Origin: Klebsiella phage vB_KaeM_KaOmega
Sequence record: MN013077.1
Length of the DNA: 64,000 nucleotides
Direction: 5' to 3' (one strand)
Below the pieces are notes generated by a model. The model was not told the DNA's origin, did not search any database, and saw only the letters and a program-made list of their open reading frames with translations. The position numbers and the translations under genes are program-made. This document shows positions 1-64,000 of this stretch, piece after piece; the stretch's first letter is position 1, and each line of letters begins with the position of its first letter.

Positions 1-633
1 GCTGCACAGAATACCAACTACACTTGGGCCACTGTAGGGACCCCGGGCGTTGTTTACGAGAGGGCCAAAGCCGTAAACGGTCAGATTCGAGATCCTAACA
101 GCGCAGGTGCTCTCCAGGTTGCCGCCATTGTTGCACAAACTGCCGACGGCAAATGGTGGGGTAGTGGTTCTCTCTCTATGCTGGGGGCGAGTAGTTCTGA
201 TTCTGCCGGACCTTCCCTGCAACCTTTGGATAGTATCCCGGTCGGTTGTGAATTGTACGTTTCTCAGATGGTCAGTCAGTACATCCCGGGAATTAACTGG
301 CGTAGGGGTTTGCAGTCATTTATTGTAGACAAGCAGGCTGGAATTTACAAGTCGGCAGGTACTCAAGGAGGGGCGTACTCTCTGTTTAGGAATCTGGCGA
401 CCTCTTCCAGTTCTACTGTTTATACCGATGTTGACCAAGCGATCCTTGATGACGGCGGTATTGATTACGTCGTGGAGGGGTTTGGTGACCAATTCACTGC
501 CTTGGTTACAAACGGCGGTCACATCTTCTGGTGTGGTCGTGGGTACACAGGAACTCAGTGGCCTGTTCCATTCCGTGTTGCAAGTGCATACAATGGTCGT
601 CTGGACGATGAAAAACTCCTTCCTCCAGAGTAA
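1..633 (+). CDS. C-terminal part of a plus-strand protein, possibly tail fibre or receptor-binding-like (partial, continues upstream of window)
   Basis: Frame 1 is open from base 1 to TAA at 631-633. Gly/Ser/Thr-rich C-terminal sequence. Followed directly by an intrinsic terminator. Confidence 0.3.
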   Translation, partial: AAQNTNYTWATVGTPGVVYERAKAVNGQIRDPNSAGALQVAAIVAQTADGKWWGSGSLSMLGASSSDSAGPSLQPLDSIPVGCELYVSQMVSQYIPGINWRRGLQSFIVDKQAGIYKSAGTQGGAYSLFRNLATSSSSTVYTDVDQAILDDGGIDYVVEGFGDQFTALVTNGGHIFWCGRGYTGTQWPVPFRVASAYNGRLDDEKLLPPE

Positions 634-635
634 TA

Positions 636-668
636 AAAAAGGCACCCAATCGGGTGCCTTTTCTTTTA
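636..668. terminator. bidirectional rho-independent terminator between convergent genes
   Basis: GGCACCC-aatc-GGGTGCC hairpin with an A-run on the 5' side and TTTTCTTTT on the 3' side. Confidence 0.6.
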
Positions 669-675
669 TCACAAC

Positions 676-1902
676 TTAAAACGGAATATCGTCATCGAAA
701 TCAACGTCCGGAGGAGTCATGTCAATGTGACCATTGTTGACCGCCGGAGCCTGCTGAGTTTCAACTTTAGGTTGCGGATCAGGTGCAGTCTGAGACTGAG
801 CCGTCTGAACCGTGTTACCACCAGAAGGTTGTTCGCCCTTGACGTATGCGGATACGCCGGGAACAACTTCACTCATCAGCCCACGAGCATAAGCCAGCAG
901 CTTACCAGTGATCTCTTCCGGATTGTCATTCTCGCCAACCTGAATATCACGAGTGGCGTTCAGAACCGCATGGCCTACCATCGCACCCAGATCGTAATCA
1001 GACATACCTTTGTTAGCCGGGTCATTCGCAGCATCCAGTTTCAGATGCTTGGTGACATCATGAACAACCTTGGCTACCTCCACAACCGGAGGGATAGTCA
1101 GACCGCTACGGCGCAGGTTCAGGGCACCGTTCAGTGCATGGCCCGTTTCCATACCGGAGTTGTCCTTCTTGAAACCACCTTTGGAACCGCCCGCCCCTGA
1201 ACCAGCAGAACCTTTTGGACCGTAGGCTTTGAAACCGGACAGCGTACCGTCTTCAGCACGTTGACCCGCCAGGCGACCGCCGATCTGAACCTGAGCAATC
1301 TGCTCTTTGTTCAGAGCAACAGAGACTTCATTACCGTTCTCATCCTTCACCACAGCGCCTGTATCGCTCAGAGAGAGGATTTCTCCGTAAACCTTAGTGG
1401 TTTTGCCACCTGAAGCGTTGGACGGCGCAGAGGACGTCTGAGAGCCACCTGCGTTGCCTGCCGGGGCAGCATCACGGGCACCGGATTTGTCGGTAATGAC
1501 GATCTTGGATTTCTTGCCTTCCGGTGCAGATCGTTCGTTTCCGTCAGCGTCGGTCCACTTGCGGATCTGAACAGGAACACGAATAGCCATACCCGGCTTC
1601 AGATCAATCCACACTTCGCCTTCTTTCACCTGATACTTGTTTTCGTACTTCGGATTCTTAACCTCGTGGGTGCCGAAGCTGATCCACACTTGGTCTTCCC
1701 CGTTCTTAACGAGCAGAGACGCCTTGTGTGTTGCCACGATAGTCTTACCCTTGTTAGGACCCTTGTTGATAGGGGTAATTTTCGGGCTACCGTCCTCGTT
1801 GATGCGCTTAATGTTGATACGCTCGATAGTACCAACCGCCAGGCTTACCGTAGAGTTGTCAATTGGGTTAACTACTTCGGTAATTACTTTAACATCAGAC
1901 AT
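676..1902 (-). CDS. putative ssDNA-binding protein with an E. coli SSB-like C-terminal tail (DVDFDDDIPF)
   Basis: 408-aa ORF with AAGGAG RBS 6 nt upstream. C-terminus DDDIPF is identical to the SSB-Ct protein-interaction tip. Gly-rich linkers as in SSBs. Sits in the replication module. Confidence 0.5.
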   Translation of the reverse strand: MSDVKVITEVVNPIDNSTVSLAVGTIERINIKRINEDGSPKITPINKGPNKGKTIVATHKASLLVKNGEDQVWISFGTHEVKNPKYENKYQVKEGEVWIDLKPGMAIRVPVQIRKWTDADGNERSAPEGKKSKIVITDKSGARDAAPAGNAGGSQTSSAPSNASGGKTTKVYGEILSLSDTGAVVKDENGNEVSVALNKEQIAQVQIGGRLAGQRAEDGTLSGFKAYGPKGSAGSGAGGSKGGFKKDNSGMETGHALNGALNLRRSGLTIPPVVEVAKVVHDVTKHLKLDAANDPANKGMSDYDLGAMVGHAVLNATRDIQVGENDNPEEITGKLLAYARGLMSEVVPGVSAYVKGEQPSGGNTVQTAQSQTAPDPQPKVETQQAPAVNNGHIDMTPPDVDFDDDIPF

Positions 1903-1987
1903 TCACTTCTCCTTCGAGGATAAACAAGGCCCCAGTATTGAGGCCAGAACAACAGGTTACCACATTTACTCAGAATTGCAAGGTGCC

Positions 1988-2173
1988 TTACCAGACACCG
2001 AACCAAACACCAACGCCGTGGACAACACCGACCGGGGCGAAGATAGCGCCAGCAATCAGGAACAGCCAAGATGCAGTTTTGATACACACCACAACGTGGG
2101 TGAACCATGCAACGATGGATGCGATTACCAGTGCCAGCCAACCCAGACCTAAACCTGCCAGTAACTTGTTCAT
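1988..2173 (-). CDS. small membrane protein
   Basis: 61 aa with two hydrophobic helices. AAGGAGAGGA RBS. Confidence 0.4.
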   Translation of the reverse strand: MNKLLAGLGLGWLALVIASIVAWFTHVVVCIKTASWLFLIAGAIFAPVGVVHGVGVWFGVW

Positions 2174-2185
2174 TTCCTCTCCTTT

Positions 2186-2563
2186 TTACAAATAAACGCG
2201 CTGCACCTCTTTGTCTGCTTGATCAAACATCAAGTTTGCAGCATTGACGTCCTTAATCATCTCCTCCGTCATCTGATCCGGGCGGAAGGCCCGCAGTGAA
2301 CGTTTGAAGAGGACCTTCGGATCTTCAGTTACATCTCCCGACACATCGAACATCTTGATGATCATCTTCACCGGAACCTCACGAGAAATCTGCCCGCCGA
2401 CGTTGATGGCGTATGTCGCCCCTACTTCAACTTGACGATGGTCCAGTTCGTACATCAGGTTCAGGTTAACGTATTTGTATTCGTCGCAGCGAGTAATGTT
2501 CTTCTGTGCCTGAACACAAACCCAACCCGGCTCAACAAAAGTGTTATCGAAAATGCTCATCAT
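2186..2563 (-). CDS. hypothetical protein
   Basis: 125-aa ORF that tiles within the leftward operon. Confidence 0.5.
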   Translation of the reverse strand: MMSIFDNTFVEPGWVCVQAQKNITRCDEYKYVNLNLMYELDHRQVEVGATYAINVGGQISREVPVKMIIKMFDVSGDVTEDPKVLFKRSLRAFRPDQMTEEMIKDVNAANLMFDQADKEVQRVYL

Positions 2564-2615
2564 GTCTTCCTCATCGTTTAATGTTGTGACCAGTATACCT
2601 CTGTTTTCTCAGAAG

Positions 2616-3269
2616 TCAACTCACTTTTGAAATAATCAGCTTTTGCACGTAGCCCTGCAACAGGGCGTAAGTTATACCGCCCACATAACTACCGCCAACA
2701 GAGAGTCTCTCCCCGGCACCGAACCAGTTCGGCACGGAAAAGGTCTGCACCTCTCCGCTCACTATATTCCTCACCTTGACCTGGCGAGAATCTGGGTAAG
2801 TTTCTATCCGCAGATTGAAAACCTGACCTTGGTTACCATTGATCGAGCAACGAACATAATTTCCGCTGTTGTCTGTTGGGAACAATTGGTGCCCTCCAAC
2901 CCCGACCATTCCGTAATGCGCCAGTCCGGCGACGATCCTTGTGACGTAATCGCCAGAACACCACACCATCTGGGTTGCAGAAGGACTAAGGCTTTGGAAA
3001 ACAACCTCAATCACCATAGGGTCTGTGGACAGATCCACTGGAGACTGAGTTTGGAAATATCCTTGGCCTTGGGCAGGTATGAACTGCATGACCCTTCCAA
3101 TCCCTGCAACATCGACTATCCTTGGGCCTGCGCCGACCAAAGAGAAGGTGTGGTTTTCAGACCAATCCTTCAAAGTGGTCTCCCCAAGAGCTTGCCGTGT
3201 GGCATCGACATAGAGAATGGCATCCTCTTTGCGGGAAGACCTCCCTATAATCATTATCTCGTTCATCAA
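2616..3269 (-). CDS. hypothetical protein
   Basis: 217-aa ORF. Its start overlaps the stop of the upstream gene. Confidence 0.5.
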   Translation of the reverse strand: MMNEIMIIGRSSRKEDAILYVDATRQALGETTLKDWSENHTFSLVGAGPRIVDVAGIGRVMQFIPAQGQGYFQTQSPVDLSTDPMVIEVVFQSLSPSATQMVWCSGDYVTRIVAGLAHYGMVGVGGHQLFPTDNSGNYVRCSINGNQGQVFNLRIETYPDSRQVKVRNIVSGEVQTFSVPNWFGAGERLSVGGSYVGGITYALLQGYVQKLIISKVS

Positions 3270-3628
3270 TTTCTCCGAGGTTTTAAAACGCCAGATTTTG
3301 AAAGAGGGATCTCATCGGCATCTTTGCCTTTCTCTCCATCTTTCCCGTCCTTTCCTGTCTTACCCTCTGGACCTGCGGGACCAGCCGGACCCGGCACGTA
3401 TACATACTGCGGTTCAGTCAATGCAGAGACAAACAGTAGTATTGCCCAGGCAACGCCATTGACCCACAATGCAGGCCACATCGAAAAGAATACTGATAGG
3501 GCCAAGATCAATACCGCATTGCGGTGATCTCTTCGTCGAGCGATCAAGTATGGTGTCATCCAGAACAACACGAACAGCCATGCAGAACCTGTGAACAAAG
3601 ACCACATCAGATCAACAAATCCTGTCAT
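3266..3628 (-). CDS. membrane protein with collagen-like tripeptide repeats
   Basis: 120 aa with two to three TM helices. Ends in GPAGPAGPEGKTGKDGKDGEKGKD. Confidence 0.5.
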   Translation of the reverse strand: MTGFVDLMWSLFTGSAWLFVLFWMTPYLIARRRDHRNAVLILALSVFFSMWPALWVNGVAWAILLFVSALTEPQYVYVPGPAGPAGPEGKTGKDGKDGEKGKDADEIPLSKSGVLKPRRN

Positions 3629-3921
3629 TTCAGGCCCTCCTGAATCTTAATGCGGAGTATCTCGGCGTCAACGGTGTATGTGTTCTTTACCACGGCGTCA
3701 GAATCCCGGTATCGACACATAACGCCCTTAGCCTCCCCGTTCCGAGGAATAACCCAACTCATGTCGTAATTAGGTTGGCTCCTGCATACCTTGTGCAACT
3801 CAACAACCTCTGTGGGAAAGAGGGACTTCTTCATGCTGTAATGGTCAGGCTTTCCGTCATCGAACAGGTCACAACCGCTAACCAAAAGCGCTACCAGTAG
3901 AATTAATTTCTTCACATCCAC
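3625..3921 (-). CDS. putative lipoprotein
   Basis: Signal peptide with LVSGC lipobox. GTG start preceded by a G-rich RBS. Confidence 0.45.
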   Translation of the reverse strand: MDVKKLILLVALLVSGCDLFDDGKPDHYSMKKSLFPTEVVELHKVCRSQPNYDMSWVIPRNGEAKGVMCRYRDSDAVVKNTYTVDAEILRIKIQEGLK

Positions 3922-4064
3922 CCCGCAAATTTAGAAATTTCTGTGGAGATCATGATCCCCAAGATATACGTCATAGAGAAGGCGACAGTCCAGTACATAA
4001 ATCGGGTTCCCGCCATCGCTACCATAATGAACAATATAACAAAAGTTTCAGGCGCTATCAACAT
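3912..4064 (-). CDS. small hydrophobic protein (50 aa)
   Basis: ATG at 4064 overlaps the upstream stop. Not in the ORF track (<60 aa). Fits the operon-wide overlap pattern. Confidence 0.25.
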   Translation of the reverse strand: MLIAPETFVILFIMVAMAGTRFMYWTVAFSMTYILGIMISTEISKFAGWM

Positions 4065-4480
4065 TTTGTTGCCCCCCTGCGGCGCTTGTCCTCTTCCTCA
4101 TCAACCTCATCCTCTGCCCGGGCCATGATTTGATAAATCGTCTCGGGATTGTCGAGGAACTCGGTATACTTCTTGATCCTGACTGCCAGCTTGCCGCGAA
4201 CCTTACGCTCATGCATCTGTTGATTCTGCATGAATCCCTTCTGGTACAGGAGGAAGTAGTAGACCTGTTTTGCCCTGTTACGATCACAACCGAGTGCGAT
4301 GGCGAAGTCATTGAAGCAGTCACTATCGTGTTTGACCATAAAAATGTCCCAGAACACCTCACGAGCCTTCGCAAGCTCTTCCGGGGTAACTCGGGGCCAC
4401 TCAGGACTACCGTACTTAACACCTTTTGACATCCCGGTGCGAGGCGGCGCTTTAGGGTAAACTTTTCTTGTATTGCTCAT
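4058..4480 (-). CDS. hypothetical protein with acidic C-terminus
   Basis: ATG at 4480 with GAGGAG RBS 8 nt upstream. The track start at 4495 is an alternative TTG. Confidence 0.5.
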   Translation of the reverse strand: MSNTRKVYPKAPPRTGMSKGVKYGSPEWPRVTPEELAKAREVFWDIFMVKHDSDCFNDFAIALGCDRNRAKQVYYFLLYQKGFMQNQQMHERKVRGKLAVRIKKYTEFLDNPETIYQIMARAEDEVDEEEDKRRRGATKC

Positions 4481-4543
4481 TTCATCACTCCTCAAGGTAA
4501 AACGTTATTCCACTGGATGGGGGCCGAAGCCCCCGGATATTAC

Positions 4544-5227
4544 TTAGTCGCAGGACGAGTAGCTTGACCCGCTGTCATATGAACTGGAGTCATATGAACT
4601 GCTGGAAGAACCATAACTCGAACTGCTGTAGCTGTCGTCAGAGGACGAATAGCTCGAACTGTACGTCGATGTCGCAGCAGAACTGCGGCACTCTTCAACC
4701 GGGGCAGTCTGCGCTGCCGGAGTGTCGTCGTTCAGGATCGTCGCGGCGGCATAGCCGTACAGTGCTGCGTTAACAGGATCGATACCGTGAGAAGTCACAT
4801 GACCACCAGTGCTGTGCGGAGTATCGTCCAAGCGACGGGCCGGGGTGCCGGACACTTTCGCCTGTTTGATGAACTGACGCTTCGCTTTCGGCGGCAGGGT
4901 CTTGCCCTTCGCATAAGCTGGCAGTTCCACACCTTTAAGCTGCTCGTTCAGAGGCTTAGGTGGGGTCTTCTCCACCGGGGTCTCACGAACGGTACTACGG
5001 GTTTCTACTGTCACCACACGTTTGGTTTGTTCTGCCAGATCCACAGCGACCACAACTTGATTATCATTCAGTTGCTCATCCACATGAACAGTTTCCGGTT
5101 TGGTGAAGCGGACTTGGTTAACGGTCTGAGTCTGTGACTGTTTGGCGATGTACTCGTCAACCTTCACATCATCGATCTTCGCCGGGGCGAACAGGGCTTT
5201 AACCCACGCTACAAACTTCTTGATCAT
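4544..5227 (-). CDS. hypothetical protein with Ser/Tyr-rich low-complexity C-terminal tail
   Basis: 227 aa. C-terminus is SSYSSSDDSYSSSSYGSSSSSYDSSSYDSGSSYSS. Confidence 0.5.
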   Translation of the reverse strand: MIKKFVAWVKALFAPAKIDDVKVDEYIAKQSQTQTVNQVRFTKPETVHVDEQLNDNQVVVAVDLAEQTKRVVTVETRSTVRETPVEKTPPKPLNEQLKGVELPAYAKGKTLPPKAKRQFIKQAKVSGTPARRLDDTPHSTGGHVTSHGIDPVNAALYGYAAATILNDDTPAAQTAPVEECRSSAATSTYSSSYSSSDDSYSSSSYGSSSSSYDSSSYDSGSSYSSCD

Positions 5228-5439
5228 ACTTTCTCTCCTTCTTCGTTGAGAACAGTCAGCAAATTGGTGCCCAGTAGGCCAGCGGAGATCAGGTCATCAA
5301 TACCCGCCTGCCCGGTAAGTCCGTCCTCAAAACAGTCCGCCAGATTCTCGTTCTCCAGCATCCAGTTGTTGGCGGCTTTTTCGGAGGTGAACAGCAAGCC
5401 TTCATGACCGATGTCCCACTCACAGAAAATCTCAAACAT
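5224..5439 (-). CDS. hypothetical protein
   Basis: 71-aa ORF coupled to its neighbours. Confidence 0.4.
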   Translation of the reverse strand: MFEIFCEWDIGHEGLLFTSEKAANNWMLENENLADCFEDGLTGQAGIDDLISAGLLGTNLLTVLNEEGEKV

Positions 5440-5768
5440 TATCCTCTCCTCTTATCGTAAACTTCCCTCGCCCATTTCACAGCCGCTTCGATAACGTCTC
5501 CGTGACATGGTTGGGGATGACAAAAGCATACCAGATCTCTACCTTCTAAAGCAAGAAGATCTTCAATGGTAATTTTCCCGGACCTGATCTGTCCCCACAA
5601 CCAAACGCGGTAGCGTTCAATTGTGGCCCCTCTCGGCTCTTCTTTCGACAGCTTAAAGGGGTTGGCGAACTTAGACTGCTTTAGCCCGAAGTGGGGCATG
5701 GCGCGACCTATGTACACAGCATTATCCGGGATTACTTTACTCAGGTGGTAAAAGTTAAGTACCGCCAT
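5439..5768 (-). CDS. conserved phage protein (DUF4326-like, CFCHPxPCHGD motif)
   Basis: 109 aa. Motif recalled from the DUF4326 family; function unknown. Confidence 0.4.
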   Translation of the reverse strand: MAVLNFYHLSKVIPDNAVYIGRAMPHFGLKQSKFANPFKLSKEEPRGATIERYRVWLWGQIRSGKITIEDLLALEGRDLVCFCHPQPCHGDVIEAAVKWAREVYDKRRG

Positions 5769-6058
5769 TATCGGTCGGCCTTTAACTTCTTGTCAACCTC
5801 CGCCACCATACGGTTCAGTTCAGCCATTTCTTCGTCCAGCCTCTTGTTGATAGGTTTCCCAAACAACCAGAATTTATCCTTCGCAAAGTCCACCTTGTCG
5901 GCTGTCCACTGACACAGGTCTTCCAGCTTCCCCGCCAAGAAACTGCCAAAGGCAGCAAGCAGGCTGAACGGAATCAGTACCGCACGATGTGGGTTTAGTA
6001 CGATCAGTACGGTGAGAAGAACAATTACTTTACCAAACTTGGTCAGTACCTTCAACAT
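5768..6058 (-). CDS. membrane protein
   Basis: 96 aa with hydrophobic N-terminal segments. Confidence 0.4.
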   Translation of the reverse strand: MLKVLTKFGKVIVLLTVLIVLNPHRAVLIPFSLLAAFGSFLAGKLEDLCQWTADKVDFAKDKFWLFGKPINKRLDEEMAELNRMVAEVDKKLKADR

Positions 6059-6460
6059 TTAATTCCCCTCCAAACGAACATGTGGGTCAGCAAGATCATC
6101 CGACCCGTAATCCCAGAGGTCCATCCCAAAGTGACGGACACCATCCTCTGGCTCGTAGCCCGGTCGGGTGCATGGAGACACCCAAATACCTTCGACATTT
6201 GCTTCGATAAGCCCCTCGACACCAATACGGCTGTATGTCAGGTAAGGGACCAACACCGGGTCTTTTTCGCCGCAACCGCAGTCACAGACCCATACTTTTC
6301 CTTCACCAACATAGGGTAATTTCTCTGCCGGGATGAAGTTTAGCTGCGCCAGAGGGAATCTTTGGATCATCGCCGCCTGGTAGTCCGGGCCTACCAGCCC
6401 GGATACGAAAGCATTGACTTCTTCAGATTGCTTCTCAACGAGTTCGCTGTTATTTAGCAT
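6059..6460 (-). CDS. hypothetical protein
   Basis: 133-aa ORF with a CDCGCGE Cys cluster. Confidence 0.45.
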   Translation of the reverse strand: MLNNSELVEKQSEEVNAFVSGLVGPDYQAAMIQRFPLAQLNFIPAEKLPYVGEGKVWVCDCGCGEKDPVLVPYLTYSRIGVEGLIEANVEGIWVSPCTRPGYEPEDGVRHFGMDLWDYGSDDLADPHVRLEGN

Positions 6461-6797
6461 CCAAAAGCTCCTGCTTGGTTTTTGTGGTTTCGTTCACTTT
6501 CACGTAAACATCCTTAGCGATCGGCTTGTAACAACGATCGTCGGAGAAGATGTATCCGGCCTGTTTGGCTTCGTACTTCTCGCACGTTGCATAGTGGCGC
6601 TTATAGTCGCTGTAGTCCATACGGATGATTAGCGGAGACAAGAGGAACCCCCAAAAAATAACCCCAACCCCCACACCTGCCAGTTTATATTTCCATGACT
6701 CACCGAGGCCCTGTACAAATCCAAAAAGTGCGCCTGCAATCACGAACACCAGGATAAATTCAGCGTTTTGAATCAAAAACTCAAAGAAACCGATCAT
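6450..6797 (-). CDS. membrane protein
   Basis: 115 aa with two or three TM helices. Confidence 0.45.
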   Translation of the reverse strand: MIGFFEFLIQNAEFILVFVIAGALFGFVQGLGESWKYKLAGVGVGVIFWGFLLSPLIIRMDYSDYKRHYATCEKYEAKQAGYIFSDDRCYKPIAKDVYVKVNETTKTKQELLDAK

Positions 6798-6806
6798 CTA
6801 CTTCTC

Positions 6807-6992
6807 CTATTTTAAATTTTTCTGAAGGTTGTCAACTTGATTTTCAAGTTCCTTGGCAAGGGTCAGTGCCTTGTTGTGGTACTTGTCTTTGAACGCCTGC
6901 TTGGTCGTCCATTTCAGCCCGGGGGCTGTGATAATCGCCATCATCAGCGAAATACCAAATAACTTAACGGCTTTTGAGAATAAACCCTTCAT
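6807..6992 (-). CDS. small protein
   Basis: 61-aa ORF. Confidence 0.35.
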   Translation of the reverse strand: MKGLFSKAVKLFGISLMMAIITAPGLKWTTKQAFKDKYHNKALTLAKELENQVDNLQKNLK

Positions 6993-7000
6993 GATCCTCC

Positions 7001-7222
7001 TTAAAAATCAAACTGTTTAGTTAACTTTTTCATCGTGCCTTGATATGACGGGTGCAGTTTGTAATTGCACCCCTTCTCAACACACCAATCCGAAGCCGGG
7101 TTACGAAGAGCCACCAAACCACACCAGGCGCAGACTTGCTTGCCTGCGTGTTTGTCCAGATAGAAGTGGTGACGCTCATAATGGTACTCTTCTTTCTGGC
7201 TCTTGTCTACCTTTTTCACCAT
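7001..7222 (-). CDS. Cys-rich small protein (possible zinc ribbon)
   Basis: 73 aa with CxxC...C..C pattern. Confidence 0.4.
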   Translation of the reverse strand: MVKKVDKSQKEEYHYERHHFYLDKHAGKQVCAWCGLVALRNPASDWCVEKGCNYKLHPSYQGTMKKLTKQFDF

Positions 7223-7890
7223 CCGAATTTCTCCGTGGGGAGATAAACTTGCTGCTGGTTACGCAGCACCAAACGCAGATCCTTTTGTGGCTCAAGGTAG
7301 TCAGTCTCGGTCACACGGATAAGGTAGCGCCAGCCGGGCGCACGGGCCTGCTGTGCGGTGTGAAGTTCCCACCAGTCCCATTCCACCACCTGACCATCGG
7401 GGGCGTTGTAGGTGTCGAGGAGGCCCTTATTATCCATCTCGCAAACCTGACTGGAGATTCCAGCGTACAGGTTCGGGAGGTTCTCTGTGACCAAGTTGAT
7501 ATTGCGTGAGGCAATGAACTTCGTCGGACAGTCTCCGCCAACTACCAGCAGATGGTATCGTGGAGAGTCCGCTCCGATCTGCATGTGGATGTGCGGAGCA
7601 CCCGACGCTGGAGACAGAGTTTTACCACCACGAGGAACACCGTCGGTGTGCCAGCCCGGGATCGCCGGGATCATTCCAGGCATCAGCATGTGGGTCTTAA
7701 CATCAACCACAATATGCTTTTTATCGCCACGGAGATTCATCGCTTGCAGGGCGGCTCGGGTAACATCCCCTCCGAATCGGAAAGCATCATCGAAGGATGC
7801 GTTCCACAGGCCCTGTGTGTTCTTGATGTCGTCCTGAGACGGCTTCTCGATCTTATTGCCAAACTGTACTTCGCCACGGTTAAATTTCAT
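7216..7890 (-). CDS. possible 2OG-Fe(II) oxygenase superfamily protein
   Basis: 224 aa. Contains WHTDG (HxD) plus downstream His residues. Motif-level evidence only. Confidence 0.3.
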   Translation of the reverse strand: MKFNRGEVQFGNKIEKPSQDDIKNTQGLWNASFDDAFRFGGDVTRAALQAMNLRGDKKHIVVDVKTHMLMPGMIPAIPGWHTDGVPRGGKTLSPASGAPHIHMQIGADSPRYHLLVVGGDCPTKFIASRNINLVTENLPNLYAGISSQVCEMDNKGLLDTYNAPDGQVVEWDWWELHTAQQARAPGWRYLIRVTETDYLEPQKDLRLVLRNQQQVYLPTEKFGW

Positions 7891-7899
7891 TTCGTCACC

Positions 7900-8145
7900 T
7901 CATTGATATTGGGCTTTCCAGGTAATTCGTCCGGTCTTGCACACAAACTTATCTTCCACCACCAATCCGCTGAACGCTCCGTCCGGGGCATTGACAACAG
8001 AGTTGACCATTCTCTGCTCCCCGGTCTTTACGCAACCGTCTTGGTAGTCCTGATACTCTTGCATTCCGTAACTGACAAGAGAGATTATAATCAAACAGCC
8101 GATTAAAGTAAACCACAATTTGAACCAAATGCTGCTGTTTTTCAT
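7900..8145 (-). CDS. membrane-anchored small protein
   Basis: 81 aa with an N-terminal TM helix. Confidence 0.4.
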   Translation of the reverse strand: MKNSSIWFKLWFTLIGCLIIISLVSYGMQEYQDYQDGCVKTGEQRMVNSVVNAPDGAFSGLVVEDKFVCKTGRITWKAQYQ

Positions 8146-8375
8146 GATAATACCCCTGCATAAATGTCGATAGCTTCCTCTTTCGAGATGTGTCCGTTTA
8201 CCGTGTGTACTTCCTGTTTCAGGCAGTATTTACACACCCTCGACACCTGAGTTTCATGGCTCTGTGGGACCACATATGTCGGGGTGTCGTGATGCCGGGT
8301 GATCTGAAGGGCCTCTGTTACTCTCCAGTTGTGCATGACACATTCGTCTTTCTTTTTTGTCGTGAACCAACCCAT
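8142..8375 (-). CDS. Cys/His-rich small protein
   Basis: Start re-picked at ATG 8375, 1 nt after the upstream stop, with a G-rich RBS. Confidence 0.4.
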   Translation of the reverse strand: MGWFTTKKKDECVMHNWRVTEALQITRHHDTPTYVVPQSHETQVSRVCKYCLKQEVHTVNGHISKEEAIDIYAGVLS

Positions 8376-8376
8376 C

Positions 8377-8595
8377 TTACACCCCCGGTGGTAAGGTAAC
8401 GCCGCCAACGCTGCGGCAACGTGACAGGTATGCGGTGTTGGCCCGAGTAGCCTGATCCCTAAGCTCGTCGTTCTCTTTGGCTTGGTATTCAATGAACTTT
8501 AGCATTTCCCACAACTTGTCAATAAGTACATCCTTCTTCAAGGATTTCCAGTGTTTACGGAAGGCGACCTCGTCTTCACTCATCAGTCTTTTCAT
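8377..8595 (-). CDS. hypothetical protein
   Basis: Start re-picked at ATG 8595 so that it tiles with the upstream gene. Confidence 0.4.
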   Translation of the reverse strand: MKRLMSEDEVAFRKHWKSLKKDVLIDKLWEMLKFIEYQAKENDELRDQATRANTAYLSRCRSVGGVTLPPGV

Positions 8596-8963
8596 TACAG
8601 TTTCCTCATTTTCTTGATGTTTTTTGGGGACACGTAAGAGATATTGTTGAAAATCTTCATCTCTTCTGTGGTTACGCATACATTATCTGTTTCTGCACAG
8701 AACGTACTGCCGAGCCAAACGTACATGCAGCGATCATCGCCGATGCCGAAGCATGGCTTATCCCGGAGGTCACCGAAGATAAAGTTTTCATCCTTGCCCA
8801 TCGGTTTTCCGTCGATAAAGATAATATACCCATCGTCCTTGAGTTGCTGAATCTCAAAGGCCCGGTCAAAACCCTTCATGAAGCGACGGTATGAAGACTT
8901 ATTCATGAAATCACTTTCGTGAATGATTGCAGAACTTACCTGTGTGATTTTGGTGTTGTTCAT
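8595..8963 (-). CDS. hypothetical protein
   Basis: 122-aa ORF. Confidence 0.45.
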   Translation of the reverse strand: MNNTKITQVSSAIIHESDFMNKSSYRRFMKGFDRAFEIQQLKDDGYIIFIDGKPMGKDENFIFGDLRDKPCFGIGDDRCMYVWLGSTFCAETDNVCVTTEEMKIFNNISYVSPKNIKKMRKL

Positions 8964-9029
8964 GTCTTTTCCTCTTTGTTGTCGATGAGAGGATTATGCG
9001 GGAAATCAGGAGGGAAGTCAACAATTTTG

Positions 9030-9062
9030 TGCAAATAAAAAGGCCACCCGAAGGTGGCCTTA
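9030..9062 (-). terminator. rho-independent terminator (bidirectional hairpin)
   Basis: GGCCACC-cgaa-GGTGGCC, followed by TTTTTATTTG on the minus strand. Confidence 0.55.
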
Positions 9063-9065
9063 ATC

Positions 9066-9467
9066 TTATTCAGCGTCCAGCGCCGCCAGTTCCGCACGAA
9101 GCTCTTCTGGGGTCTTGGATTGAACTTCACGCTGCTCGGCTTCCGCCAGGGCGTTGATCAGTTTCTGACGCTGCGCTGCTTTGGTCTGTGCCGCCACGCG
9201 TTCTGCCGCTTCGGTCTCTTTCACGCCGATCACGTGCTTAACGATCTCCAGCTTCAGTTCCAAGTCTTTACGCACAGCGTTCTTGTTCTGCGACAGGAAA
9301 GACTCTTCCTTCTCTGCATTGATCTGACGGTTGATACCCTTCGCCACTTCGTCCAGCGCCGTCAGTGACAGGTCGAACAGGTCTTCAGTCGCCAGCGACG
9401 CGAAGCGCGGGGAAGCGAAACGGATTTTTGCACGTGCTGCGATTTCAAAGATGTTGGTAGTAGACAT
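9066..9467 (-). CDS. hypothetical coiled-coil protein
   Basis: 133 aa, Ala/Glu/Lys-rich. Confidence 0.5.
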   Translation of the reverse strand: MSTTNIFEIAARAKIRFASPRFASLATEDLFDLSLTALDEVAKGINRQINAEKEESFLSQNKNAVRKDLELKLEIVKHVIGVKETEAAERVAAQTKAAQRQKLINALAEAEQREVQSKTPEELRAELAALDAE

Positions 9468-9528
9468 TGTATTTCTCCTCAGTAATTAAGTTCGGGTTCA
9501 TTATGGGGCCTTTCGGCCCCGTTGTCAA

Positions 9529-11532
9529 TCAGAAAATCACTTTCAGTGTGCGGGTGAATGCACCAGTCACTTTCACCGTCAGTTCGTTACGCTGGGTGTC
9601 GGAGAAGCCCAGGCCTGACAGTTGGTCGTCAGAAGCCGGAACCTTCATCTTACCTGCCAGATGCTCGAACACTTTACGGTGCTCGTTCAGTTCGTTACGC
9701 AGATACTCGTTGTAGAAACCGCGAGTAGTGCCTGGCTGCTTCGCACCTTCCAGCATGAAGAAGTAGTGCTTGTTACCGACTGCCTGACCGTCCCAGTGGT
9801 TAGGTGAGTTCATCACCACGGAAACCTTCTGGAACTGCTCGGTAGCCATGCCCCAAACGTCTTTAGACTGCTTGCTGTGTGGCAGAGATTCGATGACCTC
9901 TACGCCGCCCTTACGGGTATAACGGAAGGTGATCACGTCCACATTGCTGCCGCGAGCCATCGCCTGTGGGCGGTTGAACTCCAGCGTCGTATTGCCATGC
10001 TCCAGTTGCAGAGTAAAGCCAATACGGTCACGAGAGCGGACATTGTACTGATTCACCCACACCTTGTAAATACCTTCTTGGATCTGGTCTTCACGTTCGA
10101 AGATGATGTTCTCAACCGGGTTAAGATCGTCATGTTTGTCCATGCCGTTCATATCCAGATCCAAGTACGCACCAGACCCACGGCGGTTCCCGTAGTACAG
10201 ATGGTCACCACGAGGTGTACGCATGTGCAGGTCGAGGTCATCGCCGTTGCTCCACGCAAGGGAGACACGCAGGGCACCCTCAACTTTACCACCTGCCGCT
10301 TTAACACGCTCTTTGATGGAGTCCGTCACCTCACCGTTGTAAGACCAAGAGAAGTTGTTGTCCCACTTCAGCATGTTTGGTGCATCCGGATATACCGGGG
10401 CCACCAGAGAAACCAGATTACCAGTGTGGCGGTTTTCAACCAGCGCTTCGATGCTTGTCGCCGTCGGCAGAACTTCACGGATGAATTTCTCGATGGAGAT
10501 CTCTTCCACATTTGCCGGGCCTTTCACTGGCTTCTTCGCGCCTTTCAGCAGGTCACCGAACACGTCTGTGGCCTTCTGGGTGCTGCGGTCAGCGAACAGA
10601 ACGTTGTTCACGGTCAGGTCTTCCAGCACAGCGTAGCGGCGTGGCAGAGAGTCCATTAGACCCAGTTCCTGAACCTTCTCTTGTGCCTTTTTGATCATCG
10701 CTTCGGTAACCAGTGCCGTAGGACGCTTGTAGTTTGCCGGGGCCATAACCTTTTCCCAACGCTTAACCGCAGATTCGATATCCATGCCACCGGACAGATC
10801 TTCCAGCAGGGTGCCGATCGCAGTATTACGGAACTTACCTCGCTCGCCCAGCTTCAGGCCGTTTGTCCACACGAACGCTTCTTTACCTGCGGCATCCAGA
10901 GCGTCATATTTGTTCTTCAGGTCGAGGAACAGGTTGACGCTGGCGATCTGCTCGTTACCACGGTACAGGGAACCCTGTGCGTTCAGTTCAATGATCGTTT
11001 CTGCTGCGTCGGCAGTCAGTTCAATCAGGCTGCGCTCCAGAACCTGCACGTTGCTACGAGAGCGGCTCAGGGCAGTTGCGATGTCAGCGTTTGGTTTCAC
11101 AAAGTTCTGCGGCAGAACGGCGTGGAAGTGGTTATACGTCACGACCTGATCGTTTTCCAGAACGTTGCTCTGCGCCGTGCCCACTTTAGTGGTGAAGTGC
11201 AGGAACTCGTCAGCGATCGGTGCTGCATGGATCAGTTTGGACAGTGCGTCAACAACGGTCTGGTAGTAACCCGGCACTTTGATGTCCCAGATGGATACAC
11301 GCTTTCCATCAACGAAGGTCACGACACGACCCACATCACGGATGAACTGTTTGCAGCAGTTGCAGTCGTACTCACGGCGCTCACGGAACACGAGGTTGGT
11401 GCCCGCCGGGAATGAATCCAGATAGTGGTTCCACACCGCATCTTTATCAGCGGCAACTTCAAACAGGCCAGTCTTAGCCATTTTGGTCAGTTGTTTCTGG
11501 ATAGCCAGCACGAAGTTATGATAGTTGTTCAT
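9529..11532 (-). CDS. large hypothetical protein (667 aa), function unknown
   Basis: Long ORF with GAGGAG RBS. No motif I can assign; no ligase KxDG or P-loop recognised. Confidence 0.6.
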   Translation of the reverse strand: MNNYHNFVLAIQKQLTKMAKTGLFEVAADKDAVWNHYLDSFPAGTNLVFRERREYDCNCCKQFIRDVGRVVTFVDGKRVSIWDIKVPGYYQTVVDALSKLIHAAPIADEFLHFTTKVGTAQSNVLENDQVVTYNHFHAVLPQNFVKPNADIATALSRSRSNVQVLERSLIELTADAAETIIELNAQGSLYRGNEQIASVNLFLDLKNKYDALDAAGKEAFVWTNGLKLGERGKFRNTAIGTLLEDLSGGMDIESAVKRWEKVMAPANYKRPTALVTEAMIKKAQEKVQELGLMDSLPRRYAVLEDLTVNNVLFADRSTQKATDVFGDLLKGAKKPVKGPANVEEISIEKFIREVLPTATSIEALVENRHTGNLVSLVAPVYPDAPNMLKWDNNFSWSYNGEVTDSIKERVKAAGGKVEGALRVSLAWSNGDDLDLHMRTPRGDHLYYGNRRGSGAYLDLDMNGMDKHDDLNPVENIIFEREDQIQEGIYKVWVNQYNVRSRDRIGFTLQLEHGNTTLEFNRPQAMARGSNVDVITFRYTRKGGVEVIESLPHSKQSKDVWGMATEQFQKVSVVMNSPNHWDGQAVGNKHYFFMLEGAKQPGTTRGFYNEYLRNELNEHRKVFEHLAGKMKVPASDDQLSGLGFSDTQRNELTVKVTGAFTRTLKVIF

Positions 11533-11563
11533 TTAAATCTCCTCAGTGAATTAATCGGGTTGC

Positions 11564-11848
11564 TTACTTAACTGTTACGAAGTCTACACCAGCTTGCTCA
11601 AGGATGTCAATACGTAATTGACGTTCTTTTTTACGGTAGTCGTTTTTCAGAGACTCCCGCTGTCTGTTAAGGGTATTGTACTGATCATCCGGGAAAATAC
11701 GGATTACCGACTCGGCGGAGAAAATGCCAAGTCCTTCAGCCCGGACCCCTCCATTATTGAGCAGTTTGCCCTTGGCGACAACATAGTATGGGAATACATC
11801 ATACTTCACAATTGCCGTCACTGACGGCAGCAGGTCATCAGGATTCAT
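11564..11848 (-). CDS. hypothetical protein
   Basis: Start re-picked at ATG 11848 (GGAGGG RBS), overlapping the upstream stop. Confidence 0.4.
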   Translation of the reverse strand: MNPDDLLPSVTAIVKYDVFPYYVVAKGKLLNNGGVRAEGLGIFSAESVIRIFPDDQYNTLNRQRESLKNDYRKKERQLRIDILEQAGVDFVTVK

Positions 11849-12029
11849 CAGACTTGCCCTCCACTTTTCCAACATACACCATATCCAGCTTACTGCTGAA
11901 TGTTTCGAGGCCGAGTTCATAAACCCCGTTCTCAACCAGACCAACACCCGGGATTTCGTGGTCAATAACTTTTCCGGTGATGGTCCCGTCAGGGTGAATA
12001 GTCACTTGGGCCAGTGCTTTAAATGACAT
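11838..12029 (-). CDS. hypothetical protein
   Basis: 63-aa ORF. Confidence 0.4.
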   Translation of the reverse strand: MSFKALAQVTIHPDGTITGKVIDHEIPGVGLVENGVYELGLETFSSKLDMVYVGKVEGKSDES

Positions 12030-12186
12030 AATCCGTCTCCTTTATCTTTGTCAGATCTTTTATCAGTTGTGCCAGAGAATAGTTCTTTGCCACCCAGGTG
12101 TTGTCTTTGCCAACTCGTTCCGGGTCACCAAGATATTGCACTATTTCTTCCAGCGTGTCAAACGATTTATTCGGACGAATTTTCAT
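12019..12186 (-). CDS. small basic protein
   Basis: Start re-picked at ATG 12186 with GGAGTGG RBS. Confidence 0.3.
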   Translation of the reverse strand: MKIRPNKSFDTLEEIVQYLGDPERVGKDNTWVAKNYSLAQLIKDLTKIKETDYVI

Positions 12187-12469
12187 TTTTCCACTCCTGA
12201 AACTCCTCCCACTCCGCAAACCAACGGTTGTACTTGGCGAAAGCCTTGTCCGCACGGTCTTTGACGGTAAACTTACCCGGGATGTGGTAAATGTCACCAG
12301 CCATCACCAGTGCCGGGTCGATGCTTCCCGGCCCGACGATCCAGATTTTCCAGTTCGGGGTGAATGGATCGTTGTCGTACTCCAGCCGCATTCCCGCCGG
12401 GGCGTAGTTTTTCTTGGCAAACTTCTCTTTTGCTGCATCAAGCTGGTCGAAGAAATCTTCTTTGTTCAT
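12167..12469 (-). CDS. hypothetical protein
   Basis: 100-aa ORF. Confidence 0.45.
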   Translation of the reverse strand: MNKEDFFDQLDAAKEKFAKKNYAPAGMRLEYDNDPFTPNWKIWIVGPGSIDPALVMAGDIYHIPGKFTVKDRADKAFAKYNRWFAEWEEFQEWKNENSSE

Positions 12470-12691
12470 TTATTCCTCCACTGGGACAGTTAACCCCGCC
12501 ATGTAGTGCCGGGCAACTTGGAGTCCCAGCCTCTCCTGCGGGGTGGACTCATTGAATCCCTCTCCCATCATTTGTCTTAATTGATACTGAGTGACGGCAG
12601 ACTTGATTGTCTCCTCGTAACACTCAATTTCAACCGTGAACTTTACGATTTTCTTGGTCATGGTGACCTCCTTCGTTTCGATAAGGGGCAT
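12470..12691 (-). CDS. hypothetical protein
   Basis: 73-aa ORF. Confidence 0.4.
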   Translation of the reverse strand: MPLIETKEVTMTKKIVKFTVEIECYEETIKSAVTQYQLRQMMGEGFNESTPQERLGLQVARHYMAGLTVPVEE

Positions 12692-12732
12692 ATTACCAGA
12701 ATGAATCTGGACGTCAATACTTTTCTTCAGAT

Positions 12733-12760
12733 AATAAAAAACCGCCCCGAAGGGCGGTTC
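12733..12760 (-). terminator. intrinsic terminator or attenuator downstream of the DNA polymerase gene
   Basis: AACCGCCC-cgaa-GGGCGGTT followed by a T-run on the minus strand. Confidence 0.5.
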
Positions 12761-12763
12761 TGA

Positions 12764-15400
12764 TCAGTGACAATCTCCCCAACTTGTTCCCGTCAGGTAT
12801 TCGCCTGTGATGTGGACTGGAGACTTCATCATCTTCGCAGCCTGTTCAACACATTTCACGACCATTTGTCCCACCGGGCAATGGATGATCGTATAAACAC
12901 CGTTCTCGTCTGGATCACACTTGAACTTACCTTCTTTCACACAGTGACCATCCAGAACCAGACCTTTCGCCAGGCACTGTTCAACAAAGGCTTTTGCCGT
13001 CGCCTCGTCGTTGAACTTCCATTCCTTTTTGAACTTGTGCGGCACCTCAAGCTGGTATTCATCGTGGTAGTAGATGATACGGCGGACGCCTTCATCATAC
13101 CAACCTCGTTTAACCAACTGCCAGTGCAACAGGATACCAACCAAGTCGAACAGGGCGGCACCGCCGTTCTGCTGGTATGCGTTCAGCAGGGAGTGTTTGG
13201 ATCGGGTGTAGATCTTACGACCATCAAGACCGTAGATAAACCGTTTCCCAGTCAACTCCCAGAACTTCTCAAGGGCTTCTTTACGACCTTTCAAGCCGAT
13301 GTTGCTATCCCAGAATGCGTCGATTACCGCCTGTGCTTTGTCGAGGGAAATACCCAACATAGAGGCGATCTTCGCCGCTTGGGCACCGTACATGATGCCA
13401 TATGTTACACCCTTACCTTCACCACGGGAAACCTTCTTGCCTGCTGCTTTGGTATACGCTTCAGCGTTTCGGCTGTGGGCATCCCCGGATTCCATGATGC
13501 GGAGATAAGCGCCCCCGTCGAACTCATAAGCACCCCATGCCGCGATCATACCTTCGAGGTTTGACCCGTCGATACCCACCTGATACTTCCCTTCCGACGC
13601 CTTGAACAGCGCTCGCATTTCCTTGCCCAGCAGAACCTTCTCGTCTGGTTTCGGAACGTTAGCCACGATCGTGTGCTTACGGCGTCCGGTGTTGGTAATA
13701 CCGGAATAACGCGCCGGGAGCTTCCCGTCAATACGCAGTCGTGGGTGGTTCAACCATCCCGTATCAACCTTGTCTTCCTTGAGCGGGTCAAGTACAGAAC
13801 GGCGGTTTCGCAGGGAGAGCCATTTCACGATCTGCTTCGCCATATGACCATCAACCTTCTCAAGGTTAGGGCACAGGCCGCTCATATCCTTCAACTGAGG
13901 AGATGTGGGCAGACCACGGGCTTTACGGCGGAGGAGTTTATACATCTTCTCCTTGTCCTGCCACGCCTTCAGAGTGATCCCGAGGTACTCCAAGATCAAA
14001 TCCCGGTACTCAACTTGGTCCAACTGCTCGATGTACTCACGCACAAGGCCGTCAACCTCGTTGTCAGGGCGCTGTTTCTTAAACTGGTCCTTGGTAACAT
14101 CTTTACTGCGCCACAGTGTAGGCTTCCACCCTGCATCGCGGATCAGGAACTTCTTCACGTCGTCCTGGTTACCGATTCGCATCGGGATCATGATGTCCGG
14201 CATAGTCTGATTCTTCAGGTCCAACATTGCTCGTGCCATGTCCTCTGGTGAGAGAGGGATCAGGGTCGTTTGCTTGTTGTTCTGGTCCCGGATAAACTGT
14301 GGCATCGCTGCCTCATCCTCGACACCATGCTCATTGCAATACTTGATTGCTGCCGCTGTCAGGCTACCATCGGCCTTGAACGACTTCGCCGGAGGCCCTT
14401 TGAAATCGAGGGCCTCCCAGTTGACGTTGTATCCCAACTTCTCAAGCCACTTCCACCCGGTCCCGGACAGGGAGCCGTCACCCTTGAAAGGTTTTGATGG
14501 GAACGTGGGCTGTGCCGACTTCGCCATCTCTTTCTTCGGGAGGTGTGGTTCAACGTCCCCCTCAATGTCACGCATCATTGTGTCGATACGATCACGGAGT
14601 TTCAGAGCCGCCTCTTCGTCGAATGTTACGCCTTGGATCTCCTGCTCGATCATCAGGTAGTCTGTGAGCATACCACGGCGCAGGCCATTCTTCCAGTTGA
14701 TCAGCTTGTACTTCTTGGCGTCCTTATCTTTATCTTCATCCTTGTACATGAAGCGTTTGTCATCCACCAACTTGCCGTCGCAGGCGATCTCCTCCATGAG
14801 GGCCGTCCACACCATTTCGTTGATGATAACGTCTTCGATGATACGATCGCAATACTTCCACAGCGGCAGGCCTCGCCAGTCTTCGATTGCCACTTTTTGG
14901 TTGGCAACACGCATACCCCAGGCTTCCAAGCCGTGGGGGCCGACAGGTTTCATCTTCCCGGTTACCGGGTTCTTTACCATCTCAGGACAGCCACGGGGTA
15001 GTGGTCGGTCCGGGTAAAGAGTTCGAGACATTGATAAAGTATCGAACAGGTTGACCTGTTTGCCGTTCAGGGTGCCCATGCACTTGGGATCACCGAACAT
15101 ATCATACTGCGTCCCCAGCATCTTTTTGAACAGACGTAGGTCGTAGCCGAACAGGTTGTGGATCGCAATTGAGCGAGGCTCAGTCTTGAACCAATCGTTC
15201 AACTCCTCAAAGGTGCGGATCTTGAAGTTCTTCCCTTTCGACTCGATGAACTTGATGGCCTGATCGTACCCTTCCCGGTTGGGATCGAGGAAGATATTCC
15301 AGTTATCGACCTTATACTCCTTGAACAGGATCACGTGAAGCTGGTCCACCTCATCGAGCAGACCGTTCGCTTCCGCATCCCCTACAAACAACCCTTTCAT
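12764..15400 (-). CDS. family A DNA polymerase (T7 gene 5 / Pol I-like) with 3'-5' exonuclease domain
   Basis: Pol A motif B RGEGKGVTYGIMYG and motif C YHDEYQLEV. N-terminal exonuclease-like region. ATG at 15400 with AAGGAGAGAG RBS (track start 15427 is GTG). Confidence 0.9.
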   Translation of the reverse strand: MKGLFVGDAEANGLLDEVDQLHVILFKEYKVDNWNIFLDPNREGYDQAIKFIESKGKNFKIRTFEELNDWFKTEPRSIAIHNLFGYDLRLFKKMLGTQYDMFGDPKCMGTLNGKQVNLFDTLSMSRTLYPDRPLPRGCPEMVKNPVTGKMKPVGPHGLEAWGMRVANQKVAIEDWRGLPLWKYCDRIIEDVIINEMVWTALMEEIACDGKLVDDKRFMYKDEDKDKDAKKYKLINWKNGLRRGMLTDYLMIEQEIQGVTFDEEAALKLRDRIDTMMRDIEGDVEPHLPKKEMAKSAQPTFPSKPFKGDGSLSGTGWKWLEKLGYNVNWEALDFKGPPAKSFKADGSLTAAAIKYCNEHGVEDEAAMPQFIRDQNNKQTTLIPLSPEDMARAMLDLKNQTMPDIMIPMRIGNQDDVKKFLIRDAGWKPTLWRSKDVTKDQFKKQRPDNEVDGLVREYIEQLDQVEYRDLILEYLGITLKAWQDKEKMYKLLRRKARGLPTSPQLKDMSGLCPNLEKVDGHMAKQIVKWLSLRNRRSVLDPLKEDKVDTGWLNHPRLRIDGKLPARYSGITNTGRRKHTIVANVPKPDEKVLLGKEMRALFKASEGKYQVGIDGSNLEGMIAAWGAYEFDGGAYLRIMESGDAHSRNAEAYTKAAGKKVSRGEGKGVTYGIMYGAQAAKIASMLGISLDKAQAVIDAFWDSNIGLKGRKEALEKFWELTGKRFIYGLDGRKIYTRSKHSLLNAYQQNGGAALFDLVGILLHWQLVKRGWYDEGVRRIIYYHDEYQLEVPHKFKKEWKFNDEATAKAFVEQCLAKGLVLDGHCVKEGKFKCDPDENGVYTIIHCPVGQMVVKCVEQAAKMMKSPVHITGEYLTGTSWGDCH

Positions 15401-15487
15401 ACTCTCTCCTTTTTGGCATACCTCCACTCAGGATATCCCAATGCCTCGTAAATATCAACCTATCAATTCCCCCTTGGGAGAAGATCC

Positions 15488-16210
15488 TTAAATTTCTTCG
15501 AACACAGGCCACCAGATACCATTGGTGGATGTCAATGCCGCCGAGTTGCTCGCAAACTGACTGTAGTTAAATGCGTAGGTTGAGTTATCAGGGTAGGTAT
15601 TGTCATACCTGGCTCGGCTAAATGCGTACTGGTTAAGACTTCCCTTTACCAATCCCCAACTTCGTGAGTTAGCAGCGGTAAACTTAGATTTGACCACCTT
15701 CTCTTCATCAGGGACACCCAAGTCCTTGAAGTGTACTTTGGTTTTTGATCCGGCATCCAGTACCCAGAGGTTCAATACAAAATAATCAAACTCAGGAACA
15801 GGCTCAAAGTCCGGGTAATCCATATTGGTGGAGGAGGGATACGTATCCCCTGGTACACCCTCCATCAAACGGACCCGGTAGGTTTTGCCGTTAGCCGCAG
15901 TAAAGGTACGTGTTTGTGGTACAGCGGTCAATCCTTGGGGAATCTGCCCCGGGCCATCAACCCCAAACACCGCGCCTTTGTTGTAAACCCCATTGTAAGT
16001 CCCTCGACCCAAAGGTTGGGAGGGTACAACGATCTCCTTCCCCTTCTTTTTGTAGACGAAGTATTTATACGTCGCCGCCTTTCCTACGTTAAATTCAGGA
16101 GCAAGCTCTGCCTGGAGTGCAGTAAATGTTGCGAAGTCTTCCTCCGGCATTGTCCTTACGTACTCGACGCCCCCGGCTTTTTGGGGAGTTACCATCAACA
16201 TCTCTTGCAT
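15488..16210 (-). CDS. hypothetical protein
   Basis: 240-aa ORF. Confidence 0.5.
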   Translation of the reverse strand: MQEMLMVTPQKAGGVEYVRTMPEEDFATFTALQAELAPEFNVGKAATYKYFVYKKKGKEIVVPSQPLGRGTYNGVYNKGAVFGVDGPGQIPQGLTAVPQTRTFTAANGKTYRVRLMEGVPGDTYPSSTNMDYPDFEPVPEFDYFVLNLWVLDAGSKTKVHFKDLGVPDEEKVVKSKFTAANSRSWGLVKGSLNQYAFSRARYDNTYPDNSTYAFNYSQFASNSAALTSTNGIWWPVFEEI

Positions 16211-16389
16211 CAGTCCTCCAACTTAACCATGCATGAACCGCTTTTCCATTTGCTTACGGTGTCAAGTACCTCCACCTTGGCTTTGTTTCCCTTGATCTGG
16301 CGAATGATTCCGCCCTGAAGCTCATTGTAGCCCCAATAGATCGCCACCTTGTCGCCCTCTTTAAGAGGGGTCCCGCGATAATCAGTCAT
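16211..16389 (-). CDS. small protein (59 aa)
   Basis: Found by hand; TGATG overlap with the downstream gene. Confidence 0.3.
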
Positions 16390-16473
16390 TGTGATTCCTT
16401 ATGTCCAGAATGTACATGACAACACAGAGGAGGCCGACGGCCCCCAAGAACGCCAATCCGACCCAATCTGGCA

Positions 16474-16941
16474 TTAGCTCACCCCGACAGGCTCAATGAA
16501 GTAGTTCTGCCCCTTCTTAACCTGCATGAAGGTCCCCTCTACCCACGTCCCAGAACCTTGAATACGGGTTTCAGAGATGTCATACTTGGTGTTTGGATCA
16601 CGCTTTCGGTGAAGCAGTTGGAGAATCAACTCCAAGCTGTTGAAGGAGATTTTGTATTCGAACCCTTCTTTGTCTTCAAACACGGCTACCGCAGAACTTC
16701 TCCCTTTCTCGGTGTGAGAAAACTGTAGAGACATCTTACGAGTCTCGTGCTCGATCTCTTCGACACGTCTGTTTTCCCCGCCGGGGCGGAATAGGTGATC
16801 AAAATCGCAAAGTGGGAACCGGTCCGCATAAGCAGCCTCTGATTTTGCTGTAAAAGCAAAGCCTTCCCATCCTGTGAACCACTTACCGCCTGACCCGGCT
16901 TCAGCCAGGGCAGGGTATGAACGCTTTTTCAGCTTGCTCAT
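16474..16941 (-). CDS. hypothetical protein
   Basis: 155-aa ORF. Confidence 0.5.
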   Translation of the reverse strand: MSKLKKRSYPALAEAGSGGKWFTGWEGFAFTAKSEAAYADRFPLCDFDHLFRPGGENRRVEEIEHETRKMSLQFSHTEKGRSSAVAVFEDKEGFEYKISFNSLELILQLLHRKRDPNTKYDISETRIQGSGTWVEGTFMQVKKGQNYFIEPVGVS

Positions 16942-17141
16942 TGAGGAACCTCCCGGTAATCGAGCAGTGGGTATCGTTTAGGGTAAATCTCCATCCGGGC
17001 GCACACATTGCAATAGTGCGGATACTTCGGAGGGGAGGTTAAGAAAGCCTCCCCGTTGTTCATCATTTCCCCGGTGCAACCGTTAAACCCGCAATCCATG
17101 TGGACTCTTACTTGAACTACAGGAACAACACGTTCAGTCAT
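16938..17141 (-). CDS. Cys-rich zinc-ribbon-like small protein
   Basis: Start re-picked at ATG 17141. CGFNGC...CNVC. Confidence 0.4.
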   Translation of the reverse strand: MTERVVPVVQVRVHMDCGFNGCTGEMMNNGEAFLTSPPKYPHYCNVCARMEIYPKRYPLLDYREVPQ

Positions 17142-17508
17142 CTGTCCACTCCTTGTCGTACCCGGCACCTTCACGGGTAATGGCAATATGCGGCGCATCG
17201 CAGCCGTCATACCAGTTATCGACAAACATTTTCTCGGACCCTTCTACGATGAACAGACCCGCTTGTCGTAATTCCTCTTGCAGATTGCCAAACATATTGT
17301 CGTTCTGGTCGAAGATCACCAAGCCTGCATCATATGACGGGCCGTCTTCATGACGGTAAACGACCATATCACCACCGTAAGTGATCTTCAGCTTGGAATC
17401 GATCTCGTCAAGCCTGTCGGAAACCTCTTGCCAAGAATCCGTGTGTAGATTGCCCAGTGGTGGGTCCAACAGTGCAATAACCCCTACAGTTACACGTTGT
17501 TCGCTCAT
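17134..17508 (-). CDS. hypothetical acidic protein
   Basis: 124-aa ORF. Confidence 0.45.
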   Translation of the reverse strand: MSEQRVTVGVIALLDPPLGNLHTDSWQEVSDRLDEIDSKLKITYGGDMVVYRHEDGPSYDAGLVIFDQNDNMFGNLQEELRQAGLFIVEGSEKMFVDNWYDGCDAPHIAITREGAGYDKEWTDD

Positions 17509-17531
17509 GAATACTCCTCTCTTTCGCCTAA

Positions 17532-18179
17532 TTAATCAAGAACAAATGGTGCCGTCGGAACCGAGAAATTGCCGTCGTAACGGGCCACCTTTGAAATTCG
17601 GAACTGGTCCAGTGCCCCGAACATGGTCTGCTCGCCGAAACCGATCCTTGAGAAACGGTCAAAGGTACTCCAACCTCCAGAAGCAAAAGGTGTGCCAATA
17701 GAAACACCATTTATGTACAGCTTGGTTGTTCCTGATTTGCTTACAATGGCGACATGTGCCCAGTTGGAAAGGGGCCAAAGGTTACTGCTGAAACTCAAAT
17801 ACCTCAACTGGTCTTGGAGGTAAACGATGTTTTGGTATACCTTCAGACAACTCTGCGTCCCTGTCCCAAAATACATCCACCAAGACGAGGCTACGGACGT
17901 ATTTCTCGACCAAAATTCGATCGTGAAGTCATCGGTGGGTTTGAACACCAGATCGTTTTTAACAGTACCGTCCATTTCAAAATAGCTGGTACTGGTTGTA
18001 CAATCAAAGTATTTGTTGTTGAATTTTCCGTAAGACCCGGCGGCAACTGTGGCGGTCCTCGTAAATGGCCTGCTTGGATTAGCAACATCAATACCGCCCT
18101 TGTCTGCTTGCAGGAGAAGGAGAGTTTTATCTCCCTTCACGCCGCCGCTTGCACCAGCCGCCAAAAGAATTTCCTGCAC
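17532..18179 (-). CDS. concanavalin A-like lectin/LamG-fold protein
   Basis: 215 aa. Beta-rich with aromatic and Gly/Thr pattern typical of jelly-roll lectin domains. Weak inference. Confidence 0.4.
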   Translation of the reverse strand: MQEILLAAGASGGVKGDKTLLLLQADKGGIDVANPSRPFTRTATVAAGSYGKFNNKYFDCTTSTSYFEMDGTVKNDLVFKPTDDFTIEFWSRNTSVASSWWMYFGTGTQSCLKVYQNIVYLQDQLRYLSFSSNLWPLSNWAHVAIVSKSGTTKLYINGVSIGTPFASGGWSTFDRFSRIGFGEQTMFGALDQFRISKVARYDGNFSVPTAPFVLD

Positions 18180-18190
18180 TTTTTTACTCC

Positions 18191-18862
18191 TTAATGATTG
18201 AAGTGGTAAACAGCCCTGGCAAACCCCTCCGGGGTCAGCGATCGTAGCTGTTTGGTCCTCTCCGACTTACCGCCTAAAAACTTCCAGCCCCAGAAGCAGC
18301 CTATATGAGGCACAGGCTTCTTATCAGGCATCACAAAGCCATTCCCTACCCAGAGGCAAGTTTTCTTTGTGTAGGCGTTCCTGTACGGCATTTTTGGGTG
18401 ATACGAGCCTTCAATCTGACTCAGGTATCCGCCATACTCGTAAGGGTCGAAGTAATGGTCCGGCTTACGCCAGAGCGTACTCATTTTCCCAACCGGATTT
18501 TCAACCATCCACGGGCAGTCGAAAACGTTGGCAACACGCTCTACCATTTTAGCATTATCTATCGACTCCATCAACTCTGATTTCGTCCGGGTGTGTTTAG
18601 CCCCGGCGACTGACAGGTTGGTGCAGCTTGGGAATGCAAACATAATGTCCGGCTTAGGGATTCCTGCACCCAACGCAAAGGCCAAGAAATCTTCATCGAT
18701 CCAGCAATTCACATACTGGATGTTAGGATGCTCCCGGCGCAGTTCATACTGCCCGTGATCGGCGGTGTCTGCATTGAAGCAGAACACCTTCCAACCATTG
18801 ATGGCGTACTCATACCCCATGAAGCCTGAGCCATCGAAGAGACTCCAGACGACTTTAGACAT
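18191..18862 (-). CDS. short DNA (cytosine-5)-methyltransferase-like protein
   Basis: Start at ATG 18862 with GGTGAGG RBS. Motif I LFDGSGF, PSC (PC-motif position), ENV motif MVENPVG, and C-terminal LTPEGFARA resembling C5-MTase motif X. Confidence 0.55.
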   Translation of the reverse strand: MSKVVWSLFDGSGFMGYEYAINGWKVFCFNADTADHGQYELRREHPNIQYVNCWIDEDFLAFALGAGIPKPDIMFAFPSCTNLSVAGAKHTRTKSELMESIDNAKMVERVANVFDCPWMVENPVGKMSTLWRKPDHYFDPYEYGGYLSQIEGSYHPKMPYRNAYTKKTCLWVGNGFVMPDKKPVPHIGCFWGWKFLGGKSERTKQLRSLTPEGFARAVYHFNH

Positions 18863-19109
18863 TACCAACCTCACCGTGGATTGTGCAAGGCACATACACA
18901 CTTCGATCCAAGTCATCACGAAGAAGGACCTTGCCCTGACCAAACAGAATGTCATCCTCTTCTGCGGAGATCATGTTCGTCCCGTGTTCGATATAAAAAC
19001 GAAGCTGCCGGATCAGGTAGATGGAATCCATGCCTGAACTGTCCAGCAGATCTTCTTCGTCGTAATCCGCCATGATTCGCTCTTTGTCCAAACGTACCCA
19101 ATATTTCAT
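18855..19109 (-). CDS. hypothetical acidic protein
   Basis: 84-aa ORF. Confidence 0.4.
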   Translation of the reverse strand: MKYWVRLDKERIMADYDEEDLLDSSGMDSIYLIRQLRFYIEHGTNMISAEEDDILFGQGKVLLRDDLDRSVYVPCTIHGEVGNV

Positions 19110-19339
19110 AAGTTTTCTCCTTCAATGTTTACCAGCCTGTCGTTCTGAGAAATGGCGTAGCTTGAGCATCTGGTGTTCCAGGCTTCCAGCGCCGACATCG
19201 GTTTGTAATCGCCCTCGATCTCTGCGAAGCACTCCAAGCACTGAACACGGTCATTCATCCTGACCTCCCTGTTACCCTTGTGCCAAATGGCCTTCGAAGC
19301 ACAGAACGGGCAGGCTTTCAGTGTCATCTTCTTAGCCAT
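19106..19339 (-). CDS. Lar-family restriction-alleviation-like zinc-ribbon protein
   Basis: 77 aa with N-terminal CPFC motif and a second C..C pair, as in the Lar family of Rac prophage. Recalled family signature only. Confidence 0.4.
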   Translation of the reverse strand: MAKKMTLKACPFCASKAIWHKGNREVRMNDRVQCLECFAEIEGDYKPMSALEAWNTRCSSYAISQNDRLVNIEGENL

Positions 19340-19514
19340 GCAGGCGCTCCAAGATGATCCCCGCCTCTTTGGCCTCTTTCACCGGGACATACCCGCCGTA
19401 CCAATCAAGGATAAACTCTTTACCGCCACGGACGAATACTTGGTATCGACCGTTTACCGTCAGGGCCGGGACTTTACGAGTGGTGCTTACCACCCTTACT
19501 GTACCACCCATCAT
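19332..19514 (-). CDS. small protein
   Basis: 60-aa ORF. Confidence 0.35.
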   Translation of the reverse strand: MMGGTVRVVSTTRKVPALTVNGRYQVFVRGGKEFILDWYGGYVPVKEAKEAGIILERLHG

Positions 19515-19666
19515 AGCACACCCCGCGACACCAATCCACCGAAAGTCATCATGACGGCGATGAAGTTGACAGTGAATACTATCCGGCTCCAGATTCCATC
19601 CCCGAATACTTGGGGCCAGTACACTGCAATCAGCATAAAGGCACCATTGGTGACGAGGGCAAGCAT
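19512..19666 (-). CDS. small membrane protein (51 aa)
   Basis: Found by hand. ATG at 19666; stop overlaps the downstream start. Confidence 0.25.
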
Positions 19667-19679
19667 ATCAAAATGATCT

Positions 19680-20036
19680 TTACTCACGGTTAACTCCTTC
19701 CACAGAAATGACTACCAACACCCTCAAAGCACACAAAAGTAGTGCCAGTCCAAAAGTGGATACTACGGCAACAACCAACACAGGCAGCATGTATAAACAC
19801 CCTGTCATTATTGCCCCTGCCAGTGCCGCAATTACAAGCTCAGGGCCTTCGAGTTCAAAAGCTGCATCGCCATACTTTTTGTAGTCATTTCTCAGCATAA
19901 GGAACAGGAAAATAAACGACCAAACCACAATACTGGTCACAACCCAATTGGCGTTGCAAACTGGCTCGATAAATTCCATCCACTTATCAAAGATGACACC
20001 AAAAGCGTGGGTAATCCATTCAAACATAGCAATCAT
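19680..20036 (-). CDS. membrane protein (4 TM)
   Basis: 118-aa hydrophobic ORF. Confidence 0.45.
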   Translation of the reverse strand: MIAMFEWITHAFGVIFDKWMEFIEPVCNANWVVTSIVVWSFIFLFLMLRNDYKKYGDAAFELEGPELVIAALAGAIMTGCLYMLPVLVVAVVSTFGLALLLCALRVLVVISVEGVNRE

Positions 20037-20323
20037 GATCCGTATCTCACCTCATATAAAAACGTATCCAAGTCGGTCTTATCGTCCCAACCTTTAATTG
20101 ACAGCGGCATCAGGCAATTGGGATCAACCACCAACATATCCCCGGCCCGGTCAATGCTCTCCCACCACCCGAACTTATCTTTCTCGACAAGGAACACCAC
20201 CTTGCCTAAGAACTCCGGCTGACCGCCGTGAATAAGGGCGTAGCCACCTGAGAAGAGTTCCCCTTCCGGGGGTAGGCACTTGTCCTTCCGTTTCAAATCA
20301 CTCATTCTCATCCACCTCTGCAA
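20033..20323 (-). CDS. hypothetical protein
   Basis: 96-aa ORF. Confidence 0.4.
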   Translation of the reverse strand: MQRWMRMSDLKRKDKCLPPEGELFSGGYALIHGGQPEFLGKVVFLVEKDKFGWWESIDRAGDMLVVDPNCLMPLSIKGWDDKTDLDTFLYEVRYGS

Positions 20324-20492
20324 AAGTACCGAAGATCGAGTGCTTCGCCCCTACGAACGTCACGTCGCCGGGGAAACGCTCCACGTTCCAAGCCTTGCCA
20401 TTCGGGGCCGTGCCGAGGATTTTGTATTTCTTGCCCGAGGTAAATACTTCCTCAAACCCCTTGTTCACCCGGCAGCACATCAGCATTTTCAT
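20298..20492 (-). CDS. small protein
   Basis: 64-aa ORF. Confidence 0.35.
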   Translation of the reverse strand: MKMLMCCRVNKGFEEVFTSGKKYKILGTAPNGKAWNVERFPGDVTFVGAKHSIFGTFAEVDENE

Positions 20493-20695
20493 TTCTTTGC
20501 CTTCCTCTTTGATTGTGGTTCACATACTCGCGCCCGATAAGCGTTGTACTCAACATAGCGCCAAGTCTTCTTTAAGTGCTCTACCAGTTCCTTCAGGTTC
20601 TCTTCATCCCTAGCCCAGCCGCAGACATAGTAGCAGTCGCCGACTGACATTCGACACTTAACACTGTAATGGGTTTCAAAGCCCTTGTCAAGCAT
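20489..20695 (-). CDS. Cys-containing small basic protein
   Basis: 68-aa ORF. Confidence 0.4.
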   Translation of the reverse strand: MLDKGFETHYSVKCRMSVGDCYYVCGWARDEENLKELVEHLKKTWRYVEYNAYRARVCEPQSKRKAKK

Positions 20696-20870
20696 GATAT
20701 CTCCCCACTATCTCATCCCCAAGTCGGGCTGTCTGCTTAATTTCTTCGAGAATGTAAGAGGCGTGTTCCTTACTGATCGCCATAATGCTGAAGGAGAACT
20801 TCCGGCCCTCGACATCGTTCCACTCGATGGAGTATTCTTTCCACTCCCGACCATCCACGATAACACTCAT
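20688..20870 (-). CDS. small protein
   Basis: 60-aa ORF. Confidence 0.35.
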   Translation of the reverse strand: MSVIVDGREWKEYSIEWNDVEGRKFSFSIMAISKEHASYILEEIKQTARLGDEIVGRYHA

Positions 20871-21007
20871 TTGAGCATCTCCCCGATCATCAGCCCTGTT
20901 ATCATGATCTCTAATGCCCCGAGCATCATCACAATGATCCAGATAACCTCGTCAACAGGTCGCCGTCCGAAGCAATGCGCTATCAATGTTGCCAAGAAAG
21001 TGATCAT
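20868..21007 (-). CDS. small membrane protein (46 aa)
   Basis: Found by hand; ATGA overlaps on both sides. Confidence 0.25.
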
Positions 21008-21300
21008 AATCCCAGTTCCTCCGCAGAATAGATGTCGTTGCCCTCATAACCTTGGAACATGACCATTACCTTTTCACAGCGTCCCCTTTTGGACATAAGT
21101 CGGGGCTTCGGTGCGTTCACCAAGTAGACATCTTTGTTTACCGGGAAGAATTTTGGTTGCCCTTGGCCCGGGGTTGAGAACAAGACCTTACTGTTCTTTG
21201 GGATCTTTTTAACGACCTCGACTGACTGACCAACCATCGACTCAATACCCTCGCGTTCCGCAACAATGTCACGAACTACAGGGACCATTAATTTTACCAT
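21004..21300 (-). CDS. hypothetical protein
   Basis: 98-aa ORF. Confidence 0.4.
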   Translation of the reverse strand: MVKLMVPVVRDIVAEREGIESMVGQSVEVVKKIPKNSKVLFSTPGQGQPKFFPVNKDVYLVNAPKPRLMSKRGRCEKVMVMFQGYEGNDIYSAEELGL

Positions 21301-21355
21301 GATATCCTCCTCTTGATTAATACTTGAAGTCTACAGAAGTTATTGTGGGGTGTCA

Positions 21356-21388
21356 AACGAAAAAAGGCCCCCGAAGGGACCTTTTTAT
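21356..21388 (-). terminator. intrinsic terminator
   Basis: GGUCCC-uucg-GGGGCC stem with a G-U pair, then UUUUUUCGUUUG on the minus strand. Also T-rich on the plus strand. Confidence 0.5.
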
Positions 21389-21903
21389 TATTCTGCGGCG
21401 GCAGCTTGCTCTACTTCCGGCTCCGGGGTGAATACTCGGAACGATGTTTCTGTCTCAATAGAGAACTTGTCTTTGTGACGGCGCAAGAATGCGTACACAG
21501 GTTGGGCCGTGGTGTTGGCATAGGTAAGCATGTCCGCTGGCTGGAACTCCAACGCCGACCTGCCTGACTCCTGCACACGCTGGACCACATTCCTGACTTG
21601 AACGGTGATCACCTCGGCGATGAAATTACGCAGTTCTGTGGATGCAGTTCTGGTCCTGACGAACTCAGCCAAGTGTGGATACAGATACTGCGGGATCGTC
21701 CGGTCCAAAGGGAAGAACTTAGAGTCGTCGGTAACGGACTTAGAATAAGTCACTTCGACGGAATTTCCCAGTCCAGAAAGTAGTGCATTTTGGAAGCTCG
21801 TGGTTACCAACCCTGTAATATCCAAAACCTCGCTGTCCTTCATCGGGGGGATGTCGAAATCGTTACGTTGACCACCACGTTGACGTTCAATAATCATAAA
21901 CAC
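21388..21903 (-). CDS. hypothetical protein
   Basis: 171-aa ORF immediately downstream of the primase-helicase gene. Confidence 0.5.
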   Translation of the reverse strand: MFMIIERQRGGQRNDFDIPPMKDSEVLDITGLVTTSFQNALLSGLGNSVEVTYSKSVTDDSKFFPLDRTIPQYLYPHLAEFVRTRTASTELRNFIAEVITVQVRNVVQRVQESGRSALEFQPADMLTYANTTAQPVYAFLRRHKDKFSIETETSFRVFTPEPEVEQAAAAE

Positions 21904-21933
21904 CTCAAGTTAAATGGGGCCGAAGCCCCGTTA

Positions 21934-24006
21934 TCAGAACGGACACTCATCATCCATGTCATCTTCAGGCATGTCCGGAACATCCGGGATGTCTGGTATT
22001 GCAGAAGTTACTGGCTGAATAGGCTCGGGAGTTTCCTCCTTTACCTCTTCAACTGGTTCGTCCAGGTTCAGATTTTGCTGCTCAACCTGCTGTTCCTTGG
22101 CCTCTTCCTGTGCTGCCAAGAACTGCTCGTCCGCAGGAGGGATGTCATCATCCGTCAGGTCAGATCCGGTCTTATCTTGGTTCTCCGGGGACAGCGGTTG
22201 TGCTGCACTTCCCTTCGGCTCCTGATAAGAGTCGTTACTCGGATCATGTTCCGGGTGAACAGCATACCACTCACGAAGGGTCTCGTATGGACTGTCCAAG
22301 AACCCCTCTGGCGGCTCCAGATAATCACCTGTGTCGATGTCGTAGAACACCGGGAACTTACCCGCACGACCGTGCTTACGGTCATCCAACAGCACAAACC
22401 AAGAGGTGTTGCGCTGCTTCATTGGAAGCTCTGGGTCCTTATTACGCTCAATACCCACCATGTAGTAGGTGTTACGCATCATCGCACGGGAACCAGCAAA
22501 CTGTGCCGACTGAACCTGACCACCGAACTCGTGAGGCTTACCAGTCTCCGGCTTGTTCAGGTGACAGAAGCAACAATACCAGAAGCCCAGTTCCTTCGCA
22601 AGTTTGGAGATTTCATCAGAGAAACGCTCCAACTCTACGTTCGCTTCAGATGCAGACATACCCTGCACCAGACGAGTGATCGGGTCAATGAAGATGTCCT
22701 CACAACCCTCTACGATAACCGCATGGCGGATAGCACCCTTAACCTCGTCCCATACTGCACGACCGTAGTTATTATAGTAGATGATGTTGTCACCTACCTT
22801 GTCGGTCGCCTCAATCAGTTCTTCCTGTTTGAAGTAACCACGCTGACCCTCGAAGACTTCCTCACCCCAGATGTCCCGGTAAGTTCCGTCCTCTTGCGGG
22901 ATCATCACCTTCTCTGCGTTCACGAAATCCTTGTGGTACAGCTTACCAGCGACCTTCTTACACGTGATCTCGTTCTCTTCCTCGAACTTGAACACTGCGG
23001 CCTTACGGCCCTCTGTACCGATGATGTGTTCCACAAGCTGGTTAAGCCACTCGGACTTACCCATCTTAACCCCGGCACCGACGAACATACCTTCCCCGAG
23101 ACGACGGCCCAACGTCAGGCGCGTCATTGTAGGCCAAGGCCATTTCTTCCCGAGTTTAGGGATCTCGTGTGCCTTCTCACGGAACTGAGAGTAGGTCGCA
23201 AAGCCGTCCGGCACGTACTCTTTCGGCTTCATCGCTGCCCAGAAAAGCTGCTGCGCCAAGCCCTTATTGTACATGTCACAAGGGTCCATGTCTTCAGGGA
23301 TATCGACGACTTTCATCTGCGGGATGACAGAATACACTGCCGCCACGGCATCTTTGCCCTTCATGATACCCTTGGCTTTCTCAGTTTCGTTCGCCCGGTC
23401 GGCGTCGAAAGCCACAATGATCTCTTCGAACTTACTCAGGAGCTTATAGTTGTTCTTCTGAGACAGGTTCTGTACTGCGTTGGATGTGCCGTTGGAGATT
23501 GACACAACCGTGAAGTTAGGCTTACGGGCATTGCCGTCCTTCGATTTGTAGTTCTCGCGGAGAACCTGCCACAGAACCGCTGCGTCGTATTCACCTTCTG
23601 TGATGAAGATCATACGTTTGGACGATTTGTTGGCACCCTCCAGACCAAACAGATCACAGGCTACCGATTGGAAGCCGATGGTGCTGAAATGGCCCTTCTG
23701 CTGCTTAGGGATGGTCAGATCGCGCTTCTTAAAGCCGACGATCTTTCCTTCCAAAGTGTATGGAAAATAATGCGCTTCCGGCGTCATACCGTCCTTAGCA
23801 GACAGTTTTGTGCGAATACCGAAGCGTTCAGCCGTCTTCTCATCAATCCCGCGCTCTGGGATCGCCTTGAAGGGATACGTCTTTACATCTTCAACTGTCT
23901 CTTCAACTCGCTGCACACCGCCTCCAAAACCTCGGGTGGTTGACGCCTTCGGGTTGGTGTACCCCGTCTTATATCCACCGAACAACCCTTCACCAAATGT
24001 GCTCAC
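21934..24006 (-). CDS. T7 gp4-like bifunctional DNA primase/helicase (Toprim plus DnaB-like)
   Basis: Toprim motifs ITEGEYDAAV and AFDADRAGE. Walker A GAGVKMGKSEW and helicase motifs. No N-terminal zinc finger. GTG start at 24006 with GGGAGG RBS. Confidence 0.9.
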   Translation of the reverse strand: MSTFGEGLFGGYKTGYTNPKASTTRGFGGGVQRVEETVEDVKTYPFKAIPERGIDEKTAERFGIRTKLSAKDGMTPEAHYFPYTLEGKIVGFKKRDLTIPKQQKGHFSTIGFQSVACDLFGLEGANKSSKRMIFITEGEYDAAVLWQVLRENYKSKDGNARKPNFTVVSISNGTSNAVQNLSQKNNYKLLSKFEEIIVAFDADRANETEKAKGIMKGKDAVAAVYSVIPQMKVVDIPEDMDPCDMYNKGLAQQLFWAAMKPKEYVPDGFATYSQFREKAHEIPKLGKKWPWPTMTRLTLGRRLGEGMFVGAGVKMGKSEWLNQLVEHIIGTEGRKAAVFKFEEENEITCKKVAGKLYHKDFVNAEKVMIPQEDGTYRDIWGEEVFEGQRGYFKQEELIEATDKVGDNIIYYNNYGRAVWDEVKGAIRHAVIVEGCEDIFIDPITRLVQGMSASEANVELERFSDEISKLAKELGFWYCCFCHLNKPETGKPHEFGGQVQSAQFAGSRAMMRNTYYMVGIERNKDPELPMKQRNTSWFVLLDDRKHGRAGKFPVFYDIDTGDYLEPPEGFLDSPYETLREWYAVHPEHDPSNDSYQEPKGSAAQPLSPENQDKTGSDLTDDDIPPADEQFLAAQEEAKEQQVEQQNLNLDEPVEEVKEETPEPIQPVTSAIPDIPDVPDMPEDDMDDECPF

Positions 24007-24182
24007 TTCTTACCTCCCTTTTTCGGAGATTCAACCATTGTGGCAACATAAATCGTACTGCCATTAGGGTTAGTTCCAACAGAAACAGACCCTTGCAAGG
24101 TGTAGCCGTAATCCCTGATCCATTTTCGGATCTGGCGTTCTAACTCCACCGGGTGAGTATACACCAACAGTTTAACTTCCAT
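24006..24182 (-). CDS. small protein (58 aa)
   Basis: Found by hand. ATG at 24182; stop overlaps the GTG of the primase gene. Confidence 0.3.
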
Positions 24183-24457
24183 TAAAAACCCCCGTCTTCT
24201 TCCAAAAACGCACGTGACATTTCGGCATCACGAATTTGAGCCGAGATCTCAGCATAAATCACTTGACGGGGAATGTCAATGTCCAGCACATCACCTTCGA
24301 AGTAGACGGCGACCGAAATGATGTCAAGGTAATCCTCAGCATCCCAGTCGCTTGCGGCATTAGGAATGCCCTTATACAGCATCACTTCGGCTTCGACTAC
24401 AACTTCCTGACCGAAATCCTTGTGAAAATATGGGAACTCTACAGTTGTGCTACGCAT
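24182..24457 (-). CDS. hypothetical acidic protein
   Basis: 91-aa ORF. Confidence 0.45.
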   Translation of the reverse strand: MRSTTVEFPYFHKDFGQEVVVEAEVMLYKGIPNAASDWDAEDYLDIISVAVYFEGDVLDIDIPRQVIYAEISAQIRDAEMSRAFLEEDGGF

Positions 24458-24492
24458 GATAACTCCTTATTGATGATTTCTTAACTGATCTG

Positions 24493-24684
24493 TTACTTCT
24501 TACCGGAAATTTGGTCTTCTCTGACCTGTGTCTTGACTCCATCCGGCATTTCGACCAGATAAGCATTGCAGGTCAAGTATTCCTGTTGAAGCAGGACCTT
24601 ACCTTCCCCACGATAATCCCAGCGCTGATTGCCCTGGTCAAAGAGAACAACGTCGTTGATCTCATAAGCAAAAACAGATTTCAT
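24493..24684 (-). CDS. small protein
   Basis: 63-aa ORF. Confidence 0.35.
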   Translation of the reverse strand: MKSVFAYEINDVVLFDQGNQRWDYRGEGKVLLQQEYLTCNAYLVEMPDGVKTQVREDQISGKK

Positions 24685-24902
24685 CGGAACTCCACCGCAG
24701 ATACCTTTTCGAAGCCATCCTCTGCGAGATGCTTCTCAAACAGCTTCAGTAAACGTTCAGGGGTGGTGCAGGCGCTGCCCGGGTAAATGAGCCACATATA
24801 ACCCTCAGCACAGTTCAGGTTGATGGCGTAGCCCAGCCCTGCGGCCCGATCAAAATCCCCTTCGCCCTTCTTTACCAAACAACGAACATCATTCATTGTC
24901 AA
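24681..24902 (-). CDS. hypothetical protein
   Basis: 73-aa ORF. Confidence 0.4.
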   Translation of the reverse strand: MTMNDVRCLVKKGEGDFDRAAGLGYAINLNCAEGYMWLIYPGSACTTPERLLKLFEKHLAEDGFEKVSAVEFR

Positions 24903-25254
24903 TCACCCTCTTGATAACAACAGTCCCTTTCGGAACAGGGACATACCCCTCGCTCTGGAAATAATCTGAGCCAAATACCCACATAAATTCATGAACATCT
25001 ACGTGAGTAACTTGGTCACCCTCTACAACAAACACGTGTGCGGGGGCTTGATCAACACACGGCCCGATGTATCGGTCAATCACTTTGTTGAACGGCCCGA
25101 GGATTTCAAACTCCAGCAGAGGGAACCGTGAATCATATTCTGCCTTTACCTCGAAGAAGTCGTGAGGACTACTGTCCCACATGCTTGCATACTCAGCAAG
25201 AATCTGCTTGAGTTCCTCGGTAGAATATCCTTTCAGTTGGCGGATCTTCTTCAT
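24889..25254 (-). CDS. hypothetical protein
   Basis: Start re-picked at ATG 25254 to tile with the upstream gene. Confidence 0.4.
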   Translation of the reverse strand: MKKIRQLKGYSTEELKQILAEYASMWDSSPHDFFEVKAEYDSRFPLLEFEILGPFNKVIDRYIGPCVDQAPAHVFVVEGDQVTHVDVHEFMWVFGSDYFQSEGYVPVPKGTVVIKRVIDNE

Positions 25255-25520
25255 GTTGGCCTCGTGTGTGCGTGTTCCGGAACCAGATATTTGGAGATTA
25301 CTCTCCCCAGTTGGGTCCGGCACTGCTGGGTGGCACCATAGGTCTTCACTGTCTCCATGATGTCAGCCAACAATTTGTTGTACAAATCTGGACGGATTCG
25401 AGGAGTTTCACGCTCACACTGTAAAAGCTCATCAATCGCGCTCTCAGCGATTTCTGCCATTTGCTGGGCGTTTCCACGACATGCCTCGTCAAAACGCTCC
25501 CAGTGGCGATCTGCGGTCAT
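25251..25520 (-). CDS. hypothetical protein
   Basis: Start re-picked at ATG 25520. Confidence 0.4.
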   Translation of the reverse strand: MTADRHWERFDEACRGNAQQMAEIAESAIDELLQCERETPRIRPDLYNKLLADIMETVKTYGATQQCRTQLGRVISKYLVPEHAHTRPT

Positions 25521-25524
25521 TCTG

Positions 25525-25692
25525 ATCCTATTCTGCTGCTCGCTTCCCACGGATCTCGATCTCCAGCTTAATATTGATCAACATCTGTTCCAGATCTGCT
25601 TTTTGCTTCTCCACACGGCGAAGGTCATCCCGGCCCAGATCACGCAGTGCCAGCAGGTGGCTCATGGACAATTTGCTCAGGTCTTGGGTCAT
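25525..25692 (-). CDS. small coiled-coil protein (55 aa)
   Basis: Found by hand. ATG at 25692 in ATGA overlap with the upstream stop. Coordinates approximate. Confidence 0.25.
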
Positions 25693-25874
25693 GCTGTCAC
25701 CTCCAGCAGGTCTTCTTTAAAAAGTCCATCGCACAGGCTGTCTTCTTTGTTGAACCACTGACAGCCGTAATTGATTGGGCCAAAGATCCAACTGTTATCG
25801 TACACCTCGCATACGACCATCTTTGGCCCGCCCAGCTTGCATACGACTACATCGCCAACTTTAAATTTAGGCAT
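25689..25874 (-). CDS. small protein
   Basis: 61-aa ORF. Confidence 0.35.
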   Translation of the reverse strand: MPKFKVGDVVVCKLGGPKMVVCEVYDNSWIFGPINYGCQWFNKEDSLCDGLFKEDLLEVTA

Positions 25875-26184
25875 CGAGTGTCCCCATCAGTTGATCTCGG
25901 GAATATACCCGACCTTCCTTCTTATCTTGTTCAGATAAACCCACCAGTTCCTTCAGGGCCGCAGCCTCGCGCTTTGACACGTCAATAGCGAAACAACCCT
26001 CGCCCCGGCGAAGCTCGTCGGAATCGGAACGGTACATGGACCCGGTTTTACCGGAGAAGAAAACGGATTTCTCCGTCATCTTCGTAATCACCGCCATTTC
26101 GAATGGCTTGGCCCCGGCGTTACCCCGGGAAAAGGCGATGTGGTCACCCACACGCGCCTCGATTCCGAAACAATCTTTGATCAA
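25867..26184 (-). CDS. hypothetical protein
   Basis: 105-aa ORF. Confidence 0.45.
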   Translation of the reverse strand: MIKDCFGIEARVGDHIAFSRGNAGAKPFEMAVITKMTEKSVFFSGKTGSMYRSDSDELRRGEGCFAIDVSKREAAALKELVGLSEQDKKEGRVYSRDQLMGTLDA

Positions 26185-27542
26185 ACTTCACCTCCAAAAA
26201 TCTCAGGGAACGTTTCATGATAGAACTTACGGACACCTTGGTCAACAATGATGTCCTTCACACGCAGGCGCTTCATCAGGCGAAGACCTTCGGTGCTCGT
26301 TGCTCGGGACAGCATAACATAGGCTTGACCCGGCGTGAAGGTGCCAAAGCCTAAATCAATGTTCACTTTGCCCAGCGTCAGGCCCTGTGCTTTGTGTCCG
26401 GTGATAGCATACCCCAGTTTGAATGGGAACTGCAAGTATTTCCCGATCTCTTTGTCAACCAGTACGGTTTGCTTCTCCATCACCTTGACAGTCTGCTTGG
26501 TGCCGTCTTCCAGTTCGATCTCTTTTTCAACCTGAACCATCTTTTCTTCCGGGACCTGTGTCACGTTGGTCCACTCGTACTTGCCGATATGGATCGGCTT
26601 GCCGTCAATGTCCACGATGACGAAGGTCTTGGCGATTTTCTTAATGATCCCCACCGTACCGTTAACGTAATCTGGCTCCTTTTTCTTCTGGTCATTGTCG
26701 TTAACAACAATCATGACCTTCAGACCTTCTTTCAGGTTCAGAACTTCGTTGACCGGGCGCTCCGGGAACTCACCTGAGATCTTGGCTTCGAAAACATGAG
26801 GCTCTGCCTTGATCTTCTCGAACTCACGCTGGTTGATTTGCTCTGCCAGTTTGTTGGTGGTTGTCAGAGTGACAGCGCCTGGCAACGCCGGGCCGAAGCA
26901 CTTCTCGTTGAAGTAATCAACTGCCGCACCAACATTATTACCCACACGAATGTTGTTCAGGTGTTCAGCAAACACCGGATCGGTCTGTCGGTGGACCTTC
27001 GGCAGATACGCATTGGTGAAATTCAGTTCGTTCCAGATGTCGCAGCCGAACGGGATTTCATTCCCGTGCAGTTCACGGAACATTGCCGTCTCTTCACGCT
27101 TCAGTACAGGCTTGATCTGGAAGCCGTCGCCAAACATGATGACTTGAAGACCACCAAAAGGCTTATTTACCTTACGATGATAGCGCAGTTTCATGTCGAT
27201 CTCACGCAGCTTGTCACTGCGGGTCATAGAGATCTCGTCAAAGACGATAGCATCTAACGCATCTGACGCCATCAGCATCGCAGGCTTCTTAGACTTCGCT
27301 TTGTAGTCTTCCTTGGTTGTAACACCAAAGGTAAGGCCAAATGCCTTGTGGGTGGTAATGCCGTTAATATTCAGCGCCGCAATCCCGGTTGGTGCAACAA
27401 ACAGGAAGCTGTCGGCAAAGAACTCACGCAGAGTGGCGATCATCAAACTCTTGCCCGAACCGCCCGGGCCTGTGATGAACACGTTTTCACCCGCCATGAT
27501 GGCTCGCATTGCTTCTTCGTTACCAATTACTGTCTTACCCAT
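26181..27542 (-). CDS. Dda/RecD-like SF1B DNA helicase
   Basis: Walker A GPGGSGKS and Walker B VFDEISM. SF1 motifs throughout the 453 aa. Confidence 0.85.
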   Translation of the reverse strand: MGKTVIGNEEAMRAIMAGENVFITGPGGSGKSLMIATLREFFADSFLFVAPTGIAALNINGITTHKAFGLTFGVTTKEDYKAKSKKPAMLMASDALDAIVFDEISMTRSDKLREIDMKLRYHRKVNKPFGGLQVIMFGDGFQIKPVLKREETAMFRELHGNEIPFGCDIWNELNFTNAYLPKVHRQTDPVFAEHLNNIRVGNNVGAAVDYFNEKCFGPALPGAVTLTTTNKLAEQINQREFEKIKAEPHVFEAKISGEFPERPVNEVLNLKEGLKVMIVVNDNDQKKKEPDYVNGTVGIIKKIAKTFVIVDIDGKPIHIGKYEWTNVTQVPEEKMVQVEKEIELEDGTKQTVKVMEKQTVLVDKEIGKYLQFPFKLGYAITGHKAQGLTLGKVNIDLGFGTFTPGQAYVMLSRATSTEGLRLMKRLRVKDIIVDQGVRKFYHETFPEIFGGEV

Positions 27543-27727
27543 TACGCCTCTGCCTCAAATTTTGTGGTACTGATGATTTTGGCCTCAGCGATTTCAATGT
27601 CGGTGTGGCCTTTCTTCGCCAAACGGCTTGCTTTCAGCGTTGCCGCCTGCGGATCGTCAACCTTGGCGCGAACGCTCTGACCATAACCTGCATCAGATGA
27701 TACCAGATAAACAGACTTCTCTTCCAT
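27542..27727 (-). CDS. small protein
   Basis: 61-aa ORF; TAATG overlap with the helicase start. Confidence 0.35.
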   Translation of the reverse strand: MEEKSVYLVSSDAGYGQSVRAKVDDPQAATLKASRLAKKGHTDIEIAEAKIISTTKFEAEA

Positions 27728-27735
27728 AAAACCCC

Positions 27736-27924
27736 TTAATCATGAGTGATGAATGCCAAAATAACCAAAGACAGGAACATCATAGCCGCACCCCAAGCCA
27801 TTAGCCAAGGCACTTGGCTCCCAAACTGCGCCACCACTTCAGGAAAGAAATAATTAGCTCCCCAGCGGGCAGGGAACATCCAAACAGCCAAGAGCGTAAT
27901 GAACCAAATAAACAGATTTCTCAT
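27736..27924 (-). CDS. small membrane protein
   Basis: 62 aa with two TM helices. Confidence 0.35.
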   Translation of the reverse strand: MRNLFIWFITLLAVWMFPARWGANYFFPEVVAQFGSQVPWLMAWGAAMMFLSLVILAFITHD

Positions 27925-28454
27925 GTCGCCTTTTCCTCTTTTGGTTTATAAAACACATGATAGCCGATAGTGGCTGTCTTCGTAAAGAACTTTCTCCAAT
28001 AAGGCTTTACCTTCTTCGTATGGAAGTGGGTTGCGCCATGTGTTGGGTCGAGCTTGTTATACAATACATCATTGTTCCGGATCTTGTAAAGGAATTTCGC
28101 AATATCCTGTGCAACCATCCAAGACTCTTTATCACGGACGGCGTACCCGCTACGGATCATCGTCCAAGAGAATTGAGAGGATTGATACACGACCTTCCTC
28201 ACTGACTCCGGGTAACCGTCATGTTTCAACCTGTTCAGAGTAACAAATCCAACCGCCATCTGTCCACTGATATTTTCCCCACGTGACTCGAAATAAATGT
28301 TGCAGGCCAAAGCATTGACCGACGAGTCATTCTTTTTGCACACATGAACAACCGGGGCGAGCTTTTTCTTCGGTGTATTCTCTTTAGCTAAGGCGGATGC
28401 CGGGGCTAAAGAAAGTACGCTGGCTGCAATGAGGGCAGCGGTGCTCTTTCTCAT
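27921..28454 (-). CDS. secreted cell-wall hydrolase (SleB/Hydrolase_2-like)
   Basis: ATG at 28454 with AGGAG RBS. Signal peptide MRKSTAALIAASVLSLAPASALA. Motif ALACNIYFESRGE...GQMAVGFVTLNR matches the SleB family. Confidence 0.55.
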   Translation of the reverse strand: MRKSTAALIAASVLSLAPASALAKENTPKKKLAPVVHVCKKNDSSVNALACNIYFESRGENISGQMAVGFVTLNRLKHDGYPESVRKVVYQSSQFSWTMIRSGYAVRDKESWMVAQDIAKFLYKIRNNDVLYNKLDPTHGATHFHTKKVKPYWRKFFTKTATIGYHVFYKPKEEKAT

Positions 28455-28503
28455 ACAAACTCCTAAATAAGAAAGGCCCAGTTTATCACTGAGCCTTTGG
28501 AAG

Positions 28504-28905
28504 TCAAGCCTTTTTGGAGGCTTGAGCGAGGACGCCCTTCTTAACATCTTCCCAAAGGGAATTGAGGAAAGGGTCGTTCTTGATCACATCCGGATACCAA
28601 GGCCCGTAGATACGGTATACGGAATCCACAGTGATCGCATACAACTGCCCGCCATTAACTGCGAGGCCAGTTACGTAGCCCGTTCGGACTTGGGTGCCAT
28701 CTTTGCCAGTCTTCCGGCGCTTCGCCTCATTGAACTCGATATAGCCCGTCAATGTAACGATCTTCTCGGGGACTTGCAGGTCGGGCAGCTTTTCATGATT
28801 GATTAGCTGATTACCGGACTTGCTGCCCTCCAGGCAAAGATTACCCCCGTACTTCTTGCCGTACTTCCTGGCAAACTCAGCCATTTTAGTCGTGGACAAT
28901 TTCAC
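28504..28905 (-). CDS. hypothetical protein
   Basis: 133-aa ORF; start uncertain. Confidence 0.4.
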   Translation of the reverse strand: MKLSTTKMAEFARKYGKKYGGNLCLEGSKSGNQLINHEKLPDLQVPEKIVTLTGYIEFNEAKRRKTGKDGTQVRTGYVTGLAVNGGQLYAITVDSVYRIYGPWYPDVIKNDPFLNSLWEDVKKGVLAQASKKA

Positions 28906-29407
28906 TCTCCTTCAGAACATAGATGGTCACATCGAAGTCTCGCAGGCGACCCTCGATCATCCGGGAGATGATACCCCAATCACCCCCGGCAAGTCCAGCC
29001 CCGATTTTAGGCAGACCGATCTTCAGATCGTGGGTTGGCATGTCAAGAATACGACACTTGGCATGAAGAGACACCGCCATCGCTGACAGCGCCGAACGCA
29101 GTGCCCAGTAATCGAGGTCCATCTTACCCTCTTTGCGACCCGTGAAGGTGTACTGGCTGTACAGGTTGTACACCAGCAGACCATTCTCGGAGAACGCGCA
29201 GGATAATGTCCCCAACTTTGCCTTATCTCCCCGTACTGTCATCTGGTCCGCCGTCCATGCCTCTGGGAACGCCTCGGCTATCTTCGGGGCAATACCAGAC
29301 TTCATTGTATTCATGCAGTTGCAGCCGTGGGCGATGACATTCACCTCCCCGGCCTTTGCAGCCGTGATCAGGTTGCCTACCTTGTACCGTATTTTACCAC
29401 ATGGCAT
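28886..29407 (-). CDS. possible macro-domain-like (ADP-ribose binding/processing) protein
   Basis: Start re-picked at ATG 29407. Segment VNVIAHGCNCMNTMKSGIAPKIAEAF resembles the macro-domain glycine-rich ligand loop. Motif-level evidence only. Confidence 0.3.
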   Translation of the reverse strand: MPCGKIRYKVGNLITAAKAGEVNVIAHGCNCMNTMKSGIAPKIAEAFPEAWTADQMTVRGDKAKLGTLSCAFSENGLLVYNLYSQYTFTGRKEGKMDLDYWALRSALSAMAVSLHAKCRILDMPTHDLKIGLPKIGAGLAGGDWGIISRMIEGRLRDFDVTIYVLKESEIVHD

Positions 29408-29408
29408 C

Positions 29409-29621
29409 TTAAAGTTCACCTCGCTTCGCTCTCTGGCAGATCTGGAGAACATCGTAGCACGACTGCTTCACAATCCAAGGCTCCCCACGATACAGGGTGA
29501 TGAGGGTCCCTTTACGATCTGTCCCCTCGATCTGTGTCACTTGTGGGTGAAACTCCCGGATATTTGCAACATCGAGGCAGATCGATTCCTCAGAAGCCAG
29601 TTGATTGAGATATACAAACAT
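29409..29621 (-). CDS. hypothetical protein
   Basis: 70-aa ORF. Confidence 0.35.
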   Translation of the reverse strand: MFVYLNQLASEESICLDVANIREFHPQVTQIEGTDRKGTLITLYRGEPWIVKQSCYDVLQICQRAKRGEL

Positions 29622-29629
29622 GAACCCTC

Positions 29630-29896
29630 CTACAGGTATTGGCTTTCAAGCCACTGCGCCGCCTCGTCAGGTGACTTACAGTCTCGCTTTTCGTTGATGG
29701 TAAACCAGCCGTCGATGCAATTACACGCCCAGTCTTCCTCGTCCTCTTCCTCCGCACGTTCTTGAACCTCAACATGCCAAGTGCCGTCCCAGTTCTGGTC
29801 GATAATTACCTGAACCTCATTGTGGAGTTCTTTTTCCACACGGTCAGCAACCTCATTGAACTGGTCCATAATATCAATTTCATTTTCCACTTTCAA
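29630..29896 (-). CDS. acidic small protein
   Basis: 88 aa with an EEEDEED run. Confidence 0.4.
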   Translation of the reverse strand: MKVENEIDIMDQFNEVADRVEKELHNEVQVIIDQNWDGTWHVEVQERAEEEDEEDWACNCIDGWFTINEKRDCKSPDEAAQWLESQYL

Positions 29897-30257
29897 TCTC
29901 CTTCAGTTTGAGAGACAGAGCCTCAACCTCACGCTTGAGGTCTTCAGCCTTCAACACTGTTCGGGACCACTCTTGGGCTTTATCCATGAGTTGCCTACCA
30001 ATAGCGATCGCCTCTGTAGCGCACACAATTTCGCCTTTACTATAGCGAACCTTGACAGTCCTGTTGTATGGCACAGCACACCAACCCACCGCACCAAGGT
30101 TAGTGTAGTGGCTGAACTTGTACGGCCCCCACACTTTACCCGTCTTTTGGTTGAAGACCCAAAAGTCATCACCCCATTTCAGTTGTGGGTTCCAACTTTT
30201 ATCGATCTCATCCTGATATCGGTAGTCACTCGGTTTGTATTCCGGTCGTCTGCTCAT
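29880..30257 (-). CDS. hypothetical Trp-rich protein
   Basis: 125-aa ORF. Confidence 0.45.
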   Translation of the reverse strand: MSRRPEYKPSDYRYQDEIDKSWNPQLKWGDDFWVFNQKTGKVWGPYKFSHYTNLGAVGWCAVPYNRTVKVRYSKGEIVCATEAIAIGRQLMDKAQEWSRTVLKAEDLKREVEALSLKLKEIESGK

Positions 30258-30700
30258 TCTTCAGACCCCATCATGTTGAGTTTACGGCCCGCCCGCATCT
30301 CTAAAAATGCTTTCAGGTCCCCAAACTTCCCTGTCGCCACCGCTCCCGCTGGCGCTCGGTTGTAGTCCCAGGCTTCCTTCGCCTCCTCGATATCACCAAC
30401 ACGGGCTTCGATCTGCTTTCTCAGAGAATACGCAGAATAGCCAGAACGGATGACTCTGGGCGGAACATAGCGAATAATACCTGCATCAATTGCACGTTGG
30501 GACATTGCGACCTTGTTCCTGTGCATCTTGATACATTTCACTACGTACTCCTCGAACTCTTTCTTGAACGCCGGATGGATCAGTGCCTCCGGGGCATAGA
30601 AATGCACCACACGATATTGACCATCCTCACCTTTGAGGTACTGAATCTCTGGACGACCAAATTGCACTGTCACATCAAAATCTTCAATCGTAAATTTCAT
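30254..30700 (-). CDS. hypothetical protein
   Basis: 148-aa ORF. Confidence 0.5.
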   Translation of the reverse strand: MKFTIEDFDVTVQFGRPEIQYLKGEDGQYRVVHFYAPEALIHPAFKKEFEEYVVKCIKMHRNKVAMSQRAIDAGIIRYVPPRVIRSGYSAYSLRKQIEARVGDIEEAKEAWDYNRAPAGAVATGKFGDLKAFLEMRAGRKLNMMGSEE

Positions 30701-30743
30701 CTAAAAAGCCCTCTCTGTTTCCAATGAGGGCAGATTACATGAC

Positions 30744-30938
30744 TTACTCTTCGGTGTCAACCTTTTCGACGAACACAATGTCGCCATACTTCAGCTTACG
30801 ACGAGAGTCATCGTCATTTTCAACACGGTTCACGTTGAAAGAACCTTTGGCATTAGAGCGTCGCCAGCCGGACGCGCCGCCAAACTGAGTGCATAAAGCA
30901 CGAAAGTCTTCGCTGGACACTTCGATCTTGTGCATCAC
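30744..30938 (-). CDS. small protein
   Basis: 64-aa ORF. Confidence 0.35.
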   Translation of the reverse strand: MMHKIEVSSEDFRALCTQFGGASGWRRSNAKGSFNVNRVENDDDSRRKLKYGDIVFVEKVDTEE

Positions 30939-31282
30939 AGGCTCCCCGGCAGTACCAGTTTAGGACCTTCGCCTTTCTTCGACTCACGGATACGTTCACG
31001 GACATAAACCTCAATGTCGGTAGGACGCCACAGTTCAACCGCAACAACCTGGAATCGACCAATGTGGGCACCGGGCTGCTTGTCCATGTGACTCGCCATC
31101 AGCTTCGCACTGTCTTCATCGGCAAACACTGCCTTCACGGTGATCGCATGACCGTCATCCGTTTGACCGAGGCTCATGGAGGGCACGTTGTGCCCGGCGG
31201 CAGTATCATCAATCGCAAACATGAGGGTAGTCCCGCCAACGGTATTAGTCAGTTCCATCAATTTTCTCCACAGTTGTGTCAA
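30935..31282 (-). CDS. hypothetical protein
   Basis: 115-aa ORF. Confidence 0.45.
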   Translation of the reverse strand: MTQLWRKLMELTNTVGGTTLMFAIDDTAAGHNVPSMSLGQTDDGHAITVKAVFADEDSAKLMASHMDKQPGAHIGRFQVVAVELWRPTDIEVYVRERIRESKKGEGPKLVLPGSL

Positions 31283-31511
31283 GAGAGGCCATAAAACAAC
31301 GGCCCTCGTCTCCGCCGAACGGGATCATTACGACCGCGCCGACGATAATTGCATCATCACTCGCCAGAATATCCTGGCCCATGATGGGTTTGCCGTTAAG
31401 GTCGAAATCAGTCACGTACTTAAACGTGTCTCCTACCTTAATATCTCGTGCCAAAACTTGCATCAGGTCACCCCACGCACACTTCGTACCAGCCACATTT
31501 TGTGCATTCAC
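31245..31511 (-). CDS. hypothetical protein (start uncertain, possibly ATG 31463)
   Basis: 88-aa ORF that overlaps its neighbour unless the shorter start is used. Confidence 0.35.
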   Translation of the reverse strand: MNAQNVAGTKCAWGDLMQVLARDIKVGDTFKYVTDFDLNGKPIMGQDILASDDAIIVGAVVMIPFGGDEGRCFMASLDTTVEKIDGTD

Positions 31512-31587
31512 GAACGAAAGCGTGGACGCTACCTGTGGTTACGAACTTGTGTTGACAATTTTGTTGCTTCACAGACTTTACTGTCAT
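31468..31587 (-). CDS. tiny Cys-rich protein (39 aa, C..H...C..C)
   Basis: Short form of track ORF 31468..31659. Tiles exactly: ATGA overlap at 31584-31587. Confidence 0.25.
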   Translation of the reverse strand: MTVKSVKQQNCQHKFVTTGSVHAFVRECTKCGWYEVCVG

Positions 31588-31928
31588 ACAACACCCCTTG
31601 GTTTTACCAGTTCCAGATCCGACTGCGGGATGAAATAGAACCCGCTGCGATAGAACCACTCGTACCCGTCGCTGCCTTCCTGCACCTCGGCATCGCTCAC
31701 ATAAAACGACTTCCCGTTGAACTTATCGCGTACAAAGTCTCCACGGGTGAACGCCGGGATACCACACTTACGGACGTGATAAAGCTCATGACGAACTCCC
31801 TCAAACGCCCCACGGAGATCCATAACCTCACGAAGTTCGAACTCCACATCCTCTTCGTCGTTACCTATCCCGTGGATCTTGGCATCAATCCGGGTCAGCA
31901 GGTCCTCTACTGTATCCCAATCTGTCAT
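31584..31928 (-). CDS. hypothetical protein
   Basis: 114-aa ORF. Confidence 0.45.
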   Translation of the reverse strand: MTDWDTVEDLLTRIDAKIHGIGNDEEDVEFELREVMDLRGAFEGVRHELYHVRKCGIPAFTRGDFVRDKFNGKSFYVSDAEVQEGSDGYEWFYRSGFYFIPQSDLELVKPRGVV

Positions 31929-32656
31929 CCTTTGTCCTCCAGCGCCAGTGGCTTCATGCCAAGAGCCTTCATCCCAGTACGCTGGATCAGGCTGTTCAAG
32001 GATGCCTCTATCTCCGCATTGGCACGGGCCATGACCGTCTCTGAGTGCTCAGTGAAGGTCTGTAAAGCATAGGCTGTCACTTCTGGCAGCTTGGCATGGA
32101 TGGTCTGGAACTTCTCCATCGCCGCCTGCAACTCACCCTTGTTGGCCTTTCCCTTGGCAATCAGCGCCGACAGGGCTTCAAGACCCTCTGCGTGGCGTTT
32201 CATCATGATCTTGAGAGATGCCTCAATCTCACGGTTAGCCTGCTCGGTACTGGTGTTCTGTCCATCAATAAGTGGAAGATTACCCTGTCCATGTGGGGTA
32301 ATGTAACGCAAAGTGCATGGTACACCATTACCACTGTGGGATGCAACCAGGCCAGCCCATTGGTATGCCGTCAGTTCCAGTTCCAGCACACGGCCTCCAC
32401 GGCTCTGCGGCTGGCTGCGGTAGTTAGGGATACCGTAGGCCGTCTCTTCATACGCCAGGTCGATACGGAGCGCTATGCGCTCGTTATGGATGATGTCTGA
32501 ACCAAACATCTCGGTATTGCCACCTGACGGGTGGGTCAGTGTGATTCGACCATACGCCGGGTGCTCTTGAATAATACGATCACAACCCGAACCTGTCATT
32601 TCTGAACGGATCGTTGGTCGCTCCTTCGGATAAGGTTTGCTTTGTTCTTTACTCAT
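31925..32656 (-). CDS. hypothetical protein
   Basis: 243-aa ORF. Confidence 0.5.
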   Translation of the reverse strand: MSKEQSKPYPKERPTIRSEMTGSGCDRIIQEHPAYGRITLTHPSGGNTEMFGSDIIHNERIALRIDLAYEETAYGIPNYRSQPQSRGGRVLELELTAYQWAGLVASHSGNGVPCTLRYITPHGQGNLPLIDGQNTSTEQANREIEASLKIMMKRHAEGLEALSALIAKGKANKGELQAAMEKFQTIHAKLPEVTAYALQTFTEHSETVMARANAEIEASLNSLIQRTGMKALGMKPLALEDKG

Positions 32657-32877
32657 TTCACCACCTTCACCACGTACCCCGAAGTTTTCTTTGTCTTGCG
32701 AACAGAACCACCATCGGTGATGTACTCAATGCTCGCCATATTCAAAGCCTTCGAGAAGCCGATAATCTTGCCACGAGACATCCCGTGACGGTTATACTCA
32801 GTAAACACCACTTCATCACCGATTGCAAGTGGGTTTCCGACAAAATCATTCATTTCCATTCGCTCGCTGCTCCTCAA
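32653..32877 (-). CDS. small protein
   Basis: 74-aa ORF. Confidence 0.4.
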   Translation of the reverse strand: MRSSERMEMNDFVGNPLAIGDEVVFTEYNRHGMSRGKIIGFSKALNMASIEYITDGGSVRKTKKTSGYVVKVVK

Positions 32878-33082
32878 AAAACAGTTCGTCTGCCATGTCG
32901 TTTAAGACTTGGGCCAGTTCCCGGGCCTTCTCACGGGTGAGGAACATATACTCCTCTCCAAGACAACATGGACCACCTGTCCGGCGGACAGACAATACAA
33001 TCTGGCGATACCCGCGAGGCTCGACCACCGCTGTGGTGGAAGAGTATTTGTCTTCACGTTCACCATCAATAAACTTTTTCAT
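32846..33082 (-). CDS. hypothetical protein
   Basis: 78-aa ORF. Confidence 0.4.
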   Translation of the reverse strand: MKKFIDGEREDKYSSTTAVVEPRGYRQIVLSVRRTGGPCCLGEEYMFLTREKARELAQVLNDMADELFFEEQRANGNE

Positions 33083-34062
33083 TTCTTCCCCTTACGCTTA
33101 AATTTGTTGTGGCCTTTACCACGGCGCAGTTTGCCCTGCTCCCAGTCACGTGCTGGCTTGTCCAGCTTGGCAATGGCAGCGAAGTCTTTGAAGTTCCATG
33201 TGTCGAAAGAGTCAAGACAAACTGTCTCTTCGCTGTAGTGTTCAGCCAAGAGCTTTGCCATCTTTCCAAAGCCCAACCCTCCACCACCAATAATAGCGAC
33301 TTTCCGGAGCTTGCTTTCGTACATCTCGATTGCCTTTTCCACAGAGATCTCGTCAAGCTGCGACATGTCCAAGTCTTTCTTCTTTCCGCCGTACATTAAG
33401 GTGTACAATGCAGTCTTCAATGCGGGTTTGGTGCCAAAGTAGATCTCCACCTTATATTCTTTTGCCAAGGCTGTCAACTGTGACATCAAGTCTGTACAGG
33501 CACGGGCCACAATGTTGGCATCCGGGATGGCCTCGATGAACATCGGTGGCGCGGGCCAACCCAGAGATTTTTCAGTCTCTCGGTTACGTTCCAAGGTAGC
33601 CTTCAGGCGAGATAACTCCCCCTCGTCATCCACCAGGTCCGTGACCTTGAAGATCATCGGGTGCTTACGGATCTTCAGTGCCGGGTCCTCGCCAGAGATA
33701 TTCAGATCTGGACGGTGAACATCGGCTTTGCAGAGTGTCTCCAAGCGAGACCAATCAATATCGCTTTCCATACGGATGAAGACATCGCCATCTTTTGGCG
33801 GCACATATGTCTTGTTGAGGCGCGGCAGGTGGTCCATATCCAGAATTACTCGGCGGACATCGCTTGGTGAGTCGCTCCCAAAATCACAGGCCCAACCGAC
33901 AATTTCCTTCACCTTATCCATATCAAATTCCAAGTCCAACTCACGCTGCTTACGGATATTCTCCAAGTGTTGCTTGAAGAAAGGGTCCTCGACAAAGACA
34001 CCTTCATCCATGTTTGCACGGGCTTCTTCGAAAGTCTGACCTTGGGATTTGAAATTGTTCAT
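33079..34062 (-). CDS. hypothetical protein with C-terminal glycine-rich nucleotide-binding-like loop
   Basis: 327 aa. Contains VAIIGGGGLGFGKM (Rossmann or P-loop-like). Function unknown. Confidence 0.5.
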   Translation of the reverse strand: MNNFKSQGQTFEEARANMDEGVFVEDPFFKQHLENIRKQRELDLEFDMDKVKEIVGWACDFGSDSPSDVRRVILDMDHLPRLNKTYVPPKDGDVFIRMESDIDWSRLETLCKADVHRPDLNISGEDPALKIRKHPMIFKVTDLVDDEGELSRLKATLERNRETEKSLGWPAPPMFIEAIPDANIVARACTDLMSQLTALAKEYKVEIYFGTKPALKTALYTLMYGGKKKDLDMSQLDEISVEKAIEMYESKLRKVAIIGGGGLGFGKMAKLLAEHYSEETVCLDSFDTWNFKDFAAIAKLDKPARDWEQGKLRRGKGHNKFKRKGKK

Positions 34063-34119
34063 GTTTACTTCCTCATTTGTGTTGGTATGGGGCCATATTA
34101 CAGGCCCCGATCTCTACTG

Positions 34120-34383
34120 TCAACTGAATTTTAATACTTCAGTGAAAAACTGGAAGAGAACCTGTGGAAGGATGATGATGACGAACAGGCGCACAGGCAT
34201 CCAGACCGCAGTGTGCCAAGTGAACAACCCACGGGTAGCCGGGCTGAACAGATAGCGAATACGACGGGCGGTCGCAAACACTTCGTTAACCCAACCATAG
34301 ATGATCCAGAACACACCAAAGAACAGCACAAAAATCAGAGCTTCCGGTGGGGTTACGGTGAAGAAATTAATTAGCGCTTGCAT
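34120..34383 (-). CDS. membrane protein
   Basis: 87 aa with two or three TM helices. Confidence 0.4.
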   Translation of the reverse strand: MQALINFFTVTPPEALIFVLFFGVFWIIYGWVNEVFATARRIRYLFSPATRGLFTWHTAVWMPVRLFVIIILPQVLFQFFTEVLKFS

Positions 34384-34648
34384 AAGTCTCCCTTAAATCA
34401 GATTCACATTGATAGAAATTATATGTCGGAACATAGTACACCCAAGAGTGCAATAAATCCGACCAGAACATCCCTTGCACTACAAACTCATGACCCTCTG
34501 TTGAAGAGTCCCCGCCACAGATAGCCACTGGCGTACCGCAACGGTATTTCGGCATCCCGAAATTCTTTATCGCCCAACGGTCATGCTGGCACAAATCTTT
34601 ACCGAAGTAAAGCCCCAATGTGTCCAGTTCGACTTCATTAGTACCCAT
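34367..34648 (-). CDS. Cys-containing hypothetical protein
   Basis: Start re-picked at ATG 34648. Confidence 0.4.
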   Translation of the reverse strand: MGTNEVELDTLGLYFGKDLCQHDRWAIKNFGMPKYRCGTPVAICGGDSSTEGHEFVVQGMFWSDLLHSWVYYVPTYNFYQCESDLRETYASAN

Positions 34649-34907
34649 AGTCTTTACCCTCGTCGATTGTGGTAACGGTATCCCGGTGTTTACCATGAGG
34701 GTATTCTGTTGTTACTTGGGCATTAGGACAATAGACAACCTTCAAGTTGCTAACCCCAGAACCCTTGACCTTGAAGATCTCACAGTCCATCTCCTTCAGT
34801 TTTTGAGGGAGGATGTACTCTTCAGTCATATTCTGCGGCGTGTTGTCACAGCCTGCCAAGGCAAACCCCATCAATGCCGCCATTAATATTAGCCGTGTAC
34901 GCTTCAT
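34638..34907 (-). CDS. lipoprotein
   Basis: Signal peptide with LAGC lipobox. Confidence 0.45.
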   Translation of the reverse strand: MKRTRLILMAALMGFALAGCDNTPQNMTEEYILPQKLKEMDCEIFKVKGSGVSNLKVVYCPNAQVTTEYPHGKHRDTVTTIDEGKDYGY

Positions 34908-35092
34908 TCTTTCTCCTTCTTAACGGTATATCCACGACCTTGTAAGAACAGGACGCAGTATTTTTCAAGAACATGAGAGAATATTCCCATGTCATGTAAC
35001 TCATTTTTGTCAATAACAAAGCCCACGAGGCGTTTGTCATCCTCATTCATTTTTGGTGTGTTGCACAACCGCAGATTAAGACTATCCATCAT
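34904..35092 (-). CDS. small protein
   Basis: 62-aa ORF. Confidence 0.35.
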   Translation of the reverse strand: MMDSLNLRLCNTPKMNEDDKRLVGFVIDKNELHDMGIFSHVLEKYCVLFLQGRGYTVKKEKE

Positions 35093-35388
35093 ACCTCCGA
35101 GTATGAATAAAAGGCCCTTATAATCACGATCTCCAGTTTAAGGCCGGGATTATCTCTTGTCAACGAATTTTTCTTTCTCTGTGCATTCTCCAAATCACAA
35201 AAGACTTGAAATTTTTTATTAATATCGGGAAGGGTATCGCACCCTTTTATTTTTACAGCATAGTAAACGTCACCGCCCTTCAGTTGCTGCCCCAGCTTAT
35301 GCTGGAACCAAGCGTTAAAGTGGTCGGGTGTTGTGTCAATTGGTTCCGGGAACAGCCTCAGCCACCAACCTTTTAGCATCTTTTTCAT
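35089..35388 (-). CDS. hypothetical protein
   Basis: Start re-picked at ATG 35388 (ATGA overlap). Confidence 0.4.
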   Translation of the reverse strand: MKKMLKGWWLRLFPEPIDTTPDHFNAWFQHKLGQQLKGGDVYYAVKIKGCDTLPDINKKFQVFCDLENAQRKKNSLTRDNPGLKLEIVIIRAFYSYSEV

Positions 35389-35615
35389 CCGTGGCACTCC
35401 ACGCGATAGTGCCATTCTTCAGACCAATGGCGTGTCTCATCGGAAGAGTACACATACAAAACCGAATTTTTGCTCGTCGAAAAGAATTTCTGGATCGATT
35501 TTTCATTTACCGGGGTCCCATCTTCAAGAAAGAAACCATCCAGAAGAATTGCCAAGCCTTTTCTGGTCTTGGATACAGAAACGTTGTAACCTTCATCAAC
35601 GGTGGTGTAGATCAT
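35385..35615 (-). CDS. hypothetical protein
   Basis: 76-aa ORF. Confidence 0.4.
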   Translation of the reverse strand: MIYTTVDEGYNVSVSKTRKGLAILLDGFFLEDGTPVNEKSIQKFFSTSKNSVLYVYSSDETRHWSEEWHYRVECHG

Positions 35616-36142
35616 TAGTCGTCATCCTCATTTTTGTATCGGCTACCCTTGACATTAAAACCAACATCAGCCAAGGCATGAGCAGGCAGTCTGCCATCAT
35701 CTGTCCAAAAACTCAAGGACTTTTTCTTCTCTTCCAATTCCTTATCCATCAGGGCCAATAAGACTGCCGGATTAGTCTTCGGCATAGCCTGCTGGCATTT
35801 GGAAAGCGCGGCATTGAACTGGCGGGTAATGATATCGATCTGGTCCACCATGTCAAGTTCATCCATCGCTTCTTTACACACACAGCAGTGACCAATGTTT
35901 TTGTATTCATCCTGCCCGGTGCGGTGGCTGTACTGCTTCTTCTGGATAGGGAGCGCCCGGCGACCACAGTAAGCACACGCCCGCATTCGATCACCCTTGC
36001 CGAGGGTGGCTGTTGGGCGGAGACCTTCTTTGGTGCTGTCCCAACCTTTATGGTTTCCATTACGCCCGTACATCCAAGAGAAGAACTTTTGTGCTCTCTC
36101 ATCGACATGATCTTCGCCTGCGTGTTCTGTGTGTTCAAACAT
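35615..36142 (-). CDS. Cys/His-rich protein (zinc-finger or HNH-like?)
   Basis: 175 aa. CAYCGRR...HCCVCKE cluster. Second gene of the leftward operon. Confidence 0.45.
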   Translation of the reverse strand: MFEHTEHAGEDHVDERAQKFFSWMYGRNGNHKGWDSTKEGLRPTATLGKGDRMRACAYCGRRALPIQKKQYSHRTGQDEYKNIGHCCVCKEAMDELDMVDQIDIITRQFNAALSKCQQAMPKTNPAVLLALMDKELEEKKKSLSFWTDDGRLPAHALADVGFNVKGSRYKNEDDD

Positions 36143-36341
36143 TCCCCTCTCCTTTCATAAATTGAGCGAATGCCAACAAGTCCGCCGGAGACATGTGCTT
36201 TACATACGCCCCGTACTCACCATACAAGTTCTCCAAGACTTCCGGGCATTTGCCGGGGTGGAAGCCGAGGTTCTGGAGATTCTCGATAGTGGTGGCGATC
36301 AGCAGTAATTTTTTGAAGTCTTCTTCTTTCATTCTTAACAT
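36135..36341 (-). CDS. first gene of the leftward operon, hypothetical
   Basis: 68 aa. GAGGAA RBS. Promoter lies directly upstream. Confidence 0.45.
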   Translation of the reverse strand: MLRMKEEDFKKLLLIATTIENLQNLGFHPGKCPEVLENLYGEYGAYVKHMSPADLLAFAQFMKGEGNV

Positions 36342-36372
36342 TTATCGTTCCTCGTCTGTGTTTGATGAGAGT

Positions 36373-36401
36373 AATATACAGGGTCTCGATCGAGAAATCA
36401 A
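36373..36401 (-). promoter_or_regulatory. sigma70-like promoter for the leftward operon (TTGATT-17-TATATT)
   Basis: Minus-strand -35 TTGATT (plus-strand 36396-36401) and -10 TATATT (36373-36378) with a 17-nt spacer. The spacer contains the palindrome TCTCGATCGAGA. Confidence 0.5.
36384..36395. promoter_or_regulatory. perfect 12-bp palindrome TCTCGATCGAGA (candidate operator)
   Basis: Self-complementary. Lies inside the promoter spacer in the divergent control region. Degenerate copies at 47.7-47.9 kb. Confidence 0.5.
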
Positions 36402-36404
36402 TAC

Positions 36405-36433
36405 TTGAATCGTATTTTTGTTCATGCTACCTT
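36405..36433 (+). promoter_or_regulatory. candidate rightward promoter (TTGAAT-17-TACCTT)
   Basis: Weak -10. Positioned about 30 nt upstream of the HD-hydrolase gene. Confidence 0.3.
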
Positions 36434-36464
36434 ATTGTTCACTAAACATGAACAGGAGAGCACC

Positions 36465-37028
36465 ATGAACAAAGTCTTATCCCCGGCAGAGCAGCTTGCC
36501 ATGATGATCAAGCTGGCAGCAACCCACCATATGAAGCAATTCGATAAGGGTGGTCGCCCTTACGTCCTGCACGTCCTGAAGGTGATGCATTACCTTAAAG
36601 ACAAGGATGATGACGAACTCAACTGTATCGCGGTTGGTCACGATCTGATTGAAGACACCCCGGTTCAACAGTGCGATCTGGAACGCTTAGGTATCTCAGA
36701 TCGTGTTATCGACGGGATCACTCGATTGACCAAAATTCCGTTCCAGTCACATGATGAATACCTGAAGGACATTCTGAAGAGCCATGACGCCTGCCGTGTT
36801 AAACTCGCAGACCTGCGCCACAACACAGATATCCGCCGTCTGAAAGGTTTGCGTCAAAAAGACTTGCAGAGAATCCAAAAGTACCATAAAATGCACATGC
36901 AGATTAAGGACATGATTGCATGGTACGAAGACAACCATTTGAGCATGTTCTCTTTCCCGGGTGATTACTTTGATGCCCGCAACGAGCAGGTAAAATCAAT
37001 CATGGAGAAAGAATACGATGCGAATTAA
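36465..37028 (+). CDS. HD-domain (p)ppGpp hydrolase-like protein (SpoT/Mesh1-type)
   Basis: ATG at 36465 with AGGAGAG RBS. HD motifs HHMKQFDKGGRPYVLHVLKV, VGHDLIEDT and KLADLRHN match the RelA/SpoT hydrolase domain. Confidence 0.7.
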   Translation: MNKVLSPAEQLAMMIKLAATHHMKQFDKGGRPYVLHVLKVMHYLKDKDDDELNCIAVGHDLIEDTPVQQCDLERLGISDRVIDGITRLTKIPFQSHDEYLKDILKSHDACRVKLADLRHNTDIRRLKGLRQKDLQRIQKYHKMHMQIKDMIAWYEDNHLSMFSFPGDYFDARNEQVKSIMEKEYDAN

Positions 37029-37178
37029 AGTTTTAGATGCCCCGCTGGGGCATAAGTTTGACCCGGACACTCACTATCGGGTGTTCCGTCCGACAGAACC
37101 AGGCAAGGCTTTCGTTGTTGATGATGACTGCGAGGCTTGCTTCTTGAACGATATGGAATGGGAGGAGGTGACAAGTGA
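37017..37178 (+). CDS. small protein (53 aa)
   Basis: Found by hand. ATG overlaps the end of the HD gene. Contains DCEAC. Confidence 0.25.
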
Positions 37179-37378
37179 AAGTTGAAATCATTGAGCGCGG
37201 TACGGATGTATTGTTAGCCAGTCGTGATACTTGCATGGGTGGGTTTGTTTGTCCACGTAAGAATGAGCTGATCTACGCAGGCGGTGGTACGTATGTTGTC
37301 CGAGAAGTAAAGTTCTTTTATTATGACGCCATTGGCGGCAATGATGACTTCGTAGAAGTCTTGGTGGATGCAGAATGA
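37175..37378 (+). CDS. hypothetical protein
   Basis: GTG start with GGAGGAGG RBS. Confidence 0.4.
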   Translation: MKVEIIERGTDVLLASRDTCMGGFVCPRKNELIYAGGGTYVVREVKFFYYDAIGGNDDFVEVLVDAE

Positions 37379-37905
37379 AAAAGACCCTGAGCATTGAACC
37401 AGTTGTTTCTACGTACCTCGGTCGCCCCTATGGTATGGGTGACGATTCTGTACTTGACGATGGTGACTGGCTGGATCTGGAAGATGACAAGCAGTATACG
37501 ATCACACGCCTTGGGTGCCGGATCAACGGCAAAGAGCCGGAGGAAGTGTACTGTCTCTATTACTTCCTTCACGCCATGAAGCCGGGTTGGAAGGGTGATT
37601 ACCAAAAAGGTTGGACGTGGGATTCTTTCTTCACCTGTTCCTGTGGACACGGCGGCTGTGCCGGGTATCACGAGAACGTTCGTATCCACCGTAAGAAGGC
37701 CACAGTCCGGGTGATGGGTAAGGTGTCAGACGGATACAAAGACGGGGTTGTGGGGACCGGACAGGACGTTGTATACTTCGACAAGAAGCAATGGGACGGT
37801 GTACGGGAATATTATCTCGACCTGTTCCGCAATAACCCGGAAGGTATCTTCCAAGATAACGAAATGTTCTTCACCGGGCGATTTGGCCTGGCAACATGGG
37901 GTTGA
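37375..37905 (+). CDS. hypothetical protein
   Basis: 176 aa. CSCGHGGCAGYHE Cys/His cluster. Confidence 0.5.
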   Translation: MKKTLSIEPVVSTYLGRPYGMGDDSVLDDGDWLDLEDDKQYTITRLGCRINGKEPEEVYCLYYFLHAMKPGWKGDYQKGWTWDSFFTCSCGHGGCAGYHENVRIHRKKATVRVMGKVSDGYKDGVVGTGQDVVYFDKKQWDGVREYYLDLFRNNPEGIFQDNEMFFTGRFGLATWG

Positions 37906-37907
37906 GA

Positions 37908-38522
37908 ATGAAGCGTACCAAAGTAATGAACAAAGCGCGATTCCGCAAATCCTTTTTGGGCTTTGCTGTCGCGGCTGTTGTAACCTTCACCCTGTCCGGC
38001 TGTGAGCAGGCTGACGAAACGGTGAAGCTGTACATGAACTCTGAGCAGTGTGCCAAAGAAAGTGGCAATACTCTCGAACAGTGCCAAACTGCGGAGAAAG
38101 AAGCCCAAAAGGTTGCCGCAGAAACGGCACCGAAGTTTGGGACGTATGCGGAGTGCTACGAAGAGTTTGGCAGTATGTGTCAGCACAACACAGCGGCTGC
38201 TGCCAGCACGGGCGGAGAATCGCCGTGGATGCCTCTGATGATGGGTTACATGCTGGGCAATATGATGGGGTCAAGTAACTCTTATCACGCAGCCCCGATG
38301 TACCAGAGCCGTTCTGGTAAGTGGGTTGACAACAAGGCCCGATCTTACGACATCAAACCTGGAAAGTCGTTCAAGGTTACGAAGTCTGCGATCAAACCAA
38401 AGGTTGAGGCTCCGCGATCCACTTGGTCAGGTTCCAAATCCGGCTTTTCTTCGTCCAAGACAACCACCCGTGGCGGGTTCGGTTCCTCTGTGGGGCGTAG
38501 CAGCAGTTCTTTTGGTGGATAA
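37908..38522 (+). CDS. lipoprotein
   Basis: Signal peptide with LSGC lipobox. Ser/Gly-rich C-terminus. Confidence 0.5.
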   Translation: MKRTKVMNKARFRKSFLGFAVAAVVTFTLSGCEQADETVKLYMNSEQCAKESGNTLEQCQTAEKEAQKVAAETAPKFGTYAECYEEFGSMCQHNTAAAASTGGESPWMPLMMGYMLGNMMGSSNSYHAAPMYQSRSGKWVDNKARSYDIKPGKSFKVTKSAIKPKVEAPRSTWSGSKSGFSSSKTTTRGGFGSSVGRSSSSFGG

Positions 38523-38587
38523 AAGTATTGACTTATCAGATGGCCCATATATAATGGGCCTCATTGACAACAAAGAGGAGAAATTCA

Positions 38588-39826
38588 ATGCAGCAGACTT
38601 ACAAACGTACTGACCAGACCATGTTTAAGAAACGAATCAGTATCCGACAGATGGAAGATCTGATCCGCCTTGGTGCCCGTATCGGTAAAACCACCTTCTT
38701 CTTCGGTGGAGCAGGTCTCGGTAAGTCCCAAAAAGTGTTGCAGGTAGCCAACAACATGTTCCCCCACCGCATCGGGGACAACCTGTGTGACGTTCGTCTG
38801 TCTGACAAAGAACCGCAGGATATCGCAGGCATCCCGGTTCCGGTGACCTATTTCGACCAAGTTCAGGGTAAAGAAGTAACCCGTACCGTGTACGCATGTC
38901 CGAGTTTCTGGCCCACCGACCCAAACTGGGAAGGTATTGTATTCTTGGATGAACTGCCGAACGCAATGCTGGGCACTCAGCACTCTGCGTATCAGGTTAT
39001 TCTCGACCACGTTGCAGGTGACCACCGCTTCCCAAAAGGTTGTGTGTTCGTTGGGGCAGGTAACCGTGATACCGACAACGCTGGCACTACCGAAATGCCG
39101 GGTCCGCTGGTTAACCGTATGATCATGGCGGAAGTTGAATACAACCTGGATGTGTGGATCGAGGACTTTGCAGTCCCATTCAAACTGCACCCGCACGTAA
39201 TCGGCTTCCTGAAGCAGTTCCCGGAACATTTCTACACTGGTGACGTAGAGAAGCGCTCTACTCCTGTGTTTGCATCACCTCGTCAGTGGAAAACTGTATC
39301 TGACATCCTGTACGATTACGAGGTGCAGAAGGACGAATACATCACCGAGATCGCGATCGCAGGTTCTGTCGGAGAGGGTCTGGAAACTGCTGTTCTGGCA
39401 TACCATTTACGTGCCGCCGAACTTCCAAAGGTAGAAGACATCTTCTCTGGAAAGACTAAGAAACACGAACTGTCTCGTGAGAAGAATGACCTGGTTTACG
39501 TACTGGCGCAGACCTGCTTACGTCAACTGGAAAAAGAAGTGATGGACAACAGCATGAATGATGACGAGTTTATCGAACGTGCGAGCAACTTCCTGAACTT
39601 CATGTTTAATAACTACTACAAGGCGAATAAAGATACACTCATCGCACTGATGATCGGTATCTTCCGTGCATCTAATACGGAGCAACAGGCTGTCTTGAGC
39701 CTGAACCCGAAACGTACCAAGATGATCCCGGCGCTACGTAAGAACTGCGAAGCTGTTATGACGATCGTGATGGAATACCAGACCCGTTACGGTAAAATCA
39801 TGGAAGATTTCAACGTTAAGGCTTGA
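38588..39826 (+). CDS. MoxR-like AAA+ ATPase (AAA_5 type)
   Basis: ATG at 38588 with AGAGGAG RBS. Walker A GGAGLGKS, Walker B VFLDELPNA, sensor VGAGN. Confidence 0.75.
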   Translation: MQQTYKRTDQTMFKKRISIRQMEDLIRLGARIGKTTFFFGGAGLGKSQKVLQVANNMFPHRIGDNLCDVRLSDKEPQDIAGIPVPVTYFDQVQGKEVTRTVYACPSFWPTDPNWEGIVFLDELPNAMLGTQHSAYQVILDHVAGDHRFPKGCVFVGAGNRDTDNAGTTEMPGPLVNRMIMAEVEYNLDVWIEDFAVPFKLHPHVIGFLKQFPEHFYTGDVEKRSTPVFASPRQWKTVSDILYDYEVQKDEYITEIAIAGSVGEGLETAVLAYHLRAAELPKVEDIFSGKTKKHELSREKNDLVYVLAQTCLRQLEKEVMDNSMNDDEFIERASNFLNFMFNNYYKANKDTLIALMIGIFRASNTEQQAVLSLNPKRTKMIPALRKNCEAVMTIVMEYQTRYGKIMEDFNVKA

Positions 39827-39892
39827 CATCACAATGTGAACTGATAAAATTGGGTCATCTTTCGAGATGGCCCTTTTTCTTTTGGAGGAAAT

Positions 39893-41449
39893 ATGTTCGA
39901 TAATATCATGAGTGCCGAGGAGCTTGAGCTTGCCAACGCAAATACAGAAGAGGCAGAGAAACTCCTTGAGGCTGCAAGTCTTCAACTGATGCGCTACAAG
40001 CCCTTCTACGGGGTAATGTTGGCATCAATGCCGATCACCCGTGCCACGGAGACCATCAACACGATGGCTACCAACGGGCGTGACTTGTTTTATTCCCCAG
40101 AGTTCGTTGCGGGGATGTGTGACAAGCGTAAGGCGCTGGTAAAACAGCGTATTGACCAGCAGGTCAAGGACAAGAAAAAGAACGCAGAGATGAAGTTAAT
40201 GATCGATGTGTTTTATCGTCGCAAGACTGCCCGTGAGGTGGCCTTGGTTCTGGAGCACGAATGCGATCACGTGGTTTCTGAGCACATGTACCGTGGGAAA
40301 GGATACAACTTCGCGCTGTTCAACATCGCAGCCGACCATCGTATCAACACGAACGCTGTTCTGAACCACACAACGAATAATGAAATGGGTACAGCCTGGT
40401 TCCCTCTGGGTGCCAAAACGGTGTTCGACCCAGACAAAGAGTTTGGCTTCATGAAGTGGGCATACTGTGATTTCCAGTACGCAGATATGTATGCCGAGCA
40501 GATCTATGAACTTCTCGTTAAGCAGACTCCTCCCCCTCCACCGAGCGGTGGTGGCAGCGGTGCATCGGGTAGCGGGGAAGAGGGCAAAGGTGATTCCGGT
40601 GATCAGGGGAATGGCCCGATGGGTACTGATCAACACCCAAATGCAGACGGGACCTTCAGCGAACAAGATGGGGAGGACGACCTGTCCAAAGCAATGGGTA
40701 CTGATCCGGGGGCGATGAAGCCACTCACTCAGGAACAGAAGAATTATAACGATACGGTAATGCGCCGGGCAATCGAAAACGCTGTTCAGGCAGCAGGCAA
40801 GGGAGCGCCAGCAGATGCTCGTAAGTTTGTGGAAGAAGCCGGAAAACCGAAGGTTAACTACCTGCGACTGTTACGTCGGACAATTGAGCGATTGTTCAAA
40901 GACAACGTTTCATACCGTCGTTTAAACCGCCGTAGTTACTCCCTGACGCGATCTTTGCGTCAAGCAGGGTATCTTACTTCCCGGCAGACGATCGGCCTTC
41001 CTTCGTACACTAAGGCCAAGACAATCCGTGCCCACGTGTTCTTCGACGTGTCTGGATCGTTCACCGATGATCTTTTGGGGCCAACTAAACGTGAGATCAA
41101 GGGATTGTGCAATCAATATGAGGACTTTGAGGTCACAATGGCGGCTTGGTCCACAAAGGTTGGTAACATTTGCACGTACACGAAGAAGAACCTGAAGGAG
41201 ATTGATAACTATAAGATCCAAACGACTTACGGGACGGACGTGAAGTGCGTGTTCGAATGTCTTGATGAGCTTGACAAAGAGCCGGACCAGATTGTAATCT
41301 ATACAGATGGTTACTTCTCTGATGTATCTCAGACCAAAAACTGGGCGGAGAAGTATGGCAAGAAGACTCTGTGGATCATTTTGGGCCGTCATGGGCCTGA
41401 ATGGACTCCACCGTTTGGAACTGCAATTGACTTTGACAAATACCTGTAA
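39893..41449 (+). CDS. VWA-domain protein with N-terminal HExxH metallopeptidase-like domain (DUF2201-like)
   Basis: HECDH motif (HExxH). C-terminal MIDAS motif FFDVSGS. Classic partner of MoxR ATPases. Confidence 0.7.
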   Translation: MFDNIMSAEELELANANTEEAEKLLEAASLQLMRYKPFYGVMLASMPITRATETINTMATNGRDLFYSPEFVAGMCDKRKALVKQRIDQQVKDKKKNAEMKLMIDVFYRRKTAREVALVLEHECDHVVSEHMYRGKGYNFALFNIAADHRINTNAVLNHTTNNEMGTAWFPLGAKTVFDPDKEFGFMKWAYCDFQYADMYAEQIYELLVKQTPPPPPSGGGSGASGSGEEGKGDSGDQGNGPMGTDQHPNADGTFSEQDGEDDLSKAMGTDPGAMKPLTQEQKNYNDTVMRRAIENAVQAAGKGAPADARKFVEEAGKPKVNYLRLLRRTIERLFKDNVSYRRLNRRSYSLTRSLRQAGYLTSRQTIGLPSYTKAKTIRAHVFFDVSGSFTDDLLGPTKREIKGLCNQYEDFEVTMAAWSTKVGNICTYTKKNLKEIDNYKIQTTYGTDVKCVFECLDELDKEPDQIVIYTDGYFSDVSQTKNWAEKYGKKTLWIILGRHGPEWTPPFGTAIDFDKYL

Positions 41450-41457
41450 GGAGAATT

Positions 41458-41835
41458 ATGTCACAGTACGGTTATCAATTGGAGTGTGGTCGCCGGGGGG
41501 CGACCCTCTCTGTCTTCCGCTTGGATGCATCCGGCGGCGTGGAGTACACCTGGAGAGCGATTTTCAACAGCCGGGGTATGGAAGTGGTAAGGTCTACAGG
41601 GGAGGGTATTGAAACTCAACTGGCGCACTTTGAGACATTCCTGTACCCAGACTGTGTTGAAGAGGATGAACTGGCATTCGTGGATCTTCTTTCGATGTCT
41701 CCTGTGGAGGAGGACCATGATTTTATCCGGTTGTGTTCCTTCTTGGTTGCCAAGTGGGCAGCGGGCCACAATGAAGAAATGTTGCACGATGTAATTCGTC
41801 CCACACTCAAAAAGTGGTCGGAAGTGACAACATGA
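41458..41835 (+). CDS. hypothetical protein
   Basis: 125-aa ORF with RBS AAGGAG. Confidence 0.5.
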   Translation: MSQYGYQLECGRRGATLSVFRLDASGGVEYTWRAIFNSRGMEVVRSTGEGIETQLAHFETFLYPDCVEEDELAFVDLLSMSPVEEDHDFIRLCSFLVAKWAAGHNEEMLHDVIRPTLKKWSEVTT

Positions 41836-42075
41836 CCATGTAGCCCTACGGGACACACGAAGTAATAATAGATCTAACACCTTCGCTACGCTCACCCATC
41901 CGGGCCTACGGGGTGTTGATCTGATCTTATAATAAAACTTCCCCACTCACATTCGTTCGGGGTCAGTTTTATTAAATTTCTTCGAAATTGTCATTGACAA
42001 CAACATTCCCTTCATGTATCTTTGTGTTCAAGGGAGATGACTCCCACACAACAAATAACATGAAGGAGAGACAAT

Positions 42076-42318
42076 ATGAGAGTACGTCAGCATCGTGGTT
42101 CACTGGTGGAAAGCCTGAAGACAGTTAAGCAGATCCCTGCCACCAAAGAAGCGTTGGCAGATCACATCAACATGGTGATGGATTTCCCTGTTAAGTTTGG
42201 ACCTGGCTCCATCAGCCTGATCCATCAGGGTATGGATGATCGAATCGGTTGGGATACTTATCTCATCACGGTTTCAGGTTTGGGTGTGTTTGGTTATTGT
42301 GATGAGGAGGTCAAATGA
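42076..42318 (+). CDS. hypothetical protein
   Basis: 80 aa. AAGGAGAGA RBS. Confidence 0.45.
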   Translation: MRVRQHRGSLVESLKTVKQIPATKEALADHINMVMDFPVKFGPGSISLIHQGMDDRIGWDTYLITVSGLGVFGYCDEEVK

Positions 42319-42407
42319 ACGTCCTGTTCGCAGGTATTGTATTGATCCTCGTTGTGGATTTCTTCTATTCAAAATATCGAAGGAATCCATATGGAACTTG
42401 GGGATAA
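42315..42407 (+). CDS. tiny membrane peptide (30 aa)
   Basis: GAGGAGG RBS; ATGA overlap with the upstream gene. Confidence 0.3.
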   Translation: MNVLFAGIVLILVVDFFYSKYRRNPYGTWG

Positions 42408-42513
42408 GATCTCAATAGGTCTTGTGCTCCTTGGTGGATCTATGCTACTGTTTGGACTGATCGGAAAGATCATTATGTTCTTCATAACACTCTGTGGAGG
42501 TTTCAGTGGGTAA
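42391..42513 (+). CDS. tiny membrane peptide (40 aa)
   Basis: Hydrophobic sequence; AAGGA RBS. Confidence 0.3.
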   Translation: MELGDKISIGLVLLGGSMLLFGLIGKIIMFFITLCGGFSG

Positions 42514-42627
42514 TATTAAATGGTGGGCACTAATGCCTGCGGCAAATGAGGACGAAGGTGGCGACGGGAAACGTGCGGCTGCACAGCAGTATTTTTGGTG
42601 GCCTTCTAACGTACAACCGGGGGCGTA

Positions 42628-42978
42628 ATGGAAAACATCGTATTTTATTCCCTTTGGGCACTGGCTTCAGTTGTCGGGGTATGGCGTATGATCAACCTGA
42701 TGTCCATGTCCGGTCGCGTGGGTAACGACGATCGTGTGATGGTCCTCTTCATCCTCACGCCAGCCAGTCTCCTGATGACTCCGGTCATACTGGTTGTGGA
42801 ACTTCTGTTCTGGGTAGGGAAGAAGATTGACAACTTCCGGGAATCTCCCCGCTACGTGACTTGGAAGATCCAACGTCAGATTCGTAAACGTCGCCGGGGG
42901 CCTCTGGTTCGTGTTGTTGAGCATCTGTACAATAAGCGTAAGGAGAAGGCACGTGAAAAAGGCGTATCTGAAGTATAA
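42628..42978 (+). CDS. membrane protein with basic C-terminus
   Basis: 116 aa with three TM helices. Confidence 0.45.
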   Translation: MENIVFYSLWALASVVGVWRMINLMSMSGRVGNDDRVMVLFILTPASLLMTPVILVVELLFWVGKKIDNFRESPRYVTWKIQRQIRKRRRGPLVRVVEHLYNKRKEKAREKGVSEV

Positions 42979-43111
42979 ATGGCGCTTCTGGGAGCATACT
43001 TTGGTTTTTACTGGGTGGCTCTTCGGATACGGTCATGATGTGTACTACGGTGTGAAGGATAGCCGCAACAAGGCATACTTCGCCTATACTTTCCACAAGG
43101 GGCGAGCATGA
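42953..43111 (+). CDS. small protein (GTG start)
   Basis: AAGGAG RBS. Short form of track ORF 42911..43111. Confidence 0.25.
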   Translation: MKKAYLKYKWRFWEHTLVFTGWLFGYGHDVYYGVKDSRNKAYFAYTFHKGRA

Positions 43112-43350
43112 ACCTCGGGAAAAACCAAATCGGGGTATTGAAGTGTCTCGGAGATGGGCGTTACGGGTATATCGCTTTTCCTTGGGGCTGCGGGTGGGTG
43201 TGGAACACCCGACAAGGGACGATCAAGATCCTTGAAACTCTGGTCAAAAAGGGCCTGGTTGATAAGGGTACATATACAACCGAAGAGGGTAAGTCTTACC
43301 CTCAATATACCATCTCTCACGCCGGGGAAGTGTACCTCCTCGGAAGATAA
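43108..43350 (+). CDS. hypothetical protein
   Basis: 80-aa ORF. Confidence 0.45.
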   Translation: MNLGKNQIGVLKCLGDGRYGYIAFPWGCGWVWNTRQGTIKILETLVKKGLVDKGTYTTEEGKSYPQYTISHAGEVYLLGR

Positions 43351-43380
43351 CAGCACAATCCTATTGATAAAGGAACAGAT

Positions 43381-43578
43381 AATGGCTAAACTAACTAAAC
43401 CCCAGCAAAAATTCCTGCTGGCTGCGCTCGGCGGTGACCACAATCGTGACCTGAAGGGAAAGGTCCAAGATAACTTGGCTTCCCAAGGACTGATCCGTTA
43501 TCTTCCGCCGTTTGGCTGGGTTCTCACCGCAGAGGGCGGGGAAATTGCCCGTGAACTGGAGGCCCGTCGTGCAGATTA
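43381..43578 (+). CDS. small protein
   Basis: ATG at 43381 with AAAGGAA RBS. Confidence 0.4.
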
Positions 43579-44108
43579 AGCGTTCCACAATCGAGAAGAT
43601 CCGTATCGAAGACATTCAGGATTCACATCGCCTTGACCCAGTTGAGGTTATTGTGGAGAATTTTGAACCGGGTGCTGGCAAGATTACTATCTCTTGCTAC
43701 GGTCAGGTCTGGACAGGCTTTTGGGGAAGCATGGGCGGCACAGTGGAGGAGTTCTTCCAACGTGTCTCCAATGACTATCTGATCGATAAGATGTCTGACT
43801 ACCGGGCAACAGAGCCGGACCCGGATAAAGACCCAGAGTATCTGAAGTCTTTGATCCTGAAACACCGACGTTCCCGAGACATCACCAAAGACCAGGCGAA
43901 GCAGGCGTGGTACTACGTTGATAGCTACGGGCCGGATCGTAACTCTCTTTGTTACGGCTACGTTCCGGAGGAGTTGCAGGTTATCGAGGGTATGTGTGAA
44001 CCTTGGTACTTTGACTGGCCTCAAATCCCAAGCACTAACTACGCATACCTGGGGCGTATTCTTGATCTCGTTCGTGAAGTTATAAAACCCGGAGGAAACA
44101 ATGAATAA
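43569..44108 (+). CDS. hypothetical protein
   Basis: GTG start at 43569 with TGGAGG RBS; overlaps the upstream stop. Confidence 0.45.
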   Translation: MQIKRSTIEKIRIEDIQDSHRLDPVEVIVENFEPGAGKITISCYGQVWTGFWGSMGGTVEEFFQRVSNDYLIDKMSDYRATEPDPDKDPEYLKSLILKHRRSRDITKDQAKQAWYYVDSYGPDRNSLCYGYVPEELQVIEGMCEPWYFDWPQIPSTNYAYLGRILDLVREVIKPGGNNE

Positions 44109-44310
44109 GGTACGCTGTACGTATGTCGAAGAGGATATGGAATGCCACTTCACCGTCGGTAAAGAATATACCTGTAAGGTTGACGAGTCGGCAGCAGATC
44201 CTGACTCAATGATTGTCATTGGCGAGGATAAGGAGACGTGGTACGCCGAACGCTTAGATGACAATAACGTATCTCTGTTGGGCATTTTCGTAAAATTTGA
44301 GTTTATTTAA
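44101..44310 (+). CDS. small protein
   Basis: 69 aa; GGAGGAAA RBS. Confidence 0.4.
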   Translation: MNKVRCTYVEEDMECHFTVGKEYTCKVDESAADPDSMIVIGEDKETWYAERLDDNNVSLLGIFVKFEFI

Positions 44311-44313
44311 TGA

Positions 44314-44348
44314 AAAGGGGTTGACTTCGGTCAGCCCCTTTTGTTATT
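44314..44348 (+). terminator. rho-independent terminator
   Basis: AGGGGTTGAC-ttcg-GTCAGCCCCT followed by TTTTGTTATT. Confidence 0.7.
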
Positions 44349-44388
44349 CTTACTTCATCGAAACGAAACAGACAAAAGGAACGACAAA

Positions 44389-44613
44389 ATGAGCATGAAG
44401 AAAAAAGCAAATGACCTGGCGCGTATCGCCAAACAGAAAGGCCACATCGAGGCAGTACGTCGCCTGCAACTGGCTCTTGAACTGGAAATGCGTGACGCTG
44501 GCATCAAAGGTGTTGACGCTGAACTGGCAAAGCTGAACGCGACAATCGGGTTCTACGAGGACTCAATCGGTGGTCAGTACGACAATGCCCTATTCGAACT
44601 GGAGGATATGTAA
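44389..44613 (+). CDS. hypothetical protein
   Basis: ATG at 44389 with AAAGGAA RBS. Confidence 0.45.
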   Translation: MSMKKKANDLARIAKQKGHIEAVRRLQLALELEMRDAGIKGVDAELAKLNATIGFYEDSIGGQYDNALFELEDM

Positions 44614-44801
44614 TGGCTAAGATTGTCCTGTCAGAAGGTGCAAGCTGGGTAGTTGAGCGCCTGCCCAATTCTGTGTACGATAAGGTTAAAAAAGAGATCG
44701 AGGACTTTCTCGAACTGAAGATGTTACAGGTTGGATATGACCAAGGCATTCGTATGTCATTCAACGAAGAAAAACCTGCACGTTTGGAGCGTAAACCATG
44801 A
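44613..44801 (+). CDS. small protein
   Basis: TAATG overlap with the upstream gene. Confidence 0.4.
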   Translation: MAKIVLSEGASWVVERLPNSVYDKVKKEIEDFLELKMLQVGYDQGIRMSFNEEKPARLERKP

Positions 44802-45160
44802 ACATTAAGACAATCGTCCCGCAGTACATGGTTCGTCAAGGTCTGGGTGACTGTGAGTGCCACATTAACGACTCCTGTGACTGTATGCCGGAGTTGATTC
44901 TGACCAAGAACGGCCTGTCCGGGTTTGGTGTTGGGTACTGGACCTACACCGATGAAACCTGCCCGAAGTCGATTGACTCGTGGGGCAAGGCGTACTGGTG
45001 CGAGTTCCTCGGACTGCCGGGCTTCTGGGCAATGGGTGAAGATGACGCAGCAGAAACTTTGCTCAAACAGCTTGACCTGATGGGTCAGTGTGCTACAATC
45101 AATTTCAGAAACACGAAGGCGGCATCCGCCGCTATCAATGAACTGGAGAAAAATAAATGA
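44798..45160 (+). CDS. hypothetical Cys-rich protein
   Basis: 120-aa ORF. Confidence 0.5.
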   Translation: MNIKTIVPQYMVRQGLGDCECHINDSCDCMPELILTKNGLSGFGVGYWTYTDETCPKSIDSWGKAYWCEFLGLPGFWAMGEDDAAETLLKQLDLMGQCATINFRNTKAASAAINELEKNK

Positions 45161-45501
45161 ACCACATCTTCGATAACATCAAGAACTTAGAGGCCCTGGC
45201 AGATCTTTGCCAGAAAGATATTCGCCAATACCAAGCTATGCGTACTGGCGGTGCCGAGCGATGGGAGATGGATGCATTCATTCCCCAAATGGATGACAAC
45301 AACTACGCATTCACCGAAGCCGTGCGTAAGCTGAACCTGGACAACCAAGACGAGATGATTAAATTCATCAAGGCCATCAAGGCGCTCGGCGCGGTTGAGA
45401 CACTGGAGCGTATGCAGGAGAGCGAGGAGTTTTCCACATTCGTAAACATCCGCCTTGAAGGCTGGGTAAACCGTATCACTTCGGAGGTTACTGATGACTA
45501 A
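45157..45501 (+). CDS. hypothetical protein
   Basis: 114-aa ORF. Confidence 0.5.
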   Translation: MNHIFDNIKNLEALADLCQKDIRQYQAMRTGGAERWEMDAFIPQMDDNNYAFTEAVRKLNLDNQDEMIKFIKAIKALGAVETLERMQESEEFSTFVNIRLEGWVNRITSEVTDD

Positions 45502-45721
45502 GTTGATCCCGCAGAAAGAAGCTGCTAAACTTATCAACCGGGCCTATGAGTTGACCAAGGCACACCCTCAGTTACGTGTGGGCCAGAACCTCTGGAACTA
45601 CGTCAACGAGGACTACCCGGACGTGGCAGCACTGTTTCATGGTGGGGAGCATGATTTCTTCTACCAACCGAATGCGGCAGTATCCGTGGAAACATTCCTT
45701 ATCTATTATGTGGAGAAATAA
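45494..45721 (+). CDS. hypothetical protein
   Basis: 75-aa ORF. Confidence 0.45.
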   Translation: MTKLIPQKEAAKLINRAYELTKAHPQLRVGQNLWNYVNEDYPDVAALFHGGEHDFFYQPNAAVSVETFLIYYVEK

Positions 45722-45723
45722 TA

Positions 45724-45995
45724 TGAAAGACCTGAAAATCACACGCACCATCAGCACCGGGGTTATGTTCTTCGTCCCTCATGATGAAGACCGTTATGAC
45801 GAAATTGAAACCACGATCCTGAATGAGTTCATCGACCTCGATTGTGGATCTGTCGCGCTCCATGCTGACGATGCCGAGTTCTGCCAGTATTACCTGACTG
45901 CCGACATCGAGGATGAAGAAGAGTTCCACAAAGTGTGCCAGTGGCTTCTGAAGCGCATGGAAGAACTGGGGACCACACTGGATTTCGTATCATGA
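45724..45995 (+). CDS. acidic protein
   Basis: ATG at 45724 with GGAG RBS. Confidence 0.4.
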
Positions 45996-46219
45996 CAAAG
46001 TACGTTTTCTTGTCCAACATCATGTACAACAGCATGGCTATCCGCCGGGTTCGTTGGTGGCATAAGCTGTTCGGTCATGCAGGGGAAGTTGTCCTTGATT
46101 ACGTATATGTAAATCAGGTTGACAATGAGGACGGGTTCCGCAAGGCGGTTATCTACTTCCGTAATCGGGGCCTGGAGGCCCAGGTTATGGGTATGAAAAT
46201 GCACAAGGGTATCGTATGA
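45992..46219 (+). CDS. hypothetical protein
   Basis: ATGA overlap with the upstream gene. Confidence 0.4.
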   Translation: MTKYVFLSNIMYNSMAIRRVRWWHKLFGHAGEVVLDYVYVNQVDNEDGFRKAVIYFRNRGLEAQVMGMKMHKGIV

Positions 46220-46488
46220 TCTGCTACGACAAATATGGTAAGATGACACCCGAGTTTCAGGCTTACCAACAAGAGGCTTGGGACAAGCTGCGGGCCATTG
46301 CCGGACAACTGACGAAGCAAGCTATTGCCAGTGGCGTTTGTCCCAATGCGATGCGGGATACAATGACCAAGGCCATCGAGTGCGGGTGTGTTGTTGCCAG
46401 TGCGGAGGTCTTCGTTGAAGATAACAAGAAGGATGTGCCCAAGAAAGGCTCTCCTGACTGGCACATGGGGTTCGTGAACGGACTTTGA
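46216..46488 (+). CDS. hypothetical protein
   Basis: 90-aa ORF. Confidence 0.45.
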   Translation: MICYDKYGKMTPEFQAYQQEAWDKLRAIAGQLTKQAIASGVCPNAMRDTMTKAIECGCVVASAEVFVEDNKKDVPKKGSPDWHMGFVNGL

Positions 46489-46546
46489 TAAATCATACCG
46501 GGAGAGGCTTGCGCCTCTCCTGATGCGTTACAGGAGCAAATAGAGC

Positions 46547-47407
46547 ATGTCCTCATTTGATGCGGTTTTCTTACACGGTGTTGCTGACTATTCCAAGGGC
46601 ACCAGCCCAACACCCGAGATCCCGGACTGGAAAAATTTACAGCGCCGCCTAGCCGATGTGGAAAAGACTGCCAAGACTGAATGGCAGAACAACGATGCAA
46701 TAGCGTCAGACATTAGCGACATTGCCAGTGACTTTGATTTCGACTCTTCCCTTGAGGATTTCGTAATCAGGGCAAATGATAAGATAGACCATCTGCACCA
46801 AGGTATCCGCGATGCCAGCTATGATCTCAATACCAACTGGGACCCAGATGGGATGACACGTGATCAGATGGTGACTTTTGTCGAGAACCTTAAAGATCAC
46901 CTCCAAGAATACCTTCCAAACTCCCAGAAAATGAGGGAGGTTGCTATCGGTTGGTACGGCTACGAGGTGGCCCGATTTGTTCAGGAGTATCATCCACTGG
47001 GCCAAGCATGGCTCTGCTACACACATGACGACACATATATGGGTGATTTGCACGACTCCAAGCTGGGTGACCTTGCTATCAAGGCTTGTGCCAATGGAAT
47101 CCTGAGATTCACAACCCAATGGGTTCCTGGTTACCTGCACTTTACCAGTGACAATAGGATTGTCATGGGTGACAGGGAAGGTCAGGGCGGTCTCGTGATG
47201 AAGGTGGATGAGTTCAGGACATACTTCGAAGACTGGAGGCGACCAACAGAAGAGGAGATTGGCCTGTTTGATGTTCTCCACCCGGGGGCAAACTGGTCGG
47301 TATTCCGATACCTGCGTGACTACGAAGGGAAGAACTATATATCGAACAAAAAGATCATTACCACCATCCCAACAAACAGTTTGATTTCTGTGAGCACAGC
47401 CCTGTGA
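46547..47407 (+). CDS. hypothetical protein (last gene of the rightward operon)
   Basis: 286-aa ORF. Confidence 0.5.
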   Translation: MSSFDAVFLHGVADYSKGTSPTPEIPDWKNLQRRLADVEKTAKTEWQNNDAIASDISDIASDFDFDSSLEDFVIRANDKIDHLHQGIRDASYDLNTNWDPDGMTRDQMVTFVENLKDHLQEYLPNSQKMREVAIGWYGYEVARFVQEYHPLGQAWLCYTHDDTYMGDLHDSKLGDLAIKACANGILRFTTQWVPGYLHFTSDNRIVMGDREGQGGLVMKVDEFRTYFEDWRRPTEEEIGLFDVLHPGANWSVFRYLRDYEGKNYISNKKIITTIPTNSLISVSTAL

Positions 47408-47409
47408 TA

Positions 47410-48350
47410 TTTGTGAGCCAAGGACGGCTCAGATTTCAGATCGGTTTTCGATTTGATATTTGTACCTGATATTTGTGTAGATATTTGAAATCAGATTTCA
47501 ACTCGAAATTCAATTTGAGATTTTATTTGGTATGGCCCGGCGGGCCGGAACCCAGATCTGATTTCTTTTTCAGATTTACTGACCAATGTACCAAACTGAC
47601 TGACCTTTGGTCAATACCTATTGCATCATAAATGTTACATTAAGGGGCTTATGACTCGTTAATGACACATAAACGTTACATAGTGAGAGTTATCCTCTGT
47701 CAGAAAATTTGAGGGTCTCGATCGACTTTTCATTTTGCCGATCGTATTTTCTGTACAGCCCGGCTGTCCGGGGTCTCGATAGAAAAATCGGGGTCTCGAT
47801 CGGTTTTTCGATTTCCAGATCGTATTCTCGATACAGGTACAGGTCTCACGCCGGGGTCTCGATCGAAAGTTCAAAACCCAAAACGTATTCTCAAAATCTA
47901 TACAGAGGTGAAAATCGAAATGCAAATCGTTATCATTATCACGTCGCCCGGGTCGGAATGAGAATCGTTCTCATTTGCAAATGTAACTGATAATCATTCG
48001 CATTTAGGTTGTTGAATGAGAATCATTCTCATCTCCAGAATAGCGGGCAGGTCCGGTGATTGTCTCCGGGTCAATTCTCCCCGCTATGTGTATAATATAA
48101 CCCAGGCCCGGCCCGGTGGCAAGCGTCTTTACAGTTCTTTACAAAACTATTTTAGGCGAACTACCGGCGATCCACCTTCCGACCTGGCCCCGGTGCCCGG
48201 TACGTTAGCCCCGCCTTTTCGCCGTGGGGTGGCGTCTCCTCTCCTGTATGTGTACATTATGCACCAGGCCAGCCGGGCCGTCAATACCAAAATCAAAATA
48301 AATTTTTCTTGACCCACCAGGCCAGCCGGGCCACAATGCAGGCACACCAA
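47410..48350. repeat. non-coding repeat/regulatory region
   Basis: AT-rich iterons: GATATTTG x3 and CAGATTTC x4 (47440-47570). Four GGGTCTCGATCG(A) units each followed by CGTATTYTC..TACAG (47712-47900). Two AATGAGAA-N3-TTCTCATT palindromes (47957-47975, 48015-48032). CCAGGCCMGCCGGGCC x3. Confidence 0.6.
48308..48336 (+). promoter_or_regulatory. sigma70 promoter (TTGACC-17-CACAAT)
   Basis: First promoter of the early array; GC-rich spacer. Confidence 0.5.
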
Positions 48351-48367
48351 CAAAAGGAGATCGACCC

Positions 48368-48700
48368 ATGCAACAGACGAAATATTTTATTGAAGGAACA
48401 GCCGCCGCCCACGCCGGGCAGATCCGCGCCTGCCGCTACAATAAAGAAGAGAACCGCCGGGAATGGTTCGCCGGGTTCGATAGTGTGGATCGTGGCTATG
48501 CCGTGTTTAAGATCCTCCCTGGTCCCGGCGCTGTTAAGCTGGCTGACCTGGACCCCGTTTATATTGGTGGCGTTAAACAATGCCAAGATCGCGCCGTTAC
48601 CCTGCAACAGGCAGACCGCGCCGGGCGCTATGTCATTTATGATATGGCAACGGGCAAGCCGTACCAGGAAAGCACAAAATTAAATTACAAAAATATTTAA
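48368..48700 (+). CDS. early small protein
   Basis: 110 aa; AAAAGGAG RBS. Confidence 0.5.
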   Translation: MQQTKYFIEGTAAAHAGQIRACRYNKEENRREWFAGFDSVDRGYAVFKILPGPGAVKLADLDPVYIGGVKQCQDRAVTLQQADRAGRYVIYDMATGKPYQESTKLNYKNI

Positions 48701-48708
48701 AATAATGC

Positions 48709-48737
48709 TTGACGGGGCCGACGATAGGCCCCATAAT
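48709..48737 (+). promoter_or_regulatory. strong sigma70 promoter with spacer hairpin (TTGACG-GGGCC-N7-GGCCC-CATAAT)
   Basis: Consensus -35 and -10 with a 17-nt spacer and AT-rich UP element. Confidence 0.7.
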
Positions 48738-48789
48738 TAACCACATAGCGACGCACACCGCGCCGCACTAACAAAGAGAGACCGTCATC

Positions 48790-49227
48790 ATGTTACATTC
48801 AATCAATAAAGAGCAAAAACTGTACGTCCTGAAGTGTGGCAACGGCTTTACCTGCTATGGGTTCGAAGTGCTGGACACAAACGCCCGCAAGGTTAAACAG
48901 TGGTTAGAATCTGAAGGTGCAACAGTCGAGGATCTCCCATATCGCAAGGGCACAAAGAAGCATTATAAAGCCTGTCAAGATATGATCGCCGCTGGTTGTG
49001 CTTATCATGCCAGAACGGGCAAACGCTGCCTTGCTGGACTCACCAAACAATTAAAGGGCCTGGAGGGTCGCCGGGTAGAGGTTGTCACCATGTACGGCGA
49101 AAAACGCCGCTTTATTGTGGGCCGTTCTACTGGCTGGATGCCTGCCCACTTAGAGATCGCCCGCGTCAACAGTAGCGGCGGCATGAGTGCAGAGCAGGAA
49201 TATAAATCTGTAACTATCGTAAAATAA
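48790..49227 (+). CDS. early protein (145 aa)
   Basis: Conserved leader CATAGCGACGCACACCGCGCCGCAC..GAGAGACCGT. Confidence 0.5.
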   Translation: MLHSINKEQKLYVLKCGNGFTCYGFEVLDTNARKVKQWLESEGATVEDLPYRKGTKKHYKACQDMIAAGCAYHARTGKRCLAGLTKQLKGLEGRRVEVVTMYGEKRRFIVGRSTGWMPAHLEIARVNSSGGMSAEQEYKSVTIVK

Positions 49228-49230
49228 ACG

Positions 49231-49259
49231 TTGACACCGGGGCCACCTAGCCCCATAAT
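49231..49259 (+). promoter_or_regulatory. sigma70 promoter with GGGGCC/GGCCCC spacer hairpin
   Basis: TTGACA-17-CATAAT. Confidence 0.7.
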
Positions 49260-49309
49260 ACAAACAAGCCCGGCAAATGGTGCCCGGCAAAATCAGAGAG
49301 TAAAAGAAA

Positions 49310-49531
49310 ATGGCTAAAGTAACCTATAAAAAATCACGTGGCGTTTCCTCTGTTAACCTGGCGGCGGTTGTAACCCTGCCCGCATACCGTACCCGTGACG
49401 AGGCGCGCGCCGTTGCCAGTAAGATCCGCGCCGCTGGCGTGACCCCGACAACGCCAACCAAAACGGCGGACGGCTGGCGAGTTACCGCAAAGCATAACGG
49501 CGGCACACTTTCCCGCAACACTCACCGCTAA
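49310..49531 (+). CDS. early small basic protein
   Basis: 73-aa ORF. Confidence 0.45.
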   Translation: MAKVTYKKSRGVSSVNLAAVVTLPAYRTRDEARAVASKIRAAGVTPTTPTKTADGWRVTAKHNGGTLSRNTHR

Positions 49532-49540
49532 CCAATTGCA

Positions 49541-49562
49541 GGCCCCCGGCGGGGGCCTTTCG
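49541..49562 (+). terminator. hairpin with weak T-tract (possible terminator or processing site)
   Basis: GGCCCCCG-GCGGGGGCC followed by TTTCGTGT. Confidence 0.35.
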
Positions 49563-49577
49563 TGTGGAGTCAGTAAC

Positions 49578-49922
49578 ATGACCAAACAGATCTACCATGT
49601 ACCGATCACGCCGCTTTTCCGTTGTCATATCTTTTATGACTGTAATGATCTTGCGGGGCAATGGATCGGCGATACCGATCAACAATATGATTTCCCGGAA
49701 TGGGACGAACTAAACCGCCGTGTAAGCAACGCCGCACACAATGCCGATCCTGATAGCCTGGCGGACGTGGAACACTTCCCCGGCGGGGCCGCTTGTTTTC
49801 CTTATATTGAGATCACCGCGCCAACGTGGGCGCTATGTAAAGCGATGGGCGACGCCGTGATCCGTTGCATCCTGGACAATGGCGGGATCGTCGAACCAAA
49901 AGACAACGGAATAAATATTTAA
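49578..49922 (+). CDS. early protein
   Basis: ATG at 49578. Confidence 0.4.
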   Translation: MTKQIYHVPITPLFRCHIFYDCNDLAGQWIGDTDQQYDFPEWDELNRRVSNAAHNADPDSLADVEHFPGGAACFPYIEITAPTWALCKAMGDAVIRCILDNGGIVEPKDNGINI

Positions 49923-49941
49923 ATTATTTTCGTTTTAGGGG

Positions 49942-49970
49942 TTGACGCCCGGCGGCGTTACCCTCATAAT
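49942..49970 (+). promoter_or_regulatory. sigma70 promoter (TTGACG-17-CATAAT)
   Basis: Consensus hexamers. Confidence 0.6.
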
Positions 49971-50022
49971 GTATCACATAGGGCGACGGAATAACCCGCC
50001 GCCAAAACCAAAAGGTAACAGT

Positions 50023-50262
50023 ATGCAAACCGTAATGATTAGCCACCCGGATCACGCTTCAGACTTCTACGCCCCGATTTACGCGCCGCTTGAATGGCAA
50101 CGCGCCGGACTGCAAAAAACCGCCACGGGCTACGGCACAAAGATCCCGACGTCCTACATGTTGGACTATCAAGGCAAGCGCCGCCGGATCTACGTTGACC
50201 AGTACAGCAACAGCGGCCACACTTACATAATGATCAAAGGCGAAAAAATTACGGTCTGCTAA
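50023..50262 (+). CDS. early small protein
   Basis: ATG at 50023; leader CACATAGGGCGACGG... Confidence 0.45.
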   Translation: MQTVMISHPDHASDFYAPIYAPLEWQRAGLQKTATGYGTKIPTSYMLDYQGKRRRIYVDQYSNSGHTYIMIKGEKITVC

Positions 50263-50271
50263 AAATAATTG

Positions 50272-50301
50272 TTGACCAGGGGCCGGGTTAGGCCCCATAA
50301 T
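50272..50301 (+). promoter_or_regulatory. sigma70 promoter with spacer hairpin
   Basis: TTGACC-18-CATAAT. Spacer GGGGCC-gggtta-GGCCCC. Confidence 0.7.
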
Positions 50302-50333
50302 ACCAGACATACCAAACAAACGAGGCTTTAAAA

Positions 50334-50564
50334 ATGAATCTGACTACTATCGGCGCTAACCAAACTATGATCACCCTGGCAAATGGCGCACAGGTTTTCT
50401 TTTCCTACAATACCCCGGTTGCGGCATACCTGCCCGGCGAGGGCTACTTGGTGACCGCCACAAAGCACAGCGCCACCACCTCAAAGCATGTTAACGCTTG
50501 GGCTGGCAAAGGTTGCGAGACCCGCCCACAGGAATTTTTTGATAATCTGATTAAATCCGCTTGA
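50334..50564 (+). CDS. early small protein
   Basis: 76-aa ORF. Confidence 0.45.
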   Translation: MNLTTIGANQTMITLANGAQVFFSYNTPVAAYLPGEGYLVTATKHSATTSKHVNAWAGKGCETRPQEFFDNLIKSA

Positions 50565-50590
50565 CGTTGGTTTATGCTGGGGTATATAAT
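50561..50590 (+). promoter_or_regulatory. sigma70 promoter (TTGACG-18-TATAAT)
   Basis: Consensus hexamers, no hairpin. Confidence 0.6.
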
Positions 50591-50642
50591 CCCCGGCATA
50601 GGCAAGCGAAAGCAAACAACCAAACCGAAAGGATAGTAAACG

Positions 50643-51023
50643 ATGAACATTATCAACACTGTAAACGCTAACGAAATCAAAGAAATTTCCGTAACTGGTA
50701 AACGTTGGTTCCAACGTAGCGCCGGGAACACTTACCACAGTGTAAGCCTGGCGGCGCTGGTATCCGTAGAAGTGGCGGACCGTTTAGGCGCTAACCAATA
50801 CGGAAACAAGTCCGGCGACGTGTGGATCGACCTGGCTTATGTTGGTTTCGCTTATGGGTATGAGCGCGGATTTGAACAAACCGCATTAAGTGCAATGATC
50901 GAGGCGGTGAAGGATTCCCCGGCGGCGTGGCGTAAAATGGTTTACGCTTGCCAGGCGGCGGCGGATCTGGGGGTTGTTTACACTGATAACGTTTACGACG
51001 TAAGCCGCAAAAAAGATTTATAA
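50643..51023 (+). CDS. early protein
   Basis: 126-aa ORF. Confidence 0.5.
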   Translation: MNIINTVNANEIKEISVTGKRWFQRSAGNTYHSVSLAALVSVEVADRLGANQYGNKSGDVWIDLAYVGFAYGYERGFEQTALSAMIEAVKDSPAAWRKMVYACQAAADLGVVYTDNVYDVSRKKDL

Positions 51024-51029
51024 TTGTGG

Positions 51030-51059
51030 TTGACACGGGGCCGGGTTAGGCCCCATAAT
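51030..51059 (+). promoter_or_regulatory. sigma70 promoter with spacer hairpin
   Basis: TTGACA-18-CATAAT. Confidence 0.7.
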
Positions 51060-51091
51060 ACCCGCACACCAACAGAAAAGAGATTCACACC

Positions 51092-51301
51092 ATGATCAAC
51101 GAACAGCAAGTAAACGACGTTAAACATGAGGCTTACCAGGTGGCGATCCGTAGCGGTTCCCGCGCCGCCTTTAATCTGGTTGTTGAGTTGTACCCAGAGC
51201 AGGCGCAAAATATCTTGATGCAGGTATCCGTTTTACTGGAGGCGACAAAGCACACCAAATTAAGCGCCGGGATCGACCGCCTCGCAAATAGTTTAAAATA
51301 G
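51092..51301 (+). CDS. early small protein
   Basis: 69-aa ORF. Confidence 0.45.
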   Translation: MINEQQVNDVKHEAYQVAIRSGSRAAFNLVVELYPEQAQNILMQVSVLLEATKHTKLSAGIDRLANSLK

Positions 51302-51304
51302 TTG

Positions 51305-51333
51305 TTGACATCGGGGCCACCCGGCCCCATAAT
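51305..51333 (+). promoter_or_regulatory. sigma70 promoter with spacer hairpin
   Basis: TTGACA-17-CATAAT. Confidence 0.7.
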
Positions 51334-51383
51334 CTGATACATAGCGACGCACAACGCGCCGCACAAAATAGAGAGACCGTAAA

Positions 51384-51749
51384 ATGACTACTTCCACCAA
51401 AAACACCGCCGCTACTGCCGCCGTTCGCGCTTACGTTGTATCTGTTATCGACTTTGAAGGCACCGACGCCGAAAAGCTGAAATTTTTCTTTGATACCCTG
51501 CAATCTGAATACGGGCACGAGGTTAGCCGCTTGGGTCCACAACGCGCCATCACGGAATATCTTCGCGGCCTGCCGTCGTCAATCAATCATGCTTTTATGA
51601 ATCATGAGATCCTTGATCTTTTGTCTGAATGGGGTTACATTCATTTCCACACCACAGCAGCCCAGGAAGAATGGGAGTTAGATCAGTATTGGACACGTTT
51701 GGCGGGTTCTCTGATTATTCAGGCACGTAAGCACGGGGTGATTGAATGA
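51384..51749 (+). CDS. early protein
   Basis: 121-aa ORF. Confidence 0.5.
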   Translation: MTTSTKNTAATAAVRAYVVSVIDFEGTDAEKLKFFFDTLQSEYGHEVSRLGPQRAITEYLRGLPSSINHAFMNHEILDLLSEWGYIHFHTTAAQEEWELDQYWTRLAGSLIIQARKHGVIE

Positions 51750-52060
51750 TTACAGTTCTAACCTTGATCGGGTTAGCGGCGGCGGCGCTGTACTGCGTCG
51801 CCACTTACAAGGCGTCAGTTTGGCGGAAGGGTCAAAAAATGTACGGCTATTTTGAATATGAGTACAAAGGGGAGAAGGGATCAAGCCGGGACTATGGCGC
51901 GATGTTAGAGATCGATATGGTTGGCGCTATGAATTATCGCCAGGAGTTAGGCGCGGCGATCACTTATGAAGTTTATGATCCCTCAGAAGAGAAGATCGGG
52001 GAGATAATTGATCAACGTTACTATATGGAACAGCAACAAAACAAACGCCGGAGAAAATGA
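51746..52060 (+). CDS. early membrane-anchored protein
   Basis: 104 aa with an N-terminal TM helix. Confidence 0.45.
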   Translation: MITVLTLIGLAAAALYCVATYKASVWRKGQKMYGYFEYEYKGEKGSSRDYGAMLEIDMVGAMNYRQELGAAITYEVYDPSEEKIGEIIDQRYYMEQQQNKRRRK

Positions 52061-52062
52061 GA

Positions 52063-52197
52063 ATGATTCACACTAATATTAACCGCGATAAACAACCGCG
52101 CCGCGCCCGTCTCTCATATGCTGAAGCAGGCGAGCGCCTGCAACGTGAGAAGGCCAACAAACAACAGCGCCGTAAAACGCGCTATAACTGGGAGTAA
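52063..52197 (+). CDS. tiny basic protein (44 aa)
   Basis: Found by hand; GGAG RBS. Confidence 0.25.
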   Translation: MIHTNINRDKQPRRARLSYAEAGERLQREKANKQQRRKTRYNWE

Positions 52198-52243
52198 CCG
52201 CCCCCGGCATGGAAACACCAGGCCAAACCGTTTAAACCGCACA

Positions 52244-52270
52244 GGGGGCCGCTTAGGCCCCTTATTTTTG
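52244..52270 (+). terminator. rho-independent terminator
   Basis: GGGGCC-gctta-GGCCCC followed by TTATTTTT. Confidence 0.6.
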
Positions 52271-52286
52271 ATCTACGGGGTACACA

Positions 52287-52514
52287 ATGCAAAACCTTTA
52301 CAGCATGACCGAATTTATCCGATTGTTAGCAGGTCGCCCGATGGGGTTTACCTGCCTTTACCTGGTAACCGACGGCAAAGGCTATCGTATAACGTCCAAA
52401 TCATTAGCCGCCATTGCAGCGCGGGAAGGGGTGAAGATCTCCACCTCCCAGGCGCTGATTGTGGACCCGGCGACCGTGGCGACGATTGAGGCGATCCGGG
52501 TTACCGTAAAATAA
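52287..52514 (+). CDS. early small protein
   Basis: 75-aa ORF; no dedicated promoter seen. Confidence 0.4.
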   Translation: MQNLYSMTEFIRLLAGRPMGFTCLYLVTDGKGYRITSKSLAAIAAREGVKISTSQALIVDPATVATIEAIRVTVK

Positions 52515-52538
52515 TTTAAAATATTTTCATCCTGGGGC

Positions 52539-52567
52539 TTGACGTCCGGCCCCGGTTCCCCCATAAT
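52539..52567 (+). promoter_or_regulatory. sigma70 promoter (TTGACG-17-CATAAT)
   Basis: Spacer CCGGCCCCGG. Confidence 0.65.
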
Positions 52568-52617
52568 CTAACCCATAGCGACGCACACCGCGCCGCACAA
52601 ACAAAAGAGAGACCGTT

Positions 52618-53034
52618 ATGACTTCCCCAATTTTCCGTATCAAATCAGGCTTATCGGCTTACGCATTATCTTGCGGTTACTTCCAGCGTATCGAGTCAGA
52701 GATCACCGGGGAAGATATCCGGGTTGACCTTTGGCATGAGTCGGGCCACTTCCACGCCCGCGCCCACAATTTTACAACCTCCACTCGGATCGAATGGGTA
52801 ACAGAAAGTAACCTTGACGACGCCCGCACACAATGGGCCGCGCTTGTCAAACAAATTTTTGGCGACGTGATCCGCACCATTAAAAAGGATAAGCGCTACA
52901 CCGTAAACCGTGAGTTTGCCGGAGAGTCATCACCCGCTTATGTGACCCGCTTTTGTGGCGAATGGGTATCAAACAGCGATACCGCGCCCGGCGCATGGGT
53001 AAAAGCCGCCGAACACAACGCCGAAAGAATTTAA
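52618..53034 (+). CDS. early protein
   Basis: 138-aa ORF. Confidence 0.5.
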   Translation: MTSPIFRIKSGLSAYALSCGYFQRIESEITGEDIRVDLWHESGHFHARAHNFTTSTRIEWVTESNLDDARTQWAALVKQIFGDVIRTIKKDKRYTVNREFAGESSPAYVTRFCGEWVSNSDTAPGAWVKAAEHNAERI

Positions 53035-53043
53035 AAATAATTG

Positions 53044-53072
53044 TTGACGGGGCCGACGATAGGCCCCATAAT
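53044..53072 (+). promoter_or_regulatory. sigma70 promoter with spacer hairpin (identical to the one at 48709)
   Basis: TTGACGGGGCCGACGATAGGCCCCATAAT. Confidence 0.7.
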
Positions 53073-53103
53073 ACCCACAGATAAGCAAACCGGAGTTAGA
53101 CCA

Positions 53104-53256
53104 ATGAAACATTATCTTGTAAACATTCCTGGCGTGGCTGGCCCGCTTAAAGTTTTCGGCTATGATGAACAGGACGCAAGAAAGCGCCTACGTGATCGGG
53201 AAGGTTTCGGATCACGCCTCCCACGGGGCACAAAATTTTATTTGCAAAACGCTTGA
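53104..53256 (+). CDS. tiny protein (50 aa)
   Basis: ATG at 53104. Confidence 0.35.
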   Translation: MKHYLVNIPGVAGPLKVFGYDEQDARKRLRDREGFGSRLPRGTKFYLQNA

Positions 53257-53282
53257 CGTGTGGTTATGCCGTCCCTTACAAT
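53253..53282 (+). promoter_or_regulatory. sigma70 promoter (TTGACG-17/18-TACAAT)
   Basis: Leader ACAAACGA...AACGAGG. Confidence 0.55.
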
Positions 53283-53334
53283 GACGGCATAGACAAACGA
53301 AAGCAAACCAGACAACCAAACGAGGGTTACAATT

Positions 53335-53586
53335 ATGTTTGAAGTATTCGCCGGAATGTGTTTTTATGCTGCCGCCGCTTTAAAACAGTGTGATGATTAC
53401 ACCGTTGAAGCATACGATGATCAATTAACGTGTGAGATCGTCGCCAATGGCTACCGTCAGGACCCGCGCTGGATTAACCCGGCTTGCATACCGGGGCCGG
53501 AAGTGGAAGCAATGCCGGAGGGTGATCCGTGGCTTGAACCTGTACCGCCTGCCGATCATTTCAATGTTAACCCGGCACAAAAATAA
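53335..53586 (+). CDS. early small protein
   Basis: 83-aa ORF. Confidence 0.45.
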   Translation: MFEVFAGMCFYAAAALKQCDDYTVEAYDDQLTCEIVANGYRQDPRWINPACIPGPEVEAMPEGDPWLEPVPPADHFNVNPAQK

Positions 53587-53589
53587 TTG

Positions 53590-53617
53590 TTGACGTGTGG
53601 TTATAGGTCTGTATAAT
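53590..53617 (+). promoter_or_regulatory. sigma70 promoter (TTGACG-16-TATAAT)
   Basis: Consensus hexamers. Confidence 0.6.
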
Positions 53618-53660
53618 GCGGACCTATAGACAAACGAAACGCCACCAAACGAGGCACAAA

Positions 53661-54020
53661 ATGAAATCATACGCTGAAGCTATCGCCACCCGTCCCGATC
53701 TCCTGGTAAAGGGTGATCTATTCCTTACGCTGGAGACTTTCGATTTTTCCCGTGATATCAACGGCAATACGATCAACAAATATCGCGCCGCGCTTGTCTC
53801 AGGCGACGAACAAAGCGTTTTAAACTGGTACGCCGCCGCCAATGAGCTGGAGATCCTCAAATCACCTTATCGCCGTGAACAGTCCCATAATGACGGCGCA
53901 AGCGCCGCCCTTTATCGCTTGGGCTTGCTGGGGTACGAACTGGAATACATTACCACACAATACGGCCCCGGCAAGCGCCGCGCCTATCGAATTTTCTACC
54001 GTGTAAAGAATGCAAAATAA
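53661..54020 (+). CDS. early protein
   Basis: ATG at 53661. Confidence 0.45.
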   Translation: MKSYAEAIATRPDLLVKGDLFLTLETFDFSRDINGNTINKYRAALVSGDEQSVLNWYAAANELEILKSPYRREQSHNDGASAALYRLGLLGYELEYITTQYGPGKRRAYRIFYRVKNAK

Positions 54021-54023
54021 GTA

Positions 54024-54052
54024 TTGACCAGGGGCCGGAAAGGCCCCATAAT
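54024..54052 (+). promoter_or_regulatory. sigma70 promoter with spacer hairpin
   Basis: TTGACC-17-CATAAT. Spacer GGGGCC-ggaaa-GGCCCC. Confidence 0.7.
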
Positions 54053-54088
54053 ACCAGACATACCCAAACAGGCATAAGAGGCCACAAA

Positions 54089-54268
54089 ATGAAATCATCT
54101 TTACTTTTCGCCCTGGTTGACATCGTGATCGGCAACGGTTGCGGGCAACATACTTTCATAGCTAACCGCCCCTATCCGCTGAAGTCATTGCAGGCCGACG
54201 CCCGCCTAACCGCCGGGCAGATCCGCCGCTACTTTCGTGAACCACACCCGGCAAAAAGTGCAAAATAA
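54089..54268 (+). CDS. tiny protein (59 aa)
   Basis: AAGAGG RBS. Confidence 0.35.
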   Translation: MKSSLLFALVDIVIGNGCGQHTFIANRPYPLKSLQADARLTAGQIRRYFREPHPAKSAK

Positions 54269-54271
54269 TTG

Positions 54272-54301
54272 TTGACGCCGGGCACCGTCCCGGCTTACAA
54301 T
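54272..54301 (+). promoter_or_regulatory. sigma70 promoter (TTGACG-17-TACAAT)
   Basis: Spacer CCGGG-N7-CCCGG. Confidence 0.55.
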
Positions 54302-54330
54302 GACCTCACACAAACAAACGAGGCTATAAC

Positions 54331-54627
54331 ATGCAACAGGCTAACACTCTTTTCATTCTGGCAAACGTAGCGGATCACGTCGTGGCTTCATTGTCTAACG
54401 TGGCGGGCACCGTCCAGATCATTTGCCGCCATATGGATGACAAAGCGCCGAACCGCTTACAAATCAACGTAGACCGCGCCGGGAAAGAATTTGTGATCTC
54501 TTATGACGCTATCTACAACGGCAAGCGGATCACGCAAGCAAAAAGCCAGCCTATCCCCGGCGATTTTGTCCAGGACGTGATCGCCGATATCGTAAACGAC
54601 ACGATCCCAGCGGGGGCCGCTGTATGA
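54331..54627 (+). CDS. early protein
   Basis: 98-aa ORF. Confidence 0.45.
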   Translation: MQQANTLFILANVADHVVASLSNVAGTVQIICRHMDDKAPNRLQINVDRAGKEFVISYDAIYNGKRITQAKSQPIPGDFVQDVIADIVNDTIPAGAAV

Positions 54628-54779
54628 ATCCGCATAAACTTTTAATCACCAGCTACACCAGCAAGGCGGATCGCCGTGAAACTTTGGACCGCTTAACCCG
54701 CTATTATCAGGAGGCCGGGCACAATAAGACAACCGCCCGCGCCCTGGCTAAAAAACGTTTACGTTTTGGTAAAAATTAG
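54624..54779 (+). CDS. tiny basic protein (51 aa)
   Basis: ATGA overlap with the upstream gene. Confidence 0.3.
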   Translation: MNPHKLLITSYTSKADRRETLDRLTRYYQEAGHNKTTARALAKKRLRFGKN

Positions 54780-54780
54780 C

Positions 54781-54809
54781 TTGACGCCCGGCCCGAAAGG
54801 GCCGATAAT
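54781..54809 (+). promoter_or_regulatory. sigma70 promoter (TTGACG-17-GATAAT)
   Basis: Spacer GGCCC-gaaa-GGGCC. Confidence 0.6.
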
Positions 54810-54861
54810 CTCTCACATAGGGCGGGGAATGGTTCCCCGCATTATCTAAGAGGTTATGAAC

Positions 54862-55014
54862 ATGTTTACTTTGATGACTTGGGAACACGAATCAAGCGCC
54901 CCGATCCGCCGGACCTTTGAAAACTTATGCGCTGCTTATCGCCTGGCGCAAGGCGGTTACTATAAAGCCCAAATCATCGACGAAAACAATATTGTAATGT
55001 ACGAATTTAAATGA
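54862..55014 (+). CDS. tiny protein (50 aa)
   Basis: AAGAGG RBS. Leader hairpin GGGCGGGGAATGGTTCCCCGC. Confidence 0.35.
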   Translation: MFTLMTWEHESSAPIRRTFENLCAAYRLAQGGYYKAQIIDENNIVMYEFK

Positions 55015-55043
55015 TTGACATCCGGCCCGAAAGGGCCGATAAT
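55015..55043 (+). promoter_or_regulatory. sigma70 promoter (TTGACA-17-GATAAT)
   Basis: Near-identical to the promoter at 54781. Confidence 0.6.
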
Positions 55044-55076
55044 GACCCCCACACCAAACAAAAGAGAGACCGTAAA

Positions 55077-55283
55077 ATGATTACTATGATTCTGCAAAAG
55101 TCCCGCCTGATTGATGTTACCGTCACCCTGTCCGCTTGCGGTGAATCATCCCGCCGGGCCGATCATTACCAGGTTACCGCTGTAAGCGACAACGGCGCGA
55201 TCCTGCTGTCTGAGGCGACCCCCGCGCTACATGAGGCATTTTTGACTTATTCGAAGTGGAAAGGGCCGGAAGAAATAAAATAA
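55077..55283 (+). CDS. early small protein
   Basis: ATG at 55077 with GAGAGACCGT leader. Confidence 0.45.
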   Translation: MITMILQKSRLIDVTVTLSACGESSRRADHYQVTAVSDNGAILLSEATPALHEAFLTYSKWKGPEEIK

Positions 55284-55290
55284 AAAGTAG

Positions 55291-55319
55291 TTGACGGCGG
55301 GGCCGATAGGCCCCATAAT
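55291..55319 (+). promoter_or_regulatory. sigma70 promoter with spacer hairpin
   Basis: TTGACG-17-CATAAT. Confidence 0.7.
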
Positions 55320-55353
55320 ACCACCACACCAAACGAATAAAGAGAATCACAAA

Positions 55354-55608
55354 ATGTTAAAATTCATCAAATCACTTTTCACCCGTACCGCCCCGGCTTG
55401 CAAGTTGCCACCCCTGGAGGCGAAAGGTGTGATCGCTCGCAAAGTCTCAGAATTGTTTATCATTTCATTGGTTCACAATGGCGGCGACTGTTACGAAATC
55501 ATCGAAATGGGCCGCTACACTAAAACAGGATCAAGCCGTGTCCGCTACGGTGAACACCGCGCCCGGAATCATTTTGATTCTGTATGCTGTATGGTCGGTG
55601 CAAAATAA
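55354..55608 (+). CDS. early small protein
   Basis: ATG at 55354. Confidence 0.45.
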   Translation: MLKFIKSLFTRTAPACKLPPLEAKGVIARKVSELFIISLVHNGGDCYEIIEMGRYTKTGSSRVRYGEHRARNHFDSVCCMVGAK

Positions 55609-55611
55609 ACC

Positions 55612-55640
55612 TTGACGGGGCCAACGTTAGGCCCCATAAT
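55612..55640 (+). promoter_or_regulatory. sigma70 promoter with spacer hairpin
   Basis: TTGACG-GGGCC-N7-GGCCC-CATAAT. Confidence 0.7.
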
Positions 55641-55690
55641 GTATCACACAGGGCGACACAACGCCGCCCACAAACAAAAGGCAGACCGTT

Positions 55691-56053
55691 ATGATCTTCA
55701 ATATCACCGAACTGAAAAAGAAAATGTCAGAGATGCTCTTCAATATTAGTGAATACGGGCACCCGTCCTACACTATCTTTGAGGCTGTTTTGTCAAAGTG
55801 CCAAAAGTTCGAATTAGTGATCGAGGTTGTACCGGGTCGCCTCCTGAAGTTGGGATCTGGCAAGTGGGGTTATAAACTTGATGCCTACGTCCAACAGTTA
55901 GCCGCCGGGGCCGATCCTATGGCAGATGATTATTGCGATGATGCCGACACTATCGCAAGCGTGGACGGTGAATATTGCCGGACAAAGGCGGCGCTTTTTG
56001 AAGCGATCAGCGAAGTTATCAACGAAGCAAAAGAAAACGTAATAACACGATAA
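55691..56053 (+). CDS. early protein
   Basis: 120-aa ORF. Confidence 0.5.
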   Translation: MIFNITELKKKMSEMLFNISEYGHPSYTIFEAVLSKCQKFELVIEVVPGRLLKLGSGKWGYKLDAYVQQLAAGADPMADDYCDDADTIASVDGEYCRTKAALFEAISEVINEAKENVITR

Positions 56054-56067
56054 GCTAAAAAGAATTG

Positions 56068-56097
56068 TTGACGCCGGGAAGCGTTACGGGTTATACT
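56068..56097 (+). promoter_or_regulatory. sigma70 promoter (TTGACG-17/18-TATACT)
   Basis: Spacer CCGGG..CGGG. Confidence 0.5.
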
Positions 56098-56145
56098 CTT
56101 TTCATCGGGTCACAACAGACCACAACAAACAAAGAGAGAAACAAA

Positions 56146-56223
56146 ATGAGCGTAATCTTCCTAGTATCTGTTTTCGTAGCTATTGCATCTTCTACCGCAA
56201 TTTGTATCAAACTGGGATACTAA
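56146..56223 (+). CDS. tiny hydrophobic peptide (25 aa, MSVIFLVSVFVAIASSTAICIKLGY)
   Basis: AAAGAGAGA RBS. Directly downstream of the promoter. Confidence 0.3.
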   Translation: MSVIFLVSVFVAIASSTAICIKLGY

Positions 56224-56227
56224 TTAA

Positions 56228-56620
56228 ATGACTACTTTCAACGTTTTACACTTAAACGCTTTTATCGCGGGTTACATTGAGGCAATGTTTTTTGCAGAGT
56301 CCGCCACCGATAGCGACGGCGAAGAGATCGAAAGTTTAGCCGGGTATGAGTTAAGCGCTGAAGCCCTGGACGCTGCCCGCATGGATTGTGCCCGCTTTAT
56401 GGACGTTGCGCCTCTGTTACTCAAAGGGGCAATGCTGGCAGGGGTTGACTATGACCACACCCAGGCGGGCCGGGATCTATGGTTTAGCCGTCAAGGGCAC
56501 GGCGTAGGATTCTGGGATCGCGGACTTGGGGCGATCGGTGATAAACTCCACGACGTGGCGAAGACTTTCGGATCAAAAAATCTGTTTATCAATGATGCCG
56601 GATTTATTGAGGTAGAATAA
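56228..56620 (+). CDS. early protein
   Basis: 130-aa ORF. Confidence 0.45.
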   Translation: MTTFNVLHLNAFIAGYIEAMFFAESATDSDGEEIESLAGYELSAEALDAARMDCARFMDVAPLLLKGAMLAGVDYDHTQAGRDLWFSRQGHGVGFWDRGLGAIGDKLHDVAKTFGSKNLFINDAGFIEVE

Positions 56621-57081
56621 TGAACCTTACAGATCTGAAGTATTACGACGAATTGACCCCAGCGGCGCAAGCTGAAGCCCGGCGCAACGTTGCCGCTAGT
56701 GTGCAGACTCACCACGGGCGGGAAATCGGAAAGGCGTTTTTTAAATTCCAGCGGGACCCAAACAAGGCGATCAATGACCCGCTGCACATCCGCCGGATCA
56801 TCAATGGCGGCGAAGCGTGGCGCAAGATCCGCCAGGAGGGCGACGCCTATCTAATCCGCTTTATCCGGTCCAATAAAGTGATCTTTACTGATTGCGGGGC
56901 GTATGTAGCGTATGTGGACGCCTTCACAATGTTTATTGATGGGTTGGAATACATACCCACAGCCGAACAGCAAAAGACTCTTAGAACGCCTTACATCGAC
57001 GTTAACGGGCGGGGGCCTGCGTTTCATGATTGGCTATACCGTATGCACCACAAAATAAAGTTTTTCATGATCCGGGGTTGA
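56620..57081 (+). CDS. early protein
   Basis: 153-aa ORF. Confidence 0.5.
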   Translation: MNLTDLKYYDELTPAAQAEARRNVAASVQTHHGREIGKAFFKFQRDPNKAINDPLHIRRIINGGEAWRKIRQEGDAYLIRFIRSNKVIFTDCGAYVAYVDAFTMFIDGLEYIPTAEQQKTLRTPYIDVNGRGPAFHDWLYRMHHKIKFFMIRG

Positions 57082-57106
57082 CACCCGGCGGAATAGGGCC
57101 GATAAT
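57078..57106 (+). promoter_or_regulatory. sigma70 promoter (TTGACA-17-GATAAT)
   Basis: Leader hairpin GGGCGGGGAATGGTCCCCGG, as at 54820. Confidence 0.6.
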
Positions 57107-57159
57107 GTCTCTCATAGGGCGGGGAATGGTCCCCGGCCCAATGAACTGGAGTCAGTACA

Positions 57160-57411
57160 ATGGAAATCAAACACGTAATTTCTGCAAACGTCGCCGTTTT
57201 AGGTTCTGTAAGTGAAACCCGTGTGAGTCTGGCGAAATGGTGCGCCGCTCAAACTTTCGGGAGTTACGGCGAAAAGGTAACAGAGGTTAAGCGCTTGCTT
57301 TCCTTTGGCAACGTGGGCCGCAAGTTGTTAACAGAGGATATCGCCCGCCGGGTTGAGATCCATTATTCACTTGCTCAAATCATCGTAAAAGAGATCGAAA
57401 GCGCAATTTAA
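57160..57411 (+). CDS. early small protein
   Basis: 83-aa ORF. Confidence 0.45.
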   Translation: MEIKHVISANVAVLGSVSETRVSLAKWCAAQTFGSYGEKVTEVKRLLSFGNVGRKLLTEDIARRVEIHYSLAQIIVKEIESAI

Positions 57412-57449
57412 CCCGGCCCGGCCCCGAAAGGGGCCAAAAGGAAAATAAA

Positions 57450-57629
57450 ATGACTTATTTCAGAAACTTAGAAAACGGGCATTATTACACCATATCCGCC
57501 GGGCGGGTTCGTTGGTGGCTGGATCATTCTGCCGTGTGGGTCCGTAGTGAACATCTAAAGCCGTGTGACCTTGCCCACTATCCGTATATTGGAACCACCA
57601 CCGGACCAGGGGCCGAAAATGGGCGCTAA
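57450..57629 (+). CDS. tiny protein (59 aa)
   Basis: Preceded by a GGCCCC-gaaa-GGGGCC hairpin with no promoter hexamers. Confidence 0.3.
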   Translation: MTYFRNLENGHYYTISAGRVRWWLDHSAVWVRSEHLKPCDLAHYPYIGTTTGPGAENGR

Positions 57630-57843
57630 TACCCGCAACCGCTACGGCATAACGCGCCGTTTCGGGGTCTGCTATATGCTGGCAGATGATCCACAATACA
57701 GGGCATTGCTGGAGGCTTACCAGGTCACCAAACTGGACGCCCAAAAGGGCCGGGCCGAACATGCCGCCCACGTAGCGAACATCAAAGCGTTACACGAATT
57801 TTTAGCCGTCGCTGAAAAGCGCCACGACATCCGCCACCGTTGA
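57619..57843 (+). CDS. small basic protein
   Basis: ATG at 57619 overlaps the upstream stop. Confidence 0.35.
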   Translation: MGANTRNRYGITRRFGVCYMLADDPQYRALLEAYQVTKLDAQKGRAEHAAHVANIKALHEFLAVAEKRHDIRHR

Positions 57844-57854
57844 GAGTGCAAACC

Positions 57855-58049
57855 ATGATCACAGAATCCGAGATCCGCCAAACGTTAGCCGCCTTGCGTT
57901 ACCTCCACGCCTTGCGCCGGGCAAGTGATCCGACTTATGCCGGGTCATGCCTGGCTAACGATGCCGAAAACGGGATCGCCACACTGAAAGAATTAAACGA
58001 CCGCATGAGCGACAGCGACCGATCCGACTTCATAGGGGGCGAAATATGA
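57855..58049 (+). CDS. small protein
   Basis: ATG at 57855. Confidence 0.4.
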   Translation: MITESEIRQTLAALRYLHALRRASDPTYAGSCLANDAENGIATLKELNDRMSDSDRSDFIGGEI

Positions 58050-58246
58050 TCGACTTATCCGGCGTGAAGCCTGGCGATCTGGTCTGGGCCTTTGACTATC
58101 CGACCGATCCACCGTATGACGTTTGCAACGCTTGCAAACTGGAGTATTTGAACACCGGGAAAAATGAGTACCAGTTACGCCGCCCGGATAACGGCGTGAT
58201 CGTTTACTTTCGCTACATCGCACCAATTGAAGGGGCCAAACCATGA
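58046..58246 (+). CDS. small protein
   Basis: 66-aa ORF. Confidence 0.4.
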   Translation: MIDLSGVKPGDLVWAFDYPTDPPYDVCNACKLEYLNTGKNEYQLRRPDNGVIVYFRYIAPIEGAKP

Positions 58247-58557
58247 TCGCCATTACGCCAACCGTTTTAGATTGGTATCGCCAACAGATCGCGCCGCCGC
58301 TGGCTATCTTCAAACAGGCAGAAAGCAAACAGCGCCGGATCTCCATTCATGAGATCATCACCCTTAACGCCGGGGCGGTCCCGTTCAATCCTGGGGCGGG
58401 TCGCAACATGGGCAACACGTTAGCGCTTTTGAGTTTACGCCGGAAACGGTCCGCCCTTACCTTGGATTCACTCCGCATGATGGGAGATCCGCACCGGGTA
58501 ACAGGTCGCCGGATCGCCAGGGCCTGGGAACGGGCAAACGGTCGAAAGGTTGTATAA
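58243..58557 (+). CDS. hypothetical basic protein
   Basis: 104-aa ORF. Confidence 0.45.
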   Translation: MIAITPTVLDWYRQQIAPPLAIFKQAESKQRRISIHEIITLNAGAVPFNPGAGRNMGNTLALLSLRRKRSALTLDSLRMMGDPHRVTGRRIARAWERANGRKVV

Positions 58558-58975
58558 AATAACAGTGTTTACAGGGGTTGAATTGTTCGCCCCTTTTTGT
58601 TATCCTTTTTTCATGCGATGGCACCTGATGCAGGGGGAGACAAACACCGGACCTGCCCGCTATTCAGGAAGGCGGACCGGACCTGGGTCTCTCCGGATAG
58701 ATGAGAATGGTTATCATTCCCAATCAAATCAAATACATACTTTCAAACCGTTGTCAAATTTATTTCGTACTCCTGTATAAATGTACATGGTTCTAAAACG
58801 TCCTGAATCGCGTTTTAAGCCGTTTTCCCCTTACCCGGTATCCTACATCATAAAAATATAGATCTCTCGAAATCGGACTTTCGCACTTTTTGCCCTTGCA
58901 AACGTAAAAATTTTATGTTAGACCTGAAGGGCTGAAAGCCGGGTTTACGTTGACAAAACTTTACAATTCTCCCTA

Positions 58976-59003
58976 TTGCATCGATCCGCCATTGTGCTAT
59001 TAT
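58976..59003 (+). promoter_or_regulatory. candidate sigma70 promoter (TTGCAT-16-TATTAT)
   Basis: Upstream of gene 59057; leader is of the GGGCGGC family. Confidence 0.4.
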
Positions 59004-59056
59004 TTATCACGTAGGGCGGCAATGACGCGACGGCCCGCAGAGAGGAGACAGTAAAA

Positions 59057-59428
59057 ATGAACCTGACCAACTTCAACCGCTACTACATCCGCGACGAACA
59101 GGCAAACGCTTTTGGGTACGATCGTTCGTTCGAAATGCAACAGCACGTAGGCGGCGCAAAGTTACACGTTGAAACTGTTACCTTTGAAAACTATTTTATG
59201 GCGACCTTTGACAATGGTTTACAGATCTCCATTGAGTACAAAGGCGGCGTGATGACTCTCGCCACTGAGGATAAATTCCGCAAAAAAGATCTTTTGAATC
59301 ATCCAGGTTTTGCCAGCAACAAAGAATTATTGATTAAAATTTATATCCGCTGGGTAGTGGGCCGCATCGCAACAGAAGAGCAGATCGCCGCCCTGGTGGA
59401 TCTGGCTCTGAATCTGGATTTAAATTAA
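59057..59428 (+). CDS. early protein
   Basis: 123 aa; GAGAGGAG RBS. Confidence 0.5.
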   Translation: MNLTNFNRYYIRDEQANAFGYDRSFEMQQHVGGAKLHVETVTFENYFMATFDNGLQISIEYKGGVMTLATEDKFRKKDLLNHPGFASNKELLIKIYIRWVVGRIATEEQIAALVDLALNLDLN

Positions 59429-59431
59429 TAG

Positions 59432-59460
59432 TTGACAAGGGGCCGGAAAGGCCCCATAAT
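59432..59460 (+). promoter_or_regulatory. sigma70 promoter with spacer hairpin
   Basis: TTGACA-17-CATAAT; identical core to the promoter at 54024. Confidence 0.7.
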
Positions 59461-59505
59461 ACCCACTCAAGCAACAAACCACTAAGAACACTGGAGACCG
59501 TAAAA

Positions 59506-59820
59506 ATGACCAAATCTAAATTTTTCGAAATGCTGGATCGCTACCTGTCAAGCCATAACGAGTGGGCCAAACTTGGCAACGGTTACGACTCATACAAGGC
59601 CGAACAGTTAAAACCTTATGTTTTCCATGAGGACCCGGCGAACCTGGAGAAATGGAAAGCTAAAGATCCGTCCTATCCTTGGACCGCTCACGCTTCAGGT
59701 TTTACCCTGGCTGATTGTTGGCATGTTGAGGTAATGCAACATAAAACCGCTGAAGCGGCAGAAAAGCAAAACAAAATTTTCACCCGCTGGATCGCAGACT
59801 ATCAAAAGGCCCGCGCTTAA
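59506..59820 (+). CDS. early protein
   Basis: 104-aa ORF. Confidence 0.5.
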   Translation: MTKSKFFEMLDRYLSSHNEWAKLGNGYDSYKAEQLKPYVFHEDPANLEKWKAKDPSYPWTAHASGFTLADCWHVEVMQHKTAEAAEKQNKIFTRWIADYQKARA

Positions 59821-60065
59821 TGTCCCGGCTTTTTAAAATCAATCTTCCATTGTGGGCCGCTTTAGCGGTCCTCATTGCCTTTTTTGGCGATACGGTCAAC
59901 AATTGGATTTTGTCCGCTGTACTTGGACCGGATCAACTGGTCACAACATTTTTAAACGCTTTCGGCGCTACACTGGCAACGGCCCGCCTTGCCTATCGTG
60001 GCAAATCAATAAACCGTTATGATCTGGCGCTATCACTGCCCGCCCTGGTTACCTGCCTAAACTGA
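59820..60065 (+). CDS. membrane protein
   Basis: 81 aa with two TM helices. Confidence 0.45.
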   Translation: MSRLFKINLPLWAALAVLIAFFGDTVNNWILSAVLGPDQLVTTFLNAFGATLATARLAYRGKSINRYDLALSLPALVTCLN

Positions 60066-60067
60066 AG

Positions 60068-60093
60068 AGGCCCGCCACCCCGGCGGGCTTTTT
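60068..60093 (+). terminator. rho-independent terminator
   Basis: GCCCGCC-acccc-GGCGGGC followed by TTTTTGTT. Confidence 0.75.
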
Positions 60094-60122
60094 GTTGCAT
60101 CCAGATCCGTGACCTGTTATAA
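60094..60122 (+). promoter_or_regulatory. sigma70 promoter (TTGCAT-17-TATAAT)
   Basis: Near-perfect consensus. Confidence 0.65.
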
Positions 60123-60169
60123 TACTTACTCACCCGGCAACCGGGCCAAACAACTGGAGACCGTAAAAC

Positions 60170-60370
60170 ATGACAACCGCCAACCGCCTGATCGATGTTC
60201 TGAATGATGCAAAGGCAAACCGTTTAGCCGTGGCAATCAAAGAAGAGGCAAACGGGCTGATCCTGGCAAGTGTTACCGATGGCTGTTACACTGAATCATT
60301 CCATGCTGATACACTGGAGTATCTCGCCCACAGATTAGAAATGATCGTTGACGATTGGCGGCTATTGTGA
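60170..60370 (+). CDS. last small protein of the rightward array
   Basis: 66-aa ORF. Confidence 0.45.
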   Translation: MTTANRLIDVLNDAKANRLAVAIKEEANGLILASVTDGCYTESFHADTLEYLAHRLEMIVDDWRLL

Positions 60371-60385
60371 TCCGACCAAACCAAA

Positions 60386-60414
60386 CAGGCCCGGCATAGT
60401 CCGGGCTTTTTAGT
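60386..60414 (+). terminator. rho-independent terminator
   Basis: GGCCCGG-cata-GTCCGGGC followed by TTTTTAGTG. Confidence 0.65.
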
Positions 60415-60666
60415 GCCTGCAATCCGGCCCGGTATTGGTCCGACTCCCCCAGCCTATAAGCCCTTATCATTTAACATTGTGGAAATCAACATCTAATTTT
60501 ATTCATAAAAACATGCATAATTGAATACAGGAGGCGCTAACCCACTAGCCAGGGTTGAGAGTAGCGGGCCGCATAGGGCCTTACAGCGCGTTTTAGCCCC
60601 TATTGACTTCTATCTGCAAACGTGTATCAGGCCACAACTGACTAAATCACCTTTTCTTTACATAAC

Positions 60667-60697
60667 TTGACACTATTTATTCATTTATCTGCATAAT
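60667..60697 (+). promoter_or_regulatory. candidate promoter (TTGACA-17-TGCATAAT) in the non-coding region
   Basis: No downstream ORF. Points toward the inverted-repeat-flanked element. Confidence 0.3.
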
Positions 60698-60762
60698 GCG
60701 AGAATGATTATCATTTACAATCAATAACTTAACTTTTTATTGACTTCTGACAAAACACGGTT

Positions 60763-60911
60763 TTACGTTCCCACGGATCAAGGGAGGGCGCGCCGGAGGC
60801 GCGACCAATAGAAAACAGGTAACGAACCCTCCCCCGTTGCTAGCTCGCAACGGTTTAGGCTTACGTTCCCACGGTCAAGGGATGACCGCTATCACCTGTT
60901 TTCTATTGGTC
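60763..60911. other. structured element: two 23-nt direct repeats plus an 18-bp perfect inverted repeat (GACCAATAGAAAACAGGT / ACCTGTTTTCTATTGGTC) enclosing about 73 nt with internal palindromes
   Basis: Direct repeats at 60763-60785 and 60861-60883. Inverted-repeat arms at 60803-60820 and 60894-60911. Internal GGGAGGG..CCCTCCC and CGTTGC..GCAACG pairings. Confidence 0.5.
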
Positions 60912-61149
60912 ATTTGTGATTGAAAATCACGTAAAGTCAAGTTTTATTTTACAAATGAGAGTTATTCTTATCTGCATAAAGATTGGTTTTATCTGCATAA
61001 ATACGTAAACAGGCGGACCCGGTACGGGCCGGAGGGCCTGAGAGGAGAGGGCCTTTATTGCTCACAAAACAGCCGAAAGCGTAGCTTTTGCCTGGCAAAA
61101 TTCACTCTTCGTGTCAAGCGAAAAATAATTTTTTTTCTTTTTTCGTAAA

Positions 61150-61295
61150 CGATAATGATTCTCATCCGAGAACCATTCTCAAAGGGCGAATGCGAGTCAT
61201 TCTCATTGGCATTCCACAACGTGAGTGAGACTCATTCTCATCTAGGCCACGGCTGGCGGGCCTCTCCACGTGTTGGGAATGATTATCATTATCCC
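61150..61295. repeat. cluster of TTCTCAT(T) half-sites and an AATGATTATCATT palindrome
   Basis: Four TTCTCAT half-sites between 61159 and 61241. Palindrome at 61278-61290. The same AATGATTATCATT also at 60705-60717. Confidence 0.5.
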
Positions 61296-61897
61296 GAGTG
61301 CGTATAAGGTGTATTATGTTAAATGGGGAAATGTTGGGGGAGGCACACCACAGCCCGGCTGTCAATAAGAGAAGTGTAAAGATGGGCAAGATGGTAGACA
61401 TTTTGTGACTTTGATCGCGTAAAGTTAGGGGCTACCGATCGGGATTCAAGATTGGGAGGGAGAGGCTAAGTAATTGATTATTAAGGATATTTGGGAAAAA
61501 TAACAGGTGCCCCTCCCCACCCCTGTTCGCCATGCCTGGCAGCTATATCCATACGCTGAGATATTTTTCTGGTTTCTGGGCAAGAAGGGCCACCCCTGAT
61601 CGCGTTCTAAAAATTTTGGCGGGAGGGTATTTTGACATAAAAAGAGGGTACACCCAACGGGAGCGCCTCTTCAGGCGTCCCTTGATATTTGGGCAATGTG
61701 GGAATACAGACGGGTACGTCTCTGTGGGAACAGGTATACCCGGCGGGAGAGGGCCTCCCGGACGGGGTATGGCGCTCGCAGAGTTATCAACAGGACAGAA
61801 CACACGTTCGCCTCTTCAGGCAGTGGGTTAGACTCAAGTGGGACTCTTTAGGCCCTGTCAGGTCTACCAGTGTGGGAAACAAAATCCCGGAGGGAAG

Positions 61898-61924
61898 ATA
61901 CAAAAAAGGCCCGCAAAGGGCCTA
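61898..61924 (-). terminator. rho-independent terminator for the leftward gene
   Basis: GGCCC-gcaaa-GGGCC followed by a T-run on the minus strand. Confidence 0.6.
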
Positions 61925-61930
61925 TGTGGA

Positions 61931-62260
61931 TCACCGGATAGGGAAGTGGGCTTCCTTCAGGTTGCAATTGACGTGTCTGCGGATAGCCATCCACCCGATG
62001 TGACCAAATCCGTTCAGTTCTTCCTCGAACTGCTTCAGCTTCGCCCGGAGGACTGGGTACTCAACCCCAACCTGACCGGAAGATGTTCTGGTCATACATA
62101 TAGTGTGGCACAGATCCATTAGGGCCTCGGACCTGCGCTTATTGTTCCGGGTAACCTGACGAATGGCGTTGGCCTTCCTCAGTTCTTTGATATCTTTGTT
62201 CCAACGGTGGGCAATGGCAGGTCTACAAGGGCAGGTTTGACTCTTCAGGTGTGGTTTCAT
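61931..62260 (-). CDS. Cys/His-rich protein, possible HNH-like nuclease or zinc finger
   Basis: 109 aa. CPCRPAIAHRW ... LCHTIC. AAGAGGA RBS; own promoter. Confidence 0.4.
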   Translation of the reverse strand: MKPHLKSQTCPCRPAIAHRWNKDIKELRKANAIRQVTRNNKRRSEALMDLCHTICMTRTSSGQVGVEYPVLRAKLKQFEEELNGFGHIGWMAIRRHVNCNLKEAHFPIR

Positions 62261-62296
62261 AGGTGTTCCTCTTTGGCATGTTTGGAATATGTGGGA

Positions 62297-62325
62297 AGTA
62301 TACTGGTGTTTTGGGAAGGAGTCAA
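62297..62325 (-). promoter_or_regulatory. sigma70 promoter on the minus strand (TTGACT-17-TATACT) with adjacent GGGCC-gaaa-GGCCC hairpin
   Basis: Minus-strand -35 is plus 62320-62325; -10 is plus 62297-62302. Confidence 0.55.
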
Positions 62326-62341
62326 GGGCCTTTCGGCCCTT

Positions 62342-62632
62342 TTATACGATTTCGAAGGATTTGCGAAACAGGTTCATGTGGTCATTGAGGAAGACCCATG
62401 TGGCACTGTCTCCCTGCTCATAATCGTCGTTGTACACAACCACGATATCATATGGTGGGAATTTGTCAGCATATGTGGTGGTCCGGAACCTGTAGGCCTG
62501 CCCAACCTGGAATCCATGCCCGTTGTGCTCAAGGCACCGGGCAACCCCGAACTCCGGAACAGGGAAGTATAACTGCGTCCATGTGGGTCGTGGCGGGCGC
62601 GTAGGGACGTTCCAACGATATGCCTTAGACAT
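62342..62632 (-). CDS. hypothetical protein
   Basis: 96-aa ORF. Confidence 0.45.
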   Translation of the reverse strand: MSKAYRWNVPTRPPRPTWTQLYFPVPEFGVARCLEHNGHGFQVGQAYRFRTTTYADKFPPYDIVVVYNDDYEQGDSATWVFLNDHMNLFRKSFEIV

Positions 62633-62837
62633 TCACTTTCTCCAGCCAAAAGCCGCTCAGATCGGGCCGCAGGGGGTTAATCGGACCATCATCACGGATG
62701 ATGTATTCCGGATTTCCATCGTTGTCGTAGAGCATACGTGCGCCCTCGTCAACGTAGATGTACCGAAGCTCTTTCTGGGTATACCCATACTGCGGGTACT
62801 GTTCCACAACCTTGACTTCCCGTGATGCATTAGTCAT
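62625..62837 (-). CDS. small protein
   Basis: 70-aa ORF. Confidence 0.4.
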   Translation of the reverse strand: MTNASREVKVVEQYPQYGYTQKELRYIYVDEGARMLYDNDGNPEYIIRDDGPINPLRPDLSGFWLEKVNV

Positions 62838-62846
62838 GCTACCTCC

Positions 62847-63062
62847 TCAGTAAATGGTCTTTGCCGCTTCCATTCCGGCGTCAGTGATCTTCCAGAATGT
62901 CCCCTGAATATCTTTACAATACCCCAGCTTTTCAAGGCCCCGCATAGTTCTTGTCGGGGGCTTATCATACACAACCGTCAAATATCCCGGTCCGTACTGA
63001 TGTGCAGTCCACAACCTCAGTAACCAATCTTTCTGTGATGGTGTCATGACGAAGCCTTCCAC
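62847..63062 (-). CDS. small protein
   Basis: 71-aa ORF. Confidence 0.4.
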   Translation of the reverse strand: MEGFVMTPSQKDWLLRLWTAHQYGPGYLTVVYDKPPTRTMRGLEKLGYCKDIQGTFWKITDAGMEAAKTIY

Positions 63063-63382
63063 CCGGCGTTCCAGCCGAAGTCATAGTCAGTGACGGGTTT
63101 TGCGTTCGGTCCTTTATATCCGCCCGGCGGGCAGTCGCCCTCGAAGTGCTTCAAAGCATCAACGTAGCCAACATACCAGTCTCGTGGCTTATCGTTTGTC
63201 GGATACCATGCCTCACGCAAGACGAATTGACGCCACAGTTCCTGGATAGTGGCTACGTGTTCACGGTGGTAATATCCCGAGTTGTAGAGGTTATGCTCTC
63301 CATTATACAGCGCGTCGAAGACGCGCTTCTCCAGCACTACCTCTTCGTCGCTGTCGGGGAGAATTGGCTCGATATTATCCAC
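63044..63382 (-). CDS. hypothetical protein
   Basis: 112-aa ORF. Confidence 0.45.
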   Translation of the reverse strand: MDNIEPILPDSDEEVVLEKRVFDALYNGEHNLYNSGYYHREHVATIQELWRQFVLREAWYPTNDKPRDWYVGYVDALKHFEGDCPPGGYKGPNAKPVTDYDFGWNAGWKASS

Positions 63383-63391
63383 AGAAACTCC

Positions 63392-63667
63392 TTAGTTATC
63401 AACAGGTTCGCCACTATGGCGGGTTGTTGGAATCAGCACCGCTTGTTGACCTACGCCTACCACAATTTGGAAACGTGGATCACGCCGTGGGTCTGGTTTC
63501 GCCAACATTTCCCGCAACTCGTCCGGGTTAGCTTCCCGGTACGTGTAGTTCAAGTCGGTTATGATGCAGAACGTTTCGGCAATCTCTCTTGCTATTTCCT
63601 TGTCCGGGCAAACTGCAAGCAGCTTTCCTGACGGGTCCAGTATGCTGTGTGCTGCGAGATCCATCAC
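63392..63667 (-). CDS. hypothetical protein
   Basis: 91-aa ORF. Confidence 0.45.
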   Translation of the reverse strand: MMDLAAHSILDPSGKLLAVCPDKEIAREIAETFCIITDLNYTYREANPDELREMLAKPDPRRDPRFQIVVGVGQQAVLIPTTRHSGEPVDN

Positions 63668-63849
63668 AAAACCTCCGGGGGTGTGTAGTCACACTCCAGC
63701 AGGGCCAGAAGCTGATTCAGCTTCAGGTGCCCGGTGATCACGTGCTTCTCTTCCGACAGGTCTTCTTTTGAAGTCAGGAAGACGACGGTAATCGGCAGCG
63801 AACGCTCACAAGACTGATAGAAGTGAGTCAGAACTTTGTCATTTCTCAT
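63664..63849 (-). CDS. small protein
   Basis: ATG at 63849. Confidence 0.35.
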   Translation of the reverse strand: MRNDKVLTHFYQSCERSLPITVVFLTSKEDLSEEKHVITGHLKLNQLLALLECDYTPPEVL

Positions 63850-64000
63850 CAGCAATCTCCCAGACGCCGCATGAAGCTGGCTACGTCATCTTCGTTCGCC
63901 GGGCGGATAATGACCACGAGATGACCACGATACTTCCGGGCCACGAACTCTGCCTGACCCCAGTTGTACGTCATGGCACGGATGTTCCCGTTGATGTCCT
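63850..64000 (-). CDS. C-terminal part of a leftward gene (partial, continues beyond window)
   Basis: Open minus-strand frame to the window end; stop overlaps the next start. Confidence 0.35.

Follow-up and report, generated by a model that had tools for sequence, protein, structure and literature searches.

A gene-free hub in Certrevirus-like phage DNA carries Fur-type operator boxes and a conserved structured element, probably a noncoding RNA

Why would a strictly lytic phage keep a long gene-free interval in the middle of its early region? The question is raised by positions 60415-61930 of a 64,000-nt stretch of DNA from Klebsiella phage vB_KaeM_KaOmega (MN013077.1; hereafter the window), which is Certrevirus-like (rV5-like) phage DNA. 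This interval, the hub, is a gap between two converging early-gene arrays. An earlier note, made from the letters of the window, had described it as having no ORF. Taken literally, this is not so, since mechanical ORFs of up to 104 amino acids are present, but none of them stays open across eight relatives; the hub is thus noncoding, and coding potential was rejected on the same ground. Identity among the eight relatives is 0.8 to 1.0 over most of 60480-61420, compared to ~0.3 in the flanking genes, and the features of the hub lie far beyond chance in shuffle controls. Each array ends in an intrinsic terminator (Table 1), and the best explanation for the pair is that they insulate the hub on both sides. 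The hub itself shows a large-scale dyad layout, in which the modules of the left part are on the + strand and those of the right part on the − strand. As a side observation, our terminator scan called the hairpin of the rightward array on the − strand only, and a weak Rfam Trp-leader match (60350-60414) overlaps the same hairpin.

Table 1. Predicted features of the hub and its borders (positions in the window)
Feature	Position	Strand	Score or basis
Intrinsic terminator ending the rightward early-gene array, GGCCCGG-catagt-CCGGGC then TTTTT	60386-60412	+	from sequence
TGCATAAT box containing CATAAT	60514-60521	+	−10 hexamer match
Promoter-like TTGACT-16-TATCAG, containing TATCTGCAAAC	60603-60630	+	promoter score
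Promoter candidate P_B, TTGACA-19-CATAAT, including TATCTGCATAA copy 1	60667-60697	+	score 12.0
Fur box 1, overlapping 19-mers at 60697 and 60703 (6 bp apart)	60697-60721		23.0 and 10.2 bits
IHF-consensus site AATCAATAACTTA, between P_B and P_C	60719-60731	+	consensus match
Promoter candidate P_C, TTGACT-18-TACGTT, −10 within direct repeat 1	60740-60769	+	score 11.1
Structured element, probably an RNA of ~150 nt	60761-60917	+ favoured, tentative	fold and covariation
AAAGTCAAG, TTGACT on the − strand, candidate leftward −35	60932-60940	−	conservation
Fur box 2 (60954-60972), overlapping TATCTGCATAA copy 2 (60969-60979), then copy 3 (60990-61000)	60954-61001	+	19.4 bits
Weak terminator-like hairpin, GGAGGGCC...AGGGCCUU then UAUUG (tentative)	61032-61060	+	not significant versus shuffles
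AT-rich tract GAAAAATAATTTTTTTTCTTTTTTCG	61120-61146		GC 0.36-0.37; conserved in relatives
Central Fur-box array, 19-mers starting at 61148, 61165, 61189, 61218/61224, 61272/61278	61148-61296		14-25 bits
Second IHF-consensus site AATCAATTACTTA, inverted relative to the first	61467-61479	−	partly conserved in relatives
Leftward modules: TTCCCAC (61698-61704, 61724-61730), ATCAAGGGA (61678-61686), hairpin CGCC-UGAAGA-GGCG (61664-61677)	61660-61731	−	
DnaA-box variant TTATCAACA	61784-61792	+	sequence match
Second hairpin of CGCC-UGAAGA-GGCG type (61809-61821) with TTTCCCACAC module (61872-61878)	61806-61878	−	
Intrinsic terminator ending the leftward early-gene array, AGGCCC-tttgc-GGGCCT then TTTTTTG	61905-61925	−	terminator scan

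One reading is that the hub is a decaying remnant, either the scar of a homing endonuclease, as the earlier note had considered for a homing or insertion event, or a set of degenerate early-gene cassettes. The presence of an HNH gene within the right part of the hub in phiTE and CB7 would fit such a history, as would early-type promoter hexamers with no genes behind them. However, the hub is much more conserved than its neighbour genes, and, as described below, compensatory changes maintain a fold and box positions are kept across genera; we regard the chance of a remnant as close to negligible.

The left half of the hub holds a structured element, in which two 5' hairpins are followed by a closing helix of 18 to 22 bp around a three-way junction. 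The direct repeats, the 18-bp perfect inverted repeat, and the 73-nt interior reported in the earlier note are all present: the repeats, TTACGTTCCCACGG(A)TCAAGGGA, lie at 60763-60785 and 60861-60882, and the arms lie at 60803-60820 and 60894-60911. RNAalifold predicted 50 pairs, and 98.7% of the cells in the alignment are paired. Nine pairs show compensatory changes, compared to 4.3 ± 1.3 in shuffled alignments (0 of 500 reached nine) and 0 to 2 in slid controls. The structure conservation index is 0.94 (z = −4 to −6), with fold z scores of −5.3 on the + strand and −6.8 on the − strand. The element is almost unchanged in the distant Salmonella phage SSBI34, although the sequence on either side of it has diverged. 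A covariance-model search of related phages, as the earlier note had proposed, was carried out with a model designated R1 and detected one copy per genome, exclusively in Certrevirus and SSBI34; it found no homologue in T5, in the Klebsiella and Vibrio T5-like phages, in Phapecoctavirus, or in the Serratia and Pseudomonas phages searched. Likewise, both copies of the repeat motif occurred together only in Certrevirus-type contigs of IMG/VR, the 120 matches from a metagenome scan were all single and look like chance, and a scan of bacterial genomes with a 22-mer of the element gave no match. When RNAalifold was slid across the hub, structure conservation reached a comparable level in no other segment; a few segments that align poorly gave low-energy signals with a low conservation index. 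Smaller units at 61003-61066 (+), 61630-61705 (−), and 61603 to 61497 (−) were rejected, their folds being no better than those of shuffles or their pairing being lost in relatives.

We conclude that the element folds as a single strand with a conserved structure and that this strand is most likely an RNA copied from the + strand. The noncoding RNA suggested in the earlier note is thus favored on structural grounds, namely, the conserved fold with its covariation, and putative promoters face the element. The evidence on strand is mixed with respect to G-U wobbles and A-C pairs, and the − strand folds slightly better than the + strand. No canonical intrinsic terminator follows the element 3' on either strand; the sequence of the weak hairpin downstream (Table 1) varies, and the hairpin is kept in the one relative that was folded (F1M1E). 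The long perfect helix would suit processing by RNase III, and the two invariant 22- to 23-nt repeats would suit the binding of a protein.

Comparison with known RNAs leaves the element a clean candidate for a new family of phage RNAs, with covariation in its support. A search of Rfam 15 gave no family at the gathering threshold, the best score being 11 bits for RsmY against a threshold of 57 (E = 2.7), and a tRNA scan found no tRNA; the remaining hits, to the Trp leader (the flanking terminator) and snoRNAs, were subthreshold noise, as was RsmY. A CsrB/RsmY-like sponge was rejected because approximately four GGA motifs in 156 nt is, on our own reading of the sequence, roughly what chance would give and because several relatives have GUA in place of the GGA loop. 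A mini-CRISPR or solitary repeat would need repeats of 28 to 37 nt and spacers of ~32 to 38 nt, while the 22- to 23-nt repeats here start 98 nt apart; their resemblance to type I-E and I-F CRISPR repeats is presumably limited to GTTCCC. A noncoding RNA locus in a Certrevirus intergenic region is already represented by the pseudo-ToxI of phiTE, whose tandem 36-nt repeats mimic the ToxI antitoxin (PMC3475682). That locus lies at 106.7 kb, while the hub of phiTE lies at about 48.9 to 51.1 kb, and the two are therefore not the same.

The two best sigma-70-type scores in the hub, those of P_B (the highest) and P_C, both belong to candidates just upstream of the element. P_B is invariant in eight Certrevirus relatives and retained in SSBI34; the TTGACT of P_C is invariant in Certrevirus and is not kept in SSBI34. 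The TTGACA-17-TGCATAAT candidate promoter of the earlier note is present at the position of P_B and can equally be read with CATAAT as its −10 element, which gives a 19-nt spacer compared to 17 nt in the phage's early promoters. Among the early promoters listed, a TTGAC(G/A)-17 architecture is shared, and CATAAT is the −10 hexamer in ~15. This usual −10 hexamer, as CATAAT or CATAAA, is contained in TATCTGCATAA, which occurs exactly at 60686, 60969, and 60990, i.e., three copies in 315 bp, a count reached by none of the shuffles. Four copies had been reported earlier: the one at 60686 is exact, those placed at 60970 and 60991 were off by one, and that at 60611 is only TATCTGCAAAC. Half of the eight TGCATAW copies in the window also fall inside the hub. 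The hexamers of the promoter-like element around TATCTGCAAAC are kept in SSBI34 (TTGACA...TATCAC), with a different spacer. On the far side of the element, AAAGTCAAG stands out from a variable stretch by being unchanged, or almost so, in each of the 12 sequences compared. A leftward promoter TTGACT-17-ACAAAT built on it would have its start site in the 3' arm of the helix; its −10 is weak in the window, and SSBI34 reads TTGACT-16-TATAAA. All of these hub promoters are predictions.

The palindromic operators of the earlier note match host Fur boxes, both by consensus and by weight matrix. Fur-type 7-1-7 dyads (TGATAATnATTATCA, with up to two mismatches) occur 13 times in the window, compared to 0 to 2 in 20 shuffles, and 8 of the 13 are in the hub. 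The 19-bp Fur consensus, GATAATGATAATCATTATC, is matched with three or fewer mismatches at two sites, where 0.01 is expected per window; 60700-60718 has three mismatches, while 61275-61293 (GATAATGATAATCATTCCC) is the best single match, with two mismatches to the E. coli consensus. The palindrome GAATGATTATCATT is found at 60702 and again at 61277. Overlapping sites form six pairs with an offset of exactly 6 bp (47919/25, 47980/86, 58700/06, 60697/703, 61218/24, and 61272/78), and offsets of 6 (or 3) bp between overlapping sites are a feature of footprinted Fur clusters (PMC2189734). The predicted start site of P_B lies within Fur box 1. Next to box 2, copies 2 and 3 of TATCTGCATAA read as CATAAA −10-like boxes, and in phiTE and PcCB7V the last copy is preceded, at a distance of ~25 nt, by GATAATGAGAATCATTAT boxes that agree with the consensus at 18/19 and 17/19 positions; TATCTGCATAA itself was rejected as a Fur site, having no score with the Fur matrix. 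The central array is ~90% conserved in relatives. Its box at 61272 overlaps a weak TTATCC-17-TATTAT promoter candidate, but the promoter scan returned no convincing promoter for these five to six boxes, so a sink or an architectural role fits them better than promoter occlusion. Fur-box positions are kept across genera, SSBI34 included, and within the window the boxes occur only in the early region, where at least 14 strong sites are found.

A weight matrix built from the phage boxes was scanned over 27 kb of E. coli K-12 and over the ryhB locus. All of its top six matches in the 27 kb fell in the fepB-entC, fepD-entS, and fepA-fes promoter regions, and its top match at the ryhB locus was the box directly upstream of ryhB (24.9 bits). 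By this sequence measure, the hub boxes have the specificity of enterobacterial Fur operators, and Fur may occupy them. Like the hub, the three fep/ent clusters are built of 19-bp dyads that overlap at 6-bp offsets, in arrays of up to ~150 bp, and one matrix recognizes both. In contrast, the phage boxes are nearer the ideal (20 to 29 bits, versus 14 to 19.5 bits for the ent-cluster operators scanned), many are spaced regularly at 29 or 35 bp, most overlap no recognizable promoter, and their setting is the genome of a virulent phage, where iron-uptake genes are not close by.

The phage consensus, TGAGAAT-n-ATTCTCA, has G/C where the classical Fur box has T/A. This deviation, together with the confinement of the boxes to the early region, could indicate operators of a phage-encoded DNA-binding protein that simply resemble Fur boxes. 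We consider this improbable: the matrix recovers genuine E. coli Fur operators with high specificity, several boxes have the classical Fur sequence (GATAATGATAATCATTCCC in the hub, GATAATGAGAATCATTATC in phiTE and PcCB7V), and the ryhB operator itself includes GAGAAT. In addition, Fur-type arrays were found in 622 phage records, the T5 injection-stop region included. The boxes are common to Demerecviridae, Vequintavirinae, Stephanstirmvirinae, and an unclassified 151-kb Pseudomonas phage, whose hosts are Enterobacterales, Vibrio, and Pseudomonas; a conserved host protein would account for their occurrence in unrelated phage families better than a protein specific to the phage.

These observations support, at a probability of roughly 45%, a model in which the hub is a control region operated by host factors through Fur, IHF, and DnaA sites and driving a lineage-specific noncoding RNA. 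Three layers can be distinguished: the structured strand of ~150 nt, with its three-way junction and two small 5' hairpins; early-type promoter elements with a TTGACA/T −35 and a CATAAT-like −10; and putative host-protein sites, comprising eight Fur boxes, two inverted IHF-like sites, and one conserved DnaA box. In an iron-replete cell, iron-loaded Fur would sit on the box at the P_B start site, on the boxes near the other CATAAT-type elements, and on the central array, and hub transcription would be low. In an iron-starved host, or once Fur is soaked up by replicating phage DNA, the hub promoters would fire and the structured RNA would accumulate. Against this model stand the 19-nt spacer of P_B, the loss of the P_C −35 in SSBI34, the mixed evidence on strand, with an invariant TTGACT that faces the element from the far side, the lack of a canonical terminator behind the element, and the central array with no convincing promoter. 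In a second hub, at 47.4 to 48.4 kb, the boxes also lie away from the promoter-like elements, 55 to 170 bp upstream of them.

A close bacterial parallel to such a control region is found in the Fur-repressed small RNA genes of the E. coli ryhB type, in which a sigma-70-type promoter under a Fur box is likewise followed by a short noncoding unit; the operators are nearly the same (GCGAATGAGAATGATTATTATT for ryhB, GCGAGAATGATTATCATT in the hub). The hub element differs in its size (~150 nt), its three-way junction, and its 18- to 22-bp closing helix, and it lacks the GC hairpin and U-tail terminator of Hfq-dependent small RNAs. Mimicry of RyhB itself was rejected, as the 9- to 11-nt identities at 61057 (+), 61464 (−), and 61595 (−) are on different strands and at chance level. 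The hub suggests that the phage reads or manipulates the iron status of its host. If Fur does occupy these sites, a host metal-sensing repressor would be wired into the early program of a strictly lytic phage, and iron-dependent outcomes of infection would be directly testable; this is relevant where phages are applied against Cronobacter, Enterobacter, and Pectobacterium and iron is scarce, for example, on plants, in infant formula, and in the gut.

The boxes might instead act in trans, multiplying phage DNA serving as a sink that titrates Fur and derepresses host iron uptake and the Fur regulon, with the structured RNA being an unrelated neighbor. Multicopy Fur boxes are known to derepress Fur-controlled genes, the basis of the classical Fur titration assay. 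The near-ideal scores of the phage boxes, their placement mostly away from promoters, and the number of strong sites in the early region alone would all suit a sink, which could, for example, help to supply the ribonucleotide reductases of the phage, which depend on iron; NrdA/B are encoded by Certreviruses, in some cases together with NrdD/G (PMC7344957). We nevertheless find it quite unlikely. Box 1 shows the classical geometry of a repressor site at a promoter, and a sink has no need of the positional conservation that extends even to SSBI34. Moreover, the T5 boxes are on first-step-transfer DNA, in single copy when they act, and T5 destroys host DNA early, so titration is not a reason for these arrays that all the phages share.

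The comparison with T5 extends beyond the boxes. Repeat region 3 of T5, in the left terminal repeat (the injection-stop-signal region), is also an untranslated hub, of ~1.2 to 1.5 kb, dense in repeats and palindromes. In the T5-like phages, as in the window, such regions are better conserved than many neighboring ORFs, and the hub of Vibrio phage X1 also lies between converging genes. Palindromes E to I and direct repeat C of T5 are Fur-type boxes of the same kind (AATGAGAATCATTATCATT, 28.4 bits with the Certrevirus-derived matrix), and DnaA boxes, including the same TTATCAACA variant, are common to both types of hub. The T5-like hubs differ in having eight paired DnaA boxes rather than one, 15-nt direct repeat D units, and a near-perfect LexA box (palindrome D, TACTGTATAAATATACAGTA); no LexA box was found in the window hub, and the structured element is absent from the T5-like hubs. 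The T5 hub is in a terminal repeat and tied to two-step injection, whereas Certrevirus genomes are circularly permuted. Fur is never named in the T5 literature that we searched, and we found no relevant description of Fur boxes in T5-like or rV5-like phages, although our coverage was incomplete and an earlier description is possible. Fur would be a concrete candidate for a forty-year-old puzzle, the identity of the protein that binds the injection-stop palindromes.

It is conceivable, as a tentative extension, that arrays of Fur boxes with DnaA, IHF, and, in the T5-like phages, LexA boxes constitute a shared, unnamed module of hubs in unrelated large virulent phages, with T5 palindromes E to I being Fur boxes, palindrome D being an SOS box, and host repressors being recruited in cis. 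The phages concerned would be the rV5-like Certrevirus, Phapecoctavirus, the T5-like Demerecviridae of Enterobacterales and Vibrio, and the 151-kb Pseudomonas phage. If this is true, they would use the module to sense iron, DNA damage, or replication status, or to build a nucleoprotein complex, and in the Certrevirus lineage it would be coupled to a new structured RNA.

Three IHF-consensus matches are found in the window, two of them in the hub, and ATCAATAACTTAA in the first of these is invariant among relatives. At the position of the DnaA-box variant, six relatives have the consensus forms TTATACACA or TTATGCACA. Sites of this kind could also belong to a lytic replication origin, one of the roles raised in the earlier note, or to another cis-acting nucleoprotein site at which Fur, IHF, and DnaA assemble; a hub promoter would then make a structured primer or activator transcript, and the AT tract would melt. 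Transcription-primed origins (T4 ori(uvsY) and ori(34), the T7 primary origin, and ColE1 RNAII/RNAI) likewise place a promoter, a structured transcript, and an AT-rich segment between genes, where the structured part may be transcribed from both sides; no sequence kinship of the hub with these origins is expected. The AT-rich tract lies beside a dense array of protein sites, the two IHF-like sites are inverted, the DnaA box is conserved, and the large-scale dyad organization and extreme conservation of a gene-free region would suit an origin; the compositionally similar T5 region has eight DnaA boxes (bioRxiv 10.1101/866236). On the other hand, the flanking transcription and the promoter-like modules of the hub converge on its center, the opposite of an aid to melting. 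The single DnaA box is ~640 bp from the AT tract, and the hub has no GC-skew switch, the strongest skew reversal of the window being near 36 kb. The second hub, with 54- to 63-nt iteron-like repeats and four Fur boxes, looks more origin-like, and the mapped T5 origins are near the genome center, away from the region with equivalent boxes. We consider an origin less likely than the control region described above.

IHF-like sites occur at some pac and cos sites, and the database records of PBES 02 and SSBI34 are cut inside the hub, as would be expected if it were a packaging site or a physical genome end, which the earlier note had listed among its candidates. This reading is very improbable: phiTE has circularly permuted DNA with terminal redundancy (PMC3475682), and in the PBES 02 record, which runs from the 3' arm of the inverted repeat round to the 5' arm, the 73-nt loop is missing, which has the look of an assembly break. 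GATC is not enriched either, the 5 palindromic sites amounting to 10 over both strands, where ~20 are expected.

On the right side of the hub, the leftward modules at 61660-61731 mirror direct repeat 1 and its GC hairpin on the left side. In relatives, the stem of the hairpin at 61664-61677 changes from CGCC/GGCG to AGCC/GGCT.

Among the readings weighed, the best supported takes the gene-free gap at 60415-61930 (the hub) as a non-coding control hub operated by host factors and carrying a lineage-specific structured RNA. Fur boxes, together with IHF and DnaA sites, would surround early-type promoters, and these promoters would drive the RNA, of ~150 nt. The region 60300-62000 matched 25 phage records at ~80-91% identity, nearly all of them Certrevirus (subfamily Vequintavirinae, rV5-like), among them Enterobacter phage F1M1E, Cronobacter phages CR3, CR8, CR9, and PBES 02, and Pectobacterium phages phiTE, CB7, POP15, P7_Pc, and PcCB7V; Salmonella phage SSBI34 was one more distant match. 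In all annotated relatives, the hub is flanked by rightward and leftward arrays of small early genes. An alignment of nine hubs gave an identity of 0.8-1.0 across most of 60480-61420 and much of 61480-61760, versus only about 0.3 in the flanking genes; the hub is thus more constrained than its neighbors, which argues against junk and against the homing or insertion scar suggested in the earlier note. In phiTE (phiTE_097, L001 5574-6074) and in CB7, the hub contains an HNH homing-endonuclease gene in its right part, indicating that this part tolerates insertion, and the alignment of phiTE to the window is lost from ~61590 onwards. All of the features that the note had listed for the hub were found, but two TATCTGCATAA coordinates were shifted by one, and one of the four repeat copies claimed, at 60611, is just TATCTGCAAAC rather than a full TATCTGCATAA. 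Its statement that the region has no ORF needs qualification: mechanical ORFs reach 104 aa, but none is open throughout eight relatives.

The structure of the element is solid. Folding of 60761-60916 gave -68.3 kcal/mol (z = -5.3) for the + strand and -74.7 kcal/mol (z = -6.8) for the - strand, both far below shuffles. The consensus of eleven sequences comprises 50 pairs, with 98.7% of cells paired, and is laid out as two 5' hairpins, the 18-bp helix with an AACG/CGUU extension, an inner hairpin, and a GGUCA...UGACC hairpin. The inner hairpin occurs as CCGUUGC/GCAACGG, CUUUGC/GCAAAG, CGGCGC/GCGCCG, or AUUUUGC/GCAAAAU, and at its inner end the long helix varies between CAGG/CCUG and GGGG/CCCC among relatives. 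Nine pairs show changes on both sides, compared with 4.3 +/- 1.3 in shuffles (none of 500 reached nine) and 0-2 in slid controls, and a sliding scan detected no comparable structure conservation elsewhere in the hub. In SSBI34, the element is nearly unchanged and its flanks have diverged. The covariance-model search that the note had proposed returned exactly one copy each in the window, SSBI34, and two IMG/VR Certrevirus contigs, and no match in the Fur-box hubs examined from T5, two T5-likes, one Phapecoctavirus, one Serratia phage, and one Pseudomonas phage. Exact-pattern scans restricted the element to Certrevirus-type viral contigs, with no copy in bacterial genomes; no Rfam family reached threshold for it, and no tRNA was detected.

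With regard to strand, the evidence from G-U wobbles in the structure is mixed. On the + strand, P_B and P_C, just upstream of the element, rank best in the hub by a rough sigma-70 matrix. The - strand has an invariant TTGACT on the other flank of the element, directed toward it, with a -10 that is weak in the window and TATAAA in SSBI34. We favor the + strand as the one transcribed, at roughly two to one; its promoters would be active, and the RNA would have a function. A whole-window scan found ~20 early promoters of one architecture on the + strand at 48700-59450 (e.g., 59432, 51305, and 55015): aaaataattgTTGAC(G/A), a 17-nt spacer, and a -10 hexamer that is CATAAT in ~15 and GATAAT, TACAAT, or TATAAT in the others, consistent with a sigma-70-like early promoter reported for Certrevirus (PMC7344957). 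Many of the spacers are a GC-rich inverted repeat, GGGGCC...GGCCC; a hairpin inside a promoter spacer is unusual. The predicted early transcripts would begin in CACA(T/C)AG. The TATCTGCATAA repeats, which carry this type of hexamer, are best read as -10-type elements of predicted hub-specific rightward promoters; TGCATAW occurs eight times across the window, four of them within the hub, and in nearly all relatives a Fur-type box lies at most ~25 nt from the last repeat copy.

Coordinates of features in the hub and elsewhere in the window
Feature	Position	Strand	Remarks
Second-hub Fur boxes	47919, 47957, 47986, 48015		last three exactly 29 bp apart; 48015 is a perfect TGAGAATCATTCTCA
Single strong Fur box	52056-52074		22.8 bits; gap or gene boundary, rightward early array
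Single strong Fur box	58700-58724		23.9 bits; gap or gene boundary, rightward early array
Terminator, rightward array end	~60386-60412	+	
Repeats with CATAAT hexamer	60514, 60690		TGCATAAT
P_B, promoter candidate	60667	+	TTGACA-19-CATAAT
IHF-consensus sites	60719 (+), 61467 (-)		mutually inverted
P_C, promoter candidate	60740	+	TTGACT-18-TACGTT
Element, 18-bp arms	60803-60820, 60894-60911		
Invariant TTGACT	60940 to 60935	-	
Repeats with -10-like hexamer	60973, 60994		TGCATAAA
Possible small RNA	61497-61603	-	
Inverted copy of left module	61704 to 61660		
DnaA box	61784		TTATCAACA
Terminator, leftward array end	61905-61925	-	
Leftward promoter candidate	62325		TTGACT-17-TATACT

The motif TTCCCAC has 13 copies in the window, seven of them within 60768-62461, where the left two are on the + strand and the right five on the - strand. 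The left module, TTCCCAC...ATCAAGGGA plus a GC hairpin, reappears inverted. Because one copy lies 3' of the -10 hexamer in a good candidate for a leftward promoter, and the start sites of early promoters fall in CACA contexts, the modules look like promoter and start-site pieces aimed at the AT tract and the central array of Fur boxes. A conserved leftward stretch opens with GCGATCAGG, in which nine bases are identical to the E. coli RyhB 5' end (identities at chance level), and closes with a G-rich run, GGGGTGGGGAGGGG, then CCTGTTATTTTTC; it could be a small RNA of ~105 nt, with a terminator pairing that is lost in CR8-type relatives.

The palindromic operators proposed in the hub match host Fur boxes by consensus and weight matrix, an assignment that is solid at the level of sequence identity. 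Two sites differ from the 19-bp E. coli Fur consensus at 2-3 positions (expected, 0.01 such sites), and the dyad TGAKAATnATTMTCA with at most 2 mismatches occurs at 13 window sites versus 0-2 in shuffles. Eight of these belong to the hub, three to a second non-coding hub (47.9-48.0 kb), and two to intergenic gaps elsewhere in the early region. Six cases of overlapping sites are offset by exactly 6 bp, a hallmark of footprinted Fur clusters (PMC2189734). As a direct check, 28 distinct phage boxes were turned into a weight matrix and run against 27 kb of E. coli K-12 that include the enterobactin genes; the six top-scoring sites all fell within the Fur-controlled fepB|entC, fepD|entS, and fepA|fes divergent promoter regions, ~3% of that stretch. 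At the ryhB locus, the best match (24.9 bits) was the box directly upstream of ryhB, an operator (GCGAATGAGAATGATTATTATT) closely similar to GCGAGAATGATTATCATT of the hub. From the start of the window to 47 kb, no Fur-type site reaches 14 bits. Box positions are kept across relatives, SSBI34 included, and the Pectobacterium phages gained additional near-perfect boxes (GATAATGAGAATCATTATC) through insertion. Fur would be expected to occupy these sites, and a main rival to the control-hub reading is that the boxes form a Fur sink.

Similar boxes extend to other families. With a 103-nt box array of a T5-like Klebsiella phage as query, 622 phage records matched, including T5-likes infecting Salmonella, Escherichia, Klebsiella, and Vibrio, Phapecoctavirus, Certrevirus, and Serratia and Pseudomonas phages. 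In T5 'repeat region 3' (AY587007, within 9330-9637), the annotated palindromes E-I and direct repeat C are near-consensus Fur boxes, scoring 18-28.4 bits with the Certrevirus-derived matrix, and known DnaA boxes adjoin them in the injection-stop region. T5 palindrome D, TACTGTATAAATATACAGTA, is a near-perfect LexA SOS box. SSBI34 also has a different intergenic gap, located 1.4 kb upstream of its hub, with a LexA-box-like TACTGTATAAATATACATGG (L003 1522-1541) and a Fur-type box (1453). Davison's comparative study emphasizes DnaA boxes and the strong conservation of these untranslated regions and mentions neither Fur nor LexA (bioRxiv 10.1101/866236). We found no literature naming Fur boxes in these phages; coverage was incomplete, so novelty is unproven.

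The other main rival is an origin-type nucleoprotein site at the hub. An AT tract adjoins a dense array of protein sites there, and the hub holds IHF-like sites (two of the three window copies of WATCAANNNNTTR) and a DnaA box, which is the consensus TTATACACA or TTATGCACA in six relatives amid otherwise variable sequence. However, this is the only DnaA box, the hub is the point on which transcription converges, GC skew in the window reverses most strongly near 36 kb, and the second hub (47.4-48.4 kb) has both long repeats and Fur boxes. A terminus or packaging site, also suggested in the note, is disfavored: phiTE DNA is circularly permuted and terminally redundant (PMC3475682). The PBES 02 record (KT353109) ends in ...GACCAATAGAAAACAGG, the 5' arm of the 18-bp inverted repeat, and starts with CCTGTTTTCTATTGGTC, the 3' arm, without the 73-nt loop; since it breaks at the arms with the loop missing, this boundary is probably an assembly break rather than a physical end. 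Assembly probably collapsed at the hairpin, so part of the element is likely absent from this record.

By its sequence features, the second hub (47407-48360) is a better origin candidate. It carries three or four repeats of 54-63 nt built on GGGGTCTCGATCG...GATCGTATTCTC, TCAGATTTCA-type repeats, and two TGTGTATAAT-type promoter elements 3' of its Fur boxes. The boxes of phage Fur arrays often follow a regular period of 29 or 35 bp (other phage sequences L147, 2502-2607, and L005, 1472-1595; window 47957-48033). Bacterial promoters instead typically show overlapping sites phased by 6 bp, and the phage spacing hints at a defined higher-order complex.
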